Part shown: positions 1 to 64,000 of the stretch, piece after piece
How the letters are laid out: the number at the start of each line of letters is the position of its first letter
How positions within the stretch are numbered: the stretch's first letter is position 1
Sequence record: OQ870555.1
Source: Escherichia phage PECP14
Length of the DNA stretch: 64,000 bases
Reading direction: 5' to 3' (one strand)
Notes under the pieces: generated by a model
Database searches by the model: none
Seen by the model: the letters and a program-made list of their open reading frames with translations, nothing else
What the model was told of the DNA's origin: nothing
Program-made: the position numbers and the translations under genes

Positions 1-28
1 AGTGTTTCTTCTCTAACTTACCAATATA

Positions 29-919
29 TTATACCAAATCTTTGAGCGATTCGGCAACTAAAATTTCAATACGTTGAGCCAACATATCGATCTCTTCTTT
101 ATTTAAATCACCTGGGTCTTTGCCTTCTGGAAGAAGGAAGTTACCAACTACAGGTGTTAAACGTGTTTTTGTACGAATTAGCTTCGCTAGTGCTTGAGCA
201 GCTTTATTACCAGAGGCATCATTATCTAATAGGATAACTACTACTCTTACTCCAGCAATAATGTAAGGACTGAACTTATCAGCAATGTTATCAGATGTAA
301 ACTGATGTGTACCAAAGCAGCAAGAAGCATAATCCACACCGTTATCTTCTAGATTTAACATATCAAAGATACCTTCAACTAGAACAAGAACTGGTGTATT
401 ATATCGTACAGGGAAAATCGGTGGTGAAACTTGTTTTGGTTTTACTAAGTATTTAGGAGGGGCAGAACCGTTTATAGAACGTCCCAGAAATAGGATATTG
501 CGTCCAACAGCATCTGTTATTGGGAATACAATTCTGCCTTCCCAGTCTGCTTGATGTTGGAAAGCAAAATATTTCTTCAAGGTCTTAGAACTGATACCTC
601 GGAAATCACCTTCGAAAAGGTAAGCAGATTCAGGAATTGCAAGATTCGTAGATCCATTCCTAATCTCTGAAATCTTTTTACGTACTTGTGACAATCTTGG
701 TGACTGTCTGTACTGAGTCTCATTAAAATAATGGTAAATGCTCGGTATTCCTCTACCGAAGCCACAACTCAAGCAGTGCATAATACCTGATTCAGGATCA
801 ATACGCAAACTTGGGTGTTTATCATCATGATCTGGATTGAGACAACAGATGAGGATGTCCCCACCTGTGTCTTTGTATTCAATGCCTTTCAGATCAAGTA
901 GTTCTGTTATTCTACTCAT
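29..919 (-). CDS. DNA primase (zinc-finger + TOPRIM-like)
   Basis: N-terminal Cys/His cluster (CCLNPDHDDKHP...HCLSCGFG) and acidic TOPRIM-like core (VLVEGIFDM, LLDNDASG); adjacent to helicase. Confidence 0.65.
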   Translation of the reverse strand: MSRITELLDLKGIEYKDTGGDILICCLNPDHDDKHPSLRIDPESGIMHCLSCGFGRGIPSIYHYFNETQYRQSPRLSQVRKKISEIRNGSTNLAIPESAYLFEGDFRGISSKTLKKYFAFQHQADWEGRIVFPITDAVGRNILFLGRSINGSAPPKYLVKPKQVSPPIFPVRYNTPVLVLVEGIFDMLNLEDNGVDYASCCFGTHQFTSDNIADKFSPYIIAGVRVVVILLDNDASGNKAAQALAKLIRTKTRLTPVVGNFLLPEGKDPGDLNKEEIDMLAQRIEILVAESLKDLV

Positions 920-2439
920 ATATCGCTGGCCTGTTCACCTGTTGAATTTTCAGCTTTGTCTTTCTTAGCACGTTTAGGTTGAGCTGGTTTATCCTTTTCA
1001 ATAGGAATAACGAACTCAGCTTCCATTTGCGCAATATCTTCCATTGCTAGGTTGGTAGTATTATCCATTCGCAGAGTTTCCCAGTTCATCTTAGGCATAA
1101 ACTTCACACTATCAGAGGAACGAGTCTTAACGAAGTCAAACATAATAGCACCTTGACCGTTATCAGCTTTTGCAGCATTAAGATTAGCAGCCATATCTGC
1201 GGAATCAAGAATCCCTTTAGACATACGCGTTCTACCATCTTGGTCAATCTGGTAAGGGGCAACACCAGCCACGTTATGTTTCTGGCAGATAGATTTGAAA
1301 GATGAACTAACAACCATCTGTTCTTTCCAGTCATACATATCAATGGTCTTTGAATCTGGAAGTCTTGTTTGGTTAATATAGTCTAGAAGAGCTACAGTAA
1401 CCTTATCACCATACTTAGCAACTAGTTTATTTAATTCTACGTCAACCGTCGTAATAGACAGTTCAGGATCGTAAACGATGATCATAGGAGTGTGAAGCTC
1501 ATAGCCTTCAAGGAGTTTACTTTCCATATCATAGAAGTCACTCATTTTAGCCATAGTGTATTGCTTAACGAAGTTATCGAAAAGCTCTTCACCACCATTA
1601 AACATCCTAGCCCTAGTTCTGGCTAATCTCAACAGAGCAGCACCTTCAAGAGTGTTATTACGCATTGCTAATGCAGATACTCCAGCTAACATAGCCAGAT
1701 TACGTCTAAACACTTCGTGCTCTTTCATCTCAATTGAGAAGTATGGAGCAATGTCTCCATTCAAATATTGCTGAACCTGTATGTTTGAACAGATAATGGA
1801 TTTACCAGTACCACGCCAACCACCAAGCAGTAACGTTTCTGTGCGAGCTAAACCAATTTGAGCGTCGAACTCATTACAAATACCAAGAGCGATCAAGTTC
1901 AGTTTGGTATCTTCTTCTCTCTGGAAAATACGCATTGTGTCTGCGTTGAATACCTTTCCAGTATTCGTTACTTTCTCTTCTAATTTTAAGTGAAGGGAGG
2001 CAACTCGGTTGAGAATTTCTCCCTGATCCAGCATTGTTAAATCTTGAAGCACGTCTGTTTCTAGAAGTTTCAGGAATAGATCCTGTGTATATTCGGCTTC
2101 TAGGACTTCAAGCGCCTGTTCCATGCTCACTTCTGGAATTTGAGTGTTAGCTAAGACGACAAGAGCTTGAGAAAGGCGGGCGTTCCTATTGGCCTCAAGC
2201 ATCAGTGCGTCAATGGACGGCATTGCGTTATATTTCTTATAATAATTCTGGACGGCTTGGTAAATTGAGGAGAAAGCGTCATTAAAATGATCTTTATGCA
2301 GTTTTGAGAATGTTTCCAATGCTATTTGCTTCTGTTCAGAAGCGAGAAGCATCTTCAACACTACAGCTTGCACGTTAAACAAGGTCATTCTCCTTTGCAC
2401 GCTTTCGTGCCTTCTAAATGCAAAAAGGGGAAGGAGCAT
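916..2439 (-). CDS. DnaB-like replicative DNA helicase
   Basis: Walker A-like GGWRGTGKS and FSIEM motif; 4-bp overlap with primase ORF; start may instead be the internal Met at 2388. Confidence 0.65.
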   Translation of the reverse strand: MLLPLFAFRRHESVQRRMTLFNVQAVVLKMLLASEQKQIALETFSKLHKDHFNDAFSSIYQAVQNYYKKYNAMPSIDALMLEANRNARLSQALVVLANTQIPEVSMEQALEVLEAEYTQDLFLKLLETDVLQDLTMLDQGEILNRVASLHLKLEEKVTNTGKVFNADTMRIFQREEDTKLNLIALGICNEFDAQIGLARTETLLLGGWRGTGKSIICSNIQVQQYLNGDIAPYFSIEMKEHEVFRRNLAMLAGVSALAMRNNTLEGAALLRLARTRARMFNGGEELFDNFVKQYTMAKMSDFYDMESKLLEGYELHTPMIIVYDPELSITTVDVELNKLVAKYGDKVTVALLDYINQTRLPDSKTIDMYDWKEQMVVSSSFKSICQKHNVAGVAPYQIDQDGRTRMSKGILDSADMAANLNAAKADNGQGAIMFDFVKTRSSDSVKFMPKMNWETLRMDNTTNLAMEDIAQMEAEFVIPIEKDKPAQPKRAKKDKAENSTGEQASDI

Positions 2440-2470
2440 AGCCCCCTCCCCTTAGGTTTAATTTACCAGA

Positions 2471-3238
2471 TTATTCAGCAGCCGCAGCTTTTGCATCCAG
2501 TTTAGCACGCTTAGCGGCACCATCATAGTCCTTAGCAACCAGACCACGACGAGACAGCATAGATTTAACACCGCGCTCAGACTTACCAGTTTTCTCAGCG
2601 ATCTCAGCAACAGTCATGTTAGCCAGATCCAGACCTTCTAACAGATCTTCACGAGTTTTAGCACTTGAAGTTTCCTGTACCGGCATAGCAGCGATACGAC
2701 CTTCACGAAGCAGACTCAGAGCTTTACCACGGATCTGCTTAATATTGCGACCGAAGTGAGCAGCGATAGCTTCAATAGTAGCACCAGCAACAACCTGATT
2801 AACGAAATCAGTTTCTTCGTCAGGAGTGAAGGAACGAACAGCAGCAGCTTTTTCGGTTGGCTTAACAGAAGCAGTCATTTCCAGACTCAGGATCTTACCC
2901 TGTACCTGCTTAGCACCGAACTGACCACCAGCTACAGCAGCAGCGATTTCAGCGTAAGTATACTGACCAGCATGAGCGTTCAGGAAATCAACCAGTTCAG
3001 CTTCCTGCTCAGGAGTCCACGGGGATTTCTGTACTTCGTTTGCTTTCTGTACTTCGAAACCTTCTTTACGCAGCTTAGAGCCAACAGAGCGAGCGGTAAC
3101 GTCTTTGCCAGTCTCGGTAGCCAATTCAGCAGCGATAGCAGCTACTTGTTCTTGAGAGATTACAGCAACACCCAGAGCAGTGGCTTTTGCTTTCAGAGAC
3201 TCGGTTACACCTTCTACGTTCCAGTTCAGTTTAGACAT
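2471..3238 (-). CDS. hypothetical protein with three HTH-like repeats
   Basis: three repeated segments (YAEIAAAVAGG.., IEAIAAHFGRN.., VAEIAEKTGKS..); E. coli-optimal codon bias. Confidence 0.5.
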   Translation of the reverse strand: MSKLNWNVEGVTESLKAKATALGVAVISQEQVAAIAAELATETGKDVTARSVGSKLRKEGFEVQKANEVQKSPWTPEQEAELVDFLNAHAGQYTYAEIAAAVAGGQFGAKQVQGKILSLEMTASVKPTEKAAAVRSFTPDEETDFVNQVVAGATIEAIAAHFGRNIKQIRGKALSLLREGRIAAMPVQETSSAKTREDLLEGLDLANMTVAEIAEKTGKSERGVKSMLSRRGLVAKDYDGAAKRAKLDAKAAAAE

Positions 3239-4013
3239 TATTATTTTTCTCCAATAGTTCTTTAATCGACAGGATTTCTATCCCATTCGTTTCGGCTTTC
3301 TTATAAGATGAGGAAGAACGTTTTGATTCATCCTCACAGATTAGGTATTTGACGTCTTTGGTAACGGACTTCTTAACCGTATATCCTAGACTTTCTAAAT
3401 AGTTTGTTGCATCCGTTCGATTTGCAAAATCTTGCAAAGATCCGGTAATACAGACCGTGATTCCATTTGGCTGGGTAACTAAATCATCTGTAATGATGAT
3501 ATCCGCTTTAGCACCTCGAATACCTGTTGAGAATTTCCACGGTAATTCAATAACATCCTTGCCTTGTGGGGAATTTAGCCAGGTTTTGTAATTTTCTCCA
3601 GCCTTGCCGTCAGCCTTCACATCGTGGAAGCTAGTGCAATTTTGGGACAGTTTCTTTGCTGCAACCTCTCCAATAAGAGGAATTCCTAAAGAACCGAGAA
3701 CTGAACCAAAGTCAGTGTCTCCGCGAACCTTAGTATTTAACTCGCTAATCAATTTAGCGGCAACCTTGCTACCCACAGCTCCGACCAAATCTTCTTCGGT
3801 CAGGTAAAACAGTTCTGAGATCTTAGTCAGCTCCAGCTTCTCAATAGTTTTCGGGCCAAAGCCCTTTAACTTCATTTTTGTGCAGAAGTTCTCGATTAAC
3901 TTACTTGATTGCGCTGGACAGTTGGACTTATTCCTACAGAATAATTGCCCGTTGACAAGATCTAGCTTAGAACCACAAGAGGGACATTGTGTTGGAATTT
4001 CGATTTTCATCAA
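3231..4013 (-). CDS. NAD-dependent DNA ligase, C-terminal fragment (Zn-finger/HhH/BRCT)
   Basis: CPSCGSKL..C..C zinc finger, HhH-like GIPLIGEVAAKKL, BRCT-like tail. Confidence 0.7.
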   Translation of the reverse strand: MMKIEIPTQCPSCGSKLDLVNGQLFCRNKSNCPAQSSKLIENFCTKMKLKGFGPKTIEKLELTKISELFYLTEEDLVGAVGSKVAAKLISELNTKVRGDTDFGSVLGSLGIPLIGEVAAKKLSQNCTSFHDVKADGKAGENYKTWLNSPQGKDVIELPWKFSTGIRGAKADIIITDDLVTQPNGITVCITGSLQDFANRTDATNYLESLGYTVKKSVTKDVKYLICEDESKRSSSSYKKAETNGIEILSIKELLEKNNNV

Positions 4014-4040
4014 ATTTCTTCCTTATCAATTTATATAAAT

Positions 4041-4069
4041 ATTATAACAAGTATTTAAGCATTTAGCAA
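4041..4069 (-). promoter_or_regulatory. leftward early promoter inside the ligase gap
   Basis: minus strand TTGCTA-17-TATAAT + TATAAATTGATAAGGAAG directly upstream of the ligase C-terminal ORF. Confidence 0.5.
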
Positions 4070-4212
4070 CTACAATTTTAACTAACTTTGCTTACCCTCG
4101 CCATAACTTTCTATCCCTCAACTGAATGATAATAGTATATACCTAAGCGGCGAAAATGTCAATAACCACTTTATAATTCCGACATGGTAAACGGGTAGCA
4201 AAGGGTTACGAA

Positions 4213-5184
4213 TTAGTCGTATACTCGCTCTACTATACAAGGGATTACACCACCAGCACGAATCACTCGAATCTGGCAACCGATCTCTAAATCGAGAGCG
4301 TTAATATAATCAACGTTATTAAGAGTTGCTTTAACGATTGTGGCATCATCAATAATCACCGGCTCGAAATAACCAACTGGAGTTACTTTACCAGAAGCCC
4401 CTACTTGCCATTCAACTTTAACAAGTGTGGTAATTTCGCCTTCTTCATCCTCTTTAATAGCAAATGCGCCACGAGGAAATTTATTAGTCCAACCTTCACG
4501 GAAGAATTTGTTGTTATCATTAATACGAACAACTTTACCATCTGTCGGAATCCATTTAAAGAAGGAACGAACATTAACAACTGTCAAGAAGTTCTCATTC
4601 TCTAGCCAAAGCATATCTTTTAAATAGGCTTCTGTAATACCGACTGTTTCCGCTGAACACTGGATACCATATGCAACGAAGATTAAACCACCTTCACCAA
4701 TACGTTGGATGAAATCATCGCTGTCTTTCAGGTTAATAGCACCTGAAGCGTAGTTACGTTTGTTCTCTACTTCTTTAGTAATGAGAACTTCACCAGTGAT
4801 TTGAGTTGGAACTTTTTGGGAAATAGTTTTAGGGATGTTCAGCATTTTAACATTATGCGTTACATCATTCCCTAGAATACCGTTACCACGAGTTAACGCT
4901 TGAACAAATTCACCATTAATATATAATAGAGAAATCGCACAACCATCTAACTTATCAGTTTCAACCTGACCTAATGGATTGAATGGAGCTTTATCACCGC
5001 GACCGTAATAGACTTTCTGCAAAGAATACATACGATACAAATGAGGAATATCACCTTTCGGTCCGATTTCTTCCTCCAGTGGGAATCTTTTAATCAGACG
5101 ATCATATTCTTCATCGGAAATAAGACTCATTCCCTGGTAGTACGCTTCTTGACAACGTTTGATAAAGTCTTTTACATTATTCAT
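4213..5184 (-). CDS. NAD-dependent DNA ligase, N-terminal adenylation fragment
   Basis: KLDGCAIS (KxDG adenylation motif), OB-fold region; separate ORF upstream of the C-terminal fragment. Confidence 0.7.
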   Translation of the reverse strand: MNNVKDFIKRCQEAYYQGMSLISDEEYDRLIKRFPLEEEIGPKGDIPHLYRMYSLQKVYYGRGDKAPFNPLGQVETDKLDGCAISLLYINGEFVQALTRGNGILGNDVTHNVKMLNIPKTISQKVPTQITGEVLITKEVENKRNYASGAINLKDSDDFIQRIGEGGLIFVAYGIQCSAETVGITEAYLKDMLWLENENFLTVVNVRSFFKWIPTDGKVVRINDNNKFFREGWTNKFPRGAFAIKEDEEGEITTLVKVEWQVGASGKVTPVGYFEPVIIDDATIVKATLNNVDYINALDLEIGCQIRVIRAGGVIPCIVERVYD

Positions 5185-5395
5185 CGTCTGCGATTTCCAT
5201 TTTGAGTTCTTTGTTATACTGAGCAGCCATACCAGCTAAATCAGCAGCTTCTTTCAACCACGCATCTTTGTACGCTTTCTGGTTTGGAGTGCCGATACTA
5301 TCCTGGTAATTGATTCTTGCTATGGAGAGCAAATTAAGTTTTGCTTGAATCTTTGGAAGTGTTATTGTCATTGCCATAATTGATCCTCTCATCAA
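5177..5395 (-). CDS. hypothetical protein
   Basis: ORF with early-type promoter immediately upstream (5407-5435); overlaps ligase start by 8 nt. Confidence 0.4.
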   Translation of the reverse strand: MMRGSIMAMTITLPKIQAKLNLLSIARINYQDSIGTPNQKAYKDAWLKEAADLAGMAAQYNKELKMEIADDE

Positions 5396-5406
5396 TTTAT
5401 ATAAAT

Positions 5407-5435
5407 ATTATATATGAAAACTGAGTCGAAAGCAA
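5407..5435 (-). promoter_or_regulatory. leftward early promoter cassette
   Basis: minus strand TTGCTT-17-TATAAT + ATAAATTGATGAGAGGA. Confidence 0.5.
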
Positions 5436-5462
5436 GTACATTTATAAAGAAAAAGCCAAGAA

Positions 5463-5771
5463 CTAGGCATTCTTGGCTTTGAGTTCTTCAGCTCGTTTCT
5501 GTACTTCATGCAAGACCTCGGATTCACTGAGGATTTGCGTAAAAGCGTAGAATAGCTGTGATGTAGTTTCTAGGGTATAAGGAAAAGAGAAGCCGGATTT
5601 CGTTGGAAACCACTCTCCAGTAATATCTTGGAGCCAGTAACGAATTCCCATGTATAGATTCCCACGAAATTCAGATACGGTTAGTCTTACTTGTTCCCCC
5701 TCCTTCTCCCAAAGCATGATGGACTGGTCGTCAACGTGTCCTTCATAGTTTTGATTTACCTGATCGCTCAT
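5463..5771 (-). CDS. hypothetical protein
   Basis: ORF in gene-dense minus-strand block; hairpin terminator just downstream (5794-5812). Confidence 0.5.
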   Translation of the reverse strand: MSDQVNQNYEGHVDDQSIMLWEKEGEQVRLTVSEFRGNLYMGIRYWLQDITGEWFPTKSGFSFPYTLETTSQLFYAFTQILSESEVLHEVQKRAEELKAKNA

Positions 5772-5789
5772 TTACATATCCCAAATACA

Positions 5790-5815
5790 CAAAAAGCCCC
5801 ATATAGGGGCTAATT
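5790..5815. terminator. hairpin, possibly bidirectional terminator
   Basis: AAAAAGCCCCATATAGGGGCT palindrome between minus-strand genes. Confidence 0.4.
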
Positions 5816-5821
5816 GGTTTC

Positions 5822-6118
5822 TTATCGGCCTACTGGAGAAGCACGATCTAACTCTGACTGGAGGCTCGTCACACGGCGAACTTTCGCAACAGGAATGAAA
5901 CGGAAGCTATCGTTAGTACGAGAGAAAACGAGGATTTCATCTTCTTTCGGCTTACGGATGCGCTCACGTTTAATACGCTCAGCCAGGTATTTATCCTGAG
6001 CTGGATCAAATTCCATTGTACCCTGAAGGTACGTGGTTCCTTTCTGACGAAGTTTTTCGTAATGAAGATAAAACTCACCAAATTTTTCGCATTGAGCAAT
6101 AATTTCAGCTTTATTCAT
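5822..6118 (-). CDS. hypothetical protein
   Basis: ORF, same strand as neighbours. Confidence 0.45.
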   Translation of the reverse strand: MNKAEIIAQCEKFGEFYLHYEKLRQKGTTYLQGTMEFDPAQDKYLAERIKRERIRKPKEDEILVFSRTNDSFRFIPVAKVRRVTSLQSELDRASPVGR

Positions 6119-6154
6119 AACTGTATTCCTTGTGTTGGTGGATTTATCTAAGAA

Positions 6155-6565
6155 TTACTTAGTGATAGCTCGGATAGCTTCTGCCAGATGAGCAGCTGCT
6201 TTACCGGTCAGCTTGTCGATGATTGCGTCGTCCAGGAAGTCCGGTGCTAAGCCAGCATCAGAGAATGCAGAGCGAAGATCGGAGTGAGCCTGAGCTTTGG
6301 AAGTACGAGAACCACCAGAAGCTTTTTCTCCAGTAGATGCGCTTGATTTAGAAGTAGAGCCAGCAGCTTTCTTGATATACAGACCTGCTTTGGTCAGCTT
6401 CATACGGAAACCGTTCGGAGTTACACCATTTTCCTGAGCAATTTCGCTAACAATTTCCATGCTAACGCCCGGACGCTCATCTTCTGGGAATTGCTCCATA
6501 CGAGCAACGTAGTCGGAAGACATTTTTTCGAACAGTTCATCAGTCCACTGAGTTGGAGTAGTCAT
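6155..6565 (-). CDS. hypothetical protein (Ala/Ser-rich, high-expression codon usage)
   Basis: ORF with early-type promoter upstream (6624-6652); GC3-rich codons. Confidence 0.5.
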   Translation of the reverse strand: MTTPTQWTDELFEKMSSDYVARMEQFPEDERPGVSMEIVSEIAQENGVTPNGFRMKLTKAGLYIKKAAGSTSKSSASTGEKASGGSRTSKAQAHSDLRSAFSDAGLAPDFLDDAIIDKLTGKAAAHLAEAIRAITK

Positions 6566-6623
6566 ATTTTTCGATTTCCTTAATTAAGAATTAAACAGAA
6601 TAGTTCTTTCAAACTATGAGAAT

Positions 6624-6652
6624 ATTATATCAAGAATTACAGGATTAAGCAA
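6624..6652 (-). promoter_or_regulatory. leftward early promoter cassette
   Basis: minus strand TTGCTT-17-TATAAT. Confidence 0.5.
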
Positions 6653-6672
6653 CTGAAATTTTTCAGTAACTG

Positions 6673-6927
6673 CTACACATCTAGTTCAACGATCTCCCAA
6701 TCGTTGGCCAGAGCTTCGTCTAGAGTTAGCTCAGTGGTTTTCCACGATGCATCGTCTAGCGTGAGTTTAGTGCGTCCATCTTTAGACCACCACCATGTAA
6801 ATTCTACGATGTCATTATTATCAACATCTACTTTGATAATAGTAGTAGAATAAGTATTGTTTTCCCAGCTATCTCGCTGGAGATATTTTACATCTCCAGC
6901 TTTTAACAGATCAGTTAGTTTACTCAC
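6673..6927 (-). CDS. hypothetical protein
   Basis: ORF; 8-nt overlap with upstream gene. Confidence 0.45.
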   Translation of the reverse strand: MSKLTDLLKAGDVKYLQRDSWENNTYSTTIIKVDVDNNDIVEFTWWWSKDGRTKLTLDDASWKTTELTLDEALANDWEIVELDV

Positions 6928-7624
6928 GGCGTTTTCCTTTCTCTTTATCGAGTTTCAGGGCAGCTTTAACAGCTTCATTAACCAACGTGATAACTTCTTC
7001 ACGACTCCACTTAAAGCCTAGAGCTTTAACGTCAACACCCAGCTTTTCCAGATGTTTAACAGAAGCTAATTCGTAGTGCATATAGTGCACGTTCTGTTGT
7101 TTACCTTCTGATAACAACCAAACACGATAACAACCAACTGGATTAGTCATTGCTTTCTTGATCTCACCAATACACTGATAGCCAGGAACCCAAACAAGTT
7201 CACCAACTTCAAACTCTTCTGCCATTGCATCATCAGGAATCAGCGGAGGATTCAATGGATCAACAATATCGTTTAAACGAAGCAGAGCACCATAACGTTC
7301 CAGAACAGATTTAATCATCGCTACAGAACGATAGTTACGATCAGCAATTTCTTCAAAAGAATCACCAGAAAGATACTGTTCAATTACGTTTGCAAGCTCA
7401 ACACCCTCAATCAGTGTTCCGCGCTTCTTCTTTTTCATTTCCGCAACTTGAACCTGACGATCTCTCCATTCTTCGATCATTCGTTCCATAGTTGGGTTAG
7501 AAGAAACACCGAGCATTTCACATGCTGCTTTCTTAGTACCACCATTCTCCAGATGTTCAATAACCTTTTTAAAGGTTTCATCAGGGATTTCATGGATAAG
7601 TTTCTTTCTACGAGAACCAGCCAT
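6920..7624 (-). CDS. putative DNA-binding protein (HTH)
   Basis: N-terminal HTH-like segment (TKKAACEMLGVSSNPTMERMIEEW); early-type promoter upstream. Confidence 0.5.
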   Translation of the reverse strand: MAGSRRKKLIHEIPDETFKKVIEHLENGGTKKAACEMLGVSSNPTMERMIEEWRDRQVQVAEMKKKKRGTLIEGVELANVIEQYLSGDSFEEIADRNYRSVAMIKSVLERYGALLRLNDIVDPLNPPLIPDDAMAEEFEVGELVWVPGYQCIGEIKKAMTNPVGCYRVWLLSEGKQQNVHYMHYELASVKHLEKLGVDVKALGFKWSREEVITLVNEAVKAALKLDKEKGKRRE

Positions 7625-7655
7625 ATTTAAACTCCTCTCTCAAATTTATGAATCT

Positions 7656-7684
7656 ATTATACAGAAAATTTTTCCTGAAAGCAA
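7656..7684 (-). promoter_or_regulatory. leftward early promoter cassette
   Basis: minus strand TTGCTT-17-TATAAT + AGATTCATAAATTTGAGAGAGGAG. Confidence 0.5.
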
Positions 7685-7693
7685 ATAAAATTT

Positions 7694-7927
7694 TTATGAT
7701 TCTTTGAGCAAAGAAGCAAGTTCAGCATAGACTTTATCTAACTCAAAGCCAATGCGAAGAGACACACGAGTCTTCCGTTGTTTAAGTAACCATATGGAGA
7801 CATTAGGGATGCCAGCGAGACGAGGTGGTACAACCCTACATAGTTTCTCCGCAGTATCGTAAACAGAAGTTTTACGTTCTTTTATGGGAAACTTCCTTGT
7901 TTCCCACTTTTTATTCTTCACTGTCAT
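7694..7927 (-). CDS. hypothetical protein
   Basis: ORF 7694-7978 trimmed to the internal Met to limit overlap with the upstream helicase gene; start uncertain. Confidence 0.35.
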   Translation of the reverse strand: MTVKNKKWETRKFPIKERKTSVYDTAEKLCRVVPPRLAGIPNVSIWLLKQRKTRVSLRIGFELDKVYAELASLLKES

Positions 7928-10700
7928 TTCTAGCTCCCAATTCAGCAAGAGCTTCCTCATGCATCTGACGTTCTTCATCTGTCATAAACTTAACTGGAAT
8001 CGGCATACATTCGATCTTACAGTAAGTTCTGTACCAGTCCACAATCTTTTCCGTATCCAGATCTTTACCGATACCCATCATGCCAAGATACATACGAGCA
8101 TATTTTGGGTTAGCGCTCTGACCTGTCTTAAGGAAGAAATCCTTCTTCTTATTCTTAAGAGCTTCGATAAACGGTTTGATTGTTACGTTTGAACACTTTT
8201 TAATATCTTCCCAGAACATCTCGTGCATCTTATGGAAAAATGCAGCTCGATCATTCGGTTTATCCTTGATATACTGTTCAACGTGTTCCACTGTTACATC
8301 TTTAATAGAATCCAGATGATAATAGCGAACCAGAAGTAACTTGGCTTCATAGGCATCTGCATGACGTGGTGCGCAATATTCAGGAGTTGAGTGCAGAATA
8401 GCTTTGATTCGCTCTTCTGTATACTCTTTGCCTGCACCTTCGATAGTCCCCCAGCTTTCACTGAAGATATCAATAGTTGCACCTTGATCGAGAAGATAAT
8501 AACGCAAAGTACTGGTATAGTTTCTAGATTCCAGCTCACGACGGCGTGCGTACAGTTGCTGAGCTAACTCAATCCAACCCTCGTCAATATTATATTGCTC
8601 GGAACCCGCAGAGAATCCACTCGTAGATTTATCAATAAAATAATAAATGTTCTGAGCACCACGGTCGCGCCTGATTGCTTGAAAACGCATGTTTGGCGCT
8701 TGGTTTGAGGTTCTAGTGATTACGAATACGTTATCAAAATAGTTAAAGTCAACACCACTCGTTACAGATGGACTACATAATAAACAATCAATCTGTTGAT
8801 CAATTAGCTCATTAGTTGTATAATCCAGAATACGTCGGATATCTACATCAGACGTAGAGTTTGAGTGAATTTCTTTAACTAACGCACCAGTATTACGACG
8901 TAATGCCATTCCCTTCTCATTCAGTTCATCCGGGCCACAGTCAGATACTAGGATTGATTTCTCCCCCATCTCTAAAGATGTTTGAAGTGCAACCCAAATA
9001 CTGGATTCATCAGGGAATTCATAAGCATGAGCTTTCGCCAGCATTTTACGGTGGTGATTATAAAATGCGACTGGTTTATCAAAATCAATCAAAGAACCAT
9101 AGGCTTCAATCGTTTCTGCACTGATATCACCATCGGATAAGATAACAGTTTTAGCAGTAATAAGGATATCACGAAGAACCTGAATACATTCACGACGGTT
9201 TTTAACAACCGGAGCGAATAACAGATCATTCATTACTGCGTCACATTCATCAATAAAGATCGTATCAATCTGACCCACAAAGCTCTTGAACTTATGGATA
9301 GAGTGAATAGTTGAAGACATACGATCAATGGCACCACGTTTGAAGTTCAGCATATCAACTGACTTATCATACTGACCAGCACCGAATTTCTTCGCGTTAG
9401 AAGATACAAGTGCCCTAGTATTTGTGATTGCAATAAAGTTTCCTGGAAGAACACCTGCATCTAGCCACTTAGTTACTGCTGTAGTTTTACCCGTACCAAG
9501 ACTTGCCTTAACAAATGTTAAATGTCCTTTTGGGGGTACAATGTTAATTTTCAGGTACGGAACTTCTGGTGGAGAATCTGTGTCTAGACGTTTTAATGGT
9601 ACACCTTTTAAGTTTGGTGGAATCTCACGTTTGGAGTTATTTACAAAGGCTTTGAGAGCCTGCTTACGACCGTTATTAAAGTAATCTTGAATATTACGAC
9701 TATTATCTTTAGTCGCAATATACTCAGATAAAGCTGGTTTAATCTCACGTTCTAACCACGTAAAGTCAACACCATCTTCTAACGCTCTGTGATAAAGTTT
9801 TGGGATAATACGCAGGTACACTCCATCCTCAGCTTCTTCTAGTTCGCTGATGGTTTCTTCCACTTTATCAGATGCAGCCTTCTTGCCTTTAATTTGATCA
9901 AGTAAGGAGTAGAACTCTTCTTTAAACTCACCTCTAGTTGTTTCAAAGTCAACTAGGTTATTAGGTAGATTCACCTTCGAACCCTTAACATATACAAGAC
10001 GTGGTTTATTCTCCGCTTTAAACGGATCGACTATACCATCATCAAATAAGGGATCTGCAAAATAGTGAAGCTGAACAGAAGAATAATAAGCTAAGTCAGC
10101 AATATCAAAGCCATACTTTTGCTTACTACTGTCATTGATAGATGTAAATAAGAACTTTAACTGTCCCTGCGTTACCTTGACATTAGATTCTAGCATTAAG
10201 TGCATTCGGATACCTGGTTTTAATCCAGCCGAAGACGATGCATGGGCAATAAACCCTGCATCAAGAGGAAACATATCCTCACTAATACTATTCAACATCT
10301 TAATAATATGACGTGCCATGCCAACAAGATTAAACTTGTCATAGCCACCAGTATCTACAATACCATCCACGTCCATAGCAATAATATGACTAGGATTGGA
10401 TACGTTAAAGTTTCCCCTGGTACGACGCACATTATCTTTTGGAGCTAAACATTTACCACGAATAGCTACAATATGCGGGTCTTTGGTAAGACGACGCATG
10501 ATAGGTAACATTTCAGCAAGGTTTTGCGGGTCAAGTTCTTCAAGTACATCAAATTTGAAGGGCATGGAAGCTGGTTTACCTTCTGGATGCTCTTTAGAGA
10601 ATCGCTTTGCAAAGGTGTAATCTTCCACTTTGATCTCTTTCCAGATGCCAGTGGCTTTATCTCTGGAAAATCCTGCGTGACCTTGTAGGATTGAGAACAC
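7911..10700 (-). CDS. SF2 helicase / replication-origin-binding-type protein
   Basis: Walker A VKASLGTGKTT, Walker B FIDECD; ORF is open to 10823 but GTG at 10698-10700 has an AGGAG 7 nt upstream. Confidence 0.55.
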   Translation of the reverse strand: MFSILQGHAGFSRDKATGIWKEIKVEDYTFAKRFSKEHPEGKPASMPFKFDVLEELDPQNLAEMLPIMRRLTKDPHIVAIRGKCLAPKDNVRRTRGNFNVSNPSHIIAMDVDGIVDTGGYDKFNLVGMARHIIKMLNSISEDMFPLDAGFIAHASSSAGLKPGIRMHLMLESNVKVTQGQLKFLFTSINDSSKQKYGFDIADLAYYSSVQLHYFADPLFDDGIVDPFKAENKPRLVYVKGSKVNLPNNLVDFETTRGEFKEEFYSLLDQIKGKKAASDKVEETISELEEAEDGVYLRIIPKLYHRALEDGVDFTWLEREIKPALSEYIATKDNSRNIQDYFNNGRKQALKAFVNNSKREIPPNLKGVPLKRLDTDSPPEVPYLKINIVPPKGHLTFVKASLGTGKTTAVTKWLDAGVLPGNFIAITNTRALVSSNAKKFGAGQYDKSVDMLNFKRGAIDRMSSTIHSIHKFKSFVGQIDTIFIDECDAVMNDLLFAPVVKNRRECIQVLRDILITAKTVILSDGDISAETIEAYGSLIDFDKPVAFYNHHRKMLAKAHAYEFPDESSIWVALQTSLEMGEKSILVSDCGPDELNEKGMALRRNTGALVKEIHSNSTSDVDIRRILDYTTNELIDQQIDCLLCSPSVTSGVDFNYFDNVFVITRTSNQAPNMRFQAIRRDRGAQNIYYFIDKSTSGFSAGSEQYNIDEGWIELAQQLYARRRELESRNYTSTLRYYLLDQGATIDIFSESWGTIEGAGKEYTEERIKAILHSTPEYCAPRHADAYEAKLLLVRYYHLDSIKDVTVEHVEQYIKDKPNDRAAFFHKMHEMFWEDIKKCSNVTIKPFIEALKNKKKDFFLKTGQSANPKYARMYLGMMGIGKDLDTEKIVDWYRTYCKIECMPIPVKFMTDEERQMHEEALAELGARNDSEE

Positions 10701-11196
10701 AACAATACTCCTATGTTGGTTATTCGGATATCTTTCTTTAGGACTATTCAAAAGAATAGAACAACTATTACTACCATTTACACAAACATTAATCATCATC
10801 AAGCAGTATGAATAAGTTATCATACCTCAGTGCTGCGCTCTCTTAACTCTTATCCAGATCAGAACCTAGGTCATTGGCCGCTAAGCCGATTCTGATTGCC
10901 CTCACTATCCTATTGGTAGGTGGCTACTGGACGTGTCACCATTCGCTGCTCTTTTCGTTCGCACCCCCATATAAAGCTCTGCCTATATAACGAGCTAAAT
11001 ATGCACGGTTTGGATTTACCTTTCCGAATTCAGGGTACGCAGATCACTTAATTGATAATTAACTAATGCAGTATAAACACTAGTAATAGTTAAAACAACC
11101 CTTAATGGGGCAGCCTAACTGTTCCGTATTGCGGATTGTAAACAAGAAAAATTAGCAAAATCAATTTTTACTAATGTCTCTCAATTCAATATAAAT

Positions 11197-11225
11197 ATTA
11201 TATCAAGATTTTGAGCATCCTGCAA
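11197..11225 (-). promoter_or_regulatory. leftward early promoter followed by long leader
   Basis: minus strand TTGCAG-17-TATAAT; ~500 nt ORF-free before the helicase ORF. Confidence 0.45.
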
Positions 11226-11316
11226 GTAAAATTTTTCCGAAGGTGCTATCAGTGTCTTTGAGCACAGAGAAAACCGAGTCAAAACGACTCGGTAATCAGG
11301 ATTGAGCTAATGAAAA

Positions 11317-11712
11317 TCAATCATCATTTAGGCCTGGGACATAGATTCCAATGCGATTTAATCGACCTTTAGCTTCTTCGAGAATATCTTCGGTGTACTC
11401 CCAAATATCATCTTCTACTTGCAAAAGATAAGGGGATTCACCAGTTTCGGGGTCACGTGTAATGGCTAAACCACGTGGATGGAATATAGAGAAGTTGAGG
11501 GCAACAATCAAGCCCATGCTGGACAATTCATTCCAGTCAGCTTCCCAACCATCATCTTCATCTTCGTCCACAAAGACACCTACACTAGGGTCTGTTACAG
11601 AAGTAAACGGAAATGTTACACTAACCTTGTCAACCCCCAACCAACGTGCAAGGAGCCCCTCAGCACGCTCTACCAAACTAGGATCTATCTGACGCCAAAA
11701 TACTTGTTCCAT
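11317..11712 (-). CDS. hypothetical protein (paralog 1 of tandem pair)
   Basis: shares DW.EL..MGL..ALN...F.P and C-terminal G(I/Y)x(V/I)PGL with the adjacent ORF. Confidence 0.5.
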   Translation of the reverse strand: MEQVFWRQIDPSLVERAEGLLARWLGVDKVSVTFPFTSVTDPSVGVFVDEDEDDGWEADWNELSSMGLIVALNFSIFHPRGLAITRDPETGESPYLLQVEDDIWEYTEDILEEAKGRLNRIGIYVPGLNDD

Positions 11713-11721
11713 TCTGCCTCC

Positions 11722-12150
11722 TTAAGCAGTTAAACCTGGGATCATATACCCGAAACGACGAAGTTTCTGAATCCCCTCATTTACTTCTTCGGGCGAGTAT
11801 GACCAGCCCTCACGTTCATTTACCTGGAAAGCAGGAGCTTCACCAGTGCGATAATTTACAATAAGACGGTGATTTGCAGGCATAAACAGCTTATGGTTCA
11901 AGGCAAAAACCAGACCCATTTCATCAAGTTCTTTCCAGTCTACAATCTCTTCTACTCCCTCGCCTAAATCCACACTAACTCCAATACACGGAGCTTCCTC
12001 TAGCGGGCCTTTAAAGGATAAGAAGATATCGTTATTCTCACACCAAATCTTGAGCAGATTGATGGTTTCATTATACATACCATTAGGGAGAGAGCGCCAG
12101 AAGTTGAGAAGCATAGGATTTACCTCTTTCATGAAAATATTATTGAACAT
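11722..12150 (-). CDS. hypothetical protein (paralog 2 of tandem pair)
   Basis: paralogous to 11317-11712. Confidence 0.5.
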   Translation of the reverse strand: MFNNIFMKEVNPMLLNFWRSLPNGMYNETINLLKIWCENNDIFLSFKGPLEEAPCIGVSVDLGEGVEEIVDWKELDEMGLVFALNHKLFMPANHRLIVNYRTGEAPAFQVNEREGWSYSPEEVNEGIQKLRRFGYMIPGLTA

Positions 12151-12152
12151 GC

Positions 12153-12692
12153 TTATACCTTAAGTTTCTGAAGAGCCTTACACATTTCAAGATCTGGACT
12201 AAATTCCAGCATATAGCTGATAGCATTTAAATCTTGAAGGTTTATTCCAGTCCTGCCATTTACAATAACAGTAGGAAATTGGTACATCATAGCACCAGCA
12301 TCATCTAGGACGCACCAATGCTTGAGCTTATGTTTTTCTACGAAACGTAAGACAGAATTACCCCGAGATAAACCACCTCCAGTAAAATCTGTTGTACCAA
12401 GAAAACGATCGATCAAACCGAGTCCGGTCATAATCTGAACGTTCTCCATTTCATTTCGTACAGAAAACCATGAAGATACCCCAACAATCATTATTGGGGA
12501 TGGCTTAAGAAAGTTCTGAAAAGCCTGGAGTAATGGCTTGTAAACCCAATCACCACCAAAGAATAGCTTCTCACTATCTGGAGCATGATGGTGAGAGATG
12601 CTCGAATTGAGCACCCCATCAATATCCAGGAAAATCACAGGAGTATTACTTATTTCCACCAGTAGCATCCCACGTCCAGACTTTAACTTCAT
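12153..12692 (-). CDS. HAD-superfamily hydrolase/phosphatase-like
   Basis: motif I VIFLDIDGVLN near N-terminus. Confidence 0.45.
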   Translation of the reverse strand: MKLKSGRGMLLVEISNTPVIFLDIDGVLNSSISHHHAPDSEKLFFGGDWVYKPLLQAFQNFLKPSPIMIVGVSSWFSVRNEMENVQIMTGLGLIDRFLGTTDFTGGGLSRGNSVLRFVEKHKLKHWCVLDDAGAMMYQFPTVIVNGRTGINLQDLNAISYMLEFSPDLEMCKALQKLKV

Positions 12693-12831
12693 CAGTAAAA
12701 GGAACTGGAACCTTCAATTCACCTTTACCCCACATAACAGATAGGAACAGAGAATAAATGGTAATCATACCGATTAGGTTGACAAACCATACTAGACCTT
12801 TCCAGATACCCTTAAAAATCTTCTTCACCAT
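12646..12831 (-). CDS. small membrane protein
   Basis: start reassigned to the Met preceded by AAGGAGGG; hydrophobic segment LVWFVNLIGMITIYSLFL. Confidence 0.4.
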   Translation of the reverse strand: MVKKIFKGIWKGLVWFVNLIGMITIYSLFLSVMWGKGELKVPVPFTDEVKVWTWDATGGNK

Positions 12832-12994
12832 ATTCTCCCTCCTTAATAAGGAACTCTTTCCATTCTGCTGTATCCTCATAGATAACGCAGAAATCATCAC
12901 TCTTCCATGAGAAGTCATCAGTAGCAAATTCGAAACGGTAGCACCAACTACCGTCTGGCCATACTAAAAGATCACACATGCTTTTCTGGGACAT
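12812..12994 (-). CDS. hypothetical small protein
   Basis: internal Met start with GGAGGG SD; acidic C-terminus. Confidence 0.35.
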   Translation of the reverse strand: MSQKSMCDLLVWPDGSWCYRFEFATDDFSWKSDDFCVIYEDTAEWKEFLIKEGEYGEEDF

Positions 12995-13823
12995 AAATAT
13001 TTCCCTCCATAAAAGCTTCAACTTGATCAATAAAGTGTTTATTACCAAAAACTTCGGCAGCTCCAGCACGCCATACAGTAACACCACGTTTCTCATACTC
13101 AAGCTGTTCGTCATAACGAACTTGTGGGTTAACAACCATCATCTTAGTTCCACGACATACAGCAGGAAATAGCTCCCAGTTGAAGTCGATTACTTGGTTG
13201 CTACAACCTACTACAATAACCATATCATTGCTAGTAAGTGTATCAAACAGGTTAATCTGACCCATATACCACGGAGCCGTCTCACCAAAGAATGTTACGT
13301 TTGGTTTTACCCATTCGTAATCCTCAGGGGCAATCGCAGTATACCCAACATCTTCGATGATTTGGTTGCGACCCTGACGATAGATCACCTCTTTCAAGTA
13401 CCCGTGAGCGTGAATGATTTCATCACGAGGGATACCAGCACGTTCCAGAAGGTCATCAACGTTAGTAGTGAAGTTCTTCACGCTATCCTCACCATAACGC
13501 TGGAACCATTCTGCAATTCGCAGATGGGCAATGTTAGGCTCAACAGTCTGTAATTCCTGACGACGCATGTTGTAGAACTCATGAGTCTTGAGATACAGAT
13601 CGTTACCATCTTTATCAATGCCAGGGAAACGAGCACTGAAGTAGTTAGGATCATCTTCACCACAGAAGCGACGGAAGCCAGCTTCAAAGTTAGGCAAGCT
13701 ACATACTTCCTCTAGATCGTACTCATCCCACAAGGATTTCCCACTAGCAGTATCAGTACGGAAAGCACGAACACCACTATCTACACTCAAACCTGCACCA
13801 CTAACAACGATTAGTCTACGCAT
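12972..13823 (-). CDS. Sir2-like NAD-dependent deacylase/ADP-ribosyltransferase
   Basis: GAGLSVDSGVRAFR (Rossmann NAD motif), TTNVDDL (TQNID-like), catalytic HG. Confidence 0.65.
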   Translation of the reverse strand: MRRLIVVSGAGLSVDSGVRAFRTDTASGKSLWDEYDLEEVCSLPNFEAGFRRFCGEDDPNYFSARFPGIDKDGNDLYLKTHEFYNMRRQELQTVEPNIAHLRIAEWFQRYGEDSVKNFTTNVDDLLERAGIPRDEIIHAHGYLKEVIYRQGRNQIIEDVGYTAIAPEDYEWVKPNVTFFGETAPWYMGQINLFDTLTSNDMVIVVGCSNQVIDFNWELFPAVCRGTKMMVVNPQVRYDEQLEYEKRGVTVWRAGAAEVFGNKHFIDQVEAFMEGNIYVPEKHV

Positions 13824-14017
13824 TATACGATTCCTTGCTTGAATCCTTCGATGATATTTTGGAGCAGAATTGCTTCTTCTGGGCGAACCTTCTCTTGCTT
13901 AATAAGCATATCCAAACCAGCAATACAGGTAGCTACTCCAGCATTATACCCAGCATTCCACTGCTCCATGAGCATATTTTCTAAATTACTTTTTAGATTC
14001 TGATTCAAGAAGTCCAT
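13823..14017 (-). CDS. hypothetical protein
   Basis: start set at the internal Met with GGAGG SD (ORF extends to 14101). Confidence 0.35.
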   Translation of the reverse strand: MDFLNQNLKSNLENMLMEQWNAGYNAGVATCIAGLDMLIKQEKVRPEEAILLQNIIEGFKQGIV

Positions 14018-14189
14018 AAAGTTTTTCCTCCAATTCCATAATACGATTTTCGTAAGAAGCACGCAGCTTCTCGATGGACAAAGCACGAACTGTAACTTCA
14101 TCTGAATTGATCGCTAGCTGAGCTAGATCTTCTGTTTCCATACGTCCGTTGTAAATTAAGCGATATTTAAGATGTTTTACGTTTTTCAT
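13986..14189 (-). CDS. hypothetical protein (coiled-coil)
   Basis: ORF with AAGGA SD. Confidence 0.4.
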   Translation of the reverse strand: MKNVKHLKYRLIYNGRMETEDLAQLAINSDEVTVRALSIEKLRASYENRIMELEEKLYGLLESESKK

Positions 14190-14198
14190 TCTTGTTCC

Positions 14199-14480
14199 TT
14201 AGTTCTGTACTGTAAATTCATTCTTATCACAGTGAGCATAATAATACCCATACATACGATAAATTTTCACAGCCTTAGTAGACCCCTTCGATTCTTCATA
14301 ATCAATCCAGAGCCACTTGTCTTTACCTACATAATGTACCCGAAACTTCTTAACTTTCTTATCATTCCATGTTGCAACAACACGACGATAATCAAATCCG
14401 CCCAACCAATCTAGAGCCTTACGTTCTTCACTAGGCTCTCCAAGATGGGAAACATCTACTTTTGGAAGCAATTCGCTCAT
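14199..14480 (-). CDS. hypothetical protein
   Basis: ORF with early-type promoter upstream (14509-14537). Confidence 0.5.
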   Translation of the reverse strand: MSELLPKVDVSHLGEPSEERKALDWLGGFDYRRVVATWNDKKVKKFRVHYVGKDKWLWIDYEESKGSTKAVKIYRMYGYYYAHCDKNEFTVQN

Positions 14481-14508
14481 AGCTTTCTCCTCTCAAATTT
14501 ATAAATCA

Positions 14509-14537
14509 ATTATACATAAGTTTTAGCTCGAAAGCAA
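14509..14537 (-). promoter_or_regulatory. leftward early promoter cassette
   Basis: minus strand TTGCTT-17-TATAAT + ATAAATTTGAGAGGAG. Confidence 0.5.
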
Positions 14538-14573
14538 ATAAAATAAAAGCCAGGTCGACTAGCAACCTGGCTG
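14535..14573 (-). terminator. intrinsic terminator after nrdD
   Basis: minus strand AGCCAGGT...ACCTGGCT + TTTTATTTTATTT. Confidence 0.55.
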
Positions 14574-14578
14574 ATTCA

Positions 14579-16453
14579 TTATTTAGCGCGAATGTCTTGA
14601 TGTTTCACTCGACCCATAACCTCATGTTGTTTACCTGGGTTAAACGGACGAGCACCTGGATTTCCAAGATATCCACAAACTCGACGAGTTACCTCAAGAG
14701 TCTCAGGATCATGATTGCCACAAATTGGGCATTTGAAACCATCCTCAGAAGCTATAGTTTCACCCAAGAACCCACATTCCCCACAAGAGTCTACTGGAGT
14801 ATTAATACCGAAGTAATGAACTTTACTTGCAGCATAGTTAATAACCCATTCCAGTGCATCAGGGAATCGTTTCATATCCGGTAATTCCACATAGGAAATG
14901 CACCCACCAGAAGCAATAGGAGTAAAGTTAGACTCATAATCAAACTTCACATTTGGAGCAACCTTACGTTCTACATCAAGGTGATGGGAATTAGTGTAAT
15001 ATCCTTTAGCCAGAATATCTTCATGCTCTGGGAAATACTCACGGTCTAGGCGACAGAAGCGATCACATAGAGATTCAGATGGTGTAGCATACAGACTATA
15101 CCCTAATTGAGTCTCTTCCTTCTTCTGATCAGCACGATCACGCATGTATTGTAGCACACGTTGAACGAACTTGATACAAGACTCAGACATTGTATCTACA
15201 TCTTTACCAAACATGAGCTGCAACATTTCGTGGCAACCAATATATCCTAGAGATACAGAAGCACGCTTGTAGAAATGATCAAATACATATTCATCTGGCC
15301 CCAGACGTAATCCAAAGGCTCCTGACATATAGAGGATGGGCGCAGCTTTAGCTTGAATGTATTTTAAGCGATCAACCCTCCACTCCAATGCTTTTAACGC
15401 GGTATCCACACGCAGCTCAAGCAGATCGAAGAATAGATCAATATTTCCTTCCGCTTCGATAGCGATTCGAGGAAGGTTTACGGAAACAACGCCTAAGTTG
15501 TTACGACCAGAAGTTTCACCATCTTCCGCAGCAGCCAGGAACGAACGACAGCCCATAGAGACTTTGTAGTCCCCCGTAACTTCTACAACCTTATCATAAC
15601 TGATGTAGTCAGGATACATACGTTCAGCAGTACATTTCATAGCTAACTTCTTGATATCATAGTTAACATCACCAGGTTTCATGTTTACGCCCTCACGCAA
15701 AACAAATACCAGTTTAGGGAAGATAGCTGTACGTTTATTGATACCCAAACCATCCATACGTACTTCTAGTATTGCTTTCTGTACAAGACGTGCTTCCCAA
15801 GAAGTTCCTAGACCAAAACCAAAGGTAATAAACGGACTTTGACCATTAGAGTTGAACATCGTATTGATTTCATACTCCAGGCCCTGACAGGCATCGTAAA
15901 CTTCTTTCTCAGTCATTTCCGTAGCCATTACAGATGCTTTGGCTTCATCCTTAGTCCAACGCTTTGCAAACGCATGATTCTTATCATAAGACTTACGAAC
16001 ATAAGGAGCCAATACTTCATCTAATCGGTCTACAGAAGTACCCCCATATTGATGTGAACTAACCTGAGTGATAATCTGAGCTGTGATAGCAGCCGCAGTA
16101 GTAATAGAGTTTGGTGTACTGATTTCAGCATTACCAACCTTCATACCATTCTTCAACATATCTTCCAAAGCAACCAGGCAACAGTTAGTCATACCTAATG
16201 CAGCGTAATCAGCATCATGGAAGTGAATATCACCAATCATGTGAGCATTTCGAATCTGGATTGGCATTTCTTCCAGAATCAGATATTTACTCAATTCCCC
16301 TGCAAGCATATCCCTTTGTGTAGGGAAACGTTCTGAGGGCTTATTGGCATTATTAAACAGCAGCTCTTCATCTGCTGAACCTTCGATAATTTCTTTGCAG
16401 TTTCGAATCAAGGACTGCATTCCTTTATACTTTAGTTCTTCATTGCGATTCAT
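14579..16453 (-). CDS. nrdD: anaerobic ribonucleoside-triphosphate reductase (class III)
   Basis: C-terminal Cys cluster (CGECG...CPICG) and glycyl-radical motif RVCGYLG. Confidence 0.85.
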   Translation of the reverse strand: MNRNEELKYKGMQSLIRNCKEIIEGSADEELLFNNANKPSERFPTQRDMLAGELSKYLILEEMPIQIRNAHMIGDIHFHDADYAALGMTNCCLVALEDMLKNGMKVGNAEISTPNSITTAAAITAQIITQVSSHQYGGTSVDRLDEVLAPYVRKSYDKNHAFAKRWTKDEAKASVMATEMTEKEVYDACQGLEYEINTMFNSNGQSPFITFGFGLGTSWEARLVQKAILEVRMDGLGINKRTAIFPKLVFVLREGVNMKPGDVNYDIKKLAMKCTAERMYPDYISYDKVVEVTGDYKVSMGCRSFLAAAEDGETSGRNNLGVVSVNLPRIAIEAEGNIDLFFDLLELRVDTALKALEWRVDRLKYIQAKAAPILYMSGAFGLRLGPDEYVFDHFYKRASVSLGYIGCHEMLQLMFGKDVDTMSESCIKFVQRVLQYMRDRADQKKEETQLGYSLYATPSESLCDRFCRLDREYFPEHEDILAKGYYTNSHHLDVERKVAPNVKFDYESNFTPIASGGCISYVELPDMKRFPDALEWVINYAASKVHYFGINTPVDSCGECGFLGETIASEDGFKCPICGNHDPETLEVTRRVCGYLGNPGARPFNPGKQHEVMGRVKHQDIRAK

Positions 16454-16483
16454 TATACCCTCCTTCTCTAACTAAGACTACTA

Positions 16484-16512
16484 TTATAACTCATTCGAAG
16501 GCGGATGTCAAC
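16484..16512 (-). promoter_or_regulatory. leftward consensus promoter for nrdD
   Basis: minus strand reads TTGACA-17-TATAAT, then GAAGGAGGG SD and nrdD ATG. Confidence 0.55.
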
Positions 16513-16562
16513 AATATTTTACTATAAAGTTCTGTAACATGATCTGAGTCAAAAAATTTTAT

Positions 16563-16591
16563 TTGCCAACCTCTACTAAAAATAGTATAAT
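16563..16591 (+). promoter_or_regulatory. rightward promoter in divergent control region
   Basis: TTGCCA-17-TATAAT on plus strand upstream of phoH. Confidence 0.45.
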
Positions 16592-16703
16592 CACGCACCC
16601 GTGTACGCGATATAAAATGATTATCTAGTACCATACATCTCCCAGTAAAAGCAAGTAAATTTTTTATTTAAATGCAATATCATAGGCTTATTTAAAATTG
16701 TAG

Positions 16704-16738
16704 TTGCCTTTTACTGTATATAATGGTATAATATATTT
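16704..16738 (+). promoter_or_regulatory. rightward promoter(s) upstream of phoH
   Basis: TTGCCT followed by two overlapping TATAAT hexamers. Confidence 0.45.
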
Positions 16739-16805
16739 GTAAGTTGATAAACAAGATCTTTTTGTTGATCCTCTGTTAGCGAAGTACACTATAGGAGTGT
16801 TATTT

Positions 16806-17558
16806 ATGGGAAAACCGCGTCAGAAAAGAGAGAACCGTAATGGTTCAAGAAAGCGTAGCAACAAGTACGAGAGTAACGTAATTCAGGCTGACTTTTCGAA
16901 TGATTACGCCAATCCAGTTGCTAAATCCCTAGTTGGTAAAAACCGTGAGCAAAAATCATATATCAATATGATCAAGAATAACACAGTGACTGTGGGTATT
17001 GGTGAACCAGGTACTGGTAAAACCTTCATCCCGTCAGTTCTTGCAGCTCAGGAACTCGTAGACATTCACTCAGATATTGAGCAAGTGATCCTCGTGCGTC
17101 CGAACGAACCTCTAGGTAAATCTCTTGGTATGCTCCCAGGTGATCTGGCAGAAAAGCTAGAGCCTTGGTTGGAACCAATAGCCGATGGCATGAAATGGGC
17201 AATCGGTGATCACGCCTACAAAGGATATGTCGAACGCCAGAAAATTAAATTCCTGGCTATCGAACATGCCCGTGGCCGAACTTTCAACAACTCCTATGTA
17301 ATTGTCGATGAAGCTCAGAATATCTCCGTTGAAGCAATGATCTGTCTCCTGACTCGTGTCGGACAGGATTGCCGTTTAATCATCTGTGGAGATATCGCTC
17401 AGAAAGACATTAAGGGTGACTCCGGTCTAGCACTTCTTATGGAAGTCTATGAGAAGTACGAGAACGCCCCTTTCTCAATGATCGAACTAATTGATAACGT
17501 TCGTTCTGTTGAGTCTAAAGCATTCTACGATATCTTTAAGGATATGGGGAAGGTATAA
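16806..17558 (+). CDS. phoH: PhoH-like ATPase
   Basis: Walker A GEPGTGKTF, Walker B VIVDEAQN; TAGGAG SD before ATG 16806. Confidence 0.75.
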   Translation: MGKPRQKRENRNGSRKRSNKYESNVIQADFSNDYANPVAKSLVGKNREQKSYINMIKNNTVTVGIGEPGTGKTFIPSVLAAQELVDIHSDIEQVILVRPNEPLGKSLGMLPGDLAEKLEPWLEPIADGMKWAIGDHAYKGYVERQKIKFLAIEHARGRTFNNSYVIVDEAQNISVEAMICLLTRVGQDCRLIICGDIAQKDIKGDSGLALLMEVYEKYENAPFSMIELIDNVRSVESKAFYDIFKDMGKV

Positions 17559-17559
17559 T

Positions 17560-17802
17560 ATGGGAAACGTCGTACATCTGCACCGCAAAACTAAGATCCA
17601 CCGTACTTCACTGAGTGCTGCTAATATGATTACACGCAAAGAAGGGGAAGAAAGTCCAAAGACTTCCCTAGCGTGGAAAATTGTAGCCTCTAACCCAAAC
17701 CGGCCATTCAATTATAACGAACTTTCAACATCAGTAGATATTCTTCTGAGGGCGAATGCGAAAGCAAAAGTAATTAATCAAGCCGAAAAACTAGACTGGT
17801 AA
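17560..17802 (+). CDS. hypothetical protein
   Basis: ORF starting at ATG 17560 directly after phoH. Confidence 0.4.
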   Translation: MGNVVHLHRKTKIHRTSLSAANMITRKEGEESPKTSLAWKIVASNPNRPFNYNELSTSVDILLRANAKAKVINQAEKLDW

Positions 17803-17923
17803 TATAGAAGGCCTGGGTATGAAAATACTCGGGCCTTTTCTATCAGAAAATTTTATTTGCCAAATGACTGAGAATAAAGTAAACTATTTCCTTAATCCTG
17901 ATAATTACAAAAAGGAAAGCCAA

Positions 17924-20254
17924 ATGAGCCATCGCATCGAAAAAGTAATTAAACGTGACGGTACTGTTCAGGACTTTGCTCCTGAAAAACTCAATGATTG
18001 GGCCGCATGGGCATGTAAAGATACTGACGTAAGTTGGTCTGCCGTAGTTATGGCTGCCCTGAAAAATCTACCCAAAGGTGTTGTAGACTCCGATACACTC
18101 CAAGATGTGTTAATTAAAGCCGCTGAAGGTCTTATCAAAGACAATCCAGCATATGATACTGTAGCAAAGGAATTACGTCTTGCGCAGATGCGTAAACGCC
18201 TATATGATTCCTTCGAACCACCTTCTCTGCGTTTCTTCCACGATCATATGGTTCGTGTTGGCGCTTGGGAAGACATGAGTGCATGGATTAGCGATGATCA
18301 GTTTGACGCTCTGAATCAAGTTATTGACCATGATCGCGATCGTTTATTCACCAGTGGTGGACTGAAACAGTTCTTCGACAAGTATTCCCGTCGTAATATT
18401 GCAACTGGTGAAATTTATGAAACCCCGCAGTTTGCCTACATGGGTATGGCAATGGCGATGTTATCTCAACCTAACTGGACAATTCTAGATGCAATCGACC
18501 TCTACAATGCAATGTCGCTCCACAAAATCAACGTTCCTACGCCGCCACTGGTTGGCCTGCGCTCTAGTGACCGTGGATTTGCTAGTTGCTGCCTCGTGGA
18601 TTCCACTGACACTCTGGATTCAATCGACACAGCCGAGCACATCGTCTTCAAAATGGTCGCAGCCAGAGCGGGAATCGGGTATCATCTTGAAAGCCGATCA
18701 ATTGCTGATCCGGTGCGAAATGGGGCATTCCCGCATTCCGGAAAACTGCCATATTATCGACACATTGACCGTTCAGTAAAAGCTAACACTCAGCAAACCC
18801 GTGGCGGTTCTGCTACTGTGTCTTATCCATACTTCGATCCTGAAATCATTCAGTTGATGCAGGTTAAACAGCAACGTGCTACAGACGAGAATAAAATCGA
18901 TAAAATGGATTACTCTCTGAGCTTTAACAACCTTCTGTTAAAACGTTACCTGAAAAACGAAGATATTACGCTAATGTCCTACTTCTACGCACCAGAAGTT
19001 CATGAAGCGTTTTATGGCGAAGATGAGGCTAAGTTTGAAGAAATCTACATGGCAGCGGAGAAACGTGTGGCATCTCTTACAAAGATCGACCACGAAGGGA
19101 AAACAATTCCAGCAGCTCCTAGAATCTCTGCAAAAGAAATCCTAGATACTTGGTTACGCATCCGTATGGAAACAGGGCGTATGTACGCTCATCATATTGG
19201 TGAATCTAACCGTCATGGTAACTTCCTTGACCCGATTCGTATGACCAACCTTTGTGTAGAGATTACTCAGCCTACTCGTCCATTCCAGCACATTACGGAA
19301 CTGTACAAAACTGCGGATCAATTAGATGATATGCGTCCAGAAGATATTGGTGAAGTATCTCTGTGTAACTTAGGTGGTGTTGTACTTGGACGCATGGAAT
19401 CTCTGGCTGAGTGGGAAAAAACTTGCTACATCCTACTGAAATTCGTTGATACAATTATTGAAATTCAGGATTATCCGTTCCCAACTATGGAATATACAGC
19501 TAAGAAACGTCGTAATGTTGGTATTGGCCTGATGAACGCAGCAGGTGCAATGGCAGCAGAAGGTCTGGCTTATGAAGGTATTGAAGCCCGTAACTGGATT
19601 CACCGTGAGGCTGAAAAACTGTCTTACTTCCTGCATAAAGCCTCTGTACGCCTAGCTAAAGAACAGGGTGCATGTGAGTGGTTTGATCGTACTAAACCAT
19701 CTAAAGGAATTCTGGTAATCGACACGTACAAGAAAACTGTTGATGAACTGGTATCCGTAGGTCTAGAAATGGATTGGGAGTCTCTGCGTGCAGATATTCT
19801 GAAATATGGTATGCGTAATTCTGTTCTGACTGCTCAGATGCCAGGAGAAAGTTCTTCTGTTCTGCTAGGAGTTACTAACTCTATCGAACCGCCTCGTAAG
19901 ATTGTATCTATCAAGGGTAGTGCAGTGAATAAAGTAATTGCAATTGCTCCAGGTGCAACCGATTGGGAAACGTTAATGAGCTATAAACTGGCTTATGATG
20001 TAGATCGTATCGAGTGGATCAAATGGGTAGCAACTATGCAGAAATTCTTCAGTCAGTCTATCAGTACGAATATGTACTATGACTACACCAAGTTTGATAA
20101 TGAAATCATTCCTGGCCCAGTAGTAGTTCGTGATTTCATGACTGCTGTTAAGTATGGGTGGAAAACTTTCTACTATGCAAACTTCAATACCGCAAATGGT
20201 GGAGGTGCTGGAGAAGAAGCAGCCGGTTGTGCATCCGGCGGTTGTACTATTTAA
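17924..20254 (+). CDS. nrdA: ribonucleotide reductase large subunit (class Ia)
   Basis: ATP-cone N-terminus (VIKRDGTVQDF), catalytic-site Cys motifs, C-terminal CxxC tail; start at Met with AAGGA SD. Confidence 0.85.
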   Translation: MSHRIEKVIKRDGTVQDFAPEKLNDWAAWACKDTDVSWSAVVMAALKNLPKGVVDSDTLQDVLIKAAEGLIKDNPAYDTVAKELRLAQMRKRLYDSFEPPSLRFFHDHMVRVGAWEDMSAWISDDQFDALNQVIDHDRDRLFTSGGLKQFFDKYSRRNIATGEIYETPQFAYMGMAMAMLSQPNWTILDAIDLYNAMSLHKINVPTPPLVGLRSSDRGFASCCLVDSTDTLDSIDTAEHIVFKMVAARAGIGYHLESRSIADPVRNGAFPHSGKLPYYRHIDRSVKANTQQTRGGSATVSYPYFDPEIIQLMQVKQQRATDENKIDKMDYSLSFNNLLLKRYLKNEDITLMSYFYAPEVHEAFYGEDEAKFEEIYMAAEKRVASLTKIDHEGKTIPAAPRISAKEILDTWLRIRMETGRMYAHHIGESNRHGNFLDPIRMTNLCVEITQPTRPFQHITELYKTADQLDDMRPEDIGEVSLCNLGGVVLGRMESLAEWEKTCYILLKFVDTIIEIQDYPFPTMEYTAKKRRNVGIGLMNAAGAMAAEGLAYEGIEARNWIHREAEKLSYFLHKASVRLAKEQGACEWFDRTKPSKGILVIDTYKKTVDELVSVGLEMDWESLRADILKYGMRNSVLTAQMPGESSSVLLGVTNSIEPPRKIVSIKGSAVNKVIAIAPGATDWETLMSYKLAYDVDRIEWIKWVATMQKFFSQSISTNMYYDYTKFDNEIIPGPVVVRDFMTAVKYGWKTFYYANFNTANGGGAGEEAAGCASGGCTI

Positions 20255-20263
20255 TAAAAACAA

Positions 20264-20290
20264 GGAGATCTTCGGGTCTCCTTTTTCTTT
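20264..20290 (+). terminator. intrinsic terminator after nrdA
   Basis: GGAGATC-TTCG-GGTCTCC hairpin + TTTTTCTTT. Confidence 0.6.
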
Positions 20291-20335
20291 GAAATTTTAC
20301 TTGCTAATCGCTACCAGATTTGCTATAATATCTAT

Positions 20336-20833
20336 ATGAAATTAACACAGAGTAGATTAAAAGAGCTAATCTCCTATGACCCTGAAACTGGCGAATTTAC
20401 CTGGCTCCCAAGAAAAACTTTAGCAAAGCATTTATGGAACGCTAAAGCAGGAACCTATGATAAATTAGGGTATCTTCGTATAAAAGTTGAAGGAGTTCAA
20501 TATTTAGCTCATCGCCTAGCCTTCTTGTATATGACTGGAGAAATACCAGAAGGAAAAATTGACCATAAAGATACTAATCCGTCTAATTGCGCCTGGGATA
20601 ATCTCCGTGAAGCCACGAGTTCTCAAAATTCTATGAACTCGTGTGCAAGATCGGATAACCAGCTTGGAATGAAAAATATTCGTGTAAAAGGCACTTCATT
20701 TCAGGTTAGGATAGGCAAAGACGGCAAATCTTATACAAAAACTTTTAAAACCCTAGAAGAAGCTATAGAATGGAGAGACACCAAACTACTAGAACTTCAT
20801 GGGGACTTTGCAAACAACGGAGAAGCTAAATGA
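20336..20833 (+). CDS. HNH homing endonuclease with AP2-like DNA-binding domain
   Basis: IDHKDTNPSNCAWDNLREATSSQN (HNH), NIRVKGTSFQVRIGKDGK (AP2-like); sits between nrdA and nrdB. Confidence 0.7.
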   Translation: MKLTQSRLKELISYDPETGEFTWLPRKTLAKHLWNAKAGTYDKLGYLRIKVEGVQYLAHRLAFLYMTGEIPEGKIDHKDTNPSNCAWDNLREATSSQNSMNSCARSDNQLGMKNIRVKGTSFQVRIGKDGKSYTKTFKTLEEAIEWRDTKLLELHGDFANNGEAK

Positions 20834-21975
20834 CTACTTTACTTAACTTAGAATGGGATCATACTAACGCTGATCTTTTCCTCGGTGATTCTTTGGGTAT
20901 CGCAGATTATGTGCGTGTGGCACACCCCGAACTAGAGCGATTAGCTCTGTTGCAGCGTTCCCAGTTCTGGACTGAAACTGAAATTAGTCTTGAAGCTGAT
21001 AAAAAGCAGTGGGGTAATCTCCCACGTGATATTCAGGAAATTACTCTCCTGAACTTAGCATGGCAGACCCAAACAGATTCTTTCATTAGCCGTGCTCCTG
21101 AAGCAGCTATTATGCCGCTTGTAAGCCGTCCTGAATTGGAGGGTATGCTCAAGCAGTGGAGCTACTTCGAAGATCTGCACAGCCGTGCGTATAGTAATAT
21201 TATTCGTAACGTTCTGACTGATCCAGCAGAATTTATTGATTCTGTAACTAAAAACCAAGAAGCATTTGCACGTATCGCAGATTCTGTTGAACTGTTTGAT
21301 GAATTGTATCTGTTAGGTCAGTATTTCCTTGCAGTACGTGATCATCGTGGTGATAATACTTATCCAGAAACTGAGTTCCCTGAAGTTAAACGTGAAACTC
21401 AGGCTAAGCTGTTAGATGCTTACTTTGCAATCTACGGTCTGGAAGCAATGCAGTTCTACGCATCCTTTGCATGTACCTTTGCTCTAGCAGAGAACGATAT
21501 TCTGCAAGGTATTGCTAAGAACCTGCAATTAATCGCTAAAGATGAAGCTCTACATACTCAAATGTCTAAAGCTATCATCCAGATTATGTTCCAGCAGTTT
21601 GATAAAGATCTGGTAGACGAAGCATTAGCTAAAGCACCAGCACAACTCCTAAAAACTCTGAAAACTGAGATTGAATGGGGTCACTTTATCTTTAAAGGCC
21701 GTAGTCTGATTGGTTTGAACGCAGAACTGCTTGAAGAATACCTTTACTTTGTAGGACGTAACGCATTTATGCACATTGGTGTAGAATGGCCAAGCCACTT
21801 ACCTGTAATTACTAAGAATCCGATTCCGTGGATCATGAACTGGTTGGATACTACTTCTCTACAACCTGCTCCGCAAGAGATTCAGATTGGTGCAGCCTAC
21901 CGCGTAGGTCAAGTCACAGAAACCTCTGCTGATACTCTGAAAGATCTTGGCAACGAATTTGAGGGTATGTTCTAA
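20830..21975 (+). CDS. nrdB: ribonucleotide reductase small subunit
   Basis: di-iron ligand E/H motifs (FEDLHSRAY, DEALH). Confidence 0.8.
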   Translation: MTTLLNLEWDHTNADLFLGDSLGIADYVRVAHPELERLALLQRSQFWTETEISLEADKKQWGNLPRDIQEITLLNLAWQTQTDSFISRAPEAAIMPLVSRPELEGMLKQWSYFEDLHSRAYSNIIRNVLTDPAEFIDSVTKNQEAFARIADSVELFDELYLLGQYFLAVRDHRGDNTYPETEFPEVKRETQAKLLDAYFAIYGLEAMQFYASFACTFALAENDILQGIAKNLQLIAKDEALHTQMSKAIIQIMFQQFDKDLVDEALAKAPAQLLKTLKTEIEWGHFIFKGRSLIGLNAELLEEYLYFVGRNAFMHIGVEWPSHLPVITKNPIPWIMNWLDTTSLQPAPQEIQIGAAYRVGQVTETSADTLKDLGNEFEGMF

Positions 21976-22505
21976 TGATAGCAGCAATCTATGCAACTGG
22001 GCCGAATGGGGAGTTCGGCCTCAATGGTAAGCTCCCCTGGGGTTCTTTCAAAGAAGAACTAGATATCTTCTATGCTACATTGGATTCTCTAGCACCTGAT
22101 AATATTATTGTAGGAGCAGGAACTTGGTTAGCCTTCCCTGAGACTCTGCAAAAAAGAATACTAGGAGATTCTGACCTATTTATTTATGCAAATAGACCAC
22201 TACCTAACTCTGTAGGATCAGCTACACGCATAAGCAACATTGGATACCGTCTGCCTGATTTTCTCAAGGAAGAGGTAACTGTAGTATTAGGGGGAGCAAC
22301 TCTGCTTCTTGAAATGTATGTCAAAAATCATCTAGATATGGCGTATATCTCTACTATTACTTCAGCCACACCATTATCCGCTGATGTACATCTGCATCAT
22401 CATATTACTTTAACTAATTCAATGGCAACTAGAATGGACTATGTGGCAGGACAGAATGCAGATAAAACGCTTTCATTCTTACAAGAATTGGTGATATTTA
22501 AATGA
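21975..22505 (+). CDS. frd: dihydrofolate reductase
   Basis: [23 protein letters not shown]-terminus typical of DHFR. Confidence 0.7.
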
Positions 22506-23356
22506 AGCAATATATTGAAACTGGAAAACGTATTCTTGAAGAGGGTGTATGGGTAACGAATCCTAGAACAGGGGTTCGTTGCCTAACCATTATTGATGCA
22601 GACTTTACCTTTAACGTAGGGGCGGGAGAACTGCCGCTAGTAACTACTCGTAAAGCATTTGCTAAACAAGCAATAATGGAAATGATCGGATATCTCCGTG
22701 GGTACGACTCAGCAGCACAATTCCGCGCTATTGGTGTTAATACATGGAATGCTAATGCAAATGAAAATATTGCCTGGCTAGGTAATCCATTCCGTAAAGG
22801 CGAGGATGATATGGGACGAGTCTATGGTGTTCAAGGACGTCATTGGACTAATTCTGATGGTATGGTATTTGATCAGTTAGCCAAAGTCTATCATAATTTG
22901 AAGAAAGGGATTGACGATCGTGGAGAAATTTTAACTTTTTGGAACCCTGGGGAATTTCGTAAAGGATGCTTACGTCCATGTATGCATACCCATCAATTCT
23001 CTATTTTAGGTGATACACTATACCTAAACTCTTTCCAGAGGTCTAATGATTTCTTGCTGGGCCAAGTATTTAATATGGTGCAATGTTATGCACTTCTAGC
23101 TATTATGGCACAGATTACAGGTCTTAAGCCAGGTATTGCTCGTCAAAAGATTATCAATCTTCATATCTATGAAGATCAGTATAATGTTCTGATGGAGCAC
23201 AAGCAATTCGATCGTAAACCTTTTGCATCTCCTACTTTAGAAATCAATCCAAATATCCAAACTTTGGATGATGTATTAACGTGGGTAAATAAGGATGATT
23301 TTACTGTTCGTGGCTATGAACACCATCCTGCTATTGCATACCCATTCACAGTCTAA
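22502..23356 (+). CDS. thyA: thymidylate synthase
   Basis: ThyA-like length and motifs including catalytic-site CLRPCMHT. Confidence 0.8.
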
Positions 23357-23362
23357 TTCAAA

Positions 23363-23388
23363 TAGCCCTTCGGGGCTATTATATTTAA
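23363..23388 (+). terminator. intrinsic terminator after thyA
   Basis: AGCCC-TTCG-GGGCT hairpin followed by AT-rich tract. Confidence 0.5.
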
Positions 23389-23396
23389 ATTTCATT

Positions 23397-23424
23397 TGCT
23401 TACTGAGTGAAATTCAAATATAAT
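23397..23424 (+). promoter_or_regulatory. early promoter cassette (TTGCTT -35, TATAAT -10)
   Basis: A-rich upstream tract, TTGCT, 16-18 bp spacer, TATAAT, then conserved leader; precedes 23450 CDS. Confidence 0.5.
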
Positions 23425-23449
23425 ATATTTTATAAATTGGAGACACTTA

Positions 23450-23703
23450 TGGGACTCTTTAAAAAGAAAGTTTATTTAACACAAAGTCAAGAACGCAGGT
23501 TCTTAGCTCTGTCTCAGTATTACCATTTACCTTTCGATCATTTCATAGAACGGGCGTTAGAACAATTCCTAGAAAAGGAATTAAGGGCAATTAGACCTGA
23601 ACCGCCAAGAGCACCAAATGATGCACAGAGAGGTCATCCACGTATCCCACCTATGCCGCCAGTTCCACCAGCGACTAGGGTCATTATAGAAGGTGATAAA
23701 TAA
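23450..23703 (+). CDS. hypothetical protein (Pro-rich C-terminus)
   Basis: start after promoter cassette and GGAGA SD. Confidence 0.45.
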
Positions 23704-23972
23704 TGTCTATTCTTTTATCTGCTTTAGAAGCAAAGCAAAATACTATTGCTAGTATTAAAAAGGAAGTAATTGATCTGGAATCACTTATCGCCGTAGAAAT
23801 CGATAAAGCCATTAAAGATAAAGAATTTAACTGCCACATCCAGGGACTGACTGAATACTCAGAAAACGCTAGAAATAGCGTTATGCAAAAACTTAGCAAA
23901 CTAGGTTATGTTGTAGAAGCTAAGTATGAACAGCGTGAAGGTTTTTGGCTTGAAATTGATTGGAGCAAATAA
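23703..23972 (+). CDS. hypothetical protein
   Basis: ORF. Confidence 0.45.
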   Translation: MSILLSALEAKQNTIASIKKEVIDLESLIAVEIDKAIKDKEFNCHIQGLTEYSENARNSVMQKLSKLGYVVEAKYEQREGFWLEIDWSK

Positions 23973-24448
23973 TGTCGGTTTTCCACATATATACAGATGG
24001 TGCATGTAAAGGCAATCCTGGTTTAGGTGCGTGGGGATTTGTTGTCTATAATGATAATGATGATCGTATTGGCTCTAAATCTGGCTTTAGCCCTAAAACT
24101 ACTAATAACGAAATGGAACTTACTGCAATTGTAGAAGTTCTTCGTTGGTCTACTAAGAAAGATAATCGTCCAGTAATTATCTACACTGATTCTGCTTACT
24201 GCAAAAATGGTATGGAAAGCTGGATGTGGTCTTGGCAGAAGAAAGGCTGGAAGAAGGGAGATGGTGAAACTCCTCTCAATTTAGAACTCTGGCAAGAAGC
24301 GTTTAAACTAACTCAACAGTATATTAATTTCCATGATACTAACCCAACCTTTGTTAAGGTTAAAGGTCACTCAGGTATTCGTGGTAATGAAGAAGTTGAT
24401 GCTCTATGCAATACTGTAATTACTGAGCAAGAACTTGATGAGATGTAA
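23972..24448 (+). CDS. rnh: ribonuclease H
   Basis: YTDGAC...ELTAIVE...YTDSAY RNase H motifs. Confidence 0.75.
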   Translation: MSVFHIYTDGACKGNPGLGAWGFVVYNDNDDRIGSKSGFSPKTTNNEMELTAIVEVLRWSTKKDNRPVIIYTDSAYCKNGMESWMWSWQKKGWKKGDGETPLNLELWQEAFKLTQQYINFHDTNPTFVKVKGHSGIRGNEEVDALCNTVITEQELDEM

Positions 24449-24468
24449 TAAATAAATTAAAAATTCAC

Positions 24469-24497
24469 TTGCTTAAAGCCCTCGAATTTAGTATAAT
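24469..24497 (+). promoter_or_regulatory. early promoter cassette
   Basis: AAAAATTCACTTGCTTAAAG...GTATAATATT; 17-bp spacer. Confidence 0.55.
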
Positions 24498-24524
24498 ATT
24501 CGTATTGAAAGTGAGGAGGGCTTT

Positions 24525-24803
24525 ATGCGAATTTACAACTCAAATTCATTAGGATTTAAACCTTTGAGAAAACGCGCACAATCTCCGCGTCAGATCAGAA
24601 AGGCAAATATTGGTGAGCCAGAAACTAGGCTTCCACCACCTCCGGAGCAACGTCTAGTTTACCTAGACGAAGAATTAGCCGAAAGGGAACGCAAAGCTCA
24701 AGAAGAAATTGAGCGTAAGAAACTATGTACTGCTCCTGCATATAATAAGGGTGGTTATCAGTACGTTTCCAGTGAGGAACAAGCTAAGATGATCGGCAGA
24801 TAA
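24525..24803 (+). CDS. hypothetical protein
   Basis: promoter cassette + GAGGAGG SD. Confidence 0.5.
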   Translation: MRIYNSNSLGFKPLRKRAQSPRQIRKANIGEPETRLPPPPEQRLVYLDEELAERERKAQEEIERKKLCTAPAYNKGGYQYVSSEEQAKMIGR

Positions 24804-24820
24804 TTTTTAAAAAATTCATT

Positions 24821-24849
24821 TGCTAAACGCTTCAAAATTTCGTATAATA
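24821..24849 (+). promoter_or_regulatory. early promoter cassette
   Basis: TTGCTA-17-TATAAT followed by ATAAATTGAT leader. Confidence 0.55.
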
Positions 24850-24887
24850 TATCTCATAAATTGATTAACAAAAAAGGAAAACAAATA

Positions 24888-25403
24888 ATGGCTAAGCAGA
24901 AAAACGCAAAAACTCAGGCAGCTCCGGCAGTTAAAACTTTCGCTCAGACCGAAGCCAATCGTAAGGCTCGTCTGGAACGTCATCTGCGTAAGCATCCTAC
25001 TGATGCTCAGGCTCAGACTGCCCTGAAGTCTGCGGCTCCGGTTCGCCAGAAGCCGAAGGCCAAGAACTCTACTCGCGCAACTGCTAAGCAGGTTGTGTTC
25101 ATCAAGGGTGAAGGTCATAAGTCTGTACCGGTAACTCTGAGCTTTAACGGCGGTGCTGAGATGTTCGCCCGCAACGGTATGGCTCTGAAAGACTACGAAA
25201 AAGCAGTCAATCAGAAGCGTAAGCCAATGGCTGACGTAATACGTGAATCCCGTGGACAGTTTGGCTCCGTTAAACCGAATATTTTCGGTGTAGAGTATAG
25301 CCGTGACAACGTTCGCGCTCTGTGCTACGGTATCGGTATTAAGTTTACTGGTGCTTCTGATCGTAAATCCGCTAAACCTACTCGTAAGCGTAAAGCGAAG
25401 TAA
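24888..25403 (+). CDS. highly basic Lys/Ala-rich protein
   Basis: promoter cassette upstream; GC3-rich high-expression codon usage. Confidence 0.5.
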   Translation: MAKQKNAKTQAAPAVKTFAQTEANRKARLERHLRKHPTDAQAQTALKSAAPVRQKPKAKNSTRATAKQVVFIKGEGHKSVPVTLSFNGGAEMFARNGMALKDYEKAVNQKRKPMADVIRESRGQFGSVKPNIFGVEYSRDNVRALCYGIGIKFTGASDRKSAKPTRKRKAK

Positions 25404-25408
25404 TGATT

Positions 25409-25432
25409 GATGGGGCGAAAGCCCCATATACT
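25409..25432 (+). terminator. GAAA-tetraloop hairpin (terminator/stability element)
   Basis: GGGGCGAAAGCCCC; same hairpin recurs at 25689-25704. Confidence 0.4.
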
Positions 25433-25464
25433 AACTCTTTCTCTGACTAATTAAGGATATTTTT

Positions 25465-25680
25465 ATGTTCTCTAAGAAACCACGTTCCGTTACTGAAATC
25501 GTTGCTTCCTTTACCACTATTACTGATGAACTTCAAGCTCGTATTGAAGCTGACCAGAAAACTGCTGCTGATATTCAGAAACAGCAGGAAGAACTCGCTC
25601 TGAAACTGGCTGAAACCAATAAGAGTGAAAAATCTGCTCAAACTATTAAGGAAAATATCCTTAAACTGCTGGACAAGTAA
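25465..25680 (+). CDS. hypothetical small coiled-coil protein
   Basis: ORF with SD; between two GGGGCGAAAGCCCC hairpins. Confidence 0.45.
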   Translation: MFSKKPRSVTEIVASFTTITDELQARIEADQKTAADIQKQQEELALKLAETNKSEKSAQTIKENILKLLDK

Positions 25681-25688
25681 TTTAAATC

Positions 25689-25712
25689 AGGGGGCGAAAG
25701 CCCCTCTTATTT
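25689..25712 (+). terminator. GAAA-tetraloop hairpin (terminator/stability element)
   Basis: GGGGCGAAAGCCCC + CTTATTT. Confidence 0.4.
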
Positions 25713-25721
25713 GGAGAAACT

Positions 25722-25934
25722 ATGCGTAACTTCGTTGCAAAGAATGATTTTAACCGTGCTAGCACTCACAAGTCTGCTAGAGACTACACTCGTCTTTCTA
25801 AACATGAGCTTCTAGAAGAAATCATGGAAGAAAACTGGGATGTTAGTGAAAATGGAACAGACCTGTTTGAAGAAGAGGAACTTCCTCTGAAAGACCCCAA
25901 ACAGTGGGAGTCTATTAAAGAGACAGCTCTTTAA
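25722..25934 (+). CDS. hypothetical protein
   Basis: ORF. Confidence 0.4.
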   Translation: MRNFVAKNDFNRASTHKSARDYTRLSKHELLEEIMEENWDVSENGTDLFEEEELPLKDPKQWESIKETAL

Positions 25935-25964
25935 TAGTTTTCTACAACAATAAAGGACATAATT

Positions 25965-26666
25965 ATGAAATTCAAGCCCTTTGGTATGCTGGACATTGAA
26001 TCTCTAGGTACTCCAGGAAATTGCGGTACTACTCATATTGCAATGCCTTCTTTCGCTTTTGTAGCGATGCACGGAATTGATAAAGATCCTGATCTGGTAT
26101 TCGTTACTCTAGACGTTCAAGATCAGCTTAATGCGGGTGCTAAGGTAACTGCCTCTACTATTGCATTCTGGATGGATCAAGCTAAAAACAGTCCATCTGC
26201 GCTCCATATTATGGAGGCTCTAAATGGTCGTAATCCTAAACTGATTGCCTTCCGTGATGGTAAGCATCACTGCACTAATGACGTAGGCTCTAATTATGCT
26301 GCCTTCTCTATGGCTCAGAACATTATGGAATTGTCTCTAGGAGATAATGCTCTGTATTACGGCAATGGCCCAGAGTTTGATATGACAATCTACTCTGCAA
26401 ATACGTTCCATGCCGGAACCCATGAAGAAATAGTTCCGTGGAAATTCTGGAACTTAGGTAACGTTCGATCTTTCCGTAATCAGTGGATGCAAGCTGGTTA
26501 TAGCTATAAAGATCTAGAAGCCGAAGGTGCTAGCTGGGCAAAAGCTAAAATGGAAAAGATGGACACCATTCGTTATGGAATCTATCCTGTGAAGCATGAT
26601 CCAGCATTCGATGCTTTAGTTGAAAGTTATTGTGTAGCCGTCATGATCGAAAAAATCAAAATTTGA
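25965..26666 (+). CDS. putative DEDDh-type 3'-5' exonuclease
   Basis: MLDIESLG (exo I-like) and HDPAFDALV (exo III-like H..D) motifs. Confidence 0.45.
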   Translation: MKFKPFGMLDIESLGTPGNCGTTHIAMPSFAFVAMHGIDKDPDLVFVTLDVQDQLNAGAKVTASTIAFWMDQAKNSPSALHIMEALNGRNPKLIAFRDGKHHCTNDVGSNYAAFSMAQNIMELSLGDNALYYGNGPEFDMTIYSANTFHAGTHEEIVPWKFWNLGNVRSFRNQWMQAGYSYKDLEAEGASWAKAKMEKMDTIRYGIYPVKHDPAFDALVESYCVAVMIEKIKI

Positions 26667-26667
26667 T

Positions 26668-26696
26668 TTGCTTTCAGCTCCAAAATTCTGTATAAT
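26668..26696 (+). promoter_or_regulatory. early promoter cassette
   Basis: TTGCTT-17-TATAAT. Confidence 0.55.
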
Positions 26697-26736
26697 ATAT
26701 TCATAAATTTGAGAGAACAACAAAAGGAAAACAATT

Positions 26737-26919
26737 ATGCCAGTATCTAAAAACGTCCGTAAAAATGGTAAAGTAGCAAAACGTAACCTGGGTCTGCGTC
26801 GTATGGCTGAACGTCAGTCCGGCATCCAGAAAATCTTTAACGTACTGAATCGCGCCAATCCGAATATTGATAACAGTTCTGATACTGTTCTGCGCACTCT
26901 GCTGGCAATCGGTCTGTAA
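26737..26919 (+). CDS. small basic protein
   Basis: promoter cassette upstream. Confidence 0.45.
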   Translation: MPVSKNVRKNGKVAKRNLGLRRMAERQSGIQKIFNVLNRANPNIDNSSDTVLRTLLAIGL

Positions 26920-26973
26920 TAGACCGTTTTTAAAACAAATTCAAATCTCAAACTTCATATAAGGAAGCAAATA

Positions 26974-27612
26974 ATGACTACTCGTATCTCTAAAACTCGT
27001 GCTCTGGCAACTATCAAGTCTCTGGAAGCTAAAATCCGTAAAGCTACTGAACAACAGCTTTTGATTGCTGTTGGTGAAGGTAAAGACAAGAATCAAGTTG
27101 TCGTTGGTGCTGCAATCGAAGTAGATGCTCTGTCTACTCGTATTAAAACTGATTTCCAGTCTCTGCTGGATATGATGACCCAGCGTGATCATCTGAAAGC
27201 AGCGCTGATCAAGAGCAATGCTGAAACTGTTGTAGAGATCGGTTCCCGCTCTATGACTGTTGCGGAAGCAATCGAAGCTAAGCGTTCTATGGAACTCAAA
27301 GCTCAGTTGCTGGCTAACATGCGTAAGCAGTTCCATGCTGCTACTGTTAAGTTTAACACTCAGAAGGCTCAGTTTGATGCCAAGTATGAGCGTTTGCAGG
27401 ATACCATGGCTACCCGCGACAAGAAGACTTCCGAGGATGAAGTTAAGATGCAGCTTAACCTGCTGGAACTCAAGAACACTCCGTTCCTGATCGATCCGCT
27501 GGAGCTGGAAAAGCTGATCAAGCAACACGACGAAGAATACCAGGACTTTGCAACCAACGTTGACTTTGTTCTGTCTGAGTCCAACGCCTCTACTTTTATC
27601 GAAGTAGAGTAA
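26974..27612 (+). CDS. hypothetical protein (coiled-coil)
   Basis: ORF with strong codon bias. Confidence 0.5.
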   Translation: MTTRISKTRALATIKSLEAKIRKATEQQLLIAVGEGKDKNQVVVGAAIEVDALSTRIKTDFQSLLDMMTQRDHLKAALIKSNAETVVEIGSRSMTVAEAIEAKRSMELKAQLLANMRKQFHAATVKFNTQKAQFDAKYERLQDTMATRDKKTSEDEVKMQLNLLELKNTPFLIDPLELEKLIKQHDEEYQDFATNVDFVLSESNASTFIEVE

Positions 27613-27996
27613 TAATTTAAAAGACTAGTAAATCGGTAGACGAAAGCCCAAGCATCTTACCTCGCAGCAGCGGTTGAAATACGAGGTTAAATAAGACCGC
27701 TGACCATACTATAAAGTATAATCTATTGGAGATTATGTTTATTACATCAGACATTTAATCTGACACGTAAAAACAAAAGGTCGTTGGTAGTACCAACACA
27801 ACTTCAAAGATCAACGCTCAAGTATGAAAGCTGAAAAGTTAAAAGCACTCAAACTTCTAACCTTCTAAAGCTAAAAGATGCAAAGTATTCGTTGATGATT
27901 CAAACCCTAGATCAAAGGTACATGGCTCATAAGATATGGCCTGTGGCGCCTCTAGGCTGTTTATCGGTTTACTAGTCTCTCAATTTAAAAATGTAT

Positions 27997-28025
27997 TTGC
28001 TAATTAGTTTAGTTTTCTGTATAAT
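27997..28025 (+). promoter_or_regulatory. early promoter cassette
   Basis: TTGCTA-17-TATAAT + ...TAAATTGATGAGA. Confidence 0.55.
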
Positions 28026-28055
28026 ATATTTTTAAATTGATGAGACGAGGCTATT

Positions 28056-28373
28056 ATGATTTTTCATATTCTGATTGATGATGTGCGTAACCTTCATGGA
28101 ATGGACATTATCATTCGAACCCCCGAAGCCGCTGTTGAGTTTCTGAATAAAACCGATACCACAGGTCATTTCGTTTATATGGATAACGATCTGGCTGTAG
28201 ATGGTATGGAAGGTTATCAAATTCTTCGTTTACTCCTAGAATTTGGTCAGAGACCCAAGAAAGTGGTACTAGTAACCTCGAACCCAGTAGCTAAAGAGAC
28301 CATGCGTAATGATCTCTTAGACGAAGGGTATCAAGAAAGCCCTAATCGTATTGAGTACGATTGGCCGGAGTAA
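28056..28373 (+). CDS. standalone receiver (CheY-like) domain protein
   Basis: ILIDD ... FVYMDNDLAVDGMEGYQIL ... KVVLVTSNP matches receiver-domain landmarks. Confidence 0.45.
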   Translation: MIFHILIDDVRNLHGMDIIIRTPEAAVEFLNKTDTTGHFVYMDNDLAVDGMEGYQILRLLLEFGQRPKKVVLVTSNPVAKETMRNDLLDEGYQESPNRIEYDWPE

Positions 28374-28378
28374 ATAAA

Positions 28379-28828
28379 ATGAAGGCAGCTTTGCTTTTAA
28401 TAGCTGCCCTAACCTATAGCTTCAATAGTCATGCGACCTACGACTCAAAGCAGATTGATTGCATTGCAAAAAATATCTACTTCGAAGCACGAGGTGAGGG
28501 CACTAAAGGAATGATCGCAGTTGCACAGGTTACTAAAAACCGTGTTAACTCTGGTACTTTTCCTGATTCTTACTGTAAAGTAGTATATCAGTCTAACCAG
28601 TTCTCTTGGGTGGCCAAGAGACCAAAAGTTGATAAAACCGATGAGGCTTGGCAAGTTGCTAAGAATTTAGCTAGAGTGATATACTACGTTGATTTACCAC
28701 AAGATCCAACACATGGAGCGTTATACTTCCATAGTGGTAAAGATAAACCGTACTGGACAAAGAAGTTTAAGAAAACAACGAAGATTCAAGGCCATACGTT
28801 TTACAAGCCTGTGGTTAAGAAAACTTAA
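28379..28828 (+). CDS. SleB/CwlJ-type cell-wall hydrolase, secreted
   Basis: signal peptide MKAALLLIAALTYSFNSHA; NIYFEARGE...AVAQVTKNRV...QFSW motifs. Confidence 0.7.
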   Translation: MKAALLLIAALTYSFNSHATYDSKQIDCIAKNIYFEARGEGTKGMIAVAQVTKNRVNSGTFPDSYCKVVYQSNQFSWVAKRPKVDKTDEAWQVAKNLARVIYYVDLPQDPTHGALYFHSGKDKPYWTKKFKKTTKIQGHTFYKPVVKKT

Positions 28829-28837
28829 AAAATTCGA

Positions 28838-28866
28838 TTGCTTAAAGCCTTAAATTTCTGTATAAT
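28838..28866 (+). promoter_or_regulatory. early promoter cassette
   Basis: TTGCTT-17-TATAAT + ATAAATTAATGAGAGGA. Confidence 0.55.
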
Positions 28867-28897
28867 ACTTTCATAAATTAATGAGAGGAAGCGAAAT

Positions 28898-29068
28898 ATG
28901 AAATCAGTTGTAATTATTGGTGTTAATACTCGTGGTATCCGTACTACGAAAACAGTTAAAACTACTAACGTTGCTGAAATTACTACAAACCCTAAGAAGT
29001 TTGATTTCGCCAAAGTCTCGGCAGTTATGACAGAACAATCTTTTAACCAAGCACTGGGAATTAAATAA
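28898..29068 (+). CDS. small hypothetical protein
   Basis: 56-codon ORF after promoter cassette and GAGAGGA SD. Confidence 0.3.
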   Translation: MKSVVIIGVNTRGIRTTKTVKTTNVAEITTNPKKFDFAKVSAVMTEQSFNQALGIK

Positions 29069-29517
29069 TGGAAGAGAATATTCTAGATGTTTTGCGTAGG
29101 GCTTTGCAGGAATCTAAGGTTGATGGTTCTGATAAAGAAGTAGCTAAAAGCTACCAGACCATAATCGGAGATCTTCAGCGTGTTGATAAAGACTTCATTA
29201 CTTCTGAACAGTTTGTATCTTATCTAAAAGCTCAACTGAAAAGCATTAATCAGACGAAAGCTAAACTTCACGGTCAAGACCTTGATAATTATAGCTTGCA
29301 GTCTGCTCAGTATGAATATATACTGAACAAATGGTTACAACAGTATCTGCCGCCTCAGCTTTCTGATTCTGAGATTCGCAAATACTTTGCAGAATTAGTT
29401 AAGTTGAACCCTGGGATTACGAAGGGTATGCTGATGAAAGCGATTAAGGAAGAATTCCCTGGTCGTTATGATGGTGGTATTGCTGCTCAAGTTGCTGGCG
29501 AATTCAATAAAAATTGA
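29068..29517 (+). CDS. GatB/YqeY-domain-like protein
   Basis: C-terminal GMLMKAIKEEFPGRYDGGIAAQVAGEF. Confidence 0.4.
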   Translation: MEENILDVLRRALQESKVDGSDKEVAKSYQTIIGDLQRVDKDFITSEQFVSYLKAQLKSINQTKAKLHGQDLDNYSLQSAQYEYILNKWLQQYLPPQLSDSEIRKYFAELVKLNPGITKGMLMKAIKEEFPGRYDGGIAAQVAGEFNKN

Positions 29518-29518
29518 T

Positions 29519-29547
29519 TTGCTAAACGCTTCAAAATTCTGTATAAT
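29519..29547 (+). promoter_or_regulatory. early promoter cassette driving a non-coding region
   Basis: TTGCTA-17-TATAAT; no ORF downstream until tRNA-Arg at 30382. Confidence 0.55.
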
Positions 29548-29569
29548 AGATTCATAAATTAGAGAACAG

Positions 29570-30381
29570 CGAGCCGATTACGCTGAGTGAGTTTAGTGAT
29601 TCCTAATAGGATAGCTATTCCACTGAATAGAGTCGGTGAGTTGGAGACTAGTAAGTACTCTGAGAGAGGCTACGAGCTAACGCTTATTGCTATTGATAGG
29701 GAACTGAAAATCTGCGGAAAACTCGGGAGCTGTCCCGAAATCTCGTAAACTCTTCTCTAGTTTATGTTAGTGGGGTGTCGAACTGACTTATGTGATAACA
29801 CTGCCAGATGCTCACAGGCTGACATTGAGCTTTACTGCTCCTTCTGGAAAGAATCGGATAACTCGGGCTTATACCGGATAAGCATTCGCTGCTGGAGTAC
29901 ATACTATGACGGTTCAGGAGGTACGCCACCTGATCAGTATTAGGTTAGAATCGAAACAGCTAAACCACGAGGAAACCTGACGGCCTCAACCAAACTCGGA
30001 ACTCGGGATCACTGCCTAGTGTGTACCCCGTTTAACCTGAGACTAGGCATCCAGCTTCGCATCGAAAATCGGAGGTGCGATTCTAACAGACCGCGTAACT
30101 ATGAGAGTGGGAAACGCTGACATGAGAGATGTCACTAATGGTGCCCAATAGTACAGGTAATTCGCGATAATTCCTGTTGAGCGGCAGCAGTAGGCTGGGA
30201 GTCATGACCTAAGCCTAACCGAGTTCTTCACATACGGAGAACATAACCACAAAGTCACCCTGACTTAAACTGGAAGATATTGTCTGACGGAAGGGCTGCA
30301 GAGCTTAATCTGAGGGGGCTGACCCTACCTACCGTCGGGTATCTTTAAGAGCTTTTATAAGAGTTCTTAAAAATACCTAAA
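29570..30381 (+). ncRNA. candidate long structured non-coding RNA / leader co-transcribed with tRNA-Arg
   Basis: ~810 bp downstream of an early promoter with no ORF of 60 aa or more on either strand; visibly GC-richer than flanking coding DNA. Confidence 0.35.
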
Positions 30382-30456
30382 CGGGGTGTAGTCTAAGGGA
30401 TAGGCAGGAGTCTTCTAAATTCCTTTATGCAGGTTCGAATCCTGTCACCTCGGCCA
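30382..30456 (+). tRNA. tRNA-Arg(TCT)
   Basis: hand-folded cloverleaf; AC loop CTTCTAA; T-arm GCAGG-TTCGAAT-CCTGT; CCA encoded. Confidence 0.6.
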
Positions 30457-30694
30457 ATTTTATTAACTGCTAGGAAAATAAAGTGAAAACACGATATATA
30501 GTAAAAGTAGTAGGTGAACATTCACAAGTAAATACCACCGATGTTACAGCGCTAGCATTTGAAGTAGTCTCCGGTATAGTCATATTTCATAACGGAGATA
30601 TCAAAGCTCCTGAATTTGCTGTGGATGCTAGCCTGTTTATTTCTGCAACTAAAGTAACTGTAGTAGCTAACTCTTCTAAATAATAAGGAAATAT

Positions 30695-31639
30695 ATGTTT
30701 ACTAAAAACACTAAAGAACTGACTTCCGATCAAAAAGTAATTCGTACTATTAAACGTTGGGGTGTTGGTGCTGTAGTTGGTCTTGGCGCTCTTATTCTGG
30801 CTCTCAATTCCTATACAGTTGTTCAGGACGGTACGGTTAAAACTCAGACTTTCCTGGGTAAAGTTAGTCCTAATCCTGTATTGCCGGGGTTCCATATTGT
30901 CAACCCATTCGCCTCTTTTGATACTTTTAGTACGAAAGATATTTCTATGAAACTGGATAAACTTCAGGTTCCTAGCCAGGATAAGTTTAAGTCTACAGTT
31001 GACATTACCGTTATGTTGCAGTTTGATGGTGCTAAAGCTCCTATGAACCGTGTTAACGCAGGTACTCAGGATCAAGCTCTGAACAAGTACGTTGAAGAGA
31101 AGATGCTGTCTACGATTCGTGAGTTTGGTAAGTCTGTACCAAAAGCACAAGATCTGTTCGACGCTAAGATTCAGGCTCAACTGCAAACCGCTATTCAGCA
31201 AGAAGTAGAAGAGTATGCGCGTCCTTATGGTTACACCGTTAAGCAAGTATTCCTTCAGGATATTACTCTGCCACCGGTAATCATGGAACAGGTACAGAAC
31301 ACCAAAGTTCGTGAAGAACAAGTTAACGCTGCAAAAGCTGAACTGGCTCGTGTTGAACAAGAAGCACAGCAGAAAGTTAAGCAAGCTGAGGCAGATCGTT
31401 CCGCTCGTGAAAACATGGCAGTAGCTAACGAACGTGACGCAGATGCTAAACTGTACGCAGCTAAGAAAGAAGCTGAAGCTAACGCCGCTCTGCAACGTAC
31501 CATTACTCCTGAAATGATTCGTTGGAAGCAGCTGGAAGTTGAAATGCTTCGTGCTGAAAAATACCAAGGGGGTGTACCACAGACTGTTGTCGGTACTGGC
31601 TACGATGGTCAAATGATCATGGATATGCGTAACAAGTAA
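30695..31639 (+). CDS. SPFH/band-7 (prohibitin/HflK-like) membrane protein
   Basis: N-terminal TM helix, SPFH core, long Ala/Glu/Gln coiled-coil tail; two terminators downstream. Confidence 0.65.
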   Translation: MFTKNTKELTSDQKVIRTIKRWGVGAVVGLGALILALNSYTVVQDGTVKTQTFLGKVSPNPVLPGFHIVNPFASFDTFSTKDISMKLDKLQVPSQDKFKSTVDITVMLQFDGAKAPMNRVNAGTQDQALNKYVEEKMLSTIREFGKSVPKAQDLFDAKIQAQLQTAIQQEVEEYARPYGYTVKQVFLQDITLPPVIMEQVQNTKVREEQVNAAKAELARVEQEAQQKVKQAEADRSARENMAVANERDADAKLYAAKKEAEANAALQRTITPEMIRWKQLEVEMLRAEKYQGGVPQTVVGTGYDGQMIMDMRNK

Positions 31640-31662
31640 TAGTTACACGTAATCTTCGAACC

Positions 31663-31698
31663 AAGCCCGCGTTTCCTTCGAGAGCGCGGGCTTTTCTG
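31663..31698 (+). terminator. intrinsic terminator after SPFH gene
   Basis: AGCCCGCG...CGCGGGCT stem + TTTTCTG. Confidence 0.6.
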
Positions 31699-31714
31699 TA
31701 TTTAAGGCAAAAGA

Positions 31715-31754
31715 AAAAGCCCCTTACCTTTCGGCAGGGGCTTTTGTTTTTTGG
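31715..31754 (+). terminator. second, possibly bidirectional terminator
   Basis: AAAAAGCCCCT...AGGGGCTTTTGTTTTTT at the convergence point of plus and minus genes. Confidence 0.6.
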
Positions 31755-31959
31755 TTTAGAACCATACTCTCTTGTTACAACAACCACTCATACGGGAGAC
31801 CAATCTTGACTGAAAATCTACTCTAGGGGGCAGGATAAGAGTAGGCTTAAAGGCAAACGGATTGAACACCGGTATTTGTGTAAACATTGCTGGAGAGCAA
31901 CAACGTGCTACAGGTATTGGGCAGCACGAAACAGATTTTCTGCAACACATAATTCCTCC

Positions 31960-32376
31960 TTAGGAGTTATTACCGCCATTTTGAGCTTTTGCAACTTGGC
32001 TTTGGCAGAAGCTATTAAACTTACCCATAAGTGCTACAAGCTGTTTCCCATCCTCTGTCTTTGCGAAGTCTTCGAAAAGGGCTAGTACTGCCTGTCCTTC
32101 CGCAGAAACCTGCGGTTGTTGGGTTTGTTGCTGAACTTGCTGCTGAGGCACCTGTTGCTGCATTTGTTGAGGCATTTGCGACTGCCCGCTCATTTGCTGC
32201 ATCATTTGCATAGGACTCACACTTCCAGGGTTTTGCTGGAGTTGCTGCTGCATCTGTTGCGCTTCTGCTAAACGCTGTTGCAACTGTTGTAGGTAAGGGT
32301 TATCCAGACCCGGAATGGGCTGCTGAGAGCCCATTGGTTGATTAAATCCGTTGTTCACAAAACCATATTTACTCAT
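31960..32376 (-). CDS. glutamine-rich low-complexity protein
   Basis: over 30% Gln with poly-Q(M/P) tracts; convergent with neighbouring plus-strand genes. Confidence 0.45.
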   Translation of the reverse strand: MSKYGFVNNGFNQPMGSQQPIPGLDNPYLQQLQQRLAEAQQMQQQLQQNPGSVSPMQMMQQMSGQSQMPQQMQQQVPQQQVQQQTQQPQVSAEGQAVLALFEDFAKTEDGKQLVALMGKFNSFCQSQVAKAQNGGNNS

Positions 32377-32398
32377 AATGGGCTCCTCCCCTTAAAGA

Positions 32399-33400
32399 TT
32401 AGGCTGGTACTTTAGCCTGTAGAGCTGCTAGAGTCTGAGTAATTGCACCCAGGCTTACAGCGATTTGATTGATTACCTGACCGTTTGCACCGCTACCTGC
32501 AGCGATTGCTTCACGCAGACGGCATTCATTCAGTTCGTCTTGGATACGCGCAGTAGTTACACCAGCAATCGCAGTCTGAAGTTCGCAGCAGCACTCAGCA
32601 AGCTGACGTTCGATAGCGTTCTGGTTAGCACACATCTGAGCCTGAACAGCGGCAAACTGGTTGTTAGTCTGAAGAGACTGCTGGAAAGCAATCTGGGCAG
32701 AGTCAAACTTGTCTTGTGCACGAGCGATCTGGTTAGCAGCGAAAGCTTGATCCATCTGGCGAGAAAGATCGAACTGACCCTGAATAACGTTACGAGTTTC
32801 CTGACAGATCTGGTTGGACAGGTTAGCACCAGTACCATACACAGTAGTCAGAATCTGTTGAGTGCTAGAAGCTTGAGCAGCACCTACACCATTAACAGCG
32901 CTCAGAACAGCACCAGTACCTTGATTCGCTTCGGTACGAGCAGTGTTGATTGCAGCTAGAATACTTGCAGTATCCTGGTTAGATAGGATAGCATCCACAG
33001 CAGTTCCCTCAGCGGCAACACCAGCACCACGTCCGAAACCACCGAAACCACCGAATCCGCCTGTTAATAGAGCACCAATCAGGATAGCTCCGAATAGACC
33101 CATACCTTCACCGCCGAAAGCACCATTTGCTACTGCTGGGTAACCACCCATCAGACCTGGGAAGCCGCTAGTGAATACGTTTACTGGTTCTTGCATTTTA
33201 TGTTTCCTATGTTTATGACAGCCCTCATGGTCGTCATCTTCATCATCTTCATCGTCATCATCGTGATCACGATGTTTCTTTTCGTAGGCCTTGACCTTCT
33301 CCCACTTATGTTTGTCTGATTCCTCATGACGTCTCAGTTCTGCTGCGACTTCACTGACGGTCTCAGGTTTCTTAGTTGCTTCTTCTGTCATTTTTGACAC
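32399..33400 (-). CDS. hypothetical protein: acidic/His-rich N-term, Gly-zipper segment, Ala/Gln-rich domain
   Basis: DDDDEDDEDDDHEGCHKHRKHK then GGFGGFGGFGRG; TTGACA-type promoter and AGGAGGTG SD upstream. Confidence 0.5.
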   Translation of the reverse strand: MSKMTEEATKKPETVSEVAAELRRHEESDKHKWEKVKAYEKKHRDHDDDDEDDEDDDHEGCHKHRKHKMQEPVNVFTSGFPGLMGGYPAVANGAFGGEGMGLFGAILIGALLTGGFGGFGGFGRGAGVAAEGTAVDAILSNQDTASILAAINTARTEANQGTGAVLSAVNGVGAAQASSTQQILTTVYGTGANLSNQICQETRNVIQGQFDLSRQMDQAFAANQIARAQDKFDSAQIAFQQSLQTNNQFAAVQAQMCANQNAIERQLAECCCELQTAIAGVTTARIQDELNECRLREAIAAGSGANGQVINQIAVSLGAITQTLAALQAKVPA

Positions 33401-33459
33401 CTCCTAGTATATAGAAAATGTGTGTCTCTTTGATCACTCATCTATAACATATACTTTAC

Positions 33460-33500
33460 ACTACCCCAGCGAAAATGTCAAGGGGTCTTTAAAAATTGCC
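33460..33500 (-). promoter_or_regulatory. leftward sigma70-like promoter for the convergent module
   Basis: minus strand CCTTGACATTTT...TAAAGT, then TAGGAGGTG SD before 33400 ATG; coordinates approximate. Confidence 0.4.
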
Positions 33501-33597
33501 CCCGGATTTTTAGTGGGATAACAATTTCTGGACCTCACCACTCACCTGCTACCCTTAAGTGCCCTGCGATTTTCCACTAAAAAGTTTAAAAATTCGA

Positions 33598-33626
33598 TTG
33601 CTTGAATGCTAAATTCTCTGTATAAT
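33598..33626 (+). promoter_or_regulatory. early promoter cassette
   Basis: TTGCTT-17-TATAAT + TTATAAATTTGAGAGAGGAA. Confidence 0.55.
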
Positions 33627-33656
33627 ATATTTATAAATTTGAGAGAGGAATCAAAT

Positions 33657-34712
33657 ATGATTAAGACTGGTCTAGTAATTGGTAAGTTCGCACCATTAAC
33701 GCGTGGTCATATTAACCTAATAAACACAGCAGCAACTATGTGTGAACGAGTTATTGTTGTAGTTAGTCATGATAATCGTTGGCTGGATAAGCAGAACACA
33801 CGTGATCAGGAAGTATTACAGTTAAAGAATCGACTTCGTTGGTTAGAACAAACTTACGCGGATATTGAGCACGTTTCGGTAGAGTACATTATTGAAGATG
33901 ATATTCCTGAATATCCGAATGGTTGGCCGGAATATGCTAGAATCCTTAATGAAAATTATGGACATTTGCCTGAGATCACCATTTTCTCTAGCGAACTAGA
34001 CTATGATGCAGAATATAAGAAATATCTGCCGAAGTTTGGTCATTATATTGTAGATTCTGATCGGACTCGTGTTCCAATCTCAGCTACAATGATTCGTAAT
34101 GATCTTATGAAGTATTGGGAGTTTCTTCCTAGCGTAGTTCGTAAAGATTACGTGCGTAAGGTTGTAATCATTGGGACTGAAAGCTCAGGCAAAACAACTT
34201 TAACAAAGTACCTTGCGAAATTATATAATACTTCGTGGGTAGAAGAATATGGTCGTACTTACTGCGAAGTTGATCTAGTTGGTAATGAAGAACTCCTGAC
34301 TAGCGAGGACTATAATAAAATTGCATTCAGGCACAAAGAGCTAGAGTTTGAGGCAGAACGTACTGCAAATAAGATCATGTTTGTAGACACAAATGCTTTC
34401 ATTACAGAGTTTTATCACAGACTTTACGAGCATCGTAAAAATCCGGTTGTAACAGCTATTGCTAAAGAAGAGCATTATGATTTAGTTATAGTTTTAGCAC
34501 CTACTGTTAAGTGGGTAGATGATGGTTTACGTATTAACTCCGATCGTTCAATTACTTCTGAACTGTTCGAGCAGATGAAGAAAGAATTTCCTAATCAGTT
34601 TCCAGAAGGGCGTACTGTATATATTGACTCCCCGGACTATAAGGTTCGTATGGACGAAGCAGTAAACGCAGTAGACTGGCTGATTCATCACTTTAACGTT
34701 GGAGAGTTTTAA
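33657..34712 (+). CDS. NadR-like NMN adenylyltransferase / ribosylnicotinamide kinase
   Basis: GKFAPLTRGH (HxGH nucleotidyltransferase) and GTESSGKTTL (Walker A kinase). Confidence 0.65.
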   Translation: MIKTGLVIGKFAPLTRGHINLINTAATMCERVIVVVSHDNRWLDKQNTRDQEVLQLKNRLRWLEQTYADIEHVSVEYIIEDDIPEYPNGWPEYARILNENYGHLPEITIFSSELDYDAEYKKYLPKFGHYIVDSDRTRVPISATMIRNDLMKYWEFLPSVVRKDYVRKVVIIGTESSGKTTLTKYLAKLYNTSWVEEYGRTYCEVDLVGNEELLTSEDYNKIAFRHKELEFEAERTANKIMFVDTNAFITEFYHRLYEHRKNPVVTAIAKEEHYDLVIVLAPTVKWVDDGLRINSDRSITSELFEQMKKEFPNQFPEGRTVYIDSPDYKVRMDEAVNAVDWLIHHFNVGEF

Positions 34713-34713
34713 T

Positions 34714-35391
34714 ATGACTAACTATCTTGTAAATGACTTTAAAAACTGGAAACCTTTGGAATATCTGTGGCTGTTTATAGCAGTCGCCTTTATTAGTTTA
34801 GCTAACTATAATGGTACAGCTCTAGATTGGGCTACTGCAATAACCAACGTGGTTTGTGTTATTCTGGTTGCAAAAGGACGTGTTTCCAACTATATTTGGG
34901 GCTTAGTTGGTGTTCTTACCTATGGTATTACAGCTTTAAACGCAGATCTTTATGGTAACGCTGCACTAAACCTGCTATACTACGTTCCTATGCAGTTTTA
35001 TGGAATGTACTTATGGCATAAAAATAAGCCAAGTAATCTGCCAGATGTTCCAACTAAGGTTCTGACTAAAGCCCAAGCTCTGCTGACTCTAGGGATTCTA
35101 GCAGTAGCCACGTTAGGGTATGGTAGTTTCTTAGCTACTACGGCTGATCCATTCCCAATGTTGGATGCATTTACTGCGGTAGGTAGTGTGATCGCTATGT
35201 GGCTTATGGTTAAGCAGTATGCCGAGCAGTGGCTGATCTGGATTGCTATTAACATTGGTACTGTATATATTTGGCTTGTAACTGCCCAGTCTACGGGTGC
35301 TTCTTATGCAATCCTAGCAATGTGGCTGGTGTTCTTAGGTAACTCTATTATGGGAGCCTATAAAGGCTACTTTGTAAGAGTTAACAAATAA
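34714..35391 (+). CDS. pnuC: PnuC-like nicotinamide riboside transporter
   Basis: polytopic membrane protein with PnuC-like W/Y-rich helices; directly follows NadR-like gene. Confidence 0.6.
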   Translation: MTNYLVNDFKNWKPLEYLWLFIAVAFISLANYNGTALDWATAITNVVCVILVAKGRVSNYIWGLVGVLTYGITALNADLYGNAALNLLYYVPMQFYGMYLWHKNKPSNLPDVPTKVLTKAQALLTLGILAVATLGYGSFLATTADPFPMLDAFTAVGSVIAMWLMVKQYAEQWLIWIAINIGTVYIWLVTAQSTGASYAILAMWLVFLGNSIMGAYKGYFVRVNK

Positions 35392-35396
35392 AGTAG

Positions 35397-35425
35397 TTAT
35401 AGCCCTCTAAGCGAGGGCTATTATA
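35397..35425 (+). terminator. hairpin terminator after pnuC
   Basis: ATAGCCCTC-TAAGC-GAGGGCTAT. Confidence 0.5.
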
Positions 35426-35438
35426 CAGAAATTTTCAC

Positions 35439-35467
35439 TTGCTTTATATAGAAAATTTCTGTATAAT
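35439..35467 (+). promoter_or_regulatory. early promoter cassette
   Basis: TTGCTT-17-TATAAT; near-identical leader to the 33598 copy. Confidence 0.55.
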
Positions 35468-35497
35468 ATATTTATAAATTTGAGAGAGGAATCAAAC

Positions 35498-35794
35498 ATG
35501 AAACACATTGTACTTGCATTGACTCTAGTATCTACTTCTGTATTTGCTGCTCCACAACAGGAACTTTGTCAAGTTCAAGTTTGTAATAAGCTAGAACGAT
35601 TTACTCTAGACATTTGGTCGCACATTAAAGATAATATGGGTGAACAGTGTTTTGATATTGTTCTGCCAAAAGAACAAGCTGTTCCTGGGGCTGTTCTCAG
35701 CTCAGAATCACGTTGGTGGCAGGGTTCTTCTATCAACCCAACTAAGAAGTCAGTGACACGTATCAAACAAGTATATCAGTGCAATGTTCAGTAA
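35498..35794 (+). CDS. small secreted Cys-containing protein
   Basis: signal peptide MKHIVLALTLVSTSVFAAP. Confidence 0.45.
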   Translation: MKHIVLALTLVSTSVFAAPQQELCQVQVCNKLERFTLDIWSHIKDNMGEQCFDIVLPKEQAVPGAVLSSESRWWQGSSINPTKKSVTRIKQVYQCNVQ

Positions 35795-35802
35795 AATTTC
35801 AC

Positions 35803-35831
35803 TTGCTTAATGCCGAAATTTTCTGTATAAT
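35803..35831 (+). promoter_or_regulatory. early promoter cassette preceding tRNA-Ser
   Basis: TTGCTT-17-TATAAT. Confidence 0.55.
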
Positions 35832-35845
35832 ATATTCATAAATTC

Positions 35846-35939
35846 GGAAGATTAACCCTAAAGGTAAGGGAGCTGTTTGCTAAACAGCCAGTAGCTGTGG
35901 AGACACGGTGTGCCAGTTCGAATCTGGCATCTTCCTCCA
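35846..35939 (+). tRNA. tRNA-Ser(GCT)
   Basis: acceptor GGAAGAT/ATCTTCC; AC loop TTGCTAA; long variable arm; follows promoter. Confidence 0.7.
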
Positions 35940-35944
35940 AATTT

Positions 35945-36022
35945 GGTTCTCAAGCTCATTTGGTATGAGCCGTCGCCTCATAAGCGAAAGGTAGGTAGGT
36001 TCGAATCCTCCGGGAGCCACCA
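35945..36022 (+). tRNA. tRNA-Met/Ile2(CAT)
   Basis: D-stem GCTC/GAGC; AC loop CTCATAA; T-loop TTCGAAT; CCA encoded. Confidence 0.55.
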
Positions 36023-36039
36023 ATTAACTAGGAGACTAT

Positions 36040-36225
36040 ATGTCTAGATTCTATGAAATGAAGAAAGCATTAGAAGAATGTCGGTGTAAGGATTGTCATG
36101 GTGGTGGTAGGCAGGATGATGCAGAACCTGGGGATATTTTCTGTAGAGAATGGGAATGTCCTACATGTAAAGGTACTGGTATCAACCCTGAATATGCAAT
36201 TTGTCTAGACATTGAGCGAGGCTAA
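36040..36225 (+). CDS. small Cys-rich (zinc-ribbon-like) protein
   Basis: CRCKDC...CREWECPTC. Confidence 0.4.
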   Translation: MSRFYEMKKALEECRCKDCHGGGRQDDAEPGDIFCREWECPTCKGTGINPEYAICLDIERG

Positions 36226-36565
36226 GATGGATATTTTTACTACTCCGGCAATAAACCTTTTAGGTGTTGGCTTGTTCCAAGCTACGGTGTATCGTACTGA
36301 TGATTCTACTGATGTGGTAACGTTCATCGTACCTGAGTTCTTCCTAGAAAAGTTCTTTGAAGAGTTTGAGCAGTTCCGTGAAGAACACAATGCTCATTCC
36401 GATATGGAAGATCTAGCAGCTATGTTCCCTGTGGTTTACGGCTATATCTTTGAAGGTAATGGCCTAGATCTTAATAAATCTGAACTCGTTGAACTTAATT
36501 GGGGCATCAATTTTGAAGTTGGCTCTCCATTCCCTCGATATTTCCAGGGTTTAGAGATTCGCTAA
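36212..36565 (+). CDS. hypothetical protein
   Basis: ORF. Confidence 0.45.
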   Translation: MSEAKMDIFTTPAINLLGVGLFQATVYRTDDSTDVVTFIVPEFFLEKFFEEFEQFREEHNAHSDMEDLAAMFPVVYGYIFEGNGLDLNKSELVELNWGINFEVGSPFPRYFQGLEIR

Positions 36566-36573
36566 GATTACAT

Positions 36574-36650
36574 GGGGGTGTAATCGAATTGGCATAGGTA
36601 CTGGACTTAAAATTCAGGTTTTGTGGGTTCGAATCCCACCACCCCTACCA
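36574..36650 (+). tRNA. tRNA, anticodon TAA (isotype uncertain)
   Basis: acceptor GGGGGTG/CACCCCT; T-arm GTGGG-TTCGAAT-CCCAC; AC loop CTTAAAA with short variable loop. Confidence 0.5.
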
Positions 36651-36665
36651 AATTAAGGAAATAAA

Positions 36666-36788
36666 ATGAAAGCTATTAAGAAAGCACTACGTAAATTTAT
36701 GTACTGTCGTTTTCATAGCATCAAGACTTCAACTAATGGTACGACTTATGATCGCTATGATCCTAAGTTTGGCTTACATTCTAAATAA
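36666..36788 (+). CDS. small hypothetical protein
   Basis: 40-codon ORF with AAGGAAA SD after a tRNA. Confidence 0.3.
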   Translation: MKAIKKALRKFMYCRFHSIKTSTNGTTYDRYDPKFGLHSK

Positions 36789-36801
36789 CTGGAGATAATA
36801 A

Positions 36802-37008
36802 ATGGCTAATCCTGAAATTACTGCACAGCGCTTTATGCTGAAAGGTATTATTGCTGAAGCAGGCATGACAGAAGAAGTTGCAGATTTTCAAAAGCAGTTC
36901 CTAAATATTCTCACTCAAGCCAAAGAGCTAGGAGAGAAAGAACATGGCGCGGCTATTATGGCAATCACATTGGTTGGGCTTGATCTGGCAGAAGAATCAG
37001 GAGTTTAA
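36802..37008 (+). CDS. hypothetical protein
   Basis: ORF. Confidence 0.4.
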   Translation: MANPEITAQRFMLKGIIAEAGMTEEVADFQKQFLNILTQAKELGEKEHGAAIMAITLVGLDLAEESGV

Positions 37009-37038
37009 CTCCTCCAAGCAGAAATTTTAAAAATGTAC

Positions 37039-37068
37039 TTGCTTTTTACTTAAGATTTCTGCTATAAT
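37039..37068 (+). promoter_or_regulatory. early promoter cassette
   Basis: TTGCTT-18-TATAAT. Confidence 0.5.
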
Positions 37069-37098
37069 AGTTATATAAATTGATGAAGGAGTTAACGA

Positions 37099-37374
37099 AT
37101 GTCAAAACGTGTTACTGCAACTGGTGTTGAAAGTGCTGTTTGTAAATCCTGGGGTGGCTGGGAAGGTGAGATTGAATGGCTTTATTTCTACGATGTAGAA
37201 CTTCTGCCGGAAGTCAAAGCTAAATGTGTGGAAGCTGGTATGGCTCCTGATGCAAAGGCTGATATCGAAATCACCATGACTAAGCTAGAAGGTCGTGTAA
37301 TTACGCTCAATGATGATTATGAAGAAGTGTTCGAGCTTCCATTCAAACTGAGTGTCACCCCTAGCTTCGAGTAA
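37099..37374 (+). CDS. hypothetical protein
   Basis: promoter cassette + AAGGAG SD. Confidence 0.45.
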   Translation: MSKRVTATGVESAVCKSWGGWEGEIEWLYFYDVELLPEVKAKCVEAGMAPDAKADIEITMTKLEGRVITLNDDYEEVFELPFKLSVTPSFE

Positions 37375-37410
37375 CTGATATAGCACTGAGCAAGTTCTTT
37401 AAAATTTGAC

Positions 37411-37439
37411 TTGCTCAGTCCTTCAAAACTTGATATAAT
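37411..37439 (+). promoter_or_regulatory. early promoter preceding tRNA cluster
   Basis: TTGACTTGCTC / TATAAT. Confidence 0.5.
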
Positions 37440-37503
37440 AGTTATCTAATTTGGAAAACATATTTAAAAGTGTTTAAACTAGTATTTGAATATTTCTAAA
37501 TAT

Positions 37504-37594
37504 GTTGGATTAGTATCGTAGAGGTAGCGAAGCAGACTGTAAATCTGCCGACTCGGAAGGGTCTCGGGTGGTTCGACTCCATCATCCAACACCA
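37504..37594 (+). tRNA. tRNA-Tyr(GTA)
   Basis: AC arm GCAGA-CTGTAAA-TCTGC; long variable arm. Confidence 0.6.
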
Positions 37595-37601
37595 AATTTA
37601 A

Positions 37602-37678
37602 GTCCTGTTAGACAAACTGGTAAAGTCACTACCCTTTCAAGGTAGGATTTGCGGGTTCGATCCCCGCACAGGACGCCA
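37602..37678 (+). tRNA. tRNA-Glu(TTC)
   Basis: acceptor GTCCTGT/ACAGGAC; AC loop CTTTCAA; T-arm GCGGG-TTCGATC-CCCGC. Confidence 0.7.
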
Positions 37679-37687
37679 AATTCTGCA

Positions 37688-37763
37688 TTCCTAGAGTGTT
37701 ACTGGACAGCATGTCGGTCTCCAAAACCGTACGGTCTAGGTTCGAGTCCTAGTAGGTTTGCCA
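37688..37763 (+). tRNA. tRNA-like, anticodon CCA (Trp?), non-canonical acceptor
   Basis: AC arm TCGGT-CTCCAAA-ACCGT and T-arm CTAGG-TTCGAGT-CCTAG are good but acceptor stem does not pair. Confidence 0.35.
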
Positions 37764-37769
37764 ATATTT

Positions 37770-37844
37770 GCACCTTTAGCTGAGATGGATTAGCGCTTGC
37801 CTGAAGAGCTTGAGAGGTTGGATCGTTACCAACGGGGTGCACCA
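37770..37844 (+). tRNA. tRNA-Phe(GAA)
   Basis: acceptor GCACCTT/GGGGTGC; AC loop CTGAAGA; T-arm GTTGG-ATCGTTA-CCAAC (atypical loop). Confidence 0.5.
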
Positions 37845-37846
37845 AT

Positions 37847-38134
37847 TTGAAGGAGATGCTGATGCATCCTGAAAACTTCTTTATTTACTGTGCGGATAAG
37901 TCACTGAAACGCAGAATTAACAAAGTCTATCATTATCGTGCTAGTCAACAGCCTTATGTTTATGCTTTTGATGGAGAAACCATTCCACTAGAGCAGTTGG
38001 CTTGTGATTACATGGTATTGAAGAACTTTGATGAGACAAAGATCTCAAGCGTTCATAATCGACAGAACCCATTAACGTGGAAGTATAAGAAGAAAAAGAA
38101 AGGCATCATATTTCTGAAAAATGTAGTTGCTTAA
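37847..38134 (+). CDS. hypothetical protein
   Basis: ORF after tRNA cluster. Confidence 0.4.
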   Translation: MKEMLMHPENFFIYCADKSLKRRINKVYHYRASQQPYVYAFDGETIPLEQLACDYMVLKNFDETKISSVHNRQNPLTWKYKKKKKGIIFLKNVVA

Positions 38135-38155
38135 CCGCTTAAAGTTCTGTATAAT
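38127..38155 (+). promoter_or_regulatory. early promoter cassette
   Basis: TTGCTT-17-TATAAT. Confidence 0.5.
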
Positions 38156-38184
38156 TATTACATAAATTGAACTGGAGAAGCAAC

Positions 38185-38409
38185 ATGACAGAACAAGAAT
38201 TGAAAGAACGTAAGCTGGTAATGCTTCGCTTACTAAACATTTTCTCTGGTATGGATGGTGGTATTGACTTCGTTAATCTACGTTGCTTTGTAGAAGAAGC
38301 AGAAGGTGAGGCTATCACTAGGATTCTTAAACATATGGGTTTGTTATTAGATGTTGCTAATGTGGCTACTCAATATAAGCTCGAAGATTTACCGGAGCGT
38401 GTTAAATGA
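38185..38409 (+). CDS. hypothetical protein
   Basis: promoter cassette + GGAGA SD. Confidence 0.4.
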   Translation: MTEQELKERKLVMLRLLNIFSGMDGGIDFVNLRCFVEEAEGEAITRILKHMGLLLDVANVATQYKLEDLPERVK

Positions 38410-38597
38410 AAATGTTAGTTAAATTTAAGTGTTGTGGTTCTGAACATATTTTCACTCGTTATAGAGAGTTTAAGATGTGTGAGTGTGGTAAGTCAGGCTA
38501 TGATGCTGGAGATGGCTATTATGCTAGATCTATAGGACATTATAAAGATCTAGAGTTTACTAATCTCGAAAAGCAAGATAAATCGACCGTTGGCTGA
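38406..38597 (+). CDS. small Cys-containing protein
   Basis: ORF overlapping previous stop. Confidence 0.4.
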   Translation: MKMLVKFKCCGSEHIFTRYREFKMCECGKSGYDAGDGYYARSIGHYKDLEFTNLEKQDKSTVG

Positions 38598-38659
38598 ATG
38601 GCTTAGGCGGAGGCCTGCAAAACCTCCTTATGTGAGTTCGAATCTCATGCGGTCGTCCA
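38584..38659 (+). tRNA. tRNA-Cys(GCA)
   Basis: acceptor CGACCGT/GCGGTCG; AC loop CTGCAAA; T-loop TTCGAAT. Confidence 0.6.
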
Positions 38660-38666
38660 AATTTTA

Positions 38667-38749
38667 GGGTCGTTAGCCAAGCGGTTTGGCGGTGGACTGT
38701 TAATCCATGTCGAAAGACAACGTAGGTTCGAATCCTACACGGCCCGCCA
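38667..38749 (+). tRNA. tRNA-Asn(GTT), extended variable region
   Basis: acceptor GGGTCGT/ACGGCCC; AC arm GTGGA-CTGTTAA-TCCAT; T-arm GTAGG-TTCGAAT-CCTAC. Confidence 0.55.
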
Positions 38750-38852
38750 TATTCTGTGTAGAGTTAAGTAAACCGGTAGCCAACCAGCTATCATTACTGA
38801 TATCGAATTCAGTCACAGATACCATTTTTCATTAACAACTGAGGAAATAGAT

Positions 38853-39038
38853 ATGACAACTCGTGCAATTGCTCGACTAGAAGCTGATCGTGATAATCTG
38901 ATTAATAATATTAAGGTTCGTGGTAATATTATTAAGGCTCTGAAAGCTGAACTTCTTGAAGAACTTCAAGGTCAAGTAGAGCGTCGTGAAGCTCTAAAAG
39001 AGGTTGAGGAAGCTATCGAAAAACTCAAAACTGAGTAA
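38853..39038 (+). CDS. small coiled-coil protein
   Basis: ORF with GAGGAAA SD. Confidence 0.4.
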   Translation: MTTRAIARLEADRDNLINNIKVRGNIIKALKAELLEELQGQVERREALKEVEEAIEKLKTE

Positions 39039-39047
39039 ATAAATTAT

Positions 39048-39124
39048 GCGATCGGGGCTGGCTTGGTAATGGTACTCCCCTGTCACGGGAGAGAATGTGG
39101 GTTCGAATCCCATCGGTCGCGCCA
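39048..39124 (+). tRNA. tRNA-Asp(GTC)
   Basis: AC arm CTCCC-CTGTCAC-GGGAG; T-arm GTGGG-TTCGAAT-CCCAT. Confidence 0.7.
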
Positions 39125-39138
39125 ATTTAGGCTATAGT

Positions 39139-39330
39139 ATGACACGCAAATATTTAGTTATTAAAGGTGAACATGCAGGACAAACTGTATACTCATTGAA
39201 ATTTCATGATTATGGTTTAGCCTCAGATGATACTCGATATACTGGAATAGAGCATACAAGTGTAACATTAGACGAAACAGGTGATTATCCTAGTTTTACT
39301 ATTCCTAAAGATTTCTTAAAAGAGATTTAA
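39139..39330 (+). CDS. hypothetical protein
   Basis: start moved downstream of tRNA-Asp. Confidence 0.4.
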   Translation: MTRKYLVIKGEHAGQTVYSLKFHDYGLASDDTRYTGIEHTSVTLDETGDYPSFTIPKDFLKEI

Positions 39331-39331
39331 T

Positions 39332-39408
39332 GCTTCCATAGCTCAACTGGTTAGAGCTACCGCCTCTTAAGCGGAGGGTTGAAGGTTCAAGTCCTTCTGG
39401 GAGTACCA
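39332..39408 (+). tRNA. tRNA-Lys(CTT)
   Basis: D-stem GCTC/GAGC; AC loop CTCTTAA; T-arm GAAGG-TTCAAGT-CCTTC. Confidence 0.6.
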
Positions 39409-39611
39409 AACAAATAGAGTAAAGGCTACAGTAGGTGCACCCTTACGGACTGCTACACCGGACTCTATTCATTAACAAACATTCTAGCGTGGTGGAGAGG
39501 GGACACCAGCTTGCCGAGGGTAGAAGCTCGTTCGATTCGAGTGAAAGAATGGTTCTCGTAAATCCGCACAAGTGATAGCAGGTTCAAGTCCTGCCTAGAT
39601 TGACTTATTAT
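39409..39611 (+). other. degenerate tRNA-like elements
   Basis: two T-arm-like hairpins (CTCG-TTCGATT-CGAG; GCAGG-TTCAAGT-CCTGC) with no complete cloverleaf. Confidence 0.3.
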
Positions 39612-39685
39612 GCGTTCGTAGTTAAAAGGTATAATTTTTGGTTGCCAACCAGAAGTTGAGGGTTCGATTCCCTCCGACCGCACCA
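39612..39685 (+). tRNA. tRNA-Gly(GCC)
   Basis: AC arm TTTGG-TTGCCAA-CCAGA; T-arm GAGGG-TTCGATT-CCCTC. Confidence 0.6.
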
Positions 39686-39933
39686 AATTTAGGTTTCTGC
39701 TTCCTAGAGAACGAACTCCTAGATAAACAAGGTGATGAGTTTCCGGCCGGTTCTAGTCGCTGAAAATCCTCCCGACCAGGTAGGTGTAAGTAAACGAAAG
39801 TTTACTTATTAAGTAAGTCCGACACATCGGCGGGTGTGTTCTAGTACTTAAAGAAGGTCTAGCAAACTTTCTCGCTAGCATGAGTTGATAGCTCGGTGAC
39901 TTACCTAATAAGTAAATTTATTAAAAAATGTAG

Positions 39934-39962
39934 TTGCTATTTAGCTTAATTCTCTGTATAAT
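39934..39962 (+). promoter_or_regulatory. early promoter preceding tRNA-Pro/Met cluster
   Basis: TTGCTA-17-TATAAT. Confidence 0.5.
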
Positions 39963-39994
39963 ATATTTTATAAAGTGAGTTAACAAAGAATATT

Positions 39995-40072
39995 CTCCGT
40001 GTAGCTCAGTTTGGCCAGAGCGTTTCGTTTGGGGCGATAGGGTCGGGGGTTCAAATCCTCCCACGGAGACCA
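39995..40072 (+). tRNA. tRNA-Pro(TGG)
   Basis: acceptor CTCCGTG/CACGGAG; D-stem GCTC/GAGC; AC loop TTTGGGG. Confidence 0.7.
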
Positions 40073-40078
40073 AACAAT

Positions 40079-40156
40079 TGCGGGTTAGATCTCTGGTAGA
40101 GATCGCTAGTCTCATAAGCTAGAAAGAGGTAGGTTCGATTCCTGCACCCGCTTCCA
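40079..40156 (+). tRNA. tRNA-Met(CAT), possibly initiator (1:72 mismatch)
   Basis: D-stem GATC/GATC; AC arm CTAGT-CTCATAA-GCTAG; T-arm GTAGG-TTCGATT-CCTGC. Confidence 0.55.
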
Positions 40157-40177
40157 ATTCAATAGAAGGATTTCGAA

Positions 40178-40342
40178 ATGAAATTATTTCGCTTAAAAGT
40201 AAGTGATCTACGTTCTAGTAAAGATCGTAAGAAGTATCTATTAGCCCATTACGGTAAAGATAAAAATGAAGTAATGGCGGAATTTGGTATTAATCATCCT
40301 TACTTGAAAGTCTACTCTATTAAAGAAGTATACATGTACTAA
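40178..40342 (+). CDS. small hypothetical protein
   Basis: 54-codon ORF between tRNAs. Confidence 0.3.
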   Translation: MKLFRLKVSDLRSSKDRKKYLLAHYGKDKNEVMAEFGINHPYLKVYSIKEVYMY

Positions 40343-40344
40343 AT

Positions 40345-40423
40345 AGATCGCTAGCTCAATTGGTTTAGCAGCACCCGGCTTTTAACCGGAAGGTTCTGGG
40401 TTCGAGTCCCAGGCGGTCTACCA
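40345..40423 (+). tRNA. tRNA-Lys(TTT)
   Basis: acceptor AGATCGC/GCGGTCT; AC loop CTTTTAA; T-arm CTGGG-TTCGAGT-CCCAG. Confidence 0.65.
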
Positions 40424-40440
40424 ATTTAAAGGAATTTGTT

Positions 40441-40758
40441 ATGAATATTAACAAAGTTCTAGAAACAATATCAGAAATGTCTGGTAGAGCTGGAAAACGC
40501 TTTACTGAACTATGTATTAAAAATCAAAAAGTACCAGAACATCAATGTCATTATTGTCGAGATTGTGAACAATACCATGAAATGTGTATGGTTGAAGATT
40601 GGGTCTGGAATCAGATAAGAAAAGAACAACCCAAAGATATTGTTCTATGTTTTACTTGTATGGAACGACGTTTAGGACGTAAAATTACTCTTAAAGATCT
40701 TAAACATGTTCCCTGTAACGCTCCTTACTTCATTGGCTTTAGAATGGAGAGATTTTAA
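40441..40758 (+). CDS. Cys/His-rich protein, possible HNH-type nuclease
   Basis: CHYCRDCEQYHEMC...CFTCMERR. Confidence 0.35.
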   Translation: MNINKVLETISEMSGRAGKRFTELCIKNQKVPEHQCHYCRDCEQYHEMCMVEDWVWNQIRKEQPKDIVLCFTCMERRLGRKITLKDLKHVPCNAPYFIGFRMERF

Positions 40759-40891
40759 TGACTATCTGGTTTTACTTAATGAAGCAGAAAATAAAAGATC
40801 CCTATGTATTCTCTGCCGATTTTACAATAGGTATGTTTATAGCAGGTTTCTGTGAATTTGTAGTTGAAGCCTACATTATAGGAAGTCTTTT

Positions 40892-40965
40892 GCTCGGTTA
40901 GTTTAATGGGAGAACCCCGTCTTTACACGGCGGTTGCGATAGTTCGATTCTATCACCGAGTACCA
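40892..40965 (+). tRNA. tRNA-Val(TAC)
   Basis: AC arm CCGTC-TTTACAC-GGCGG; T-arm GATAG-TTCGATT-CTATC. Confidence 0.65.
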
Positions 40966-40990
40966 ATTAACTCAAAATAAGGAATTGCAA

Positions 40991-41344
40991 ATGCAATTAT
41001 CAAGCAAGGTTCAAGGCTATTTCGGACATGTAACAATGGAGTTCGCTATCTCTAAAGGTTGGGACTTCGAACAAGATTTAGCTGAGTTCTACAAAGATAT
41101 TGATCTGAACGTACCGTACATGGGACTCTCAACTGGTCAAGAGATCACAGAAGCCGACGTGTTCAAGGCAAGTCAAGGTGAGGTAACACCTAGTTTTGCC
41201 GAGTTCTGGTTAGGTATCACACTGAAAGAAGATGCACCGGATAGTGGAGTACTAATGACTAGTATGCACTCTGGAAGCTCTGATTACCTTTTCGTTAGTG
41301 ACGTTAAGGAAATACAAGAAATCTGCAAAAATGTACTTGCTTGA
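40991..41344 (+). CDS. hypothetical protein
   Basis: ORF after tRNA-Val. Confidence 0.45.
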   Translation: MQLSSKVQGYFGHVTMEFAISKGWDFEQDLAEFYKDIDLNVPYMGLSTGQEITEADVFKASQGEVTPSFAEFWLGITLKEDAPDSGVLMTSMHSGSSDYLFVSDVKEIQEICKNVLA

Positions 41345-41365
41345 TGCTTAATTTCTTGTTATAAT
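41337..41365 (+). promoter_or_regulatory. early promoter driving a non-coding stretch
   Basis: TTGCTT-17-TATAAT; next ORF starts 360 bp downstream. Confidence 0.5.
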
Positions 41366-41725
41366 ATTTATATAAATTGATGTGAAAATAGCTGCCTAGA
41401 TATTAGGTGTATGACGTCTACACTAGCAGAGCTACCGAAAAAAGAGATCCTCAGGATAAACGCCGTAGCAAAATTAGTCTGATATCCATCAATTTAGTTC
41501 ACTAAGGTATTAGCTCGACCTAGGACTGGCTGCCAAAAAGCACGGTTGCAATTAGACCCATAATGGCGGGGGATACTTTGCAAGAAGTTCTAGATTAGTC
41601 CACTAGATTCAGCGGCAACTGAATAGTGTATCGGGTTTGTGGAGAGCGGTTATCCTCTACTGGCTAATGTCTGAGGGTAATACGCACACCGAGCTAATAG
41701 CCTTAGTAAACTAGAAGGAATATCT
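41366..41725 (+). ncRNA. candidate promoter-driven non-coding RNA
   Basis: 360 bp with no ORF after the promoter at 41337-41365; GC-rich. Confidence 0.3.
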
Positions 41726-41989
41726 ATGTTTGATCTTAAAGATATGGCTAAGAAACTAATGTCGCAACGTTATCAACAAAGAACCCTCCATAAACGAGTT
41801 TCCGATATGAAGAAACGTTGCAATAATGCTAAGTATTATAATAGTCTTAATAAACTATCTGATATAGATCTTGCTAAAACTGAAGCAATATATAATCACT
41901 TAGTAGTAGAATCTGATATAGTGAATAAAGATATTGCTAGGCTAGAAGCTCAGATTGTAGCAACTGTTCTCGATATGTATAGAGAATAA
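41726..41989 (+). CDS. hypothetical protein
   Basis: ORF. Confidence 0.45.
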   Translation: MFDLKDMAKKLMSQRYQQRTLHKRVSDMKKRCNNAKYYNSLNKLSDIDLAKTEAIYNHLVVESDIVNKDIARLEAQIVATVLDMYRE

Positions 41990-41998
41990 ATAAATTTT

Positions 41999-42077
41999 GG
42001 GGAATGGGTCTGCATGGAGTGGACACCTCGCTTGCACCGAGGACATCAGAACGGTTCGATTCCGTTATTCTCCACCA
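41999..42077 (+). tRNA. tRNA-Ala(TGC)
   Basis: AC arm CCTCG-CTTGCAC-CGAGG; T-arm AACGG-TTCGATT-CCGTT. Confidence 0.6.
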
Positions 42078-42083
42078 AAATTC

Positions 42084-42159
42084 GGGGTCATAGGTTATTT
42101 GGTTAAACTTACTGCCTTGCAAGCAGTGGAACTCAGTTCAATTCTGAGTGACTCCACCA
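42084..42159 (+). tRNA. tRNA, anticodon TGC (second Ala-type)
   Basis: AC arm ACTGC-CTTGCAA-GCAGT; T-arm CTCAG-TTCAATT-CTGAG. Confidence 0.55.
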
Positions 42160-42178
42160 AACAAATTAAGGAAATAAT

Positions 42179-42397
42179 ATGGTATTCTTAGCAGCCTCTG
42201 TAGTTCTTGCAGCTTTAGCACTAGCTATCTATTTTAGAACTATTAAAGATTTAGCTAAAGAAAAGAAAACTTTCTTTACTGATTATTCTTGGGGCGCTCC
42301 ATATACCGTCCGCTTTATCAGCTTAGAAGCTATGCTGATAATGGTATTCAGTGGTATAGGTTCCGTTGTTACAGGGTTACTATTTATTTCTAACTAA
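42179..42397 (+). CDS. small membrane protein
   Basis: two hydrophobic helices. Confidence 0.45.
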   Translation: MVFLAASVVLAALALAIYFRTIKDLAKEKKTFFTDYSWGAPYTVRFISLEAMLIMVFSGIGSVVTGLLFISN

Positions 42398-42404
42398 ATA
42401 AAAT

Positions 42405-42485
42405 GGGGATGTGGCGAAATTGGCAGACGCGCTAGATTTAGGTTCTAGTCTTCGGGTGTGGGTTCGAGTCCCTCCATCCCTACCA
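42405..42485 (+). tRNA. tRNA-Leu(TAG)
   Basis: AC arm CTAGA-TTTAGGT-TCTAG; long variable arm. Confidence 0.6.
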
Positions 42486-42659
42486 AACATTGGATTAACT
42501 CATGATGAAAACTCCTATAACTGATATCTGGTTAGCTGTTAATACATTAACTAAAGAGTATGTGTTTATAGAGTATGGTCAGAGGTATGACCAAAAGATG
42601 TATAATCTCATACTTCCAGTATCCGCTAATGAAGTTTATGATTTAATCCTGAGATCTAC

Positions 42660-42750
42660 GGAAGAGCAAATCGATTAGGTGACGAAAACCACTTGGAAAG
42701 TGGCTGACTGGTAAAACGGCTTGAGAGTTCGAATCTCTCTTCTTCCGCCA
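42660..42750 (+). tRNA. tRNA-Ser(GGA)
   Basis: AC loop TTGGAAA; long variable arm; T-arm GAGAG-TTCGAAT-CTCTC. Confidence 0.55.
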
Positions 42751-42757
42751 AACAACT

Positions 42758-42847
42758 GGAAGGTAGGACATAGTGGTATGTAACAGGTCTTGAAAACCTG
42801 CCCGCTGTAGCGATATGGTGATGGTTCGACTCCATTACCTTCCTCCA
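42758..42847 (+). tRNA. tRNA-Ser(TGA)
   Basis: AC arm CAGGT-CTTGAAA-ACCTG; long variable arm; T-loop TTCGACT. Confidence 0.65.
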
Positions 42848-42865
42848 ACTAATAAGGAAAACCTT

Positions 42866-43069
42866 ATGAAACACATTGTTAAGTATACCGAAAGCGAACG
42901 TGGCTGGGGTGGTGAAATCTGGTATCGTCCATTTGACACCGAGGCCGAAGCCTTGATGGAAGTTAATGATGTAAATAAAGATCTACCTAAAGATCATGTG
43001 CCAACATACTACATCCAAGCTGAGTATATTGGTGTTAAGGATAAGGTTCCCGAAGGTTACAAGTTTTAA
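42866..43069 (+). CDS. hypothetical protein
   Basis: start after tRNA-Ser with AAGGAAA SD. Confidence 0.45.
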   Translation: MKHIVKYTESERGWGGEIWYRPFDTEAEALMEVNDVNKDLPKDHVPTYYIQAEYIGVKDKVPEGYKF

Positions 43070-43388
43070 ATAATTCTTGAAGTATGCCGGAATCGGTAGA
43101 CGGGGCTTCCTAAAGGGCGTAAGGGGAACATCCACTCCTCATAAGATACCCGAAAACGAGGCTGAGATAAATGGTCTATCTCGTGAAGGTTCAAGTCCTT
43201 CTGCTTCTTGATACATCAATGGCTCAAAGAGTAACGGTGCACCTTTCTAGAGAATTTCCTGGGCGAGAATCCAGGTGTAATCAACTAGTTGTTAGTGTGA
43301 TGAGTTTCGGAGAGCCGCCACAATTGAAGTCTTTAGAATGGGTATCGCCCTTTAGCCCCTCCGAAAGGGATAACTAGAGATTTCAATT

Positions 43389-43465
43389 GTGGCTATATCA
43401 TAATTGGTTAATGATCCTGATTGTGAATCAGGCCTATGTGGATTCGAATTCCACTAGCCACCCCA
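43389..43465 (+). tRNA. tRNA-His(GTG)
   Basis: AC arm CCTGA-TTGTGAA-TCAGG; T-arm GTGGA-TTCGAAT-TCCAC. Confidence 0.7.
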
Positions 43466-43471
43466 AATATT

Positions 43472-43546
43472 GCGTCCTTATTTCAATGGAAAGAATGTAA
43501 AGCTACGAACTTTACGATCGGGGTTCGATTCCCTGAGGATGCACCA
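43472..43546 (+). tRNA. tRNA-Arg(ACG)
   Basis: AC arm TAAAG-CTACGAA-CTTTA; T-loop TTCGATT. Confidence 0.65.
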
Positions 43547-43570
43547 ATTAACTTATATAGGAACTAAAAT

Positions 43571-43771
43571 ATGGCTGATTTCTGCAAAGAATGCTCTATC
43601 GATATGTGGGGCAAAGATACTGGTGATCTTTCTGGTCTGATTACAGAAGCCGAAGTTAAAGAAGGCTATGGTGCTGTTGTAATCTGTGAAGGTTGTGGTA
43701 TTATTCGTGTTGATCATAATGGTAAACGTCTAGAAGAACCAGATCCAATTGCCACGGTTCCTGTAGAATAA
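43571..43771 (+). CDS. small Cys-rich protein
   Basis: CKEC...CEGCG. Confidence 0.4.
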   Translation: MADFCKECSIDMWGKDTGDLSGLITEAEVKEGYGAVVICEGCGIIRVDHNGKRLEEPDPIATVPVE

Positions 43772-43778
43772 AAATTAT

Positions 43779-43854
43779 TGGGATGTAGATCAATTGGCAG
43801 ATCGTCGGCCTCTGACTCCGAAGGTTCCACGTTCGATCCGTGGCATCCCAGCCA
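43779..43854 (+). tRNA. tRNA-Gln(CTG)
   Basis: AC loop CTCTGAC; T-arm CCACG-TTCGATC-CGTGG. Confidence 0.65.
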
Positions 43855-43860
43855 AATACT

Positions 43861-43936
43861 TGGAGAGTAGTGTAACGGTTAGCACAACGGCCTTTGACTC
43901 CGTTAATGGTAGGTTCGATTCCTCCTTCTCCAGCCA
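43861..43936 (+). tRNA. tRNA-Gln(TTG)
   Basis: AC loop CTTTGAC; T-loop TTCGATT. Confidence 0.6.
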
Positions 43937-43942
43937 ATTTAT

Positions 43943-44017
43943 GCGTGATTAGTTCAGTGGCTAGAATAACTGGCTTCCAACCAGTAGACACGAGTTCGAC
44001 TCTCGTATCCCGCACCA
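43943..44017 (+). tRNA. tRNA-Gly(TCC)
   Basis: AC arm ACTGG-CTTCCAA-CCAGT; T-arm ACGAG-TTCGACT-CTCGT. Confidence 0.65.
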
Positions 44018-44033
44018 AATATAAGGAAACGTT

Positions 44034-44255
44034 ATGCACGTTTTTGAGTTTCGTAATAAAAACCCTAATAGACGAGTTTTAATTATTGGTGAAACATATC
44101 GAGCTTATGAGCAAGAAGATGGTTCGGTTTTATTAAATGATGAAAAGCAAGGCTATAGTTTTCATCCAGAAGAAACATATGAGGAATTTCGTACTAAGTT
44201 TCTTTTACCAGACTGGCTAGCAATAGCTGAGCAAAGAGAACCCGAAGATGGCTGA
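44034..44255 (+). CDS. hypothetical protein
   Basis: ORF. Confidence 0.45.
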   Translation: MHVFEFRNKNPNRRVLIIGETYRAYEQEDGSVLLNDEKQGYSFHPEETYEEFRTKFLLPDWLAIAEQREPEDG

Positions 44256-44422
44256 TAATCTAAAGCTAAAGGTAGATAAACAAATGAAGTGCGTTGAGGT
44301 TGAGTTGGGTGAAGAACGTTTAAAACTCTCCTTCGAATTCTTACAACAGTTGGCTATGACAGTAATGTCTGATAAGTCTCCTGTATTTGAAAAAGAAATT
44401 CCGTTGAAATAACGGGTTTATT

Positions 44423-44497
44423 GCTCCTAAAGCATTGCTGGCAATGCAGTTGCCTTGTAAGCATCTGAACCGGGTTCGATTCCTGGTGGGAGCACCA
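44423..44497 (+). tRNA. tRNA-Thr(TGT)
   Basis: D-stem GCAT/ATGC; AC loop CTTGTAA; T-loop TTCGATT. Confidence 0.65.
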
Positions 44498-44512
44498 AAT
44501 TTAAAAATTCAT

Positions 44513-44541
44513 TTGCCTTCTCTCTTATTTCTTGTTATAAT
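44513..44541 (+). promoter_or_regulatory. early promoter cassette
   Basis: TTGCCT-17-TATAAT. Confidence 0.5.
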
Positions 44542-44571
44542 ATTTATATAAATTAATGAGAGGGAAGGCAA

Positions 44572-44865
44572 ATGAAACGTTATCTTTCTGTCGTATTCCA
44601 AACGGGTGGTCAACGCTACACTTACGAATTTCCTGAGTCTTGGAAAATCAAAGAGGGTGATCAAGTTGTTGTGCTAACACCTCGTGAAGGCTTCAAAGTA
44701 GTAACGGTTAAACAAGTATTTCCAAAAGATCACGAACCATCTAAGTCTATTAACTATAAGATGATTCATGGTCTGGTACGAAAAGTACCTAGAACAGAAG
44801 TCGAAGTAGATAAAACTGGAGAAGCTAAATACCAGTATACCTCTTACTTAGACGAAATGATGTAA
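44572..44865 (+). CDS. hypothetical protein
   Basis: promoter cassette + GAGGGAAGG SD. Confidence 0.5.
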   Translation: MKRYLSVVFQTGGQRYTYEFPESWKIKEGDQVVVLTPREGFKVVTVKQVFPKDHEPSKSINYKMIHGLVRKVPRTEVEVDKTGEAKYQYTSYLDEMM

Positions 44866-44866
44866 T

Positions 44867-44942
44867 GCTCCGATAGTTCAAACGGTTAGAACAGGCGACC
44901 GATAATCATCAAATCTTGGTTCGATCCCAAGTCGGAGTACCA
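44867..44942 (+). tRNA. tRNA-Ile(GAT)
   Basis: D-stem GTTC/GAAC; AC loop CCGATAA; T-arm CTTGG-TTCGATC-CCAAG. Confidence 0.55.
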
Positions 44943-44948
44943 AATTAT

Positions 44949-45021
44949 AGTTAGTTGGCAGAGTGGTTATGCACCTCCTTCATACGGAGTGACTACAGTG
45001 GTTCAAATCCACTACTAACTA
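44949..45021 (+). tRNA. tRNA-Met/Ile2(CAT), CCA not encoded
   Basis: acceptor AGTTAGT/ACTAACT; AC loop TTCATAC; T-arm AGTGG-TTCAAAT-CCACT. Confidence 0.55.
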
Positions 45022-45393
45022 CTAAACAGAGGATCAGGTCATTGTACCAGATCCTGCTGAGAAGAGAGTCCACATTCTATAAATGCCCGGGCGTGACAGC
45101 AGGAAGTAGACTGCAACTCCATGCTATCCAGGAGTATAAATGTAGAAGCTAGGACTTTAGATAGACATTGTCTTAGCGTGAGCAATCACGTAGTTGCAAC
45201 AGACCTGGAAGATCGCAACGTTAAAATCAAAGTTCCAGTGCTTATTTATCTAATCGAGACCATCAATCTCACCGGAATGCTAGCACCCCAACAGTAGCTA
45301 GTGATTAGATAATAAGCAAGCCTGCCTTCCAGTTTTTATCTTGCTTCTGGGTTAACAAAAAGCTGAGCCAAATTCTAACATCAGGGAGATCTA
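45022..45393 (+). ncRNA. candidate non-coding RNA downstream of tRNA cluster
   Basis: 370 bp ORF-poor GC-rich stretch between the last tRNA and the grcA-like gene. Confidence 0.25.
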
Positions 45394-45762
45394 ATGAAAG
45401 CATATCAAAGTCTTAAGTCTGGCGTAATTAACATTGTTCATAACAATCAGATCATTCAACTATATTCTAAAGATGGTGAACTTAAACAGAAAGTTCTAGT
45501 CGAAGATCTAGAAGGTATCACACCTCACTTTGACCCTGAGGCCTTTCGCATTGTAGATGTGGAAGTGGTTCCTCAAGTCGAGGGTGGTCAGCACCTAAAT
45601 GTCAATGTGTTAAGCCGTGATCAGCTTTTGGATGCACAGAAACATCCTGAAAAATATCCTCAGTTGACCATCCGTGTCTCTGGCTATGCTGTTCGATTTA
45701 ACGCATTGACGCGTGAACAACAGAACGACGTTATTAGTCGTACATTTACTCAGGCGATATAA
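45394..45762 (+). CDS. grcA: autonomous glycyl-radical cofactor (GrcA/YfiD-like)
   Basis: C-terminus [35 protein letters not shown] (glycyl-radical motif RVSGY). Confidence 0.75.
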
Positions 45763-45843
45763 TGGGGTTTGGATACGATTTCTCCCAGCTACGCAAGGTA
45801 GTCGAGCAAACTCCATTTATCTCCCAAGTTTTAGGAGAAATGT

Positions 45844-46137
45844 GTGGATCGAGCATTAAGACGCCATCACCGGCAACGTGTGAAAAACAATCGCAAGAAG
45901 TATTGGACAGTCTTCCCACATGAAGAAAGCCCTAAGCGGTTAGGCATTATCACTACCACTCCTTGCATCTGTTCTTGTTGGATGTGTGGGAATCCTCGCA
46001 AATACCATAAGAATAGTAAAGCAGGCATGAAAATCTCGGAGATTAAAAAGATGGATGCAATGATCTTAGGTATCGGATACGGCGAAGGTATTTCAAATGA
46101 TGAATTTGATGGCTTCGTAGGTTTCGGTGAAGGTTAA
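45844..46137 (+). CDS. hypothetical protein
   Basis: ORF followed by hairpin terminator. Confidence 0.4.
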   Translation: MDRALRRHHRQRVKNNRKKYWTVFPHEESPKRLGIITTTPCICSCWMCGNPRKYHKNSKAGMKISEIKKMDAMILGIGYGEGISNDEFDGFVGFGEG

Positions 46138-46145
46138 TTAATAAC

Positions 46146-46184
46146 AAACCCCAGCTATTGAATAAGTAGTCTGGGGTTTTCTTG
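46146..46184 (+). terminator. intrinsic terminator
   Basis: AACCCCAG...CTGGGGTT + TTTCTT. Confidence 0.55.
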
Positions 46185-46201
46185 TATATAGGATTTTCGA
46201 A

Positions 46202-46387
46202 ATGAAAATTTTTAAAGTGAACTATAGCGGCCTGTGGTTAGGTGGTACAGCTATTGTTGTTGCGGAAACTGCGGAAGAAGCAATCGAACTGGCTAGAAAC
46301 CATAGAAGTTCTATAGAATTCGAGAATGTGACAGTAGAAGAACTCCCTAGCAGTGGGGTAGTGTACAACGACAACGGAGATTACTAA
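46202..46387 (+). CDS. hypothetical protein
   Basis: ORF. Confidence 0.4.
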   Translation: MKIFKVNYSGLWLGGTAIVVAETAEEAIELARNHRSSIEFENVTVEELPSSGVVYNDNGDY

Positions 46388-46445
46388 TGTTATATTTTGA
46401 AGTTCGTCCACATTAAGTTAATTTAAGAGACTTAATGGAGGTAAT

Positions 46446-46841
46446 ATGAGCCGTACATATCGTAAACAATCTGGTAATCGTCACTGGCGTGATGCACATC
46501 GTTCTACTTATAATTTTCATAGCACTAATATCCGTATTCCATATATCTACACGGATAGGGATGGTAAGCAGTGGAAATATTATCAAGTTCGATCCAATGA
46601 AGCATGGGCTAAAACTTGGGATGAAATTGAGAAGGAGATCCAGGAAAACATCATTCGTAACGAGAAGAAAGATGGGCACTGGTGGGATTCTATTAGTAGA
46701 AGTGTTAAGTGGCATTCTAACAAAATGGTTCGTCAGGGAAACCGTCGTGAACTTCACCGTGTGATGAAAGATCCAGAAAATTACGACTATAATCGTGATC
46801 ATGACCTGCGTAAGCGTGGGTTATGGTGGGTTTACGACTAA
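46446..46841 (+). CDS. hypothetical protein (basic, Trp-rich)
   Basis: ORF. Confidence 0.45.
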   Translation: MSRTYRKQSGNRHWRDAHRSTYNFHSTNIRIPYIYTDRDGKQWKYYQVRSNEAWAKTWDEIEKEIQENIIRNEKKDGHWWDSISRSVKWHSNKMVRQGNRRELHRVMKDPENYDYNRDHDLRKRGLWWVYD

Positions 46842-46858
46842 TTTCATAAATAATTCAT

Positions 46859-46888
46859 TTGCTAAAACCCTCTCCTTTTGATATAATA
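46859..46888 (+). promoter_or_regulatory. early promoter cassette
   Basis: TTGCTA-18-TATAAT + ATAAATTGATGAGAGGG. Confidence 0.5.
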
Positions 46889-46917
46889 TTTATATAAATT
46901 GATGAGAGGGCTTTGAA

Positions 46918-47190
46918 ATGAAAGAAGCAGAAATTAATGAAATGGCTAGAGTATTCATCGTTTCCTATATGCAAGGCAGTTGCAATAGTTTATTCGAGTC
47001 TGCTGTAGTATTTCAGGAAATGTTAGCCGAGAAAGGCGTACATATGGAAGATACTGAAATTGAAGATCTTCTAATGGAAACTTGTAGTAGTGCTGAAGTC
47101 TTCCAGTGTGGTAACTGTAATTGGTGGTGTCCAGAGCATGACCGTTCTGAAGAAGGTTCCTACTGTTCCGATTGTGAAGGAGAAGAATAA
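46918..47190 (+). CDS. Cys-rich hypothetical protein
   Basis: CGNCNWWC...CSDCEGEE. Confidence 0.45.
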   Translation: MKEAEINEMARVFIVSYMQGSCNSLFESAVVFQEMLAEKGVHMEDTEIEDLLMETCSSAEVFQCGNCNWWCPEHDRSEEGSYCSDCEGEE

Positions 47191-47489
47191 TGAATAAGTT
47201 TATTATTGCTCTGGTAATTTCAGCAGTCAGTTTCGGTTCTCTGGCATCTACCAAAGTTTCTATGAAAAATGGTAATGTTAAAGTTCAGCAGAATGGCATT
47301 ACCACCGAATATGGTAAAGTACGTGATGTAAAAGAACGTAATGGCAAAGTAGAAATATATACTAATAAAAACTTCTCTACTCCGGCTGTTACTGTTAGTA
47401 AACGTGGTGAAATCACTACTCAACGTACTAATAGTTCTGATTCTTTTACTTGCCGTTATGACTGCGGCTTTGAAGGTGAAGATGAGTAA
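47190..47489 (+). CDS. secreted hypothetical protein
   Basis: signal peptide MNKFIIALVISAVSFGSLAS. Confidence 0.45.
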   Translation: MNKFIIALVISAVSFGSLASTKVSMKNGNVKVQQNGITTEYGKVRDVKERNGKVEIYTNKNFSTPAVTVSKRGEITTQRTNSSDSFTCRYDCGFEGEDE

Positions 47490-47901
47490 TTTAGACCCTA
47501 GAATTAAACATGCAGTTGAAGAAATCCAAGATCAAATCGATGAGGATTTCACTGTTTGGTCAAGATTTGGTAATGGTGAAGGTTGTCAGCTTTATAGCAT
47601 GAAAATGGGTATCTCGATTGAACTTAGTATCAATCCCGAGGGTAACGTAGAAGCCCAACCCATGTTCAGTGTTCCAGGCTTCTCTGGATTTGTTATGGGC
47701 ATGAAACTATGTCTACCAAATAAACATCTTTACCGTGTTATCTGTCAGCTAGAAACAATTAAACATTTCTTGCCAGAAGATAACATTAATGACTACTATC
47801 ATGAAGTTGTAGCAGCTTACATGATGAAAGAACGCAAACGTCGGAGAGCAGAACGTGAAAGAGCTAAATCTCAACAGTCTAGTACAGATTCCAGCAACTG
47901 A
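47482..47901 (+). CDS. hypothetical protein
   Basis: start set to the internal Met overlapping previous stop. Confidence 0.4.
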   Translation: MSNLDPRIKHAVEEIQDQIDEDFTVWSRFGNGEGCQLYSMKMGISIELSINPEGNVEAQPMFSVPGFSGFVMGMKLCLPNKHLYRVICQLETIKHFLPEDNINDYYHEVVAAYMMKERKRRRAERERAKSQQSSTDSSN

Positions 47902-48151
47902 TGCTGTACTAGACTTCCTCAAGCAGGAACATATTAAGTTCTGGACTAACTATGCAGAACAGTACGAAGAAACTTCTAGTGCAATAACATTCGCGGATAA
48001 ACGAATAGCTGAGTATACAGATCCTAGAGTTAAGAATGGTATGATTACTTTACCGCTTTGGGATGTAATGGAAAAGTTTGGTAAAGATTTGTGCCCAGGT
48101 TGTATACCATTATTTGTTACTATTCTAATTGATGAAAAGGATCTTAAATGA
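47855..48151 (+). CDS. hypothetical protein
   Basis: GTG-initiated ORF. Confidence 0.35.
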   Translation: MKELNLNSLVQIPATDAVLDFLKQEHIKFWTNYAEQYEETSSAITFADKRIAEYTDPRVKNGMITLPLWDVMEKFGKDLCPGCIPLFVTILIDEKDLK

Positions 48152-48432
48152 TTATCTCTCCATTTGCTTTGTGGTTTGTTATTGGTGCAGTTGTCGCGAT
48201 TTACAGTCTGATTGATGATCTGTATATCTCTAAAAATAAAGATGTTATTCTTTATGTTATAAACAAATATCGTCCACCAGAATTAGCAGAATTTGACGAT
48301 GAAAAGATGTTCAAATTCATTATGTCAGGTATGCTTATTATGGACACCTTGTTCGGGCCAGTAGCTACTTATTTCTTCTTCCGTAAAACTCGTAAGATGA
48401 AAAAGTTCCGTGCTGAAATGCAGAGCAAGTAA
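48148..48432 (+). CDS. small membrane protein
   Basis: hydrophobic helices. Confidence 0.45.
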   Translation: MIISPFALWFVIGAVVAIYSLIDDLYISKNKDVILYVINKYRPPELAEFDDEKMFKFIMSGMLIMDTLFGPVATYFFFRKTRKMKKFRAEMQSK

Positions 48433-48548
48433 AGAACTCGCGTAGGACCGAGTTGCGTCACCTGCAACTGTTACGGATAAGGGAGTCGTGCCCCTTAGTG
48501 CGGTAAGTGGTGAGTTGGTCGCTGACCTCAACTTTAACTGGAGATATC

Positions 48549-48896
48549 ATGAGCTTTATTTTATTCATTGTAGCAACATGGTTTATTATTGGTTTAGGCT
48601 ATGCTATTGCAGTTATTCGTCATCTGGATGAATACTCTGCTGAATGGTTTATTAAGTACCTACGTTTAGACGATCAAGAACACGAGTTCGACAGTGCTGA
48701 GGAAAGGCAGGCTGTCCAGTCAATGACTCCCAAAGAATGCTTGCTTTACATGCGTGTAATTGGTTTCTTTGGACTGTTGGTAGCAGGGCCATTAGGTCTT
48801 ACTATTGCTCCCTACAAAGAAGTTGTTGACGACATTAAACTATGGAGAACCGCTGGATCGCTACGTCGTGCTAGAGAATTAAGTAAACAAGAGTGA
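48549..48896 (+). CDS. membrane protein
   Basis: GGAGA SD; TM helices; terminator follows. Confidence 0.45.
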   Translation: MSFILFIVATWFIIGLGYAIAVIRHLDEYSAEWFIKYLRLDDQEHEFDSAEERQAVQSMTPKECLLYMRVIGFFGLLVAGPLGLTIAPYKEVVDDIKLWRTAGSLRRARELSKQE

Positions 48897-48930
48897 TGAT
48901 AATCACCTCCTAGCAAGAATAATAATGACA

Positions 48931-48968
48931 AAGCCCAGCCTGCAATTTTGCGACTGGGCTATTTTTGT
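48931..48968 (+). terminator. intrinsic terminator
   Basis: AGCCCAG...CTGGGCT + ATTTTTG. Confidence 0.55.
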
Positions 48969-48981
48969 AATAAAATTTCAG

Positions 48982-49010
48982 TTGCTCAGATGCCACAAGT
49001 ATTGTATAAT
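48982..49010 (+). promoter_or_regulatory. early promoter
   Basis: TTGCTC-17-TATAAT. Confidence 0.5.
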
Positions 49011-49041
49011 ATGTTTATAGATTGAGGCAAAAGGATAATTT

Positions 49042-49740
49042 ATGAGAATCATTTCAAAGTTCAATGATGTATACGATTTGCAGAATAGTTTATTTGATCC
49101 AGATCGTGTCTGGGAGCGTAAAACTGAAGAGCTGCTAGTAAAAGTAACTGACGATGTAGAAAAGAATATCGTTCATAATCGTCAGGTGTTTCGTGAGGGT
49201 TCCTTATCCTTCCGTGGTGACTTCGAATACTCAGTAAATCCACTGTTTATTGCAGGTGAAGTTTACTGGTTACATGAACTGTCCTGCTGGCATCCAGCAT
49301 TCAGTTTCAAAACGTTCAACATCGATGCTGTGTTCGATAAAATGGAAGAAATGGGATTACATGCCCGTTCTTACTTACTAGATAAGAATCGTGGTGATGT
49401 TCGTGAAACCATGCGAGATATGTTGGTTGAAGCAAAACCTAAAGCAGAACGTATCTTATCTGAACTGCGCGTACCAATTGCATATGTGAAGGGTATTAAG
49501 AAGAACGATAACGACGATGTTCGTAACTTCGTAATTCAGACCAACATTCGTTTCCACCAGTCGGGTATTCCGTGGCAGGAAATTGAAAGTAACTTATACC
49601 GTTTACACCAAGTTCTCGAACAGTATATTTTCGGTGTACTAGGAACTGGTGAGCCTGATATGATTACCGTATCAGATAAAGACAGGTTAGCAGCACATGG
49701 ATTTGATACAAAAACTTCTTTCAGGAATATGGCAAGGTAA
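49042..49740 (+). CDS. hypothetical protein
   Basis: promoter cassette upstream. Confidence 0.5.
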   Translation: MRIISKFNDVYDLQNSLFDPDRVWERKTEELLVKVTDDVEKNIVHNRQVFREGSLSFRGDFEYSVNPLFIAGEVYWLHELSCWHPAFSFKTFNIDAVFDKMEEMGLHARSYLLDKNRGDVRETMRDMLVEAKPKAERILSELRVPIAYVKGIKKNDNDDVRNFVIQTNIRFHQSGIPWQEIESNLYRLHQVLEQYIFGVLGTGEPDMITVSDKDRLAAHGFDTKTSFRNMAR

Positions 49741-50146
49741 GTGGTATATCCTGGGAGCTGGTCTTGCGATAGGTATCGGATTCGGTGCTTATCACTTAGT
49801 AAGTAAGGTTGAAACTCTAGCTGGAGATCTTGCAGTTGCGACTAAAAAGATCTCCACTCTAGAGACTTCCCTTAATAAGGTGAAAACTGAGAGTGAACTT
49901 CGTGAGACTCGAATGAACCAGTATTTCACAATGAATAATATTTCGCAAGCAGATCTAGACAAAAAGATTAAGCAGCTAGATAAAGCTCTTAGTCGTCAAG
50001 ATGTTATCGCTGCAAAGCCTGGATTGGTAACATTAATTGCTAAAAAGCAGAATAAAGAGTTCGAGGAAAGATTAGCATGTTTAACTGGAAACTTGGAGTA
50101 CTGCTCGCAGCCGCAATCACAATCACAGGCTGTGCAGAAGAAATAA
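49697..50146 (+). CDS. membrane-anchored coiled-coil protein
   Basis: N-terminal TM then coiled coil. Confidence 0.45.
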   Translation: MDLIQKLLSGIWQGKWYILGAGLAIGIGFGAYHLVSKVETLAGDLAVATKKISTLETSLNKVKTESELRETRMNQYFTMNNISQADLDKKIKQLDKALSRQDVIAAKPGLVTLIAKKQNKEFEERLACLTGNLEYCSQPQSQSQAVQKK

Positions 50147-50430
50147 AACCAGAGCCATCTCATGAGTTAAAGCAAGCTCATGTTGACTGGCCTAAAGGAC
50201 TTCAGCCGTGTAGCTTTGATTTCAAATTCGAAAAGAAATTAGCTACAAATGGTGAAGATGGCGTAGTAGTTGTTGTACCTTACAAAGATTGGAATGCAAA
50301 AGCAAAATGCGAGGAAGCAGTTTACTCTTACATTTCACGACTGACCGGTATGGTTTGCTTCTATCGTCAAGATTTACAAGAAAAACGTTGCTTAGTTTAC
50401 TATCCACCCATTACAAATAGGAAAGATTAA
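50077..50430 (+). CDS. putative lipoprotein
   Basis: lipobox LAAAITITGC. Confidence 0.45.
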   Translation: MFNWKLGVLLAAAITITGCAEEIKPEPSHELKQAHVDWPKGLQPCSFDFKFEKKLATNGEDGVVVVVPYKDWNAKAKCEEAVYSYISRLTGMVCFYRQDLQEKRCLVYYPPITNRKD

Positions 50431-51182
50431 TGTCAGTATTAGTCGGTTTACATGGTGAGGCTGGTGCGGGAAAAGATACCGTTGCAGAATTAATGATTGA
50501 CTGGTGTAATGACACGTTCCCAACGTGTTTATCCCGTCGTTACAGTTTTGCTAAACCCGTTTACGAACTTGCATCCGTAATCCTCGGGGTAACTCCAGAG
50601 TTTCTGGGAGAGCGCAGGGGAAAAGAGATTGACCAATGGTTTACGGTCACACAATCTCAATTGGAGCGAGCTAGAGACGTATGGTTTAAGTATGGTATCG
50701 ATAAGTTTGAGGACTTCTCGTACGTTTGGCCGATTTTTGAAGGAAAATACCTTGATCCTCAGCAGTTAATTGGGCAAGCTGATGATGCGCTGTATAGCGT
50801 ATTTATCTCCCCAAGAAAAATGCTACAGCTTGTAGGTACTGAGTTAGGAAGGCAGCTGGTGCATGAACGCATTTGGCTCATAATTCTGGAGCAATCCATC
50901 GATAAAGACGACCCAGACGTCGCAATCGTTACCGATGTGCGTTTCCCCAATGAGGGAGAGCTAATCATGGAAACCAATACTCTAGATATGGATTCCATGC
51001 TTATTAAGGTTGAATCTGGTATTACTAATAAGTATCGCATCGAGACAGATCATCCGTCTGAAAGCGGTATTCCTGAAAAATACATTTCTCATAAATTTGA
51101 GAATACCTTCAACGGACTTGATGCACTTCGTACTGATGTGTACCACTTCTGTGACTTAGAGCTAGAACCACTAGTTGGATAA
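50430..51182 (+). CDS. deoxynucleoside monophosphate kinase-like P-loop kinase
   Basis: P-loop GEAGAGKDT at N-terminus. Confidence 0.55.
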   Translation: MSVLVGLHGEAGAGKDTVAELMIDWCNDTFPTCLSRRYSFAKPVYELASVILGVTPEFLGERRGKEIDQWFTVTQSQLERARDVWFKYGIDKFEDFSYVWPIFEGKYLDPQQLIGQADDALYSVFISPRKMLQLVGTELGRQLVHERIWLIILEQSIDKDDPDVAIVTDVRFPNEGELIMETNTLDMDSMLIKVESGITNKYRIETDHPSESGIPEKYISHKFENTFNGLDALRTDVYHFCDLELEPLVG

Positions 51183-51194
51183 TTAAGGATCACT

Positions 51195-51794
51195 ATGACT
51201 AATAAGAAAGAAGAAAAGACTAACCTGTTTCACACTGTTCGCCAATCTAACGAATATACCTTTTTCTTTGATGAAGAATTAGGCTCACCGGATGAGTATC
51301 GTGACCTATCCATGATACTGATGCAGGCTGGTGAAGATGATGAAATTAATCTGATGATTAATGGGCCTGGTGGTTACGTTGATACTGCTGCACAACTATC
51401 TAATCTAATCGCTAACTGTCGTGGAACGGTTATTGGACACCTGCTCGGTCCTAGTGCTTCTGCTTACTGCACAATCTTCCTGTCTTGCCACGGTTGGGTT
51501 GTACATCCACATGCTACGCTTATGGGACATACGTTCTCTGGCGGATTCTGTGAGAAAGGTCAAGAAATCAAGAAAGCCTATGAATCTTACAACCAGTTTG
51601 TAGAAGATATGATGCTCGATGTTTACTTCCCGTTCTTCTCTATTGACGAGATCGAGGACATGGTAAAAGAGAATAAGAATATCTACCTCAACAGCAAAGA
51701 AATCAATAAGCGTATTGAAATTTTGGCGAATTATCGCAAAGAGCAATATAGTAAAGCTCAAGCTCCACATCCAGAAGAACATGGAGAAGTGTAA
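51195..51794 (+). CDS. ClpP/S14-like peptidase domain protein (tentative)
   Basis: INGPGGYVDTAAQLSNLI...GPSASAYCTIFLSC resembles ClpP core. Confidence 0.35.
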   Translation: MTNKKEEKTNLFHTVRQSNEYTFFFDEELGSPDEYRDLSMILMQAGEDDEINLMINGPGGYVDTAAQLSNLIANCRGTVIGHLLGPSASAYCTIFLSCHGWVVHPHATLMGHTFSGGFCEKGQEIKKAYESYNQFVEDMMLDVYFPFFSIDEIEDMVKENKNIYLNSKEINKRIEILANYRKEQYSKAQAPHPEEHGEV

Positions 51795-51802
51795 GTAGTT
51801 TT

Positions 51803-51836
51803 AAGCCAGAGTTGTTAAACTCTGGCTTTTCTTTTG
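51803..51836 (+). terminator. intrinsic terminator
   Basis: AGCCAGAGTT-GTTA-AACTCTGGCT + TTTCTTTT. Confidence 0.6.
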
Positions 51837-51897
51837 CCTAAAATTCTTCTTGACAACGACAAAAAATTATGCTCCAGAAGTGATCTTTAAAAACACG

Positions 51898-51926
51898 TTG
51901 TAATTTTCCTCTAGAATTAGTATAAT
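51898..51926 (+). promoter_or_regulatory. sigma70-like promoter upstream of holin-like gene
   Basis: TTGTAA-17-TATAAT followed by GGAGG SD and GTG start. Confidence 0.45.
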
Positions 51927-51950
51927 GGTAATGGTTAGAGGAGGTTACAA

Positions 51951-52607
51951 GTGGAAAAGTTTCTACAACTATTAACGGTACTGCTCCAAGAAGCGAAAGA
52001 TCCAGCTTCGCTACTAAAACGTCTGCTAACTATCTTAGTTGCTGTCATTATTTTCTTGTTTGTAAGTAACACTAGCGAGGTGATGTCATTTTTAAAGACT
52101 TTCTCCACGTCTGCGGTTTTACAGGATGTTCAAACCCAAAGGATAGATAACTTTCCTAATGTAGCACGAGAAAAGAGCATGGTCCTTTTCTCTCAGACGG
52201 GTGCGGATGCTGTTTTTGTAGTCAAGTATAAACCCGATGCTATAAACGATTATTCGAACATTATTGCATGGGAAAGCAATGCGCAATTGGATAGGGCTGA
52301 CTTGGCCGATAAAGCAGTAAACAAGACGTCTGAACTTTATAGACGTCACCTGGAAGGCTTTAACTACGCTTCGGATTTAAGTGTAAAAGTAAATAAATAT
52401 ATGGGGTCAAATATACCCGCGTTTAAGAACGTTACTTTTAATTACGTCTACACTTGTCCGTATTTCAATCTAAATAATATCTATGCTGGATACATAGGTA
52501 TTGCCTGGAAGGATAAACCCGTAGATACAGCTGACTCGGAACAATTTAATGAGTACTTAACAAAGCTTTGCTCACCGCAGCAAAGATCATTAGGTAGATC
52601 TATATGA
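51951..52607 (+). CDS. membrane protein, holin candidate
   Basis: GTG start with GGAGG SD; N-terminal TM; immediately upstream of endolysin. Confidence 0.4.
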   Translation: MEKFLQLLTVLLQEAKDPASLLKRLLTILVAVIIFLFVSNTSEVMSFLKTFSTSAVLQDVQTQRIDNFPNVAREKSMVLFSQTGADAVFVVKYKPDAINDYSNIIAWESNAQLDRADLADKAVNKTSELYRRHLEGFNYASDLSVKVNKYMGSNIPAFKNVTFNYVYTCPYFNLNNIYAGYIGIAWKDKPVDTADSEQFNEYLTKLCSPQQRSLGRSI

Positions 52608-53017
52608 GTTTTAAATTTGGTAAAAATAGCGAAAAACAATTAGCAACTGTTAAGCCCGAGCTACAAAAGGTAGCTCGTAGGGCTTTAGAACTATCTCCGT
52701 ATGATTTCACAATCGTACAAGGTATTCGTACAGTAGCACAAAGTGCCCAAAACATTGCTAATGGTACTTCATTTTTGAAAGACCCTAGCAAGAGTAAACA
52801 TGTAACGGGAGACGCTATCGATTTTGCACCATATATTAATGGTAAGATTGATTGGAAAGATCTGGAAGCATTTTGGGCTGTTAAGAAGGCTTTTGAACAA
52901 GCTGGTAAGGAACTTGGTGTCAAACTTCGTTTTGGTGCCGACTGGAATAGTTCTGGTGATTATCATGATGAGATCGATCGTGGTACTTACGACGGTGGTC
53001 ACGTAGAATTAGTCTGA
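52604..53017 (+). CDS. lys: endolysin, L-alanyl-D-glutamate peptidase (M15-like)
   Basis: SKHVTGDAIDF ... DGGHVEL zinc-ligand H/D/H pattern; 137 aa. Confidence 0.65.
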   Translation: MSFKFGKNSEKQLATVKPELQKVARRALELSPYDFTIVQGIRTVAQSAQNIANGTSFLKDPSKSKHVTGDAIDFAPYINGKIDWKDLEAFWAVKKAFEQAGKELGVKLRFGADWNSSGDYHDEIDRGTYDGGHVELV

Positions 53018-53027
53018 TAATAAATCA

Positions 53028-53052
53028 AGGCGGGGTAATTCCCGCCTTTTAA
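53028..53052 (+). terminator. intrinsic terminator after endolysin
   Basis: GGCGGG-GTAATT-CCCGCC + TTTT. Confidence 0.55.
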
Positions 53053-53092
53053 AGCAAAGGGGGCTTTAAAAACTTAATGATAGGAGAAAGCC

Positions 53093-53509
53093 ATGTTTGC
53101 AGAACTATTCACCATGATATTACTAGGAATATGGAAAATAAGCCTAGTAATTTTCATCTTAATGATAATTCTCACTATTGTCGCACTAGTTACCCAAAAT
53201 GATACATTAAAGAAAGTCGTTCATGGGCTAGAGTATATAATTATGGGCACATTCGGCGTTTGCAAATGCAACTGCCAGAGGAATACGAAATATTGTTGGC
53301 TTTGGATGGAGTTAGAGAACTGCATCACAGTAGCCCTGGCTGTCTCATTCGGTATGATTCTTATGGCCCTTACTCTAGCATTGATACCACTAATGTTAGC
53401 TGGGGGAGTCACGGCTTATTTCACCCTTTTCTCCCCTATACTTATGTATTCAATATATCCAATAACTATGTACTTAGTTAGGAAGAGATTCCCACATCAA
53501 GCACACTAA
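53093..53509 (+). CDS. polytopic membrane protein
   Basis: four hydrophobic helices. Confidence 0.45.
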   Translation: MFAELFTMILLGIWKISLVIFILMIILTIVALVTQNDTLKKVVHGLEYIIMGTFGVCKCNCQRNTKYCWLWMELENCITVALAVSFGMILMALTLALIPLMLAGGVTAYFTLFSPILMYSIYPITMYLVRKRFPHQAH

Positions 53510-53522
53510 TATAAAAAAGTAG

Positions 53523-53551
53523 TTGACTTTCCGCTGAAATTTTTATATAAT
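53523..53551 (+). promoter_or_regulatory. early promoter (TTGACT variant)
   Basis: TTGACT-17-TATAAT + ATAAATTGAATCAGAGGAG. Confidence 0.55.
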
Positions 53552-53584
53552 ATTTGTATAAATTGAATCAGAGGAGTTTCACAA

Positions 53585-53995
53585 ATGTCAGATCGTTACT
53601 ATACTCAGATGGCTAACCATTACAATATGGCTCCGTATGAATTGAACATCGCATTACGTGACCTCGATTCACCAGAGCGTGCAAAACTTGAGAAAAAGGC
53701 GGGAATTCGTATGTCTAGCAAGGGCAAGAAACTTACTCGTATTGACTTAAATACCATGCTAATGGAAGAGCTTGGCGTGAATATTGAAGGTCAGAAGTTG
53801 CCTCTCAATGTTCTTGAAACGATGCTGGATAAAGTCAAAAAGAAAACCTATAAGAAAGTACAAGTACCGGAAGGCAGGCTAAAAGCCCCTTATCAGGCTG
53901 CTGTATCTGAGTGCTTAGGTGCTACCTTAGATCTTAGCACTGCAACAGTAAAAGTAATGAAGGCATTTTTGGAGGCCATTAATAAACATGAGTAA
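53585..53995 (+). CDS. hypothetical protein
   Basis: promoter cassette upstream. Confidence 0.5.
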   Translation: MSDRYYTQMANHYNMAPYELNIALRDLDSPERAKLEKKAGIRMSSKGKKLTRIDLNTMLMEELGVNIEGQKLPLNVLETMLDKVKKKTYKKVQVPEGRLKAPYQAAVSECLGATLDLSTATVKVMKAFLEAINKHE

Positions 53996-54278
53996 ATTAG
54001 TATATCTATTGAAGGGATCTACCTGCAATCCATGCAAGATGTTTGAGCCTGTATTTGATAAAGTAGTACAGGATTACAGTTTAGAAGTTCATAAAGAGAC
54101 TGATAACACAGAACTTATGCAGAAATTTGGCGTTCGTCAGGTTCCTGTAGTAGTTCTAGCAGATCGTCTCCCGAATGGTCGTGTGGAAGCCAACCACATT
54201 CTGATTGGTCGTCAGCTTCGTAAGGAAACTATGCACGATGCAATCAAAAACTTCCTGGAAGATAATCCAGAAGATTAA
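53988..54278 (+). CDS. thioredoxin/glutaredoxin-like protein
   Basis: CNPC active-site-like motif. Confidence 0.5.
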   Translation: MSKLVYLLKGSTCNPCKMFEPVFDKVVQDYSLEVHKETDNTELMQKFGVRQVPVVVLADRLPNGRVEANHILIGRQLRKETMHDAIKNFLEDNPED

Positions 54279-54284
54279 TACCCA

Positions 54285-54316
54285 AAGCCTAGTCTTAGCT
54301 GACTAGGCTTTTTTAT
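54285..54316 (+). terminator. intrinsic terminator
   Basis: AAGCCTAGTC...GACTAGGCTT + TTTTT. Confidence 0.6.
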
Positions 54317-54319
54317 TAC

Positions 54320-54349
54320 TTGCTTTCTGCTAAAAATTTTGATATAATA
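54320..54349 (+). promoter_or_regulatory. early promoter cassette
   Basis: TTGCTT-18-TATAAT. Confidence 0.5.
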
Positions 54350-54379
54350 TATGTATAAATTGATGAGAGGAGTATCACA

Positions 54380-54760
54380 TTGAATTACGCATATCTTATA
54401 ATACATAACAACGTGGTCTGTGGTACTCGTGCTGTAGAAATGGGAATCACAGAAGAAAAATATAAGTCACTGCCTGAAAAGGAGCAAGAATATTATGTTG
54501 AGCAAGCTGCTTGGGAATATGCTGAAGTTTATCCCGAAGAACGTGAAGGCCGTGTTACTATTGTTGTTGCTCTGGGGCTGGTGGGCTGTGATACCGAAGT
54601 TGATACAGATCTAGAAACACTTGAAGAATGGGAAGGATTGGATATTGCAGAACAAAATGCTATCATCCGTCAATCTTTCTGGGAAGTAGTAGACTGTCAC
54701 GTTGTCTTTGAGCCAAATGATACAGAAGCTGAAAAACACACTAATTGGATGACTCGATAA
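54380..54760 (+). CDS. hypothetical acidic protein
   Basis: TTG start after promoter cassette. Confidence 0.4.
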   Translation: MNYAYLIIHNNVVCGTRAVEMGITEEKYKSLPEKEQEYYVEQAAWEYAEVYPEEREGRVTIVVALGLVGCDTEVDTDLETLEEWEGLDIAEQNAIIRQSFWEVVDCHVVFEPNDTEAEKHTNWMTR

Positions 54761-55623
54761 TGAAAAAAGAATTTAACCTGCACGAAATGTTAGTAGTACC
54801 AGACGATGTTAACCTGTTCTTCGTAGGAGATATTCACGGCTGTAATGATATGCTGGAAGATGCTCTTAAACTAGCAGGATATAAAGAAAAGCGTGACTAT
54901 GTTGTCTGTGTTGGCGACTTAATTGACCGTGGCCCGCAGAACTTACAGGTTCTAGCCAAATTCTTATATAACCCACGCTTCCGTAGCGTTCGTGGCAACC
55001 ATGATCAGTTTATGATTGCCGGGGATTATGCCAACTGGATGTATAATGGTGGAATGTGGGCAATGAATGATCTGGATACCGATACAATTAAAGGTATCGC
55101 AGAAGATATGGCAGTTAAAATGCCAGTATTCATGACTGTACTCCATCGTGGCAAGAAATACGGTGTTGTTCATGGTGGAATACCATTCCAGTATAAAGAT
55201 GCGGGATTCGATGTACATACACCTAATTGGGACGATATTATTGATCATATCGCTGCAAGTGAAAATGATCCTAATGATCATCCTAGTTATTACATTGAGC
55301 CATATCTATGGGATCGTGATGTAATTCAGGAAATTGGTTTTCATCTGTCTAAGCAAGGTGCAGAGCACCCCTATTTCCAGCGTTATGCAGGATTTAAAGA
55401 TGAATTGACTGTGGAAGTACCAGAAGTTGAGAGTGTGGATTTCGTATTCCACGGACACACTGGTGTTCCTTACCCAATTCTGTACAAGAACCGTGTTTAT
55501 CTCGATACTGGCGGTGTTTTCAACGGGCAGTTGACGGTTGCGCAAGTTAATGATGAAGCTGGTAAGATTATGACATTTACCACTGACAAAGATGATAGCT
55601 GTGGTGTACAGAGGATTCTATAA
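54760..55623 (+). CDS. Ser/Thr protein phosphatase (PPP-family metallophosphatase)
   Basis: GDIHGC, GDLIDRG, RGNHD motifs. Confidence 0.75.
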   Translation: MKKEFNLHEMLVVPDDVNLFFVGDIHGCNDMLEDALKLAGYKEKRDYVVCVGDLIDRGPQNLQVLAKFLYNPRFRSVRGNHDQFMIAGDYANWMYNGGMWAMNDLDTDTIKGIAEDMAVKMPVFMTVLHRGKKYGVVHGGIPFQYKDAGFDVHTPNWDDIIDHIAASENDPNDHPSYYIEPYLWDRDVIQEIGFHLSKQGAEHPYFQRYAGFKDELTVEVPEVESVDFVFHGHTGVPYPILYKNRVYLDTGGVFNGQLTVAQVNDEAGKIMTFTTDKDDSCGVQRIL

Positions 55624-55991
55624 TGGAACGTGAAGAACGTTATGTAGTTATAAAGCTGTCTGATATTGAGAAAGCCCTAGAATTAGGGCATATCACTCAA
55701 AGTAACTTTACCACTTTGGAACATATCTTGTCCAAACTATGGTATAGTCGAGCACAACGTGGTAAAGAAGATCTCAAAACCGTCGTGGTAGAGCATGATT
55801 GGCCAGAGTACGAAGAAGTCTGGAAAATGCTAGAGAATCGTGTTGGTTTTGAGCAAGCACGACAGGAAGAACTTGACAAAGGATATCAAGAAGCGAAAGA
55901 GCACCATGAGGTTTATGATGAAATATTCAAACTTCGTGGTATTAGTAGTTATTGTCAGGGTTGGAATAAATATGCGGAGGAAGTTCTGTAA
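55623..55991 (+). CDS. hypothetical protein
   Basis: ORF. Confidence 0.45.
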   Translation: MEREERYVVIKLSDIEKALELGHITQSNFTTLEHILSKLWYSRAQRGKEDLKTVVVEHDWPEYEEVWKMLENRVGFEQARQEELDKGYQEAKEHHEVYDEIFKLRGISSYCQGWNKYAEEVL

Positions 55992-56197
55992 TGAAGAGAT
56001 TACTACTATTATCAGTACTAATACTAGCTGGATGTGATTCCTACGATGATAATATGAGATTTACTGCAGAAGATACAAAACACTTATGTGATGTAGCTGG
56101 AGGTGAGCTAGATTATTCCAGTATTCAAATTGGACTCACAAAAGGTATATTCTACGATAGTTATACTATTACATCCACATGTGTAAGGGATAAATAA
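55991..56197 (+). CDS. putative lipoprotein
   Basis: lipobox LILAGC. Confidence 0.4.
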   Translation: MKRLLLLSVLILAGCDSYDDNMRFTAEDTKHLCDVAGGELDYSSIQIGLTKGIFYDSYTITSTCVRDK

Positions 56198-56787
56198 TGA
56201 AAGTTAAATTCTGGAGTGAACTCCACTTAGACCACCCAGGGATTCTTCGTTTTCGCCCCTGGTTTAAGAACATGAAAGAGCACGATGAGTATATCCTAGA
56301 TACTTTGTCCAAGCACATTGGCAAGCGTACAAAACTTGTGCTGCTAGGAGATAGTGCCGTGGGGCGAGAAGGGTTGGCCAAGTTGAAGTCGGTTATCCAC
56401 AACGTGCCTAACCAGCTAATTATGGGAAACCACGATGCAGAGCGTCAGGGTCTACGTATTAAAGATCTTGTAGACGTTTATGACGATATTCAGGCTCTAG
56501 GTAAGCAAACAGGTGGTGGCAAGAAGTTCTGGCTGTCGCACTGTCCTTTACACCCAGAGGAACTTCGTGGTAAGCTGAACATTCACGGACATGTGCACAC
56601 CAATTCTGTGCGTGACCCACGTTATATCAACGTCTCTTTTGAGATGAGCAAGACTCCTATTCCTTTAGAGGATATTGTGTCTGGCAAGTTCACAAGCTAT
56701 GATAAAGTGGTTAACTGCACTACTGGTGAAGTACTCCAAATCGATGAAGATGTGGTAGCGGTATTGAGGGAAGATATCAATGTTTGA
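56197..56787 (+). CDS. calcineurin-like metallophosphoesterase
   Basis: LLGDSAVG, GNHD, GHVHT motifs. Confidence 0.55.
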   Translation: MKVKFWSELHLDHPGILRFRPWFKNMKEHDEYILDTLSKHIGKRTKLVLLGDSAVGREGLAKLKSVIHNVPNQLIMGNHDAERQGLRIKDLVDVYDDIQALGKQTGGGKKFWLSHCPLHPEELRGKLNIHGHVHTNSVRDPRYINVSFEMSKTPIPLEDIVSGKFTSYDKVVNCTTGEVLQIDEDVVAVLREDINV

Positions 56788-56849
56788 TTTTGATGGCATG
56801 GCTCGTGAGATATTTATAGCAATAGGGATAGTAGTTCTTATCTCTTTCT

Positions 56850-56880
56850 TTATAGGCCTAGGCTTAGGCCTTTTATTTTA
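56850..56880 (+). terminator. palindromic hairpin + T-run
   Basis: GGCCTAGGCTTAGGCC + TTTTATTTTA. Confidence 0.45.
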
Positions 56881-56888
56881 AAACTTCA

Positions 56889-56918
56889 TTTGCTAAAACG
56901 CTTAGTTTTCTGTATAAT
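56889..56918 (+). promoter_or_regulatory. early promoter cassette
   Basis: TTGCTA-18-TATAAT. Confidence 0.5.
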
Positions 56919-56948
56919 TACTTTATAAATTGATGAGAAGGAATCAAA

Positions 56949-57380
56949 ATGCAAAAGATTGATAAAGCACTCTTAATCGCAACAGCAGATAAGTTTGAGC
57001 AAGTTAAAGCTACTTTTAAGGCAGTCTTTCAGTCCTATGTTCAAGACAAATCGAACCCGATTTCTGAGCGTTTGATGATGTGGGAATGTTTTGCTTGCAA
57101 TGCTCTGCTAATTTCCGATTATAAGGGAGAAGTATCTGAGGAATTGCATGAGATCTTTATTAATGAGGATACTCCACGCTATCAGTTAGTGAACTTCCAA
57201 GATCTAGCTGAGCAAGTTATTCCTGATGATCTTTGGGACAAGTATTACGGTGATCCTGAAGAAGATGGTATGGAACCTGAGAAGTGCATTGAACTGATCT
57301 GTAAGGATCATCCTGAAATTGCTGAGAAATTTGAGTTAGTATTTGCTTCTGAGTTCTCAGGTTTCGTTAACGATTGGTAA
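56949..57380 (+). CDS. hypothetical protein
   Basis: promoter cassette upstream. Confidence 0.5.
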   Translation: MQKIDKALLIATADKFEQVKATFKAVFQSYVQDKSNPISERLMMWECFACNALLISDYKGEVSEELHEIFINEDTPRYQLVNFQDLAEQVIPDDLWDKYYGDPEEDGMEPEKCIELICKDHPEIAEKFELVFASEFSGFVNDW

Positions 57381-57397
57381 GTAAATAAAAAATTCAG

Positions 57398-57426
57398 TTG
57401 CTTTTAGCTTTAAAATTCTGTATAAT
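57398..57426 (+). promoter_or_regulatory. early promoter cassette
   Basis: TTGCTT-17-TATAAT. Confidence 0.5.
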
Positions 57427-57458
57427 AAGTTCATAAATTAATGAGAGAGGAAATTCTA

Positions 57459-57710
57459 ATGGAAAACATGACTAAAACTGAAATGGCTAACGTTCTGGCA
57501 ATTCTCCTCGATATGCAGGGTTTTGAAGGTCAGCTCATGAAGATGTCTATTCCGGCAATGAAAAAGATGTACGATTCTCTGAACAAGAATGCTATGGCAT
57601 TCAACCTCGCAAAACAGGAAGCACGTTTTGCGAAAGAGCATCAAGCAACTGCCGAACGTCGTGCAGCATCTTTTGAGCGTGAAGTTAAGCAACTAAAAGG
57701 TAAGAAATAA
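57459..57710 (+). CDS. hypothetical protein
   Basis: promoter cassette + GAGAGAGG SD. Confidence 0.45.
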   Translation: MENMTKTEMANVLAILLDMQGFEGQLMKMSIPAMKKMYDSLNKNAMAFNLAKQEARFAKEHQATAERRAASFEREVKQLKGKK

Positions 57711-58123
57711 TGACTTACAGCCAATTCTTCTATTCACTAGGGCTTGGTGCCTTAGTTTCACTCTGTATTTCGATGGGCACGACGGGCTATATGCTTAGTC
57801 AAAGAGATGCAGATTTACCAAAACCAGTAACTAAAGAAGTATACGTTTATTCTAGTCCTGAAGTACAAGCAATAGCGGAACGTAATAGAGTGCTCGCAGA
57901 AGCAAACGTTGCACTTAAACAAACAGAATTAGATGAAGCGTTATCGAAATATTCTGGGGTTGAAGTAGTAGATGCCTACAAAATGGAAGACTCAATTGAA
58001 GTCAAGCTTCAAATTGAAGAGGGTAAAAGATTCTGTAAAATGAATGATTCCTCCTTATTAAAAATTAAGTTTTATGAAACTATAAGCCCCTACATTAAAT
58101 GTAGTAATGGAGTAACGGATTAA
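57710..58123 (+). CDS. membrane-anchored protein
   Basis: N-terminal TM. Confidence 0.45.
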   Translation: MTYSQFFYSLGLGALVSLCISMGTTGYMLSQRDADLPKPVTKEVYVYSSPEVQAIAERNRVLAEANVALKQTELDEALSKYSGVEVVDAYKMEDSIEVKLQIEEGKRFCKMNDSSLLKIKFYETISPYIKCSNGVTD

Positions 58124-58404
58124 TGATTACAGAAATTTTAATTGGATTGCTGGTTCTCACGACTTTAGCAGCAATTGGTGGAATCATTGGCATTCTTAAT
58201 GCTAATAAAAATATGGAAGCAATGAAGGCCACCAATAATGCGCTTTGGGAAAAATATATAGCTGCTGAAAAAGATATCGAAGACACGCAAAGACGTTCAG
58301 ATCTTCTTAAAGAAAAGCTAAAGAATGTTGAAGCTCTTGTTGGTAACACTAAACTTCCTATTAAAGTCCTGCGCGCTCAGGTAATCACGGAGATTAAGAA
58401 ATGA
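58123..58404 (+). CDS. small membrane protein
   Basis: ORF. Confidence 0.4.
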   Translation: MITEILIGLLVLTTLAAIGGIIGILNANKNMEAMKATNNALWEKYIAAEKDIEDTQRRSDLLKEKLKNVEALVGNTKLPIKVLRAQVITEIKK

Positions 58405-58646
58405 TGTTAATTATCTTAGCTTTTTATCTGGTTATTATTGGTGTTCTGGTTACTAAGTATCACACCTGGACTCCAAAGAACGTTGGTAAAGTAGCACTGT
58501 TTGTTCTGCCAGTTCCTATCATCATTGTTGCTATGTTGTTCACGATGTTGGCAGGTAAAGTGACAAAAACTGACGTAAAACGCATTGTAGACGAACTACA
58601 GCAATCTTCTGACCTGATCGAGGATATTCTGAAAGATGAAGCTTAA
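58401..58646 (+). CDS. small membrane protein
   Basis: ORF. Confidence 0.4.
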   Translation: MMLIILAFYLVIIGVLVTKYHTWTPKNVGKVALFVLPVPIIIVAMLFTMLAGKVTKTDVKRIVDELQQSSDLIEDILKDEA

Positions 58647-58968
58647 TTTTAGTGAATTAACCCTGCTGGACGAGTTTCTAGGTTTTGTTACTGAACGTGG
58701 GTTTATTAACGTAGACCCCCAGACACTAGAAGTCCTTCAATCTATCCAGAATAAAACTAAAACAGATCTGGAAGACTTATGGCGACCGCTTTCTGAGTTA
58801 ACTCCTCTTAATATGAAGGTGATTGTTAAAAATATTGAAACTGGTGAAGAACGTGAGATGGTTCGTAAAGAACTAGCTAATAGTTATTCTCCAGAGTCCT
58901 TAGTGATGCATCATGACGATGAACCAGAAACACTTTGGACAGCCCATTACGTTTGGCGTCTACCTTGA
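58636..58968 (+). CDS. hypothetical protein
   Basis: ORF. Confidence 0.45.
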   Translation: MKLNFSELTLLDEFLGFVTERGFINVDPQTLEVLQSIQNKTKTDLEDLWRPLSELTPLNMKVIVKNIETGEEREMVRKELANSYSPESLVMHHDDEPETLWTAHYVWRLP

Positions 58969-59067
58969 TTGATTTAACAACTGTTACGGCAATCCTAATC
59001 TTCGGTTTAGTGGTTGCCGTTTTCATAATCGTTGAGCAGGCCAAAGTAATACGGAGACTTAAAAACA

Positions 59068-59268
59068 ATGCTAAGACTTCTTAGTTCTAAGCTCTCCCAA
59101 TCCATTTGGGAGTATTTTATAATTTTACCAGCTTTTATGTTAAGTTGTGCAATCATTAACATTATGTATCAAGAAGCTGGTTGGACAGTTCAAGATTTCC
59201 ACATTTCACAAGTTCTTCCTTTCATGTATGAAGGCGTTATCGCAGCAATAAATGGAGTTCGTAAATGA
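59068..59268 (+). CDS. small membrane protein
   Basis: ORF. Confidence 0.4.
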   Translation: MLRLLSSKLSQSIWEYFIILPAFMLSCAIINIMYQEAGWTVQDFHISQVLPFMYEGVIAAINGVRK

Positions 59269-59732
59269 CAGCACTGCAAAGATTACAGAATTACTGGTTT
59301 GATGGCCAATTTAATGATCTATTCATCCAGTTGTTTGTCGAAACGAACGGACGTTTTAATTACCGCTTCTTTAATACTTTCCATGAGACGAAGTTCTCGC
59401 ATACAGAGATTAATGCAGCGATTCAAGATCTCACCGGTTCTAAGGTAATTCCTTATCGTGATGTAGATTTTGCACCTGATTGTTTTGGTTTTGAACTGTT
59501 TAAGAAAGCGTATAAGTTCGGTAAGTTCGAAGATGCACGACATTGGATTCATGACTTCTGGTATAACACCGATATCGTTCCTAGCCGTGTACTGATCCTC
59601 AACTGGATTGCTAAACAACATCCGCCGAAAGCACAGTCGGCATTCCTTCCAACTGATACAGGAAATCTTTACCATGACACAAAAGAAAAATCCAGTGCTA
59701 GAGCAGATGAAGCAGTTGGAGAAGCAGATTGA
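59265..59732 (+). CDS. hypothetical protein
   Basis: ORF. Confidence 0.45.
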   Translation: MTALQRLQNYWFDGQFNDLFIQLFVETNGRFNYRFFNTFHETKFSHTEINAAIQDLTGSKVIPYRDVDFAPDCFGFELFKKAYKFGKFEDARHWIHDFWYNTDIVPSRVLILNWIAKQHPPKAQSAFLPTDTGNLYHDTKEKSSARADEAVGEAD

Positions 59733-60057
59733 GGAAGGAAGCGTTGATGGGCAGTCAATTGTCAATCATGCTTTCGATCTTACAGTAGGATGTGCTAATC
59801 CGCTGGTGGCAGGTGAAACAGCAGATATTCTTGGGCTTTTAATGGCAGTTGGCCAGTTAATCGAGATTACCCAAGAAGAGCTAGATAATGATGAAGAAGT
59901 AACTGTTCATGATGTTCTCGGTGCTCTAGATCTGATTGTTAATGCTTATGCCTATAAACGCCGCCACTCAATTGATGAATATCTAGTTTCTCGTGAGATT
60001 ACTGAATCTCTTCTGGAAACTGCTGATATGGCCTTAAACGGCAAGCAACTTCACTAA
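59674..60057 (+). CDS. hypothetical protein
   Basis: internal Met start; overlaps previous ORF by 59 nt; terminator follows. Confidence 0.35.
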   Translation: MTQKKNPVLEQMKQLEKQIEEGSVDGQSIVNHAFDLTVGCANPLVAGETADILGLLMAVGQLIEITQEELDNDEEVTVHDVLGALDLIVNAYAYKRRHSIDEYLVSREITESLLETADMALNGKQLH

Positions 60058-60062
60058 TCCTA

Positions 60063-60092
60063 GAGGCCAGGACTTAATTGTTCTGGCCTTTC
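60063..60092 (+). terminator. hairpin terminator
   Basis: GGCCAG...CTGGCC + TTTCGTG. Confidence 0.45.
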
Positions 60093-60614
60093 GTGTATAC
60101 TATGAGAGATAAAATAAACGAATTACTTTATGAGGAAGCATTACAATTCCCCATAAATAGATTCACTAAATCAGATGGATCTATTAATAGAACTAAGCTC
60201 AAACAACTTCATCCAGACTTCCAGCAAGATGCACTTAATCTTATCTTTATCAGGAGAGCTGTAGAAGCACATGGTAAGTTCTTTGGATATGAAAGAGTTA
60301 AGTATAGAACTATGCAGCAGCAGGTTGAGATCTATTGCCCAGATCACGATGGTTACTTCTTGCAAACTGCACGGTCTCACTTAGAAGGACATGGTTGCCG
60401 ATTATGCGCTCATAAAGTTGTGACACGCTTAACAGAATATGGAGTGTACACCGTACCAGCACCTTTCCACAAATTTGTAGTTGACGGTGAGCATATAATT
60501 TGGTATAATAAAGATCAAAAGTTAAAACAGGAGTTAAAGAAAGATGGAGTACGTAGTCTGGTCAAACCCATTAGCTCTACTCTCCCACAAACTGTTCAAG
60601 ACGACGTGGGGTAG
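60078..60614 (+). CDS. hypothetical Cys/His-containing protein
   Basis: YCPDHDG...HGCRLCAHK. Confidence 0.4.
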   Translation: MFWPFVYTMRDKINELLYEEALQFPINRFTKSDGSINRTKLKQLHPDFQQDALNLIFIRRAVEAHGKFFGYERVKYRTMQQQVEIYCPDHDGYFLQTARSHLEGHGCRLCAHKVVTRLTEYGVYTVPAPFHKFVVDGEHIIWYNKDQKLKQELKKDGVRSLVKPISSTLPQTVQDDVG

Positions 60615-60828
60615 GAATGAGATAACTGTTAATGAGAATCCACTTAATCATCAACATCCTTTAGTCCCAATTCTCTATAAGATTATTATAAATGGTACAG
60701 AATACTTATTAGATGATTTTGGTAAAGAGTTTGTACAAGAAGCCATAGAAGATAATAGTATCTCTATGCGTGAAGTAATTAATAGAGCAGCCAACTTTGA
60801 TAAGAGTTGGATGCTAATCTGGGGTTAA
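60544..60828 (+). CDS. hypothetical protein
   Basis: ORF overlapping previous by 71 nt; start uncertain. Confidence 0.3.
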   Translation: MEYVVWSNPLALLSHKLFKTTWGRNEITVNENPLNHQHPLVPILYKIIINGTEYLLDDFGKEFVQEAIEDNSISMREVINRAANFDKSWMLIWG

Positions 60829-60829
60829 T

Positions 60830-61063
60830 ATGGAAATTATAGCAAGTGTCTTAGTAGTTATGTTATTCATCGTAATACTTGTATCTTTCGTTATTATGCG
60901 TAGAGCTAGAGAACTAGCGGAGGACGTAATGAAGTTACGTGGCGAGGTGGCTACTCTTAAATTACAGCGTGAGTCTCTTAAGTTATTTGTGGCTCAAGGT
61001 AGCCTAGAACATACAGCGGAAGACTTCATCGTATATCTTAAACGTTACATGGGAATCAAATAA
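60830..61063 (+). CDS. small membrane protein
   Basis: ORF. Confidence 0.4.
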   Translation: MEIIASVLVVMLFIVILVSFVIMRRARELAEDVMKLRGEVATLKLQRESLKLFVAQGSLEHTAEDFIVYLKRYMGIK

Positions 61064-61248
61064 TGGAAACACTACTTCTTGTACTACTAGGTGGCTCACT
61101 CTTAACCATTCTAGGCTTGATAATTGTATGCAGTCGCCTCAATGTTAAGAATCTAGAATTAAATAGTGAGAATGAGATTCTTAACCGAGAAATTAAACAA
61201 CATAATATCGCAGCTCGTAAGCTATTAGATAAACTGGAGAATAAATAA
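61063..61248 (+). CDS. small membrane protein
   Basis: ORF. Confidence 0.4.
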   Translation: METLLLVLLGGSLLTILGLIIVCSRLNVKNLELNSENEILNREIKQHNIAARKLLDKLENK

Positions 61249-61859
61249 TGTTTACACAACAAACCATTAAAGTAGTTGCAGATCATGAACTAGACACATG
61301 GGATTACAGCTTTAAAGATCTGACTGCTACAGTACAGTTTAAATCTATGCAACTGTCGTTTTTACACACTGATCTTCAAGGTTGTAAAGAGTTTCAGGCT
61401 AAACTCATGAATGCTCGTGCTATCTTTGGCACAGCTCGCATTCCGGCTGATAATCTGATTAATGCACTGATCGATGCAGGATACAAACTTGTGAAGACTG
61501 AGGTGAACCGCCCAAGTACTCCAGTGACTATTCGGGATCCGTGGCAGTCAGGGCCAATCGCAATGCTGAATAATTCTGATAAAAGATTAATGTCGGATAT
61601 GCACAATGTTCCTTGTGGTGGCGTGGTAAGTAATACGCAATCATATAAGTTTGGGGAAGATTGCAGTCCTTCTGTACAATTGAAACATACTCAAGAAGCT
61701 CTCGAATCTGATATGCGAAGCGTAGCACCTGCGGATGCTGGAGTTTCTAGGAACTCATATACTATTCATCTGAGCACGCCATCTAGTAAGAATGAGAGCT
61801 TAGCTGATGCTGTTATGGAAGCTCTTGTTGATCTGACTAACAGTAAGGGTTTTAATTAA
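61248..61859 (+). CDS. hypothetical protein
   Basis: ORF. Confidence 0.5.
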   Translation: MFTQQTIKVVADHELDTWDYSFKDLTATVQFKSMQLSFLHTDLQGCKEFQAKLMNARAIFGTARIPADNLINALIDAGYKLVKTEVNRPSTPVTIRDPWQSGPIAMLNNSDKRLMSDMHNVPCGGVVSNTQSYKFGEDCSPSVQLKHTQEALESDMRSVAPADAGVSRNSYTIHLSTPSSKNESLADAVMEALVDLTNSKGFN

Positions 61860-62590
61860 TGAAAGATTTGGCTGTAAAGTTTAAGAATATTCTAGCCCTC
61901 GCTAAGGGGGCAGATCATCGCTGTTTCTCTGATCTAACCGCTGAGGAGAAACATGCAGTAATGTTTGTTTGTGAGATGTTCCCTGCTAGATGGGAAGGTG
62001 GTAAGATTAAGTATGATAACAAAGCTGCAAAAGCTGACCTTGCTTACTCTTACGTTGATATGAATAAACTTCTCAAGTCTTTAGACCCAACTGCTAAAGG
62101 CCACATGGGAAACTATATTCACGTTATTATTGATGAACCTCTCCCAGCTTATAGAGAAACATCCGCTAGAGAAGCATTAGAAGCATATCCAGAACAATTG
62201 TACATTCCACCTAAGAAATGTAAGTTCGATCATCTTCCAACATTAGCATTTGAAACTAGCATCACATTTGAAGATATTTATAGAACGATTGGAGCTGTAG
62301 TAGCACGGATTGCAGTGGCACATCATCGTGATATAGAACTTACTACAGCGGAAGATTATATTCTATATGCTATTCATGATGAAAAGGATTCTTTCAAACG
62401 TTTAATGGATGCCCTAGGATTAGGTAGTCTCACTGCGCTTGTGCTTAACCAGGCTCCTAGAACCAAGCGTTATGCAAAAGGATCTATTACTCTCGAAGAA
62501 ACAGGATCTACATCTTCATTCCTTGCTACATATATTTATCTAGCATCTAAAGGAATCTATCTAAAGGCTAGAAAGAATGTCACTATATAA
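61859..62590 (+). CDS. hypothetical protein
   Basis: ORF. Confidence 0.5.
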   Translation: MKDLAVKFKNILALAKGADHRCFSDLTAEEKHAVMFVCEMFPARWEGGKIKYDNKAAKADLAYSYVDMNKLLKSLDPTAKGHMGNYIHVIIDEPLPAYRETSAREALEAYPEQLYIPPKKCKFDHLPTLAFETSITFEDIYRTIGAVVARIAVAHHRDIELTTAEDYILYAIHDEKDSFKRLMDALGLGSLTALVLNQAPRTKRYAKGSITLEETGSTSSFLATYIYLASKGIYLKARKNVTI

Positions 62591-62933
62591 AGTATATATT
62601 CTTGCAAATAGGGATCTGACGAAGATCCCTAAGAGAACAAAGATCGGTATTAGTATGAATCCACATAATAGGATTCAAACACTAAACTTAGATAAGATAG
62701 TTTATCGAGGTTTTGACGATCTATATGTATATGGAATCTATGAAACCCACAATCCTAGAGATCTAGAAGCCGCTGCACATATCTACTTTAAGAAATACCG
62801 CTGTAACTTAAAAGGATTCGAAGGATGCACAGAGTTCTTTGATATTCACCCACAACTTGCAGAACGATTCCTATTAAATACAGGAGCCAAGAAGATTTAC
62901 GAACCCAATATCAATCTCGAAGAGGATGTATAA
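62577..62933 (+). CDS. GIY-YIG-like (T5orf172-type) domain protein
   Basis: YKVYILAN...KIGISMNPHNRIQTLN resembles GIY-YIG/T5orf172 core. Confidence 0.45.
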   Translation: MSLYKVYILANRDLTKIPKRTKIGISMNPHNRIQTLNLDKIVYRGFDDLYVYGIYETHNPRDLEAAAHIYFKKYRCNLKGFEGCTEFFDIHPQLAERFLLNTGAKKIYEPNINLEEDV

Positions 62934-62950
62934 ACGTTAACAAAATCTTC

Positions 62951-62980
62951 TTGACAACTCATTGCGGCACATGTTATAAT
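62951..62980 (+). promoter_or_regulatory. sigma70 consensus-like promoter facing the repeat region
   Basis: TTGACA-18-TATAAT; no ORF downstream within the window. Confidence 0.5.
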
Positions 62981-63256
62981 AATCTCATAGATTAAAAACA
63001 ACTCTTGTTTTGAACTCTAGGGGCGATGATTATTACACTTAGTATTACGTCTATACGTTGCGACAGCACGAGTATAGATCTAATTACTAAGTCTTCCGTA
63101 ATACTCACGCGCCCCACGGGTAAGCTCTCATGAAATGGGGGCTACTTTACTTTTTTATTTATATGAATATATTTAAAGGCAATATTTGTGTTCAAGATGA
63201 TACACTTGTTGCCTCCGCTCTTCCTAGGATGGCACAACACTTTCTAGTAGACTCCT

Positions 63257-63880
63257 AAGTTTCTAGGAAAACTCTTGCATTCTAGGGCAGTTTCTCACCT
63301 ACTATAAATATCCTAGGCCGGTTTCCTATACAGGGCGGTTATAGGGAGGGCGGTTATTTCTAGAAGACATTTTTCCAAAACACATTTCTGGAAATTGCTA
63401 TCGGATTTGCACATTATGTTTCTAGAAATTTATGGTCGGATTTGCACATTGATAGGAGTCTCCGAAGTTTTTAGGAACACTGAAAATAGCAGCATTATTT
63501 CGGGCCGAAGGCCCATGATTGCCTGAGTTTTTAGAGCCACAGGAATTTTCACTTGTCAAGCGATTTTGCCCCATTTTGCTAATAAAATTTCGCAGAATCT
63601 CCACTAATCTCAATTCTAGCCAAAACATCTCACATTATCCCCAAAAACGCAGCAAATCGGTGCTAAAGCACCAACACCGCTGCTCCTCTCGTAGTTCCTC
63701 CCAAAATCTCGTCGAATTCGCACTTCTCCCCAAACTCACACAATCACACACCCTCTCATCGAAGTCACAAAAATCTTGTCGGATTCGCACACCTTAACAC
63801 TTGCCAGATTTGCACATATTCTAGCTAATTCCACAAGAATCGAGCCGCGCTCGTGATTGCTGGAGTTTTTAGGAAAATTC
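63257..63880 (+). repeat. second dispersed repeat family (A/G)AGTTT(T/C)TAG(G/A)
   Basis: copies near 63257, 63463, 63525, 63862; plus GGGCGGTTAT tandem pair at 63335-63358 and GGGCCGAAGGCCC hairpin at 63501-63515. Confidence 0.55.
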
Positions 63881-64000
63881 ATTGTCGGATTCGCACATAT
63901 AAAAAATATTTCCCATCGGATTTGCACACTACCAAAAATTGTCGGATTCGCACATGCACGCTGGCACGTAATCCGTGGGGGCAAATGTCGGATTTGCACA
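63401..64000 (+). repeat. array of 8 direct copies of a ~15-bp motif (T)GTCGGAT(T/C)(T/C)GCACA
   Basis: copies near 63401, 63435, 63777, 63807 (partial), 63883, 63915, 63939, 63986; same orientation, irregular spacing, no ORF. Confidence 0.7.

What the first reader, a model, noticed from the sequence alone, without database searches (positions are those of the whole stretch)
3231..5184. NAD-dependent DNA ligase split into two ORFs with a promoter in the gap
The adenylation domain (KLDGCAIS; 4213-5184) and the Zn-finger/HhH/BRCT part (3231-4013) are separate ORFs ~200 bp apart. The gap contains a full early promoter cassette on the coding strand (4041-4069) and an SD, so the C-terminal part can be expressed on its own. 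This is either a two-subunit ligase or an insertion that split the gene.
Basis: partly seen in the sequence, partly recalled or inferred. Interest (0 to 1): 0.6.

Follow-up and report, generated by a model that had tools for sequence, protein, structure and literature searches.

The report
T5-type two-subunit NAD-dependent DNA ligase

Summary
On the minus strand, ORF A (4213-5184, 323 aa) carries domain Ia, the adenylation domain (KLDG lysine K78) and the OB fold. ORF B (3231-4010, 259 aa; the start is the ATG at 4010, not the TTG at 4013) carries the Zn finger, HhH and BRCT domains.

All of this is already known. The window is a T5-like phage. The T5 reference genome annotates ligA, 'promoter P-K 28b', 'promoter P-K 28a' and ligB in this order. 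PDB 9HU3 and 9I5I (2026) are the 'PR1 phage heterodimeric DNA ligase' on nicked DNA and match both ORFs end to end.

Both halves are under strong purifying selection and diverge in step. The break lies in the OB/Zn-finger linker, and no domain is lost.

Two observations I did not find in any annotation or paper I could read:
- Uncultured T5-like phages keep an unsplit 555-586-aa orthologue at the same locus.
- All nine split loci examined have a near-consensus promoter just upstream of ligB.

Verdict: a real, functional two-subunit ligase, already known, of low interest.

The parts
5452..5480 (-). Terminator-like hairpin that ends the upstream gene (PC4-like regulator, 5463..5771)
   Evidence: 12-bp stem followed by a T run. 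T5 annotates a promoter just after the equivalent gene, and the sequence is nearly identical in T5.
5407..5435 (-). Promoter of the ligA transcription unit (TTGCTT-17-TATAAT)
   Evidence: Read. It is the same sequence as the annotated T5 promoter upstream of ligA. The scan missed it because only 3 of 6 bases of the -35 hexamer match the consensus.
5177..5377 (-). 66-aa gene of unknown function between that promoter and ligA; its end overlaps the ligA start by 8 nt; absent from T5
   Evidence: phrog_8267, E 6e-44, residues 7-72 of the listed ORF. T5 and S114 have only an 87-bp spacer here.
4213..5184 (-). ligA: catalytic subunit A (domain Ia + nucleotidyltransferase with K78 in KLDG + OB fold), 323 aa
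   Evidence: Pfam PF01653 and PF03120. E 2e-106 to PDB 9hu3_A. AF2 model pLDDT 87, TM 0.82-0.84 to 9hu3_A and 9i5i_A. dN/dS 0.045 against T5.
4134..4162 (-). Upstream gap promoter, equivalent to T5 'P-K 28b' (TTGACA-17-TATACT, 11 of 12)
   Evidence: Annotated in T5 and S114 at the same place. Conserved in 7 lineages.
4041..4069 (-).
   Evidence: Annotated in T5 and S114. It belongs to a family of more than 20 similar promoter cassettes in the window.
4018..4024 (-). Shine-Dalgarno sequence AAGGAAG of ligB
   Evidence: Read. Conserved in T5 and IME260.
3231..4010 (-). ligB: DNA-binding subunit B (C4 Zn finger C9/C12/C25/C31 + HhH + BRCT), 259 aa
   Evidence: Pfam BRCT. E 1e-79 to 9hu3_B; aligns to E. 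coli LigA 402-529 and T. filiformis LigA 400-653. dN/dS 0.091 against T5.
2471..3238 (-). D5 gene; its start overlaps the ligB stop by 8 nt, so it is probably co-transcribed from the gap promoters
   Evidence: coordinates. Annotated as D5 in T5. 44% identical to the gene that follows the unsplit ligase in L009.

Best explanation
These are ligA and ligB of a T5-like phage (family Demerecviridae). They encode the two subunits of a heterodimeric NAD+-dependent DNA ligase.

**Subunit roles.** Subunit A (Ia + NTase + OB) carries the chemistry. By analogy with bacterial LigA it reacts with NAD+ to form the K78-AMP intermediate, transfers AMP to the 5' phosphate at a nick, and seals it. Subunit B (Zn finger + HhH + BRCT) supplies the DNA-binding half of the LigA clamp. 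The two associate non-covalently on nicked DNA and rebuild the architecture of single-chain LigA.

**Origin.** The gene was once continuous. It is interrupted exactly in the OB/Zn-finger linker by a roughly 200-bp module made of a stop codon, two tandem strong early promoters (the P-K28b and P-K28a of T5), a ribosome-binding site and a new start codon.

**Transcription.** ligA is transcribed from its own promoter upstream (5435..5407). With no terminator in the gap, read-through from ligA plus the two gap promoters should transcribe ligB, D5 and probably the DnaB-like helicase.

**Shown here:** domain content, split point, conservation, purifying selection, promoter motifs and their annotation in T5, existence of a solved heterodimer in a relative, and unsplit syntenic orthologues.

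**Inferred:** activity of this particular pair, promoter use in this phage, and co-transcription of the downstream genes.
For: [quoted passage not shown] T5 RefSeq lists ligA, promoter P-K 28b, promoter P-K 28a and ligB in this order and spacing.
- **Solved heterodimer.** PDB 9HU3 and 9I5I, 'PR1 phage heterodimeric DNA ligase in complex with 21-mer nicked DNA', match A and B full-length.
- **Clean split point.** A residue 320 corresponds to E. coli LigA 390 and B residue 3 to E. coli 402. Against the unsplit orthologues only a few linker residues are missing.
- **Catalytic residues in the LigA alignment**: K78, R99, E132, D215 and K244. Of the five domain Ia positions, Y15, D24, Y27 and D28 match E. 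coli Y22, D32, Y35 and D36, and Y16 replaces H23. E. coli K290 is R220 here.
- **Zn-finger cysteines.** Four are present in B.
- **Selection.** dN/dS is 0.045 (A) and 0.091 (B). The amino-acid identities of A and B track each other in five phage pairs.
- **Distribution.** Of the 120 best A homologues in 5.8 billion proteins, 119 are 310-337 aa and one is a 240-aa partial. The split is present in Klebsiella, Providencia, Proteus and Vibrio members of the family.
- **Promoters.** The tandem promoter pair lies upstream of ligB in all seven cultured lineages examined, with 93-96 nt spacing.
- **Synteny of unsplit orthologues**.
Against: - No biochemical data for this phage or for T5 itself were found in the searchable literature. 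The paper behind 9HU3/9I5I could not be read, so subunit affinity, stoichiometry and the activity of A alone are unknown to me.
- Promoter activity here rests on consensus matches and on the T5 annotation, not on transcript mapping in this phage.
- The Pfam hits for the Zn finger and HhH are below their cut-offs.
Confidence: 0.93

Rival explanations
1. The two products work independently. A would be a stand-alone minimal ligase. B would be a separate DNA- or nick-binding or BRCT scaffold protein of the replisome, possibly made in excess from its own strong promoters.
For: Each gene has its own promoter or promoters. In Vibrio phage pVp-1 the halves are 1.1 kb apart with other genes between them. 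ligB is translationally coupled to D5, not to ligA.
Against: The relative's two chains were solved as one heterodimer on nicked DNA. A and B diverge at the same rate and co-occur in all nine split loci examined. From established work on bacterial LigA, cited from memory, fragments lacking Zn/HhH adenylylate themselves but barely seal nicks.
Confidence: 0.05
2. The gene is broken: a decaying pseudogene, or a sequencing or assembly error that interrupts one ORF.
For: Two adjacent ORFs that together make one known protein are the classic signature of a frameshift or nonsense artefact.
Against: The interruption is a 202-bp non-coding module, not a point change. A's frame has 7 stops in the gap, and ligB is out of frame. 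The same junction is colinear in 521 independent phage genomes. dN/dS is 0.045 and 0.091. A solved heterodimer exists.
Confidence: 0.01
3. The gap is removed or bypassed (group I/II intron, intein-type element, ribosomal bypass or frameshift), so that a single-chain ligase is made.
For: T5-like and T4-like phages carry homing endonucleases and introns in replication genes, and T5 has several HNH genes nearby.
Against: - No Rfam family matches in or around the gap.
- The gap RNA is no more structured than shuffled sequence (z = -1.16).
- The gap consists of two promoter cassettes of a type repeated more than 20 times in the window.
- The small ORFs found in the gap of other lineages are unrelated to each other and match no endonuclease family.
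- The PDB entries hold two separate chains.
Confidence: 0.01

Closest known systems
Bacteriophage T5 ligA (T5.116) / ligB (T5.117) with promoters P-K 28b and P-K 28a (NC_005859, AY543070)
   Same: Same gene order, same ORF lengths (323 and 259 aa) and same 202-bp gap. Both proteins are 96% identical, the gap is 98% identical, and both promoters are identical in their hexamers.
   Different: The window carries an extra 66-aa gene between the ligA promoter and ligA. Otherwise there is no meaningful difference.
Providencia phage PR1 heterodimeric DNA ligase, PDB 9HU3 and 9I5I (released January and February 2026)
   Same: Same two-chain architecture. About 57% (A) and 56% (B) identity, with full-length alignment. 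The AF2 model of A superposes at TM 0.82-0.84. The gap also has tandem promoters.
   Different: It belongs to a different genus (Priunavirus). The PR1 record also annotates a terminator after ligA, which the window lacks.
Bacterial single-chain LigA (E. coli LigA, PDB 2OWO; T. filiformis, 1DGS)
   Same: Same domain set in the same order (Ia, NTase, OB, Zn, HhH, BRCT), the same catalytic motifs and four Zn-finger cysteines.
   Different: The phage enzyme is two polypeptides broken between OB and the Zn finger. It is compact, 582 aa in total against 671, with most of the shortening in the NTase domain. Identity is only about 25-30%.
Unsplit compact LigA of uncultured T5-like phages (P0154 557 aa on L009; P0157 566 aa on L010-L012)
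   Same: Orthologous position between the PC4-like gene and D5, DnaB, primase and PolA. 42-43% identity to A and 33-36% to B.
   Different: A single ORF with a continuous 8-14-residue linker. No strong sigma-70-like promoter was found in L009; L010 has a single 10-of-12 match inside the ligase ORF about 50 bp upstream of the linker codons.

Membership tests
NAD+-dependent DNA ligase (LigA family) | Nucleotidyltransferase domain with the motif I lysine (KxDG) and motifs III, IV and V | tested here: met
   PF01653 at 83 bits against a cut-off of 27. K78 (KLDG), R99, E132, D215 and K244 align with E. coli K115, R136, E173, D285 and K314 and are invariant in 25 homologues. E. coli K290 is R220 here.
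NAD+-dependent DNA ligase (LigA family) | N-terminal domain Ia with the NMN-binding residues that confer NAD+ specificity | tested here: met
   Y15, D24, Y27 and D28 correspond to E. coli Y22, D32, Y35 and D36, and Y16 replaces H23, by way of the T. filiformis and E. coli alignments. Y15, Y27 and D28 are invariant. Two N-terminal helices appear in the model. The role of these residues is cited from my memory of E. coli LigA mutagenesis. Cofactor use itself was not tested.
NAD+-dependent DNA ligase (LigA family) | OB-fold domain after the NTase domain | tested here: met
   PF03120 at 77 bits against a cut-off of 32.9, residues 252-321. Aligns to E. coli LigA 284-390.
NAD+-dependent DNA ligase (LigA family) | C4 zinc finger, HhH domain and C-terminal BRCT domain | tested here: met
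   C9, C12, C25 and C31 are present in B. B 3-122 aligns to E. coli 402-529 and B 3-251 to T. filiformis 400-653. Pfam BRCT is at 35.7 bits against a cut-off of 21.3; the Pfam Zn and HhH hits are below cut-off.
NAD+-dependent DNA ligase (LigA family) | All domains on one polypeptide | tested here: not met
   Two ORFs lie 202 bp apart, out of frame, with 7 stops between them. This is the one departure from canonical LigA.
T5-type heterodimeric ligase (LigA/LigB of Demerecviridae) | Separate A (Ia-NTase-OB) and B (Zn-HhH-BRCT) genes in the early replication module, next to D5 and the DnaB-like helicase | tested here: met
   Gene order in the window equals that of T5, S114, IME260, PM135, PR1 and pVp-1.
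T5-type heterodimeric ligase (LigA/LigB of Demerecviridae) | Physical A-B complex that seals nicks | not testable with these tools
   Known only by homology to the PR1 heterodimer structures.
T5 early promoters P-K 28b / P-K 28a | Tandem sigma-70 promoters at this position with the T5 sequence | tested here: met
   The hexamers and spacers are identical to T5 over both promoters, with one substitution next to the -10 of the downstream one. Activity was not tested.

The most novel reading that the evidence does not exclude
The fission may not be a single historical accident. In the wider group of T5-like phages, including uncultured ones, split and unsplit forms of the same compact ligase interleave in an A-domain tree: at least 5 state changes were needed in every one of 200 NJ bootstrap trees. 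All nine split loci examined carry a near-consensus sigma-70 promoter immediately upstream of ligB.

The reading not excluded is that the OB/Zn-finger linker has been cut repeatedly by acquisition of strong promoters serving the downstream replication genes (D5, helicase, primase, polymerase). On this reading the ligase tolerates the cut because its two halves assemble on DNA anyway. The separate strong promoters might also set a B:A ratio above one, which could matter for how these phages handle the site-specific nicks in their genomes.
Probability: 0.3. Interest if true: 0.4.

Novelty: already known. Interest (0 to 1): 0.15.

Why it matters
For this window it matters little. The arrangement has been annotated in the T5 reference records (AY543070, NC_005859), and structures of the heterodimeric enzyme from a related phage were released in 2026.

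Its general interest is as a natural example of a multidomain DNA-repair enzyme that works as two non-covalently associated pieces. That is relevant to ligase engineering and to how genes split.

The comparative points found here would give a tidy case of gene fission driven by promoter insertion, if a proper phylogeny confirms them. They are the unsplit orthologues at the same locus in uncultured relatives, and a strong promoter always sitting at the break.

Tried and rejected
- **Intron, ribozyme or other RNA element in the gap.** No Rfam hit at E <= 1, and the fold is no better than shuffles. Rejected.
- **Read-through or in-frame fusion.** Seven stops in A's frame, and the ligB ATG is out of frame. 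Rejected.
- **Mini-ORF MARVSKVS between the two promoters, with a good Shine-Dalgarno sequence.** Absent in IME260, PM135 and pVp-1. Treated as chance.
- **53-aa ORF at 4118..4279 overlapping the ligA end.** No family match. Treated as spurious.
- **Small ORFs between the halves in Proteus and Vibrio phages as remnants of the splitting agent.** They are unrelated to each other, match no endonuclease or mobile-element family, and leave no trace in the window gap.
- **Insertion or fusion variants among close relatives.** None among 521 colinear records.
- **Papers on the T5 or PR1 ligase or on the P-K 28 promoters.** Eight searches found only genome-announcement-level mentions of 'subunits A and B' (one further call, 13, failed on a too-short term).
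- **My first promoter-family pattern search had the wrong spacer length and was uninformative.** The blastn replaces it.
- **The NJ and parsimony count of split/fusion events.** Suggestive only. Internal branches are short, and sister-pair supports are about 33-35%.
Full report
**What is there.** On the minus strand the window has two ORFs. The first is 323 aa (4213..5184). The second is listed as 260 aa from a TTG at 4013. Its real start is the ATG at 4010, giving 259 aa. That start matches the annotated ligB of T5 and of Salmonella phage S114 and residue 1 of a solved homologue.

ORF A matches the Pfam NAD-ligase adenylation domain (83 bits) and the ligase OB-fold domain (77 bits). ORF B matches BRCT above cut-off, and HhH and the ligase zinc finger below cut-off. 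Sequence searches against solved structures fill in the rest. A residues 214-320 align with E. coli LigA 284-390, and A 78-136 with 115-177. B residues 3-122 align with E. coli LigA 402-529, and B 3-251 with Thermus filiformis LigA 400-653. The two ORFs therefore jointly cover Ia, NTase, OB, Zn, HhH and BRCT, and the break falls between OB and the zinc finger.

The catalytic lysine K78 (KLDG), R99, E132, D215 and K244 align with the E. coli catalytic residues. Y15, D24, Y27 and D28 of domain Ia match E. coli Y22, D32, Y35 and D36, and Y16 replaces H23. Most of these positions are invariant in 25 homologues. B has four cysteines in the expected zinc-finger spacing.

**The gap.** From the stop of A to the ATG of B there are 202 bp.
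- A second and better one lies upstream: TTGACA-17-TATACT at 4162..4134.
- AAGGAAG at 4024..4018 is a plausible ribosome-binding site.
- No terminator-like hairpin is found in the gap.
- In the reading frame of A the gap has seven stops, and the ATG of B is in another frame.
- There is no Rfam match, and the RNA folds no better than shuffled sequence (z = -1.16).

**What it is.** The window is a T5-like phage. The region is 98-99% identical to many Salmonella and Escherichia T5-like phages, and 458 phage records match it. [quoted passage not shown]

The T5 reference genome lists, in this order and spacing, ligA (T5.116), 'promoter P-K 28b', 'promoter P-K 28a' and ligB (T5.117), followed by D5 and the DnaB-like D6. 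The original GenBank record AY543070 does the same, and so does Salmonella phage S114. Papers mention the T5 'ligase subunits A and B' in passing.

**Is it a working two-subunit enzyme?** The closest solved structures are two-chain entries whose chains match A (E 2e-106, residues 4-323) and B (E 1e-79, residues 1-255). An AlphaFold model of A (pLDDT 87) retrieves them first, at TM 0.82-0.84. Their titles are 'PR1 phage heterodimeric DNA ligase in complex with 21-mer nicked DNA containing phage nick sequence' (9HU3, released 2026-01-14) and the same with random sequence (9I5I, released 2026-02-18). Chain B is identical to the ligB product of Providencia phage PR1, a member of the same family. 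I could not find the associated paper.

Evolutionary evidence agrees.
- Against T5, dN/dS is 0.045 for A and 0.091 for B.
- In five pairwise comparisons the amino-acid identities of A and B track each other: 0.96/0.96, 0.73/0.73, 0.57/0.56, 0.60/0.57 and 0.53/0.55.
- The 602-bp junction is colinear in 521 phage records.
- The split is present in Klebsiella (Sugarlandvirus), Providencia (Priunavirus), Proteus (Novosibvirus) and Vibrio (Ermolyevavirinae) members of the Demerecviridae.

**The promoters are part of the design.** The gap is 98% identical between the window and T5, whereas 43% (A) and 20% (B) of synonymous sites differ. Both promoters are found just upstream of ligB in all seven cultured lineages examined, with 93-96 nt between their -35 elements.

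This holds although the material between ligA and the promoters differs. It is nothing in T5-like, Klebsiella and Providencia phages, unrelated small ORFs in Proteus and Vibrio phages, and additionally a DprA-like gene in Vibrio phage pVp-1. The downstream cassette belongs to a family with more than 20 similar copies in the window, which is the T5 early-promoter type.

ligA has its own promoter upstream (TTGCTT-17-TATAAT, 5435..5407) after a terminator hairpin, as in T5. ligB overlaps the D5 start by 8 nt. The gap promoters therefore most likely serve ligB, D5 and the genes beyond. That step is inferred.

**Is there an uninterrupted relative?**
- Among phage records, everything down to about 50% identity to A is split. 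The next matches, at about 31% identity, are full-length LigA of jumbo phages.
- Of the 120 best homologues of A in the 5.8-billion-protein collection (47-96% identity), 119 are 310-337 aa and one is a 240-aa partial.
- The exhaustive search of 50%-identity representatives did find unsplit compact proteins of 555-586 aa at 39-46% identity by that tool's measure, or 37-43% by BLAST. These align to A and to B end to end and have an 8-14-residue linker where the window has its gap.
- Two of them lie on metagenome contigs with the T5 gene order: PC4-like protein, ligase, D5, DnaB-like helicase, primase, PolA. The flanking proteins are homologous to the window's: 45% for the PC4-like protein, 44% and 37% for D5, and 29% for the helicase.

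The gene was therefore once continuous and was cut in the linker, without loss of a domain.

**One fission or several?** In a neighbour-joining tree of the A region, split and unsplit forms interleave. All 200 bootstrap trees need at least five changes of state, with a mode of eight. Each of two fused proteins is closer to a split neighbour (50% and 47%) than to the other fused one (39%). Those split neighbours (L013, L014) have the same synteny and a single near-consensus promoter just before ligB, TTGACT-17-TATAAT and TTGACA-17-TATAAT.

This suggests repeated fission, or re-fusion, linked to promoter insertion. The tree is poorly resolved, with sister-pair supports of about 33-35%. 'Split' was also called from protein length alone for most taxa. 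I treat this as a lead, not a result.

**Verdict.** The locus is the known ligA/ligB pair of T5-like phages with the known P-K 28b and P-K 28a promoters between the genes, and a homologous heterodimer has been solved on nicked DNA. Novelty: already known. Interest: low. The comparative points above are the only parts I did not find annotated or described, and I could not read the paper behind 9HU3/9I5I.

Noticed in passing
window 5177-5377 (-): A 66-aa gene of unknown function (phrog_8267) lies between the ligA promoter and ligA and overlaps the ligA start by 8 nt. T5 and Salmonella phage S114 have only an 87-bp spacer there, so this is a small lineage-specific insertion.
   Followed up: partly
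L009 8001-9674; L010 5790-7490 (also L011, L012): Uncultured T5-like phage contigs carry an unsplit 557-566-aa orthologue of ligA plus ligB at the syntenic position (PC4-like, ligase, D5, DnaB, primase, PolA).
   Followed up: yes
L013 6001-8113; L014 6001-7832: Environmental split variants differ in gap layout: a 123-aa ORF plus one promoter, or a 104-bp gap with a hairpin and one perfect TTGACA-17-TATAAT. NJ bootstraps need at least 5 split/fused state changes, which hints at recurrent fission or re-fusion.
   Followed up: partly
L002 3469-4604 (Vibrio phage pVp-1) compared with L001 1869-2501 (Proteus phage PM135): A DprA-like gene lies between ligA and ligB in pVp-1 but upstream of ligA in PM135. 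The region around the ligase break appears to be a hot spot for gene shuffling.
   Followed up: no
window 4085-4111 (-): A mini-ORF (MARVSKVS) with a good Shine-Dalgarno sequence follows the upstream gap promoter. It is not conserved in IME260, PM135 or pVp-1, so it is probably a by-product of the promoter cassette layout.
   Followed up: yes
window, more than 20 sites (e.g. 41327-41381, 37027-37090, 39909-39990, 11181-11235): A family of similar promoter cassettes (AT-rich upstream region, TTGC.., TATAAT, conserved leader) is spread over the window on both strands. The downstream gap promoter is one member.
   Followed up: partly
window 30382-45022 (+): A cluster of 28 tRNA genes, as expected for the tRNA region of T5-like phages.
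   Followed up: no
window 3000-5500 compared with MG065642.1: The best DNA match (99.4%) is an unannotated record named 'Campylobacter phage A148'.
   Followed up: no

What the first reader, a model, noticed from the sequence alone, without database searches (positions are those of the whole stretch)
10701..11316. Long ORF-free leader between a leftward promoter and the large helicase gene
A minus-strand early promoter (11197-11225) is separated from the first well-supported start of the SF2 helicase (GTG at 10700 with AGGAG) by ~500 nt of GC-richer sequence with no credible ORF. The annotated ORF can be extended to 10823, but the extension has atypical composition. This may be a regulatory leader, a small RNA, or a replication-origin-associated element next to the origin-binding-type helicase.
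Basis: inference. Interest (0 to 1): 0.5.

Follow-up and report, generated by a model that had tools for sequence, protein, structure and literature searches.

The report
Conserved structured RNA before T5 helicase
The 490-base "empty" stretch in front of the replication helicase gene (D2) of this T5-like phage encodes a large, intricately folded RNA that is conserved by shape across T5-like phages, matches no described RNA family, and has an unknown role.

Summary
An early promoter (11225-11197, minus strand) is followed by about 490 nt without a credible ORF, then AGGAG and the GTG at 10700 that starts the T5 D2 helicase homologue. Comparison with relatives rejects the extension to 10823.

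The gap is a structured RNA on the sense strand. It has a 5' hairpin, a small domain with an invariant motif, a 37-bp closing stem and a roughly 245-nt multi-helix core containing an invariant C-UUAGCG-G hairpin, then a small hairpin before the ribosome-binding site.

In ten lineages whose cores are often unalignable by sequence, 55 hand-aligned pairs are 97.9% canonical. 48 of them show changes on both sides, and G·U outnumbers A·C 157 to 7. A covariance model built from one clade alone finds the same domain at the right position in the others. An Infernal-made alignment gives 20 of 24 covarying pairs, reached by 0 of 500 shuffles.

No Rfam family matches. None of about 100 listed GenBank records annotates an RNA there, and I found no describing paper.

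I think it most likely acts in cis on D2 expression. A processed stand-alone RNA and a replication pre-primer are not excluded.

The parts
11273..11293 (-). Intrinsic terminator of the upstream transcription unit (ACCGAGTCGTTTTGACTCGGT followed by a T-run)
   Evidence: Found by the consensus scan. The homologous T5 site is annotated as a terminator.
11197..11225 (-). Early sigma-70 promoter: TTGCAG, 17 nt, TG-extended TATAAT. The transcription start inferred from the -10 box is near 11190.
   Evidence: Sequence read. T5 annotates a promoter at the equivalent position. The promoter stretch is conserved even in Klebsiella phages (rows H34-H39).
11144..11182 (-). 5' hairpin H1, directly after the inferred transcription start. 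It is not part of the universally kept element.
   Evidence: Predicted in the MFE fold. Analogous 5' hairpins occur in Klebsiella, L079 and PSTCR5. It is replaced together with the promoter in L003, L016 and L018.
11096..11138 (-). P2 domain. It holds the invariant motif UAC-R-GAAC-R-GU-NN-GGC-Y-G and a 3-bp hairpin (CAG-UUAGG-CUG, 11121-11111).
   Evidence: A 23-nt exact pattern occurs once in each of 30 T5-like viral contigs. The motif is invariant in all 10 lineages. The hairpin covaries from CAG/CUG to CGG/CCG.
11049..11091 (-). P3 long closing stem, 5' arm
   Evidence: Forms a 37-bp duplex with 10763-10802, -36.5 kcal/mol. The outer 9 pairs covary. In the six lineages where P3 was annotated, the 5' arm spans 42-45 nt.
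10805..11048 (-). Multi-helix core. P4a is 11048-11045 with 10832-10829. P4b is 11042-11037 with 10838-10833. P5 is 11036-11033 with 10966-10963. P6 is 10962-10961 with 10949-10948. P7 is 10931-10927 with 10857-10853. P8 is listed separately. P9 is 10826-10821 with 10810-10805.
   Evidence: Helix positions come, converted from leader indices to window coordinates; the part boundaries were re-extracted. Model R2 matches 10807-10932 at 71.8 bits, E 1.4e-13.
10858..10896 (-). P8 hairpin: an outer helix (AUCAGAAUC / GGUUCUGAU), an asymmetric internal loop, and an inner GGC-UUAGCG-GCC with the invariant hexaloop at 10884-10879
   Evidence: C-UUAGCG-G is invariant in 10 lineages. In one search all six outer-helix pairs and one of the three inner pairs change on both sides. 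It is the only such hairpin in the window.
10763..10802 (-). P3 long closing stem, 3' arm
10744..10759 (-). P10 hairpin (CUAUUC-UUUU-GAAUAG) between the closing stem and the ribosome-binding site. No U-run follows it.
   Evidence: Covaries: UACUAU/AUAGUA in L079 and KEY, UCUAUC/GAUAGU in Klebsiella. It was not called as a terminator.
10698..10712 (-). Shine-Dalgarno AGGAG (10712-10708) and the GTG start codon (10700-10698) of D2
7911..10700 (-). D2-type SF2 helicase gene (T5.108, annotated as 'replication origin binding protein'), 929 aa
   Evidence: 89.9% nucleotide identity to T5 over the query 10600-11400, which spans the leader and the first 100 nt of the gene. Pfam PF02399, E 5e-5, residues 391-533. 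Herpes UL9 origin-binding-protein chains in the PDB, E 0.007. D2 was characterised as a bipolar helicase in PMC3632103.

Best explanation
Shown: the gap encodes a self-contained, highly structured RNA domain of about 395 nt (11138-10744, minus strand). The sequence places it downstream of the early promoter at 11225-11197, on the same strand as the D2 helicase gene, with no terminator before that gene. Co-transcription with D2 is read from the sequence and was not measured. A 37-bp stem closes a core of about 245 nt whose helices and overall size are conserved across Markadamsvirinae (T5, EPS7, chee24/DT57C-like, phiR201, Erwinia KEY), Klebsiella Sugarland-type phages and Pectobacterium My1. 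Only two short motifs are fixed in sequence.

Inferred: it acts in cis on D2 expression. The folded domain would bind a factor (protein, RNA or small molecule) through its invariant loops, or be cut in the long stem by a double-strand-specific RNase such as RNase III. Either event would set how much translatable D2 mRNA is made early in infection. P10 would then be the 5' hairpin of the mature message. The regulatory step itself has not been demonstrated.
For: Folding. The leader folds far better than shuffles, z = -4.5.

Covariation on my alignment. There are 55 hand-aligned pairs over 34 distinct sequences. They are 97.9% canonical, and 48 of 55 have changes on both sides. The covariation score is 0.571, against 0.173 for shuffles (maximum 0.196). 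Slid partners are only 31-47% canonical.

Pairs alignable by sequence, so free of alignment bias. Window against T5 gives 3 compensatory changes and 0 broken pairs. L079 against KEY gives 7 compensatory and 3 broken. L019 against L018 gives 4 compensatory and 1 broken.

Strand. G·U pairs number 157 and A·C pairs 7. The sense strand folds better than the antisense in 8 of 9 lineages.

Independent model. Model R1, built from one clade only, finds the 3' domain at the expected place in KEY (43 bits), L079 (35.7), My1 (16.5, E 0.006), T5 (13.2) and Klebsiella (13.0). On the Infernal alignment, 92.3% of cells pair against 65.7% in shuffles. 20 of 24 pairs change on both sides, and 0 of 500 shuffles reach any measure. 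Model R2 then finds phiR201, which was not in its seed, at 27 bits and E 6e-4. It finds a single significant site in the 64-kb window.

Size constraint. The 3' domain is 127-130 nt in every lineage, and helix positions agree to within about 15 nt.

Cis linkage. The element always lies directly upstream of D2 on the same strand, down to 63% D2 identity. This holds even where the upstream neighbours are replaced by homing-endonuclease genes. No terminator lies between it and D2.

Not coding..
Against: No expression platform was found. There is no intrinsic terminator in the leader. There is no conserved partner for the ribosome-binding site: the best duplex lies in a different place in each lineage.

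In the distant relative L031, a 12/12 consensus promoter sits 37 nt before D2, downstream of the long leader. There D2 could be expressed without the element. Homology of that leader is only weakly supported (model E 3.3).

The core has been exchanged between lineages independently of D2. Type II cores occur with D2 that is 86% and 65% identical to the window's. This argues against tight co-evolution with the D2 protein.

A 245-nt core is much larger than known protein-binding translational operators.

I had no transcript, processing or binding data.
Confidence: 0.5

Rival explanations
1. It is a stand-alone non-coding RNA. The core is excised from the leader at the long P3 stem, much as RNase III releases pre-rRNAs from their processing stalks. 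It then acts in trans, for example as a scaffold or decoy for a host or phage protein, possibly against a host defence.
For: The long stem brings the 5' and 3' ends together, with 37 bp in the window, as in many stable RNAs. Core size is constant and two loop motifs are invariant. The core has been exchanged horizontally as a module. L031 has a separate consensus promoter for D2 downstream of the leader.
Against: The element is strictly linked to D2 on the same strand in every lineage examined. A free ncRNA gene in mosaic phage genomes would not need that. There is no terminator of its own. It resembles no E. coli sequence that it might mimic.
Confidence: 0.25
2. It is the RNA part of a replication origin. 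The transcript from the early promoter folds and forms a persistent RNA-DNA hybrid, or is processed into a primer, next to the gene of the initiator-like helicase. This would resemble ColE1 RNA II or the R-loop origins oriF and oriG of T4.
For: It lies next to the gene of a UL9/RepA-like helicase. From general knowledge, origins often lie in or beside initiator genes (lambda O, N15 repA). The unit is a promoter followed by a long untranslated transcript of about 490 nt, similar in size to RNA II. The position corresponds to about 48.5% of the T5 genome. From memory, and not checked here because the paper is not held, early electron microscopy placed a first-round T5 origin near the middle. Very long ORF-poor gaps persist upstream of D2 even in Vibrio and Aeromonas relatives.
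Against: There are no iterons or notable direct repeats. No AT-rich unwinding element stands out beyond the promoter region. The cumulative GC-skew minimum is at 18-19 kb, not at 11 kb, although transcription direction confounds this. The many conserved helices and loops look more like a compact tertiary fold than a pre-primer.
Confidence: 0.15
3. It is a DNA-level element, such as a cruciform, a protein-binding site, or a nick or packaging signal, and not an RNA.
For: The long inverted repeat could in principle extrude as a cruciform.
Against: G·U outnumbers A·C by 157 to 7, so pairing is kept on one strand only. The sense strand folds better than the antisense in 8 of 9 lineages. The primary sequence of the core is not conserved, unlike a protein-binding DNA site.
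Confidence: 0.03
4. It is coding: either D2 starts at 10823, or a small protein is encoded in the gap.
For: The window ORF can be extended to an ATG at 10823. A few GenBank records call small ORFs or the extension.
Against: In-frame stops with no alternative start lie upstream in T5, phiR201, KEY/L079, Klebsiella and My1. The N-terminus is invariant from residue 1. No small ORF is conserved in position, length or strand. Substitutions follow base pairing, not codons.
Confidence: 0.02

Closest known systems
Large cis-regulatory leader RNAs (riboswitches such as cobalamin or lysine, T-box leaders, ribosomal-protein leaders)
   Same: It is a 5' leader on the same strand as one specific gene and syntenic with it. 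It is an autonomously folding multi-helix domain closed by a stem. Helices covary strongly and a few unpaired or loop nucleotides are invariant.
   Different: It matches no Rfam model. No terminator or SD-sequestering expression platform was found. The closing stem is far longer (37 bp) than a riboswitch P1. No ligand or partner is known.
Large 'ornate' non-coding RNAs of phages and bacteria (GOLLD, ROOL, OLE; PMC12286853)
   Same: It is several hundred nucleotides long, phage-borne, has many covarying helices, and its biochemical role is unknown.
   Different: It matches none of the 4227 Rfam families, a set I take from memory to include these three. It lies in an mRNA leader next to a replication gene, not beside tRNA genes; the window's tRNA cluster is 20 kb away. 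It is smaller, with a core of about 245 nt.
ColE1 RNA II pre-primer and T4 oriF/oriG R-loop origins
   Same: A promoter is followed by a long untranslated, structured transcript in a replication context.
   Different: There is no evidence here for a hybrid-forming or RNase H site, and no antisense regulator. Structure conservation extends over much deeper divergence than among ColE1-type plasmids.
RNase III processing stalks (rRNA operons; T7 early mRNA sites; lambda N leader)
   Same: A long, imperfect duplex forms between sequences flanking a folded RNA, or lies in an early phage mRNA leader.
   Different: Cleavage has not been tested. Here the stem encloses a conserved non-ribosomal core.
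Translational operators of phage replication genes (T4 gene 32 pseudoknot, gene 43 hairpin; csRNAs upstream of gp32 in PMC10690425)
   Same: It is a structured RNA directly upstream of a phage replication gene.
   Different: Those operators are tens of nucleotides long and overlap the ribosome-binding site. This element is about 395 nt and ends 32 nt before the SD.

Membership tests
Any Rfam 15 family (4227 models) | A covariance-model match at or near the family's gathering score | tested here: not met
   No match in the leader at E up to 10 in the window, nor at E up to 1 in eight other lineages. The only hits (snoR77, EF3314_EF3315) lie outside the leader and far below their gathering scores.
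Riboswitch or attenuator-type leader | A conserved aptamer-like folded domain in the 5' UTR of the regulated gene | tested here: met
   (covarying multi-helix domain). (always upstream of D2).
Riboswitch or attenuator-type leader | An expression platform: an intrinsic terminator, or a helix that sequesters the SD, competing with the aptamer | tested here: not met
   No terminator in the leader. The best partner of the ribosome-binding site differs in every lineage.
Riboswitch or attenuator-type leader | Binding of a specific ligand, tRNA or protein | not testable with these tools
   Needs in-line probing, ITC or pull-down.
Iteron or DnaA-box type replication origin (DNA) | Repeated initiator-binding sites and an AT-rich unwinding element, conserved in primary sequence | tested here: not met
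   Only short two-copy repeats were found. The core sequence is not conserved between clades. The skew minimum lies elsewhere.
RNA II / R-loop type origin | A transcript that forms a persistent hybrid and is processed into a primer at a defined site | not testable with these tools
   Needs R-loop or nascent-strand mapping.
RNase III processing stalk | A double-stranded stem of at least about 20 bp formed by distant segments | tested here: met
   A 37-bp duplex at -36.5 kcal/mol. The outer pairs covary.
RNase III processing stalk | Cleavage in the stem in vivo or in vitro | not testable with these tools
   Needs 5'/3' end mapping in rnc+ and rnc- hosts.
Protein-coding sequence (N-terminal extension of D2, or a small gene) | An open frame and start codon conserved in relatives | tested here: not met
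GOLLD / ROOL type phage ncRNA | A match to the family model; typical placement beside tRNA genes | tested here: not met
   No match to any Rfam model. The tRNA cluster is at 30-45 kb, not adjacent.

The most novel reading that the evidence does not exclude
The element is a new class of large structured RNA that takes a direct part in starting T5 DNA replication. It would be an RNA pre-primer or R-loop origin, or an RNA cofactor or loader for the D2 helicase, encoded immediately upstream of the helicase gene and conserved by shape throughout T5-like phages. That would finally locate and explain the T5 replication origin.
Probability: 0.15. Interest if true: 0.85.

Novelty: new variant of a known kind. 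Interest (0 to 1): 0.62.

Why it matters
T5 is a classical model phage, and its relatives are widely isolated for therapy and biocontrol. Despite that, about 100 listed GenBank records, out of several hundred that carry this region, annotate nothing there except some spurious ORFs. How D2 is controlled and where T5 replication starts are both unsettled.

A conserved RNA of about 400 nt with strong covariation, sitting at the head of the replication-helicase gene, gives a concrete and mutable handle on both questions. It also adds a well-supported candidate to the short list of large structured RNAs of unknown function. Practically, it shows that the N-terminal extension of D2 and the small ORFs called in this region are annotation errors.

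Tried and rejected
- **Rfam.** I searched the window and eight other lineages and found no family.
- **tRNA or tmRNA.** None lies in the region.
- **Small protein or D2 extension.** Rejected by comparison with relatives.
- **SD sequestration by long-range pairing.** No conserved partner for the ribosome-binding site.
- **Attenuator terminator.** None in the leader.
- **Iterons or origin-like repeats.** None. The GC-skew minimum is elsewhere.
- **Host mimicry.** No similarity to 5,426 E. coli genomes.
- **Homing endonuclease inside the RNA, as in an intron.** The endonuclease genes in bobsandoy, BB1 and SP15 lie upstream of the promoter, not within the fold.
- **Collection scans for the motifs.** GAAGTG..CTTAGCGG and the degenerate P2 pattern gave mainly chance hits outside T5-like phages. 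The genome-contig scan was uninformative.
- **A simple descriptor for the UUAGCG hairpin.** It was not specific: 33 hits in the background set, which had been pre-selected for CTTAGCGG.
- **MAFFT alone.** It misaligned the core, and mafft-qinsi was not usable. I therefore aligned helices by hand and checked the result with a covariance model trained on one clade.
- **Distant relatives.** Models R1 and R2 did not significantly detect the domain in Providencia PSTCR5, L031, Vibrio or Aeromonas phages. PSTCR5 does show a comparable long closing stem, a UUAGCG hairpin and a P2-like motif. Vibrio phages keep a leader of about 750 nt containing an AGUGAUCU-like motif.
- **Folding z-scores in 300-nt windows** of the PSTCR5 leader were uninformative.
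- **Literature.** Five full-text searches and four papers read found no description. The supplement of the 10,006-csRNA survey is not held, so an anonymous listing there cannot be excluded.

Full report
**Where we are.** The window is an EPS7/T5-like phage (Demerecviridae, Markadamsvirinae). The region 10600-11400 is 99% identical to many Salmonella and Escherichia phages and 89.9% identical to T5 at 58844-59645. In the T5 record that stretch carries the end of T5.107, a predicted terminator, a predicted promoter, and then 471 nt with no annotation before T5.108, the 'putative replication origin binding protein'. T5.108 is gene D2. It is an SF2 helicase with bipolar unwinding activity, related to herpesvirus UL9 (PMC3632103; Pfam PF02399 E 5e-5; UL9 chains in the PDB E 0.007).

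**Checking the observation.**
- On the minus strand I read a terminator hairpin (11293-11273) and a promoter: TTGCAG, 17 nt, TG-extended TATAAT at 11225-11197.
- About 490 nt follow, then AGGAG (10712-10708) and GTG (10700).
- Only 32-43 aa ORFs occur in between.
- The ORF can be opened up to an ATG at 10823 in this genome. T5, phiR201, Erwinia KEY/L079, Klebsiella and My1 have in-frame stops 81, 48, 21, 42 and 3 nt upstream of the shared start, with no alternative start codon.
- The protein N-terminus is invariant from residue 1 in seven lineages, and all 31 tblastn matches start at residue 1.
- GC rises to 0.465 at 10800-10999.

**What is there.** The leader folds at -144.5 kcal/mol, against -118.3 +/- 5.8 for dinucleotide shuffles (z = -4.5). 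A long-range stem dominates the fold.

The decisive information came from relatives. A second T5-like clade (chee24/DT57C-like, here 'B') matches the window at 83-89% on both flanks. Between about 11033 and 10795 blastn finds no match, yet that stretch has the same length in both clades. Reading the sequences showed the same helices built from different letters. Two short motifs kept recurring. I extended the set to phiR201, Klebsiella (Sugarland-type), Pectobacterium My1, a metagenomic contig (L079) and Erwinia phage KEY.

**Anatomy (window, minus strand).**
- H1, a 5' hairpin: 11182-11144.
- P2 domain: 11138-11096.
- P3, a 37-bp closing stem: 11091-11049 with 10802-10763.
- A core of about 245 nt, 11048-10805, holding P4a, P4b, P5, P6, P7, P8 and P9. 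P8 spans 10896-10858 and has an inner GGC-UUAGCG-GCC.
- P10 hairpin: 10759-10744. The SD begins 32 nt further on.

Helix start positions agree within about 15 nt in all ten lineages. The 3' domain (P7 to P9) is 127-130 nt in every one. Only two stretches are invariant everywhere: UAC-R-GAAC-R-GU-NN-GGC-Y-G in P2 and C-UUAGCG-G in P8. The 23-nt P2 pattern occurs exactly once in each of 30 T5-like viral contigs.

**Covariation.**
- On my helix-anchored alignment (55 pairs, 34 distinct sequences), 97.9% of cells are canonical and 48 of 55 pairs change on both sides. The covariation score is 0.571, against 0.173 in column shuffles (maximum 0.196). Sliding the 3' partner by 1-3 columns drops pairing to 31-47%.
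- That alignment was fitted to the structure, so I ran two less biased checks.
- First check: pairs of genomes that align by sequence alone. Window against T5 gives 3 compensatory changes and 0 disruptive. L079 against KEY gives 7 compensatory, 2 G·U-mediated and 3 disruptive. L019 against L018 gives 4, 1 and 1.
- Second check: a covariance model built from clade B only (R1). It located the 3' domain at the expected coordinates in KEY (43 bits), L079 (35.7), My1 (16.5, E 0.006), T5 (13.2) and Klebsiella (13.0).
- On the Infernal-made alignment of these hits the counting tool gave 92.3% paired against 65.7% in shuffles. 20 of 24 pairs changed on both sides and the covariation score was 0.723 against 0.218. 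No shuffle out of 500 reached any measure, and slid partners were 35-45% paired.
- The rebuilt model R2 found phiR201, which was not in its seed, at 27 bits (E 6e-4). It found one significant site in the whole window, 10807-10932, at 71.8 bits.

**RNA, not DNA, and not coding.** G·U pairs outnumber A·C pairs 157 to 7, so pairing is maintained on the sense strand only. The sense strand folds 4-29 kcal/mol better than the antisense in 8 of 9 lineages. No ORF is conserved on either strand.

**Known or new.**
- No Rfam 15 family matches the leader in the window (E up to 10) or in eight other lineages (E up to 1).
- Of about 100 sampled GenBank records, none annotates an RNA, regulatory feature or origin over the core. 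Most annotate nothing, and a few call small ORFs.
- Five full-text searches and four papers read found no description.
- The supplement of the survey of 10,006 phage csRNAs is not held, so an anonymous listing there cannot be excluded.
- There is no similarity to E. coli genomes.

**Distribution.** The type I core (window/EPS7, T5, phiR201) is in 276 phage records. The Klebsiella core shares the same AAUA-tetraloop hairpin. The type II core (clade B, KEY, L079) is in 116 records. Core type does not follow D2 phylogeny. Clade B has D2 86% identical to the window but a core like KEY and L079, and L079's D2 is only 65% identical. The core has therefore been exchanged horizontally.

Further out, Providencia PSTCR5 has a 640-nt leader with a comparable long closing stem around a core of about 290 nt, a UUAGCG hairpin and a P2-like motif. 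The models do not score it significantly. Vibrio and Aeromonas relatives keep gaps of 700-1300 nt with no convincing gene upstream of D2. A Vibrio clade shows a promoter followed by a GC-rich leader of about 750 nt. Homology there is not established.

**How it may work.** The structured RNA, its strand and its linkage to D2 are shown. The function is inferred.

I favour a cis role in D2 expression (confidence 0.5). The element sits directly upstream of D2 on the same strand across deep divergence, even where the upstream neighbours are replaced by homing-endonuclease genes. No terminator separates it from D2. A plausible route has two parts. A partner recognises the invariant loops, and a double-strand-specific RNase such as RNase III cuts the 37-bp stem, leaving P10 as the 5' hairpin of the mature mRNA.

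Several points count against this. There is no expression platform. L031 has a 12/12 consensus promoter between its leader and D2. The core swaps independently of D2.

These same points favour the first rival, a processed stand-alone RNA (0.25). The second rival is an RNA pre-primer or R-loop origin beside the initiator-like helicase gene (0.15). It fits the genomic context, but no DNA-level origin feature supports it. A purely DNA-level element (0.03) and coding readings (0.02) are essentially excluded.

**Verdict.** This is a real and strongly supported feature: a new structured-RNA class in the leader of the replication helicase gene of T5-like phages, with function unknown.

Noticed in passing
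window 30382-45022 (+): A cluster of 28 tRNA genes, typical of T5-like phages and about 20 kb from the finding.
   Followed up: no
window about 18000-19000: The cumulative GC skew of the window reaches its minimum here, not at the D2 leader. This probably marks a switch in gene orientation.
   Followed up: no
L203 668-976 (bobsandoy), L204 524-976 (BB1), L202 1-368 (SP15): Free-standing homing-endonuclease genes sit just upstream of the leader promoter in some relatives. In L003, L016 and L018 the promoter and 5' hairpin are replaced by other sequence, but everything from UUUUUCUUGUUUAC (the P2 domain) onward is kept. That marks the 5' edge of the indispensable part.
   Followed up: partly
window 10874-10990 (+), 10920-11051 (+); L002 1187-1303 and 1357-1488: Small ORFs on the opposite strand inside the RNA core are annotated as hypothetical proteins in GEC_vB_N7 (gp136c, gp137c). 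GEC_vB_N7 and SP15 also annotate the N-terminally extended D2. Both look like annotation artefacts.
   Followed up: yes
window 10795-11033 compared with L019 and L022 (clade B): Two interchangeable core types exist. Type I has an AAUA-tetraloop hairpin and type II a UAUGAG loop. They sit in almost identical flanks, and type II is shared with Erwinia phage KEY. This indicates horizontal exchange of the RNA core independent of D2.
   Followed up: partly
L031 705-733 and 1435-1464: A distant relative (D2 59% identical) has two perfect 12/12 sigma-70 promoters. One lies before its 700-nt leader and one 37 nt before D2, with no terminator between them.
   Followed up: partly
L339, L341 and L342 (Vibrio phages), upstream of D2: A promoter is followed by a GC-rich, hairpin-rich leader of about 750 nt. 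It contains an AGUGAUCU-like motif and a possible partner about 230 nt downstream, reminiscent of P4. Homology to the T5 element is not established.
   Followed up: partly
L001 104-922 (T5.102); L200 1-244; L003 88-627: A Sir2-like NAD-dependent deacetylase gene lies a few genes upstream of the D2 leader in T5, Erwinia KEY and phiR201.
   Followed up: no

What the first reader, a model, noticed from the sequence alone, without database searches (positions are those of the whole stretch)
11317..12150. Tandem paralogous ORFs
Adjacent ORFs of 131 and 142 aa share an alignable core (DW.EL..MGL..ALN...F.P....I.....TGE.P) and a C-terminal G(I/Y)x(V/I)PGL motif. This indicates a local duplication followed by divergence.
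Basis: seen in the sequence. Interest (0 to 1): 0.4.

Follow-up and report, generated by a model that had tools for sequence, protein, structure and literature searches.

The report
Ancient tandem DUF7415 gene pair

Summary
Window 11317-11712 (131 aa, 'A') and 11722-12150 (142 aa, 'B'), both on the minus strand, are paralogs: 31% identity over 124 aa without gaps, E 9e-21, z = 29 against shuffles.

The window is an Epseptimavirus, a T5-like phage. A and B are the orthologs of T5.107 and T5.106. Both are already filed under Pfam DUF7415 (PF24187) and PHROG 2502.

- **Age of the duplication.** The same upstream-B, downstream-A pair occurs in Markadamsvirinae, Sugarlandvirus and phage Eos. A-type and B-type genes separate in 100/100 bootstraps. 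Serratia phage Slocum has a single gene at the same site.
- **Domain content.** Each protein is probably itself an internal duplication of a roughly 55-aa helix plus beta-hairpin unit, giving four domain copies. Only A's C-terminal copy keeps the family's near-invariant motif; B's is degenerate.
- **Selection and expression.** Both genes are under purifying selection. They close an early operon (Sir2, HAD, B, A, terminator) with tight spacing.
- **Experimental data.** A published CRISPRi-ART screen lists T5.107 among 17 fitness genes of T5.

Function remains unknown. My best guess is a co-expressed binding module acting in replication or nucleotide metabolism.

The parts
11317..11712 (-). Gene A, 131 aa, pI 4.05; ortholog of T5.107; two DUF7415 units. 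The C-terminal unit (about residues 58-106) carries the canonical family motif.
   Evidence: ORF. Pfam PF24187 98.1 bits with 2 stretches; the halves score 44.4 and 57.7 bits. PHROG 2502 E 3.7e-58. AF2 pLDDT 91.6. Motif table. T5 synteny.
11722..12150 (-). Gene B, 142 aa, pI 4.74; ortholog of T5.106; two DUF7415 units. The C-terminal unit has a degenerate motif (His to Met, GLA to NHR). The first 11 residues are predicted disordered.
   Evidence: ORF. Pfam 125.5 bits with 2 stretches; the halves score 73.3 and 56.6 bits. PHROG 2502 E 7.2e-60. AF2 pLDDT 88.2. Motif table.
11713..11724 (-). B stop codon plus 9-nt spacer carrying the ribosome-binding site of A. The mRNA reads TAAGGAGGCAGA followed by ATG, so the Shine-Dalgarno sequence overlaps the B stop codon.
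   Evidence: Read directly from the sequence. T5 has the same 9-nt gap. Sugarlandvirus has a 4-nt overlap instead.
11273..11293 (-). Intrinsic terminator-like hairpin (ACCGAGTC-GTTTT-GACTCGGT followed by TTTCTCTG), 24 nt after the stop codon of A; the end of the operon.
   Evidence: A terminator is annotated at the equivalent place after T5.107 in T5 and after the single gene in phage Slocum.
12153..12692 (-). Upstream operon neighbour: capless HAD phosphatase (HAD_SAK_2), ortholog of T5.105. Its stop codon lies 2 nt before the start of B.
   Evidence: Pfam PF18143 E 4.4e-19; coordinates.
12972..13823 (-). Upstream operon neighbour: Sir2-family protein, ortholog of T5.102.
   Evidence: Pfam PF02146 E 1.2e-21 and PHROG 2162 E 1.4e-107. 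Sir2 precedes the DUF7415 gene or genes in T5, Sugarlandvirus and Slocum.

Best explanation
Shown: A and B are the products of one ancient tandem duplication of a gene for a small acidic alpha/beta protein built from two DUF7415 units. Each unit is a conserved Trp, a helix and a beta-hairpin, and the protein ends in a further helix. The duplication happened before Markadamsvirinae, Sugarlandvirus and Eos-like phages diverged. Both copies have been kept under purifying selection as the last two cistrons of an early operon (Sir2 ... HAD, B, A, terminator), just upstream of the replication-origin-binding gene. After the duplication the copies diverged in complementary ways. A kept the near-invariant family motif in its C-terminal unit (S, GL, N, HP, GLA, G-x-S, W-x-Y) but changed its N-terminal half. 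B kept the ancestral-looking N-terminal half but lost the motif. Inferred, about 25-30% likely: the two tightly spaced genes make a stoichiometric A:B complex. In this complex the canonical unit of A supplies the one functional binding site for a conserved partner or ligand of the phage replication or nucleotide-metabolism apparatus, and B acts as a degenerate scaffold or regulatory partner. Free-standing single-unit DUF7415 proteins of other phages would form the same arrangement as homodimers.
For: Paralogy. Family membership; all 112 single-unit cluster representatives scanned, out of the 150 best of 159 hits, are DUF7415. Internal repeat: each half passes Pfam's cut-off on its own. In an independent test, the N-half profile against the single-unit profile gives hhalign probability 70%, E 4e-5, over 52 columns in the expected register. 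Both AF2 models repeat the helix-hairpin unit. Age and order: a syntenic B-A pair in T5, Sugarlandvirus and Eos. Sug_up scores 185/199 against B/T5.106 but 79/70 against A/T5.107. The bootstrap split is 100/100. There is one gene at the same site in Slocum, with its N-half nearer B (62 vs 32) and its C-half nearer A (154 vs 122). Selection: dN/dS 0.235 for A and 0.10 for B against T5. Operon: 2-nt and 9-nt gaps, a Shine-Dalgarno sequence over the B stop codon, and a terminator. Motif asymmetry. Fitness: T5.107 is one of 17 'Fit' genes in the CRISPRi-ART screen (fitness -2.90, P 0.0215), while T5.106 is not (P 0.167) (PMC11879866 supplement). Replication and nucleotide context: between nrdD and nrdG in Jiaodavirus, next to nudE in RB43, and next to replication gene A in 54 of 80 contigs that are mostly of P2-like prophage size and gene content. 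Rare fusions occur to dATP/dGTP pyrophosphohydrolase, thymidylate kinase and ASCH.
Confidence: 0.55

Rival explanations
1. A and B are host-takeover or anti-defence inhibitors. On this reading they are small, acidic, early-made proteins that bind and block a conserved host protein or immune sensor, and the duplication lets the phage cover two targets or variants.
Against: The roughly 45-residue motif is conserved to an unusual degree across unrelated phage groups, which is not typical of fast-evolving anti-defence proteins. T5.107 affected fitness on a laboratory host carrying no added defence system. The AcrIC4 match is not significant. The PADLOC search was empty, although that library covers defence proteins rather than anti-defence proteins.
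Confidence: 0.25
2. A and B are trans-acting accessory subunits, cap-like specificity or regulatory modules, of the enzymes encoded just upstream: the capless HAD phosphatase and/or the Sir2 protein.
Confidence: 0.08
3. The two genes were acquired separately by horizontal transfer from different donors and only happen to be adjacent.
For: DUF7415 genes are widespread and mobile among phages.
Against: The two-unit architecture with the C-terminal helix and the G-x-x-x-P-G-L tail is shared by A and B. In the searches run here it appeared only in Demerecviridae. Order and spacing are conserved in three lineages. A single-copy form sits at the same site in Slocum.
Confidence: 0.05
4. The similarity is chance or compositional, or the ORFs are not real genes.
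For: None found.
Against: z = 29 against shuffles; E 9e-21. Orthologs occur in more than 500 phage records. dN/dS is well below 1. The predicted folds are confident.
Confidence: 0.01

Closest known systems
Phage T5 genes T5.106 and T5.107 (hypothetical proteins YP_006934 / YP_006935)
   Same: Same order, the same 2-nt and 9-nt spacings, the same operon (Sir2, small ORFs, HAD, pair, terminator, origin-binding protein) and the same lengths (142 aa; 130 vs 131 aa). B is about 73% identical to its T5 counterpart and A about 66%.
   Different: A different genus (Epseptimavirus rather than Tequintavirus). Nothing functional separates them. T5.107 has a published weak fitness phenotype, which has not been tested in this phage.
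Pfam PF24187 (DUF7415) / PHROG 2502, 3954, 1812, 33705
   Same: Both proteins score far above the Pfam cut-off, with two stretches each, and match PHROG 2502 end to end. The C-terminal unit of A carries the family's near-invariant residues.
   Different: Most family members (112 of the 150 best of 159 clusters at 50% identity) have one unit, either free-standing at 60-110 aa or occasionally fused to other domains. The two-unit form and the tandem pair appeared only in T5-like phages. B and both N-terminal units lack the canonical motif.
Single-copy two-unit gene of Serratia phage Slocum (CPT_Slocum_143)
   Same: The same site (after Sir2, before a terminator and the origin-binding gene) and the same two-unit architecture with a canonical C-terminal unit.
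   Different: One gene instead of two. Its N-half resembles B and its C-half resembles A, as expected of an unduplicated or ancestral-like state. A secondary loss cannot be excluded.
C2B cap domains of HAD phosphatases (e.g. 1xvi, 1nf2, 3niw) and the Nup54 ferredoxin-like domain (7tbj)

Membership tests
Pfam PF24187 DUF7415 | Whole-protein score above the curated gathering cut-off (27 bits) | tested here: met
   A 98.1 bits and B 125.5 bits, two stretches each. Each half alone passes: A-N 44.4, A-C 57.7, B-N 73.3, B-C 56.6 bits.
Pfam PF24187 DUF7415 | Near-invariant residues of the single-unit family (at least 90% in 112 cluster representatives): S of NELS, GL, N, HP, GLA, G-x-S, D, Y | tested here: met
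   Met by the C-terminal unit of A (DWNELSSMGLIVALNFSIFHPRGLAITRDPETGESP...WEY). Not met by the C-terminal unit of B (S to D, H to M, GLA to NHR). Not met by either N-terminal unit, which an HMM of single-unit proteins does not detect.
PHROG 2502 | End-to-end match to the family profile | tested here: met
   A residues 1-130 on profile 4-134, E 3.7e-58. B residues 11-142 on profile 2-134, E 7.2e-60.
Orthologs of T5.106 / T5.107 | Conserved synteny and reciprocal closest similarity | tested here: met
   Same operon order and spacings. SW scores: win_A-T5.107 470 against win_A-T5.106 161; win_B-T5.106 593 against win_B-T5.107 157.
Internal tandem repeat (two homologous units per protein) | N-terminal half detectably homologous to the C-terminal half, independently of the Pfam model | tested here: inconclusive
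   Pairwise halves are not significant. N-profile against C-profile fails. N-profile against the single-unit profile gives probability 70%, E 4e-5, in the correct register. The predicted secondary structure repeats helix plus hairpin.
'Tail tube protein' / 'exonuclease' (labels on some GenBank orthologs) | Any profile or fold match to tail tube proteins or nucleases | tested here: not met
   No such Pfam, PHROG or NCBIfam match and no such fold match above noise. The gene lies in the early replication region, not the structural module. The labels are annotation errors.
HAD C2B cap domain | Significant structural superposition on a cap domain | tested here: not met
   [not shown]
Anti-CRISPR AcrIC4 | Significant sequence or fold similarity | tested here: not met
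   [not shown]
Known anti-phage defence proteins (PADLOC) | Match to any PADLOC model | tested here: not met
   No match at E up to 1.

The most novel reading that the evidence does not exclude
DUF7415 is a phage-specific fold with no solved relative. Its canonical copy (A / T5.107) binds a conserved component of the replication or nucleotide-supply machinery and is needed for normal T5-like phage growth. B would be a degenerate paralog retained as an obligatory partner, which would make the pair a natural 'active subunit plus pseudo-subunit' heterodimer derived from an ancestral homodimer.
Probability: 0.25. Interest if true: 0.5.

Novelty: already known. Interest (0 to 1): 0.27.

Why it matters
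The practical value is modest. The pair is identical or nearly identical to genes present in hundreds of sequenced T5-like phages, and it is already grouped in one Pfam and one PHROG family, so the paralogy itself is catalogued.

This check adds four things:
- The duplication is old and conserved across genera.
- A single-copy state exists in phage Slocum.
- Only one of the four domain copies keeps the family's invariant motif.
- That copy corresponds to T5.107, one of the few T5 genes of unknown function with a measured fitness effect.

Together these make T5.107 and its partner a sensible, well-defined target for anyone trying to assign functions to the conserved dark matter of a classical model phage. 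The work also flags wrong database labels on these genes ('tail tube protein', 'exonuclease') and on the neighbouring HAD gene ('Sir2').

Tried and rejected
1. Pairwise alignment of the N- and C-halves within and between A and B is not significant. Profile-profile comparison of N against C halves of the T5-type proteins also failed; it aligned only the N-terminal W-helix with the last W-helix, probability 4-21%.
2. An HMM built from single-unit homologs does not find the N-halves.
3. PDB by sequence, with single proteins and with profiles, gave only compositional LRR noise for B and nothing else.
5. NCBIfam and PADLOC gave no match.
6. Literature searches for 'DUF7415' and for 'T5.106 / T5.107 / T5.105' in main texts found no paper. 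The NAD+/ADPr virus survey and the HIDEN-SEQ preprint do not discuss this locus.
7. A HAD-DUF7415 linkage beyond Markadamsvirinae was not seen in any other locus inspected: absent in Sugarlandvirus, Slocum and RB43 (the 178-aa neighbour there is GmrSD_N), and three genes away in Aeh1.
8. Fusion partners as a clue to function are too few and too mixed: DUF550 x2, DUF3850/ASCH x2, and one each of Cox, thymidylate kinase, PGDYG, DUF551 and zf-ClpX, out of 112.
9. The very long repetitive proteins in the exhaustive search (P0055, P0078, P0083 and others, many stretches at profile positions 84-129) look like chance matches of 'DG-W-Y-T' repeat units to the 'DG-W-E-Y' end of the motif. I did not test this and left them out.

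Full report
**1. What is in the sequence**

Two ORFs lie on the minus strand: 11722..12150 (142 aa, here 'B', upstream) and 11317..11712 (131 aa, here 'A', downstream).

BLASTP aligns them without gaps over 124 residues at 31% identity, E 9e-21. The Smith-Waterman score is 170, against 28.1 +/- 4.9 (maximum 61) for 2000 shuffles, z = 29. The similarity is significant in each half separately: N-halves z 7.6, C-halves z 25.

The quoted motifs are present. The one slip is that the 'I' column is I in A and L in B. A profile of the family finds only these two copies in the six-frame translation of the whole window.

**2. Where the window comes from**

The segment is 98.8% identical to Salmonella phage 3-29 and to many other Epseptimavirus genomes (T5-like phages, Demerecviridae). 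The window also carries the expected cluster of 28 tRNA genes.

In phage T5 the orthologs are T5.106 (142 aa, the counterpart of B) and T5.107 (130 aa, the counterpart of A), both annotated as hypothetical. Reciprocal scores confirm the orthology: A-T5.107 470 against A-T5.106 161, and B-T5.106 593 against B-T5.107 157.

**3. Operon anatomy**

- The HAD gene upstream (12153..12692, Pfam HAD_SAK_2) stops 2 nt before the start of B.
- B stops 9 nt before the start of A, and the Shine-Dalgarno sequence of A (TAAGGAGG) overlaps the stop codon of B.
- A terminator-like hairpin lies 24 nt after A, at 11293-11273.
- T5 has the same spacings and an annotated terminator at the same place.
- In Sugarlandvirus the two genes overlap by 4 nt.

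The operon runs from the terminator after nrdD (14572-14548) through small ORFs, Sir2 (12972..13823), more small ORFs, HAD, B and A. The large replication-origin-binding gene follows after a non-coding gap of about 450-570 nt, depending on which start codon is used.

**4. Family**

Both proteins match Pfam PF24187 (DUF7415, a 53-position model) with two stretches each, at 98.1 and 125.5 bits. Both match PHROG 2502 end to end. NCBIfam and PADLOC give nothing.

An exhaustive HMMER search of 1.84 billion cluster representatives with a profile of A, B and their orthologs found only 159 clusters. About 20 are two-unit proteins of 128-162 aa. The rest contain a single unit of about 55 aa with a strikingly conserved motif: IDWNxxSxxGLIxRINxEILHPLGLAxxRxPxTGxSxGxLVAxDGxWEY. 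In that motif S, GL, N, HP, GLA, G-x-S, D and Y are at least 90% conserved. All 112 single-unit representatives scanned are DUF7415. Fusions are rare and mixed (details).

**5. Internal duplication**

Each half of each protein passes Pfam's cut-off on its own: 44.4, 57.7, 73.3 and 56.6 bits.

I tested this independently, because the Pfam seed may already contain these N-halves.
- Pairwise and N-against-C profile comparisons fail.
- An HMM of single-unit proteins does not detect the N-halves.
- The N-half profile against the single-unit profile gives hhalign probability 70%, E 4e-5, over 52 columns in the register Trp6 to Trp60.
- The AlphaFold models agree on topology. For A (pLDDT 91.6): strand, helix 11-25, hairpin 29-33/45-49, strand, short helix, helix 68-80, hairpin 82-84/96-98, helix 108-121. 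B (pLDDT 88.2) has the same order of elements.

I therefore regard the two-unit reading as moderately supported. If it is correct, the locus holds four copies of the unit, from a domain duplication followed by a gene duplication.

**6. Copy number and age of the gene duplication**

tblastn finds two places in every Markadamsvirinae record listed.

- Klebsiella Sugarlandvirus phages carry a syntenic pair after nrdD and Sir2, with no HAD.
- Bacteriophage Eos also has an adjacent pair.
- The upstream gene of Sugarlandvirus is clearly B-type (185/199 against 79/70). The downstream gene is A-type, though less clearly (154/188 against 140/121).
- In a neighbour-joining analysis the downstream genes of the three lineages separate from the upstream genes in 100 of 100 bootstraps.
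- Serratia phage Slocum, also Demerecviridae, has a single two-unit gene of 164 aa at the same site (Sir2, gene, terminator, origin-binding gene), and no second copy in the 8.4 kb examined.
- The N-half of the Slocum gene is nearer B (62 against 32) and its C-half nearer A (154 against 122). Single-copy forms make a third group in the tree.

The simplest reading is one old duplication followed by complementary divergence. A secondary loss in the Slocum lineage is not excluded.

**7. Asymmetric divergence and selection**

The C-terminal unit of A keeps every near-invariant family residue, in this phage, in T5 and largely in Sugarlandvirus. The C-terminal unit of B has S to D, H to M, GLA to NHR and RD to VN, and the Sugarlandvirus and Eos-like B-type genes are more degenerate still.

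Both genes are nevertheless constrained. dN/dS against T5 is 0.235 for A and 0.10 for B. These values are rough, because dS is above 1. Both proteins are acidic, with pI 4.05 and 4.74.

**8. Fold**

**9. Experimental information**

The CRISPRi-ART study of T5 lists T5.107 among only 17 'Fit' genes, describes it as of entirely unknown function, and reports five guides with fitness -2.90 and P 0.0215. T5.106 is 'Not Fit' at -3.28, P 0.167 (PMC11879866, supplementary files 1 and 16).

The effect is small, and the guides overlap the last codons of T5.106. The screen also clearly missed some genes that look important; for example, T5.108 is 'Not Fit'. Even so, this is the only functional datum available. 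It points to the paralog that keeps the canonical motif.

**10. Context elsewhere**

Single-unit genes were found in these settings:
- between nrdD and nrdG in a Jiaodavirus;
- beside nudE in RB43;
- directly after rnlA in Aeh1;
- right after replication gene A in P2-like phages, sometimes fused to ASCH/DUF3850.

In the best 80 IMG/VR loci, most of them on contigs of P2-like prophage size and gene content:
- gene A is the immediate neighbour in 54;
- a protein with a DPPY methyltransferase motif, which I read as a Dam-type methylase (not profile-tested), follows in 16;
- a small Cys-rich protein resembling the DksA-like zinc finger annotated in the P2-like reference phages precedes in 11;
- 20 carry an ASCH-like N-terminal region.

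The common denominator is 'early region, replication and nucleotide or nucleic-acid metabolism'. This is suggestive but not specific.

**11. Mechanism**

Shown: paralogy, orthology to T5.106 and T5.107, family membership, conservation of the pair and its order, purifying selection, tight operon spacing, the asymmetric motif, and a shared predicted fold.

Inferred:
- The two proteins are made together and act as a complex.
- A supplies the functional site and B is a degenerate partner.
- Single-unit relatives act as homodimers.
- The partner or ligand belongs to replication or nucleotide metabolism.

I put the evolutionary account at about 0.9 and the functional account at about 0.25-0.3. The main rival is an anti-defence or host-takeover inhibitor, at about 0.25. 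An accessory role for the neighbouring HAD or Sir2 enzymes is about 0.08. Separate horizontal acquisition is about 0.05, and chance is excluded.

**12. Verdict**

However, the genes and their family are already catalogued, and the pair is a standard, conserved feature of T5-like phages. Novelty: already known, with function unknown. Interest is low to moderate. It is raised a little by the asymmetric degeneration, the absence of any solved structural relative, and the published fitness effect of the T5.107 ortholog.

Noticed in passing
window 12153-12692 (-): The 179-aa protein is a capless HAD phosphatase (Pfam HAD_SAK_2, E 4.4e-19), but RefSeq records of related phages label it 'Sir2 (NAD-dependent deacetylase)'. 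The wrong name seems to come from PHROG 18062. The true Sir2 is the separate gene at 12972-13823.
   Followed up: partly
window 11317-12150 (-) and orthologs in GenBank: Orthologs of A are labelled 'tail tube protein', and orthologs of B 'exonuclease' or 'tail tube protein', in a number of GenBank/UniRef records. No profile or fold evidence supports either name.
   Followed up: yes
L010 (Serratia phage Slocum, MN095770.1) 3914-4408: This T5-like phage has one two-unit DUF7415 gene where the window has two, and it lacks nrdD and the HAD gene at this locus. Its N-half resembles B and its C-half resembles A.
   Followed up: yes
[not shown]
   Followed up: partly
window 30382-45022 (+): A cluster of 28 tRNA genes, typical of T5-like phages. 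It includes three tRNA-Met and duplicated Ala, Gln, Gly, Lys, Leu, Ser and Arg genes.
   Followed up: no
window 7911-10823 (-) and 10824-11272: The mechanical ORF for the replication-origin-binding protein is 970 aa, but related phages annotate 929 aa (2790 nt). The first roughly 40 codons are therefore probably not translated. That leaves a non-coding gap of about 450-570 nt between the terminator after gene A and this gene. T5 annotates a promoter in the equivalent gap.
   Followed up: no
proteins P0055, P0078, P0083, P0086, P0108, P0119 and others: Very long repetitive proteins (493-4520 aa) hit the profile many times, but only at positions 84-129. Their 'DG-W-Y-T-(A/P)-D' repeat units resemble the 'DG-W-E-Y' end of the DUF7415 motif. 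I think these are chance matches rather than homologs, but did not test this.
   Followed up: partly
L008 (Aeromonas phage Aeh1) 5127-6529: In Aeh1 the single-unit DUF7415 gene (ORF299c) directly follows RNA ligase 1 (rnlA), with no gap. A HAD_SAK_2-like gene (ORF303c) lies three genes upstream, next to td. This hints at an RNA-repair context, which I did not pursue.
   Followed up: no
L011-L090 (IMG/VR loci): In loci that look like P2-like prophages, the DUF7415 gene sits beside replication gene A. It is often followed by a protein with a DPPY methyltransferase motif and preceded by a small Cys-rich zinc-finger-like protein. A quarter of the loci are fused to an ASCH/DUF3850 domain.
   Followed up: partly
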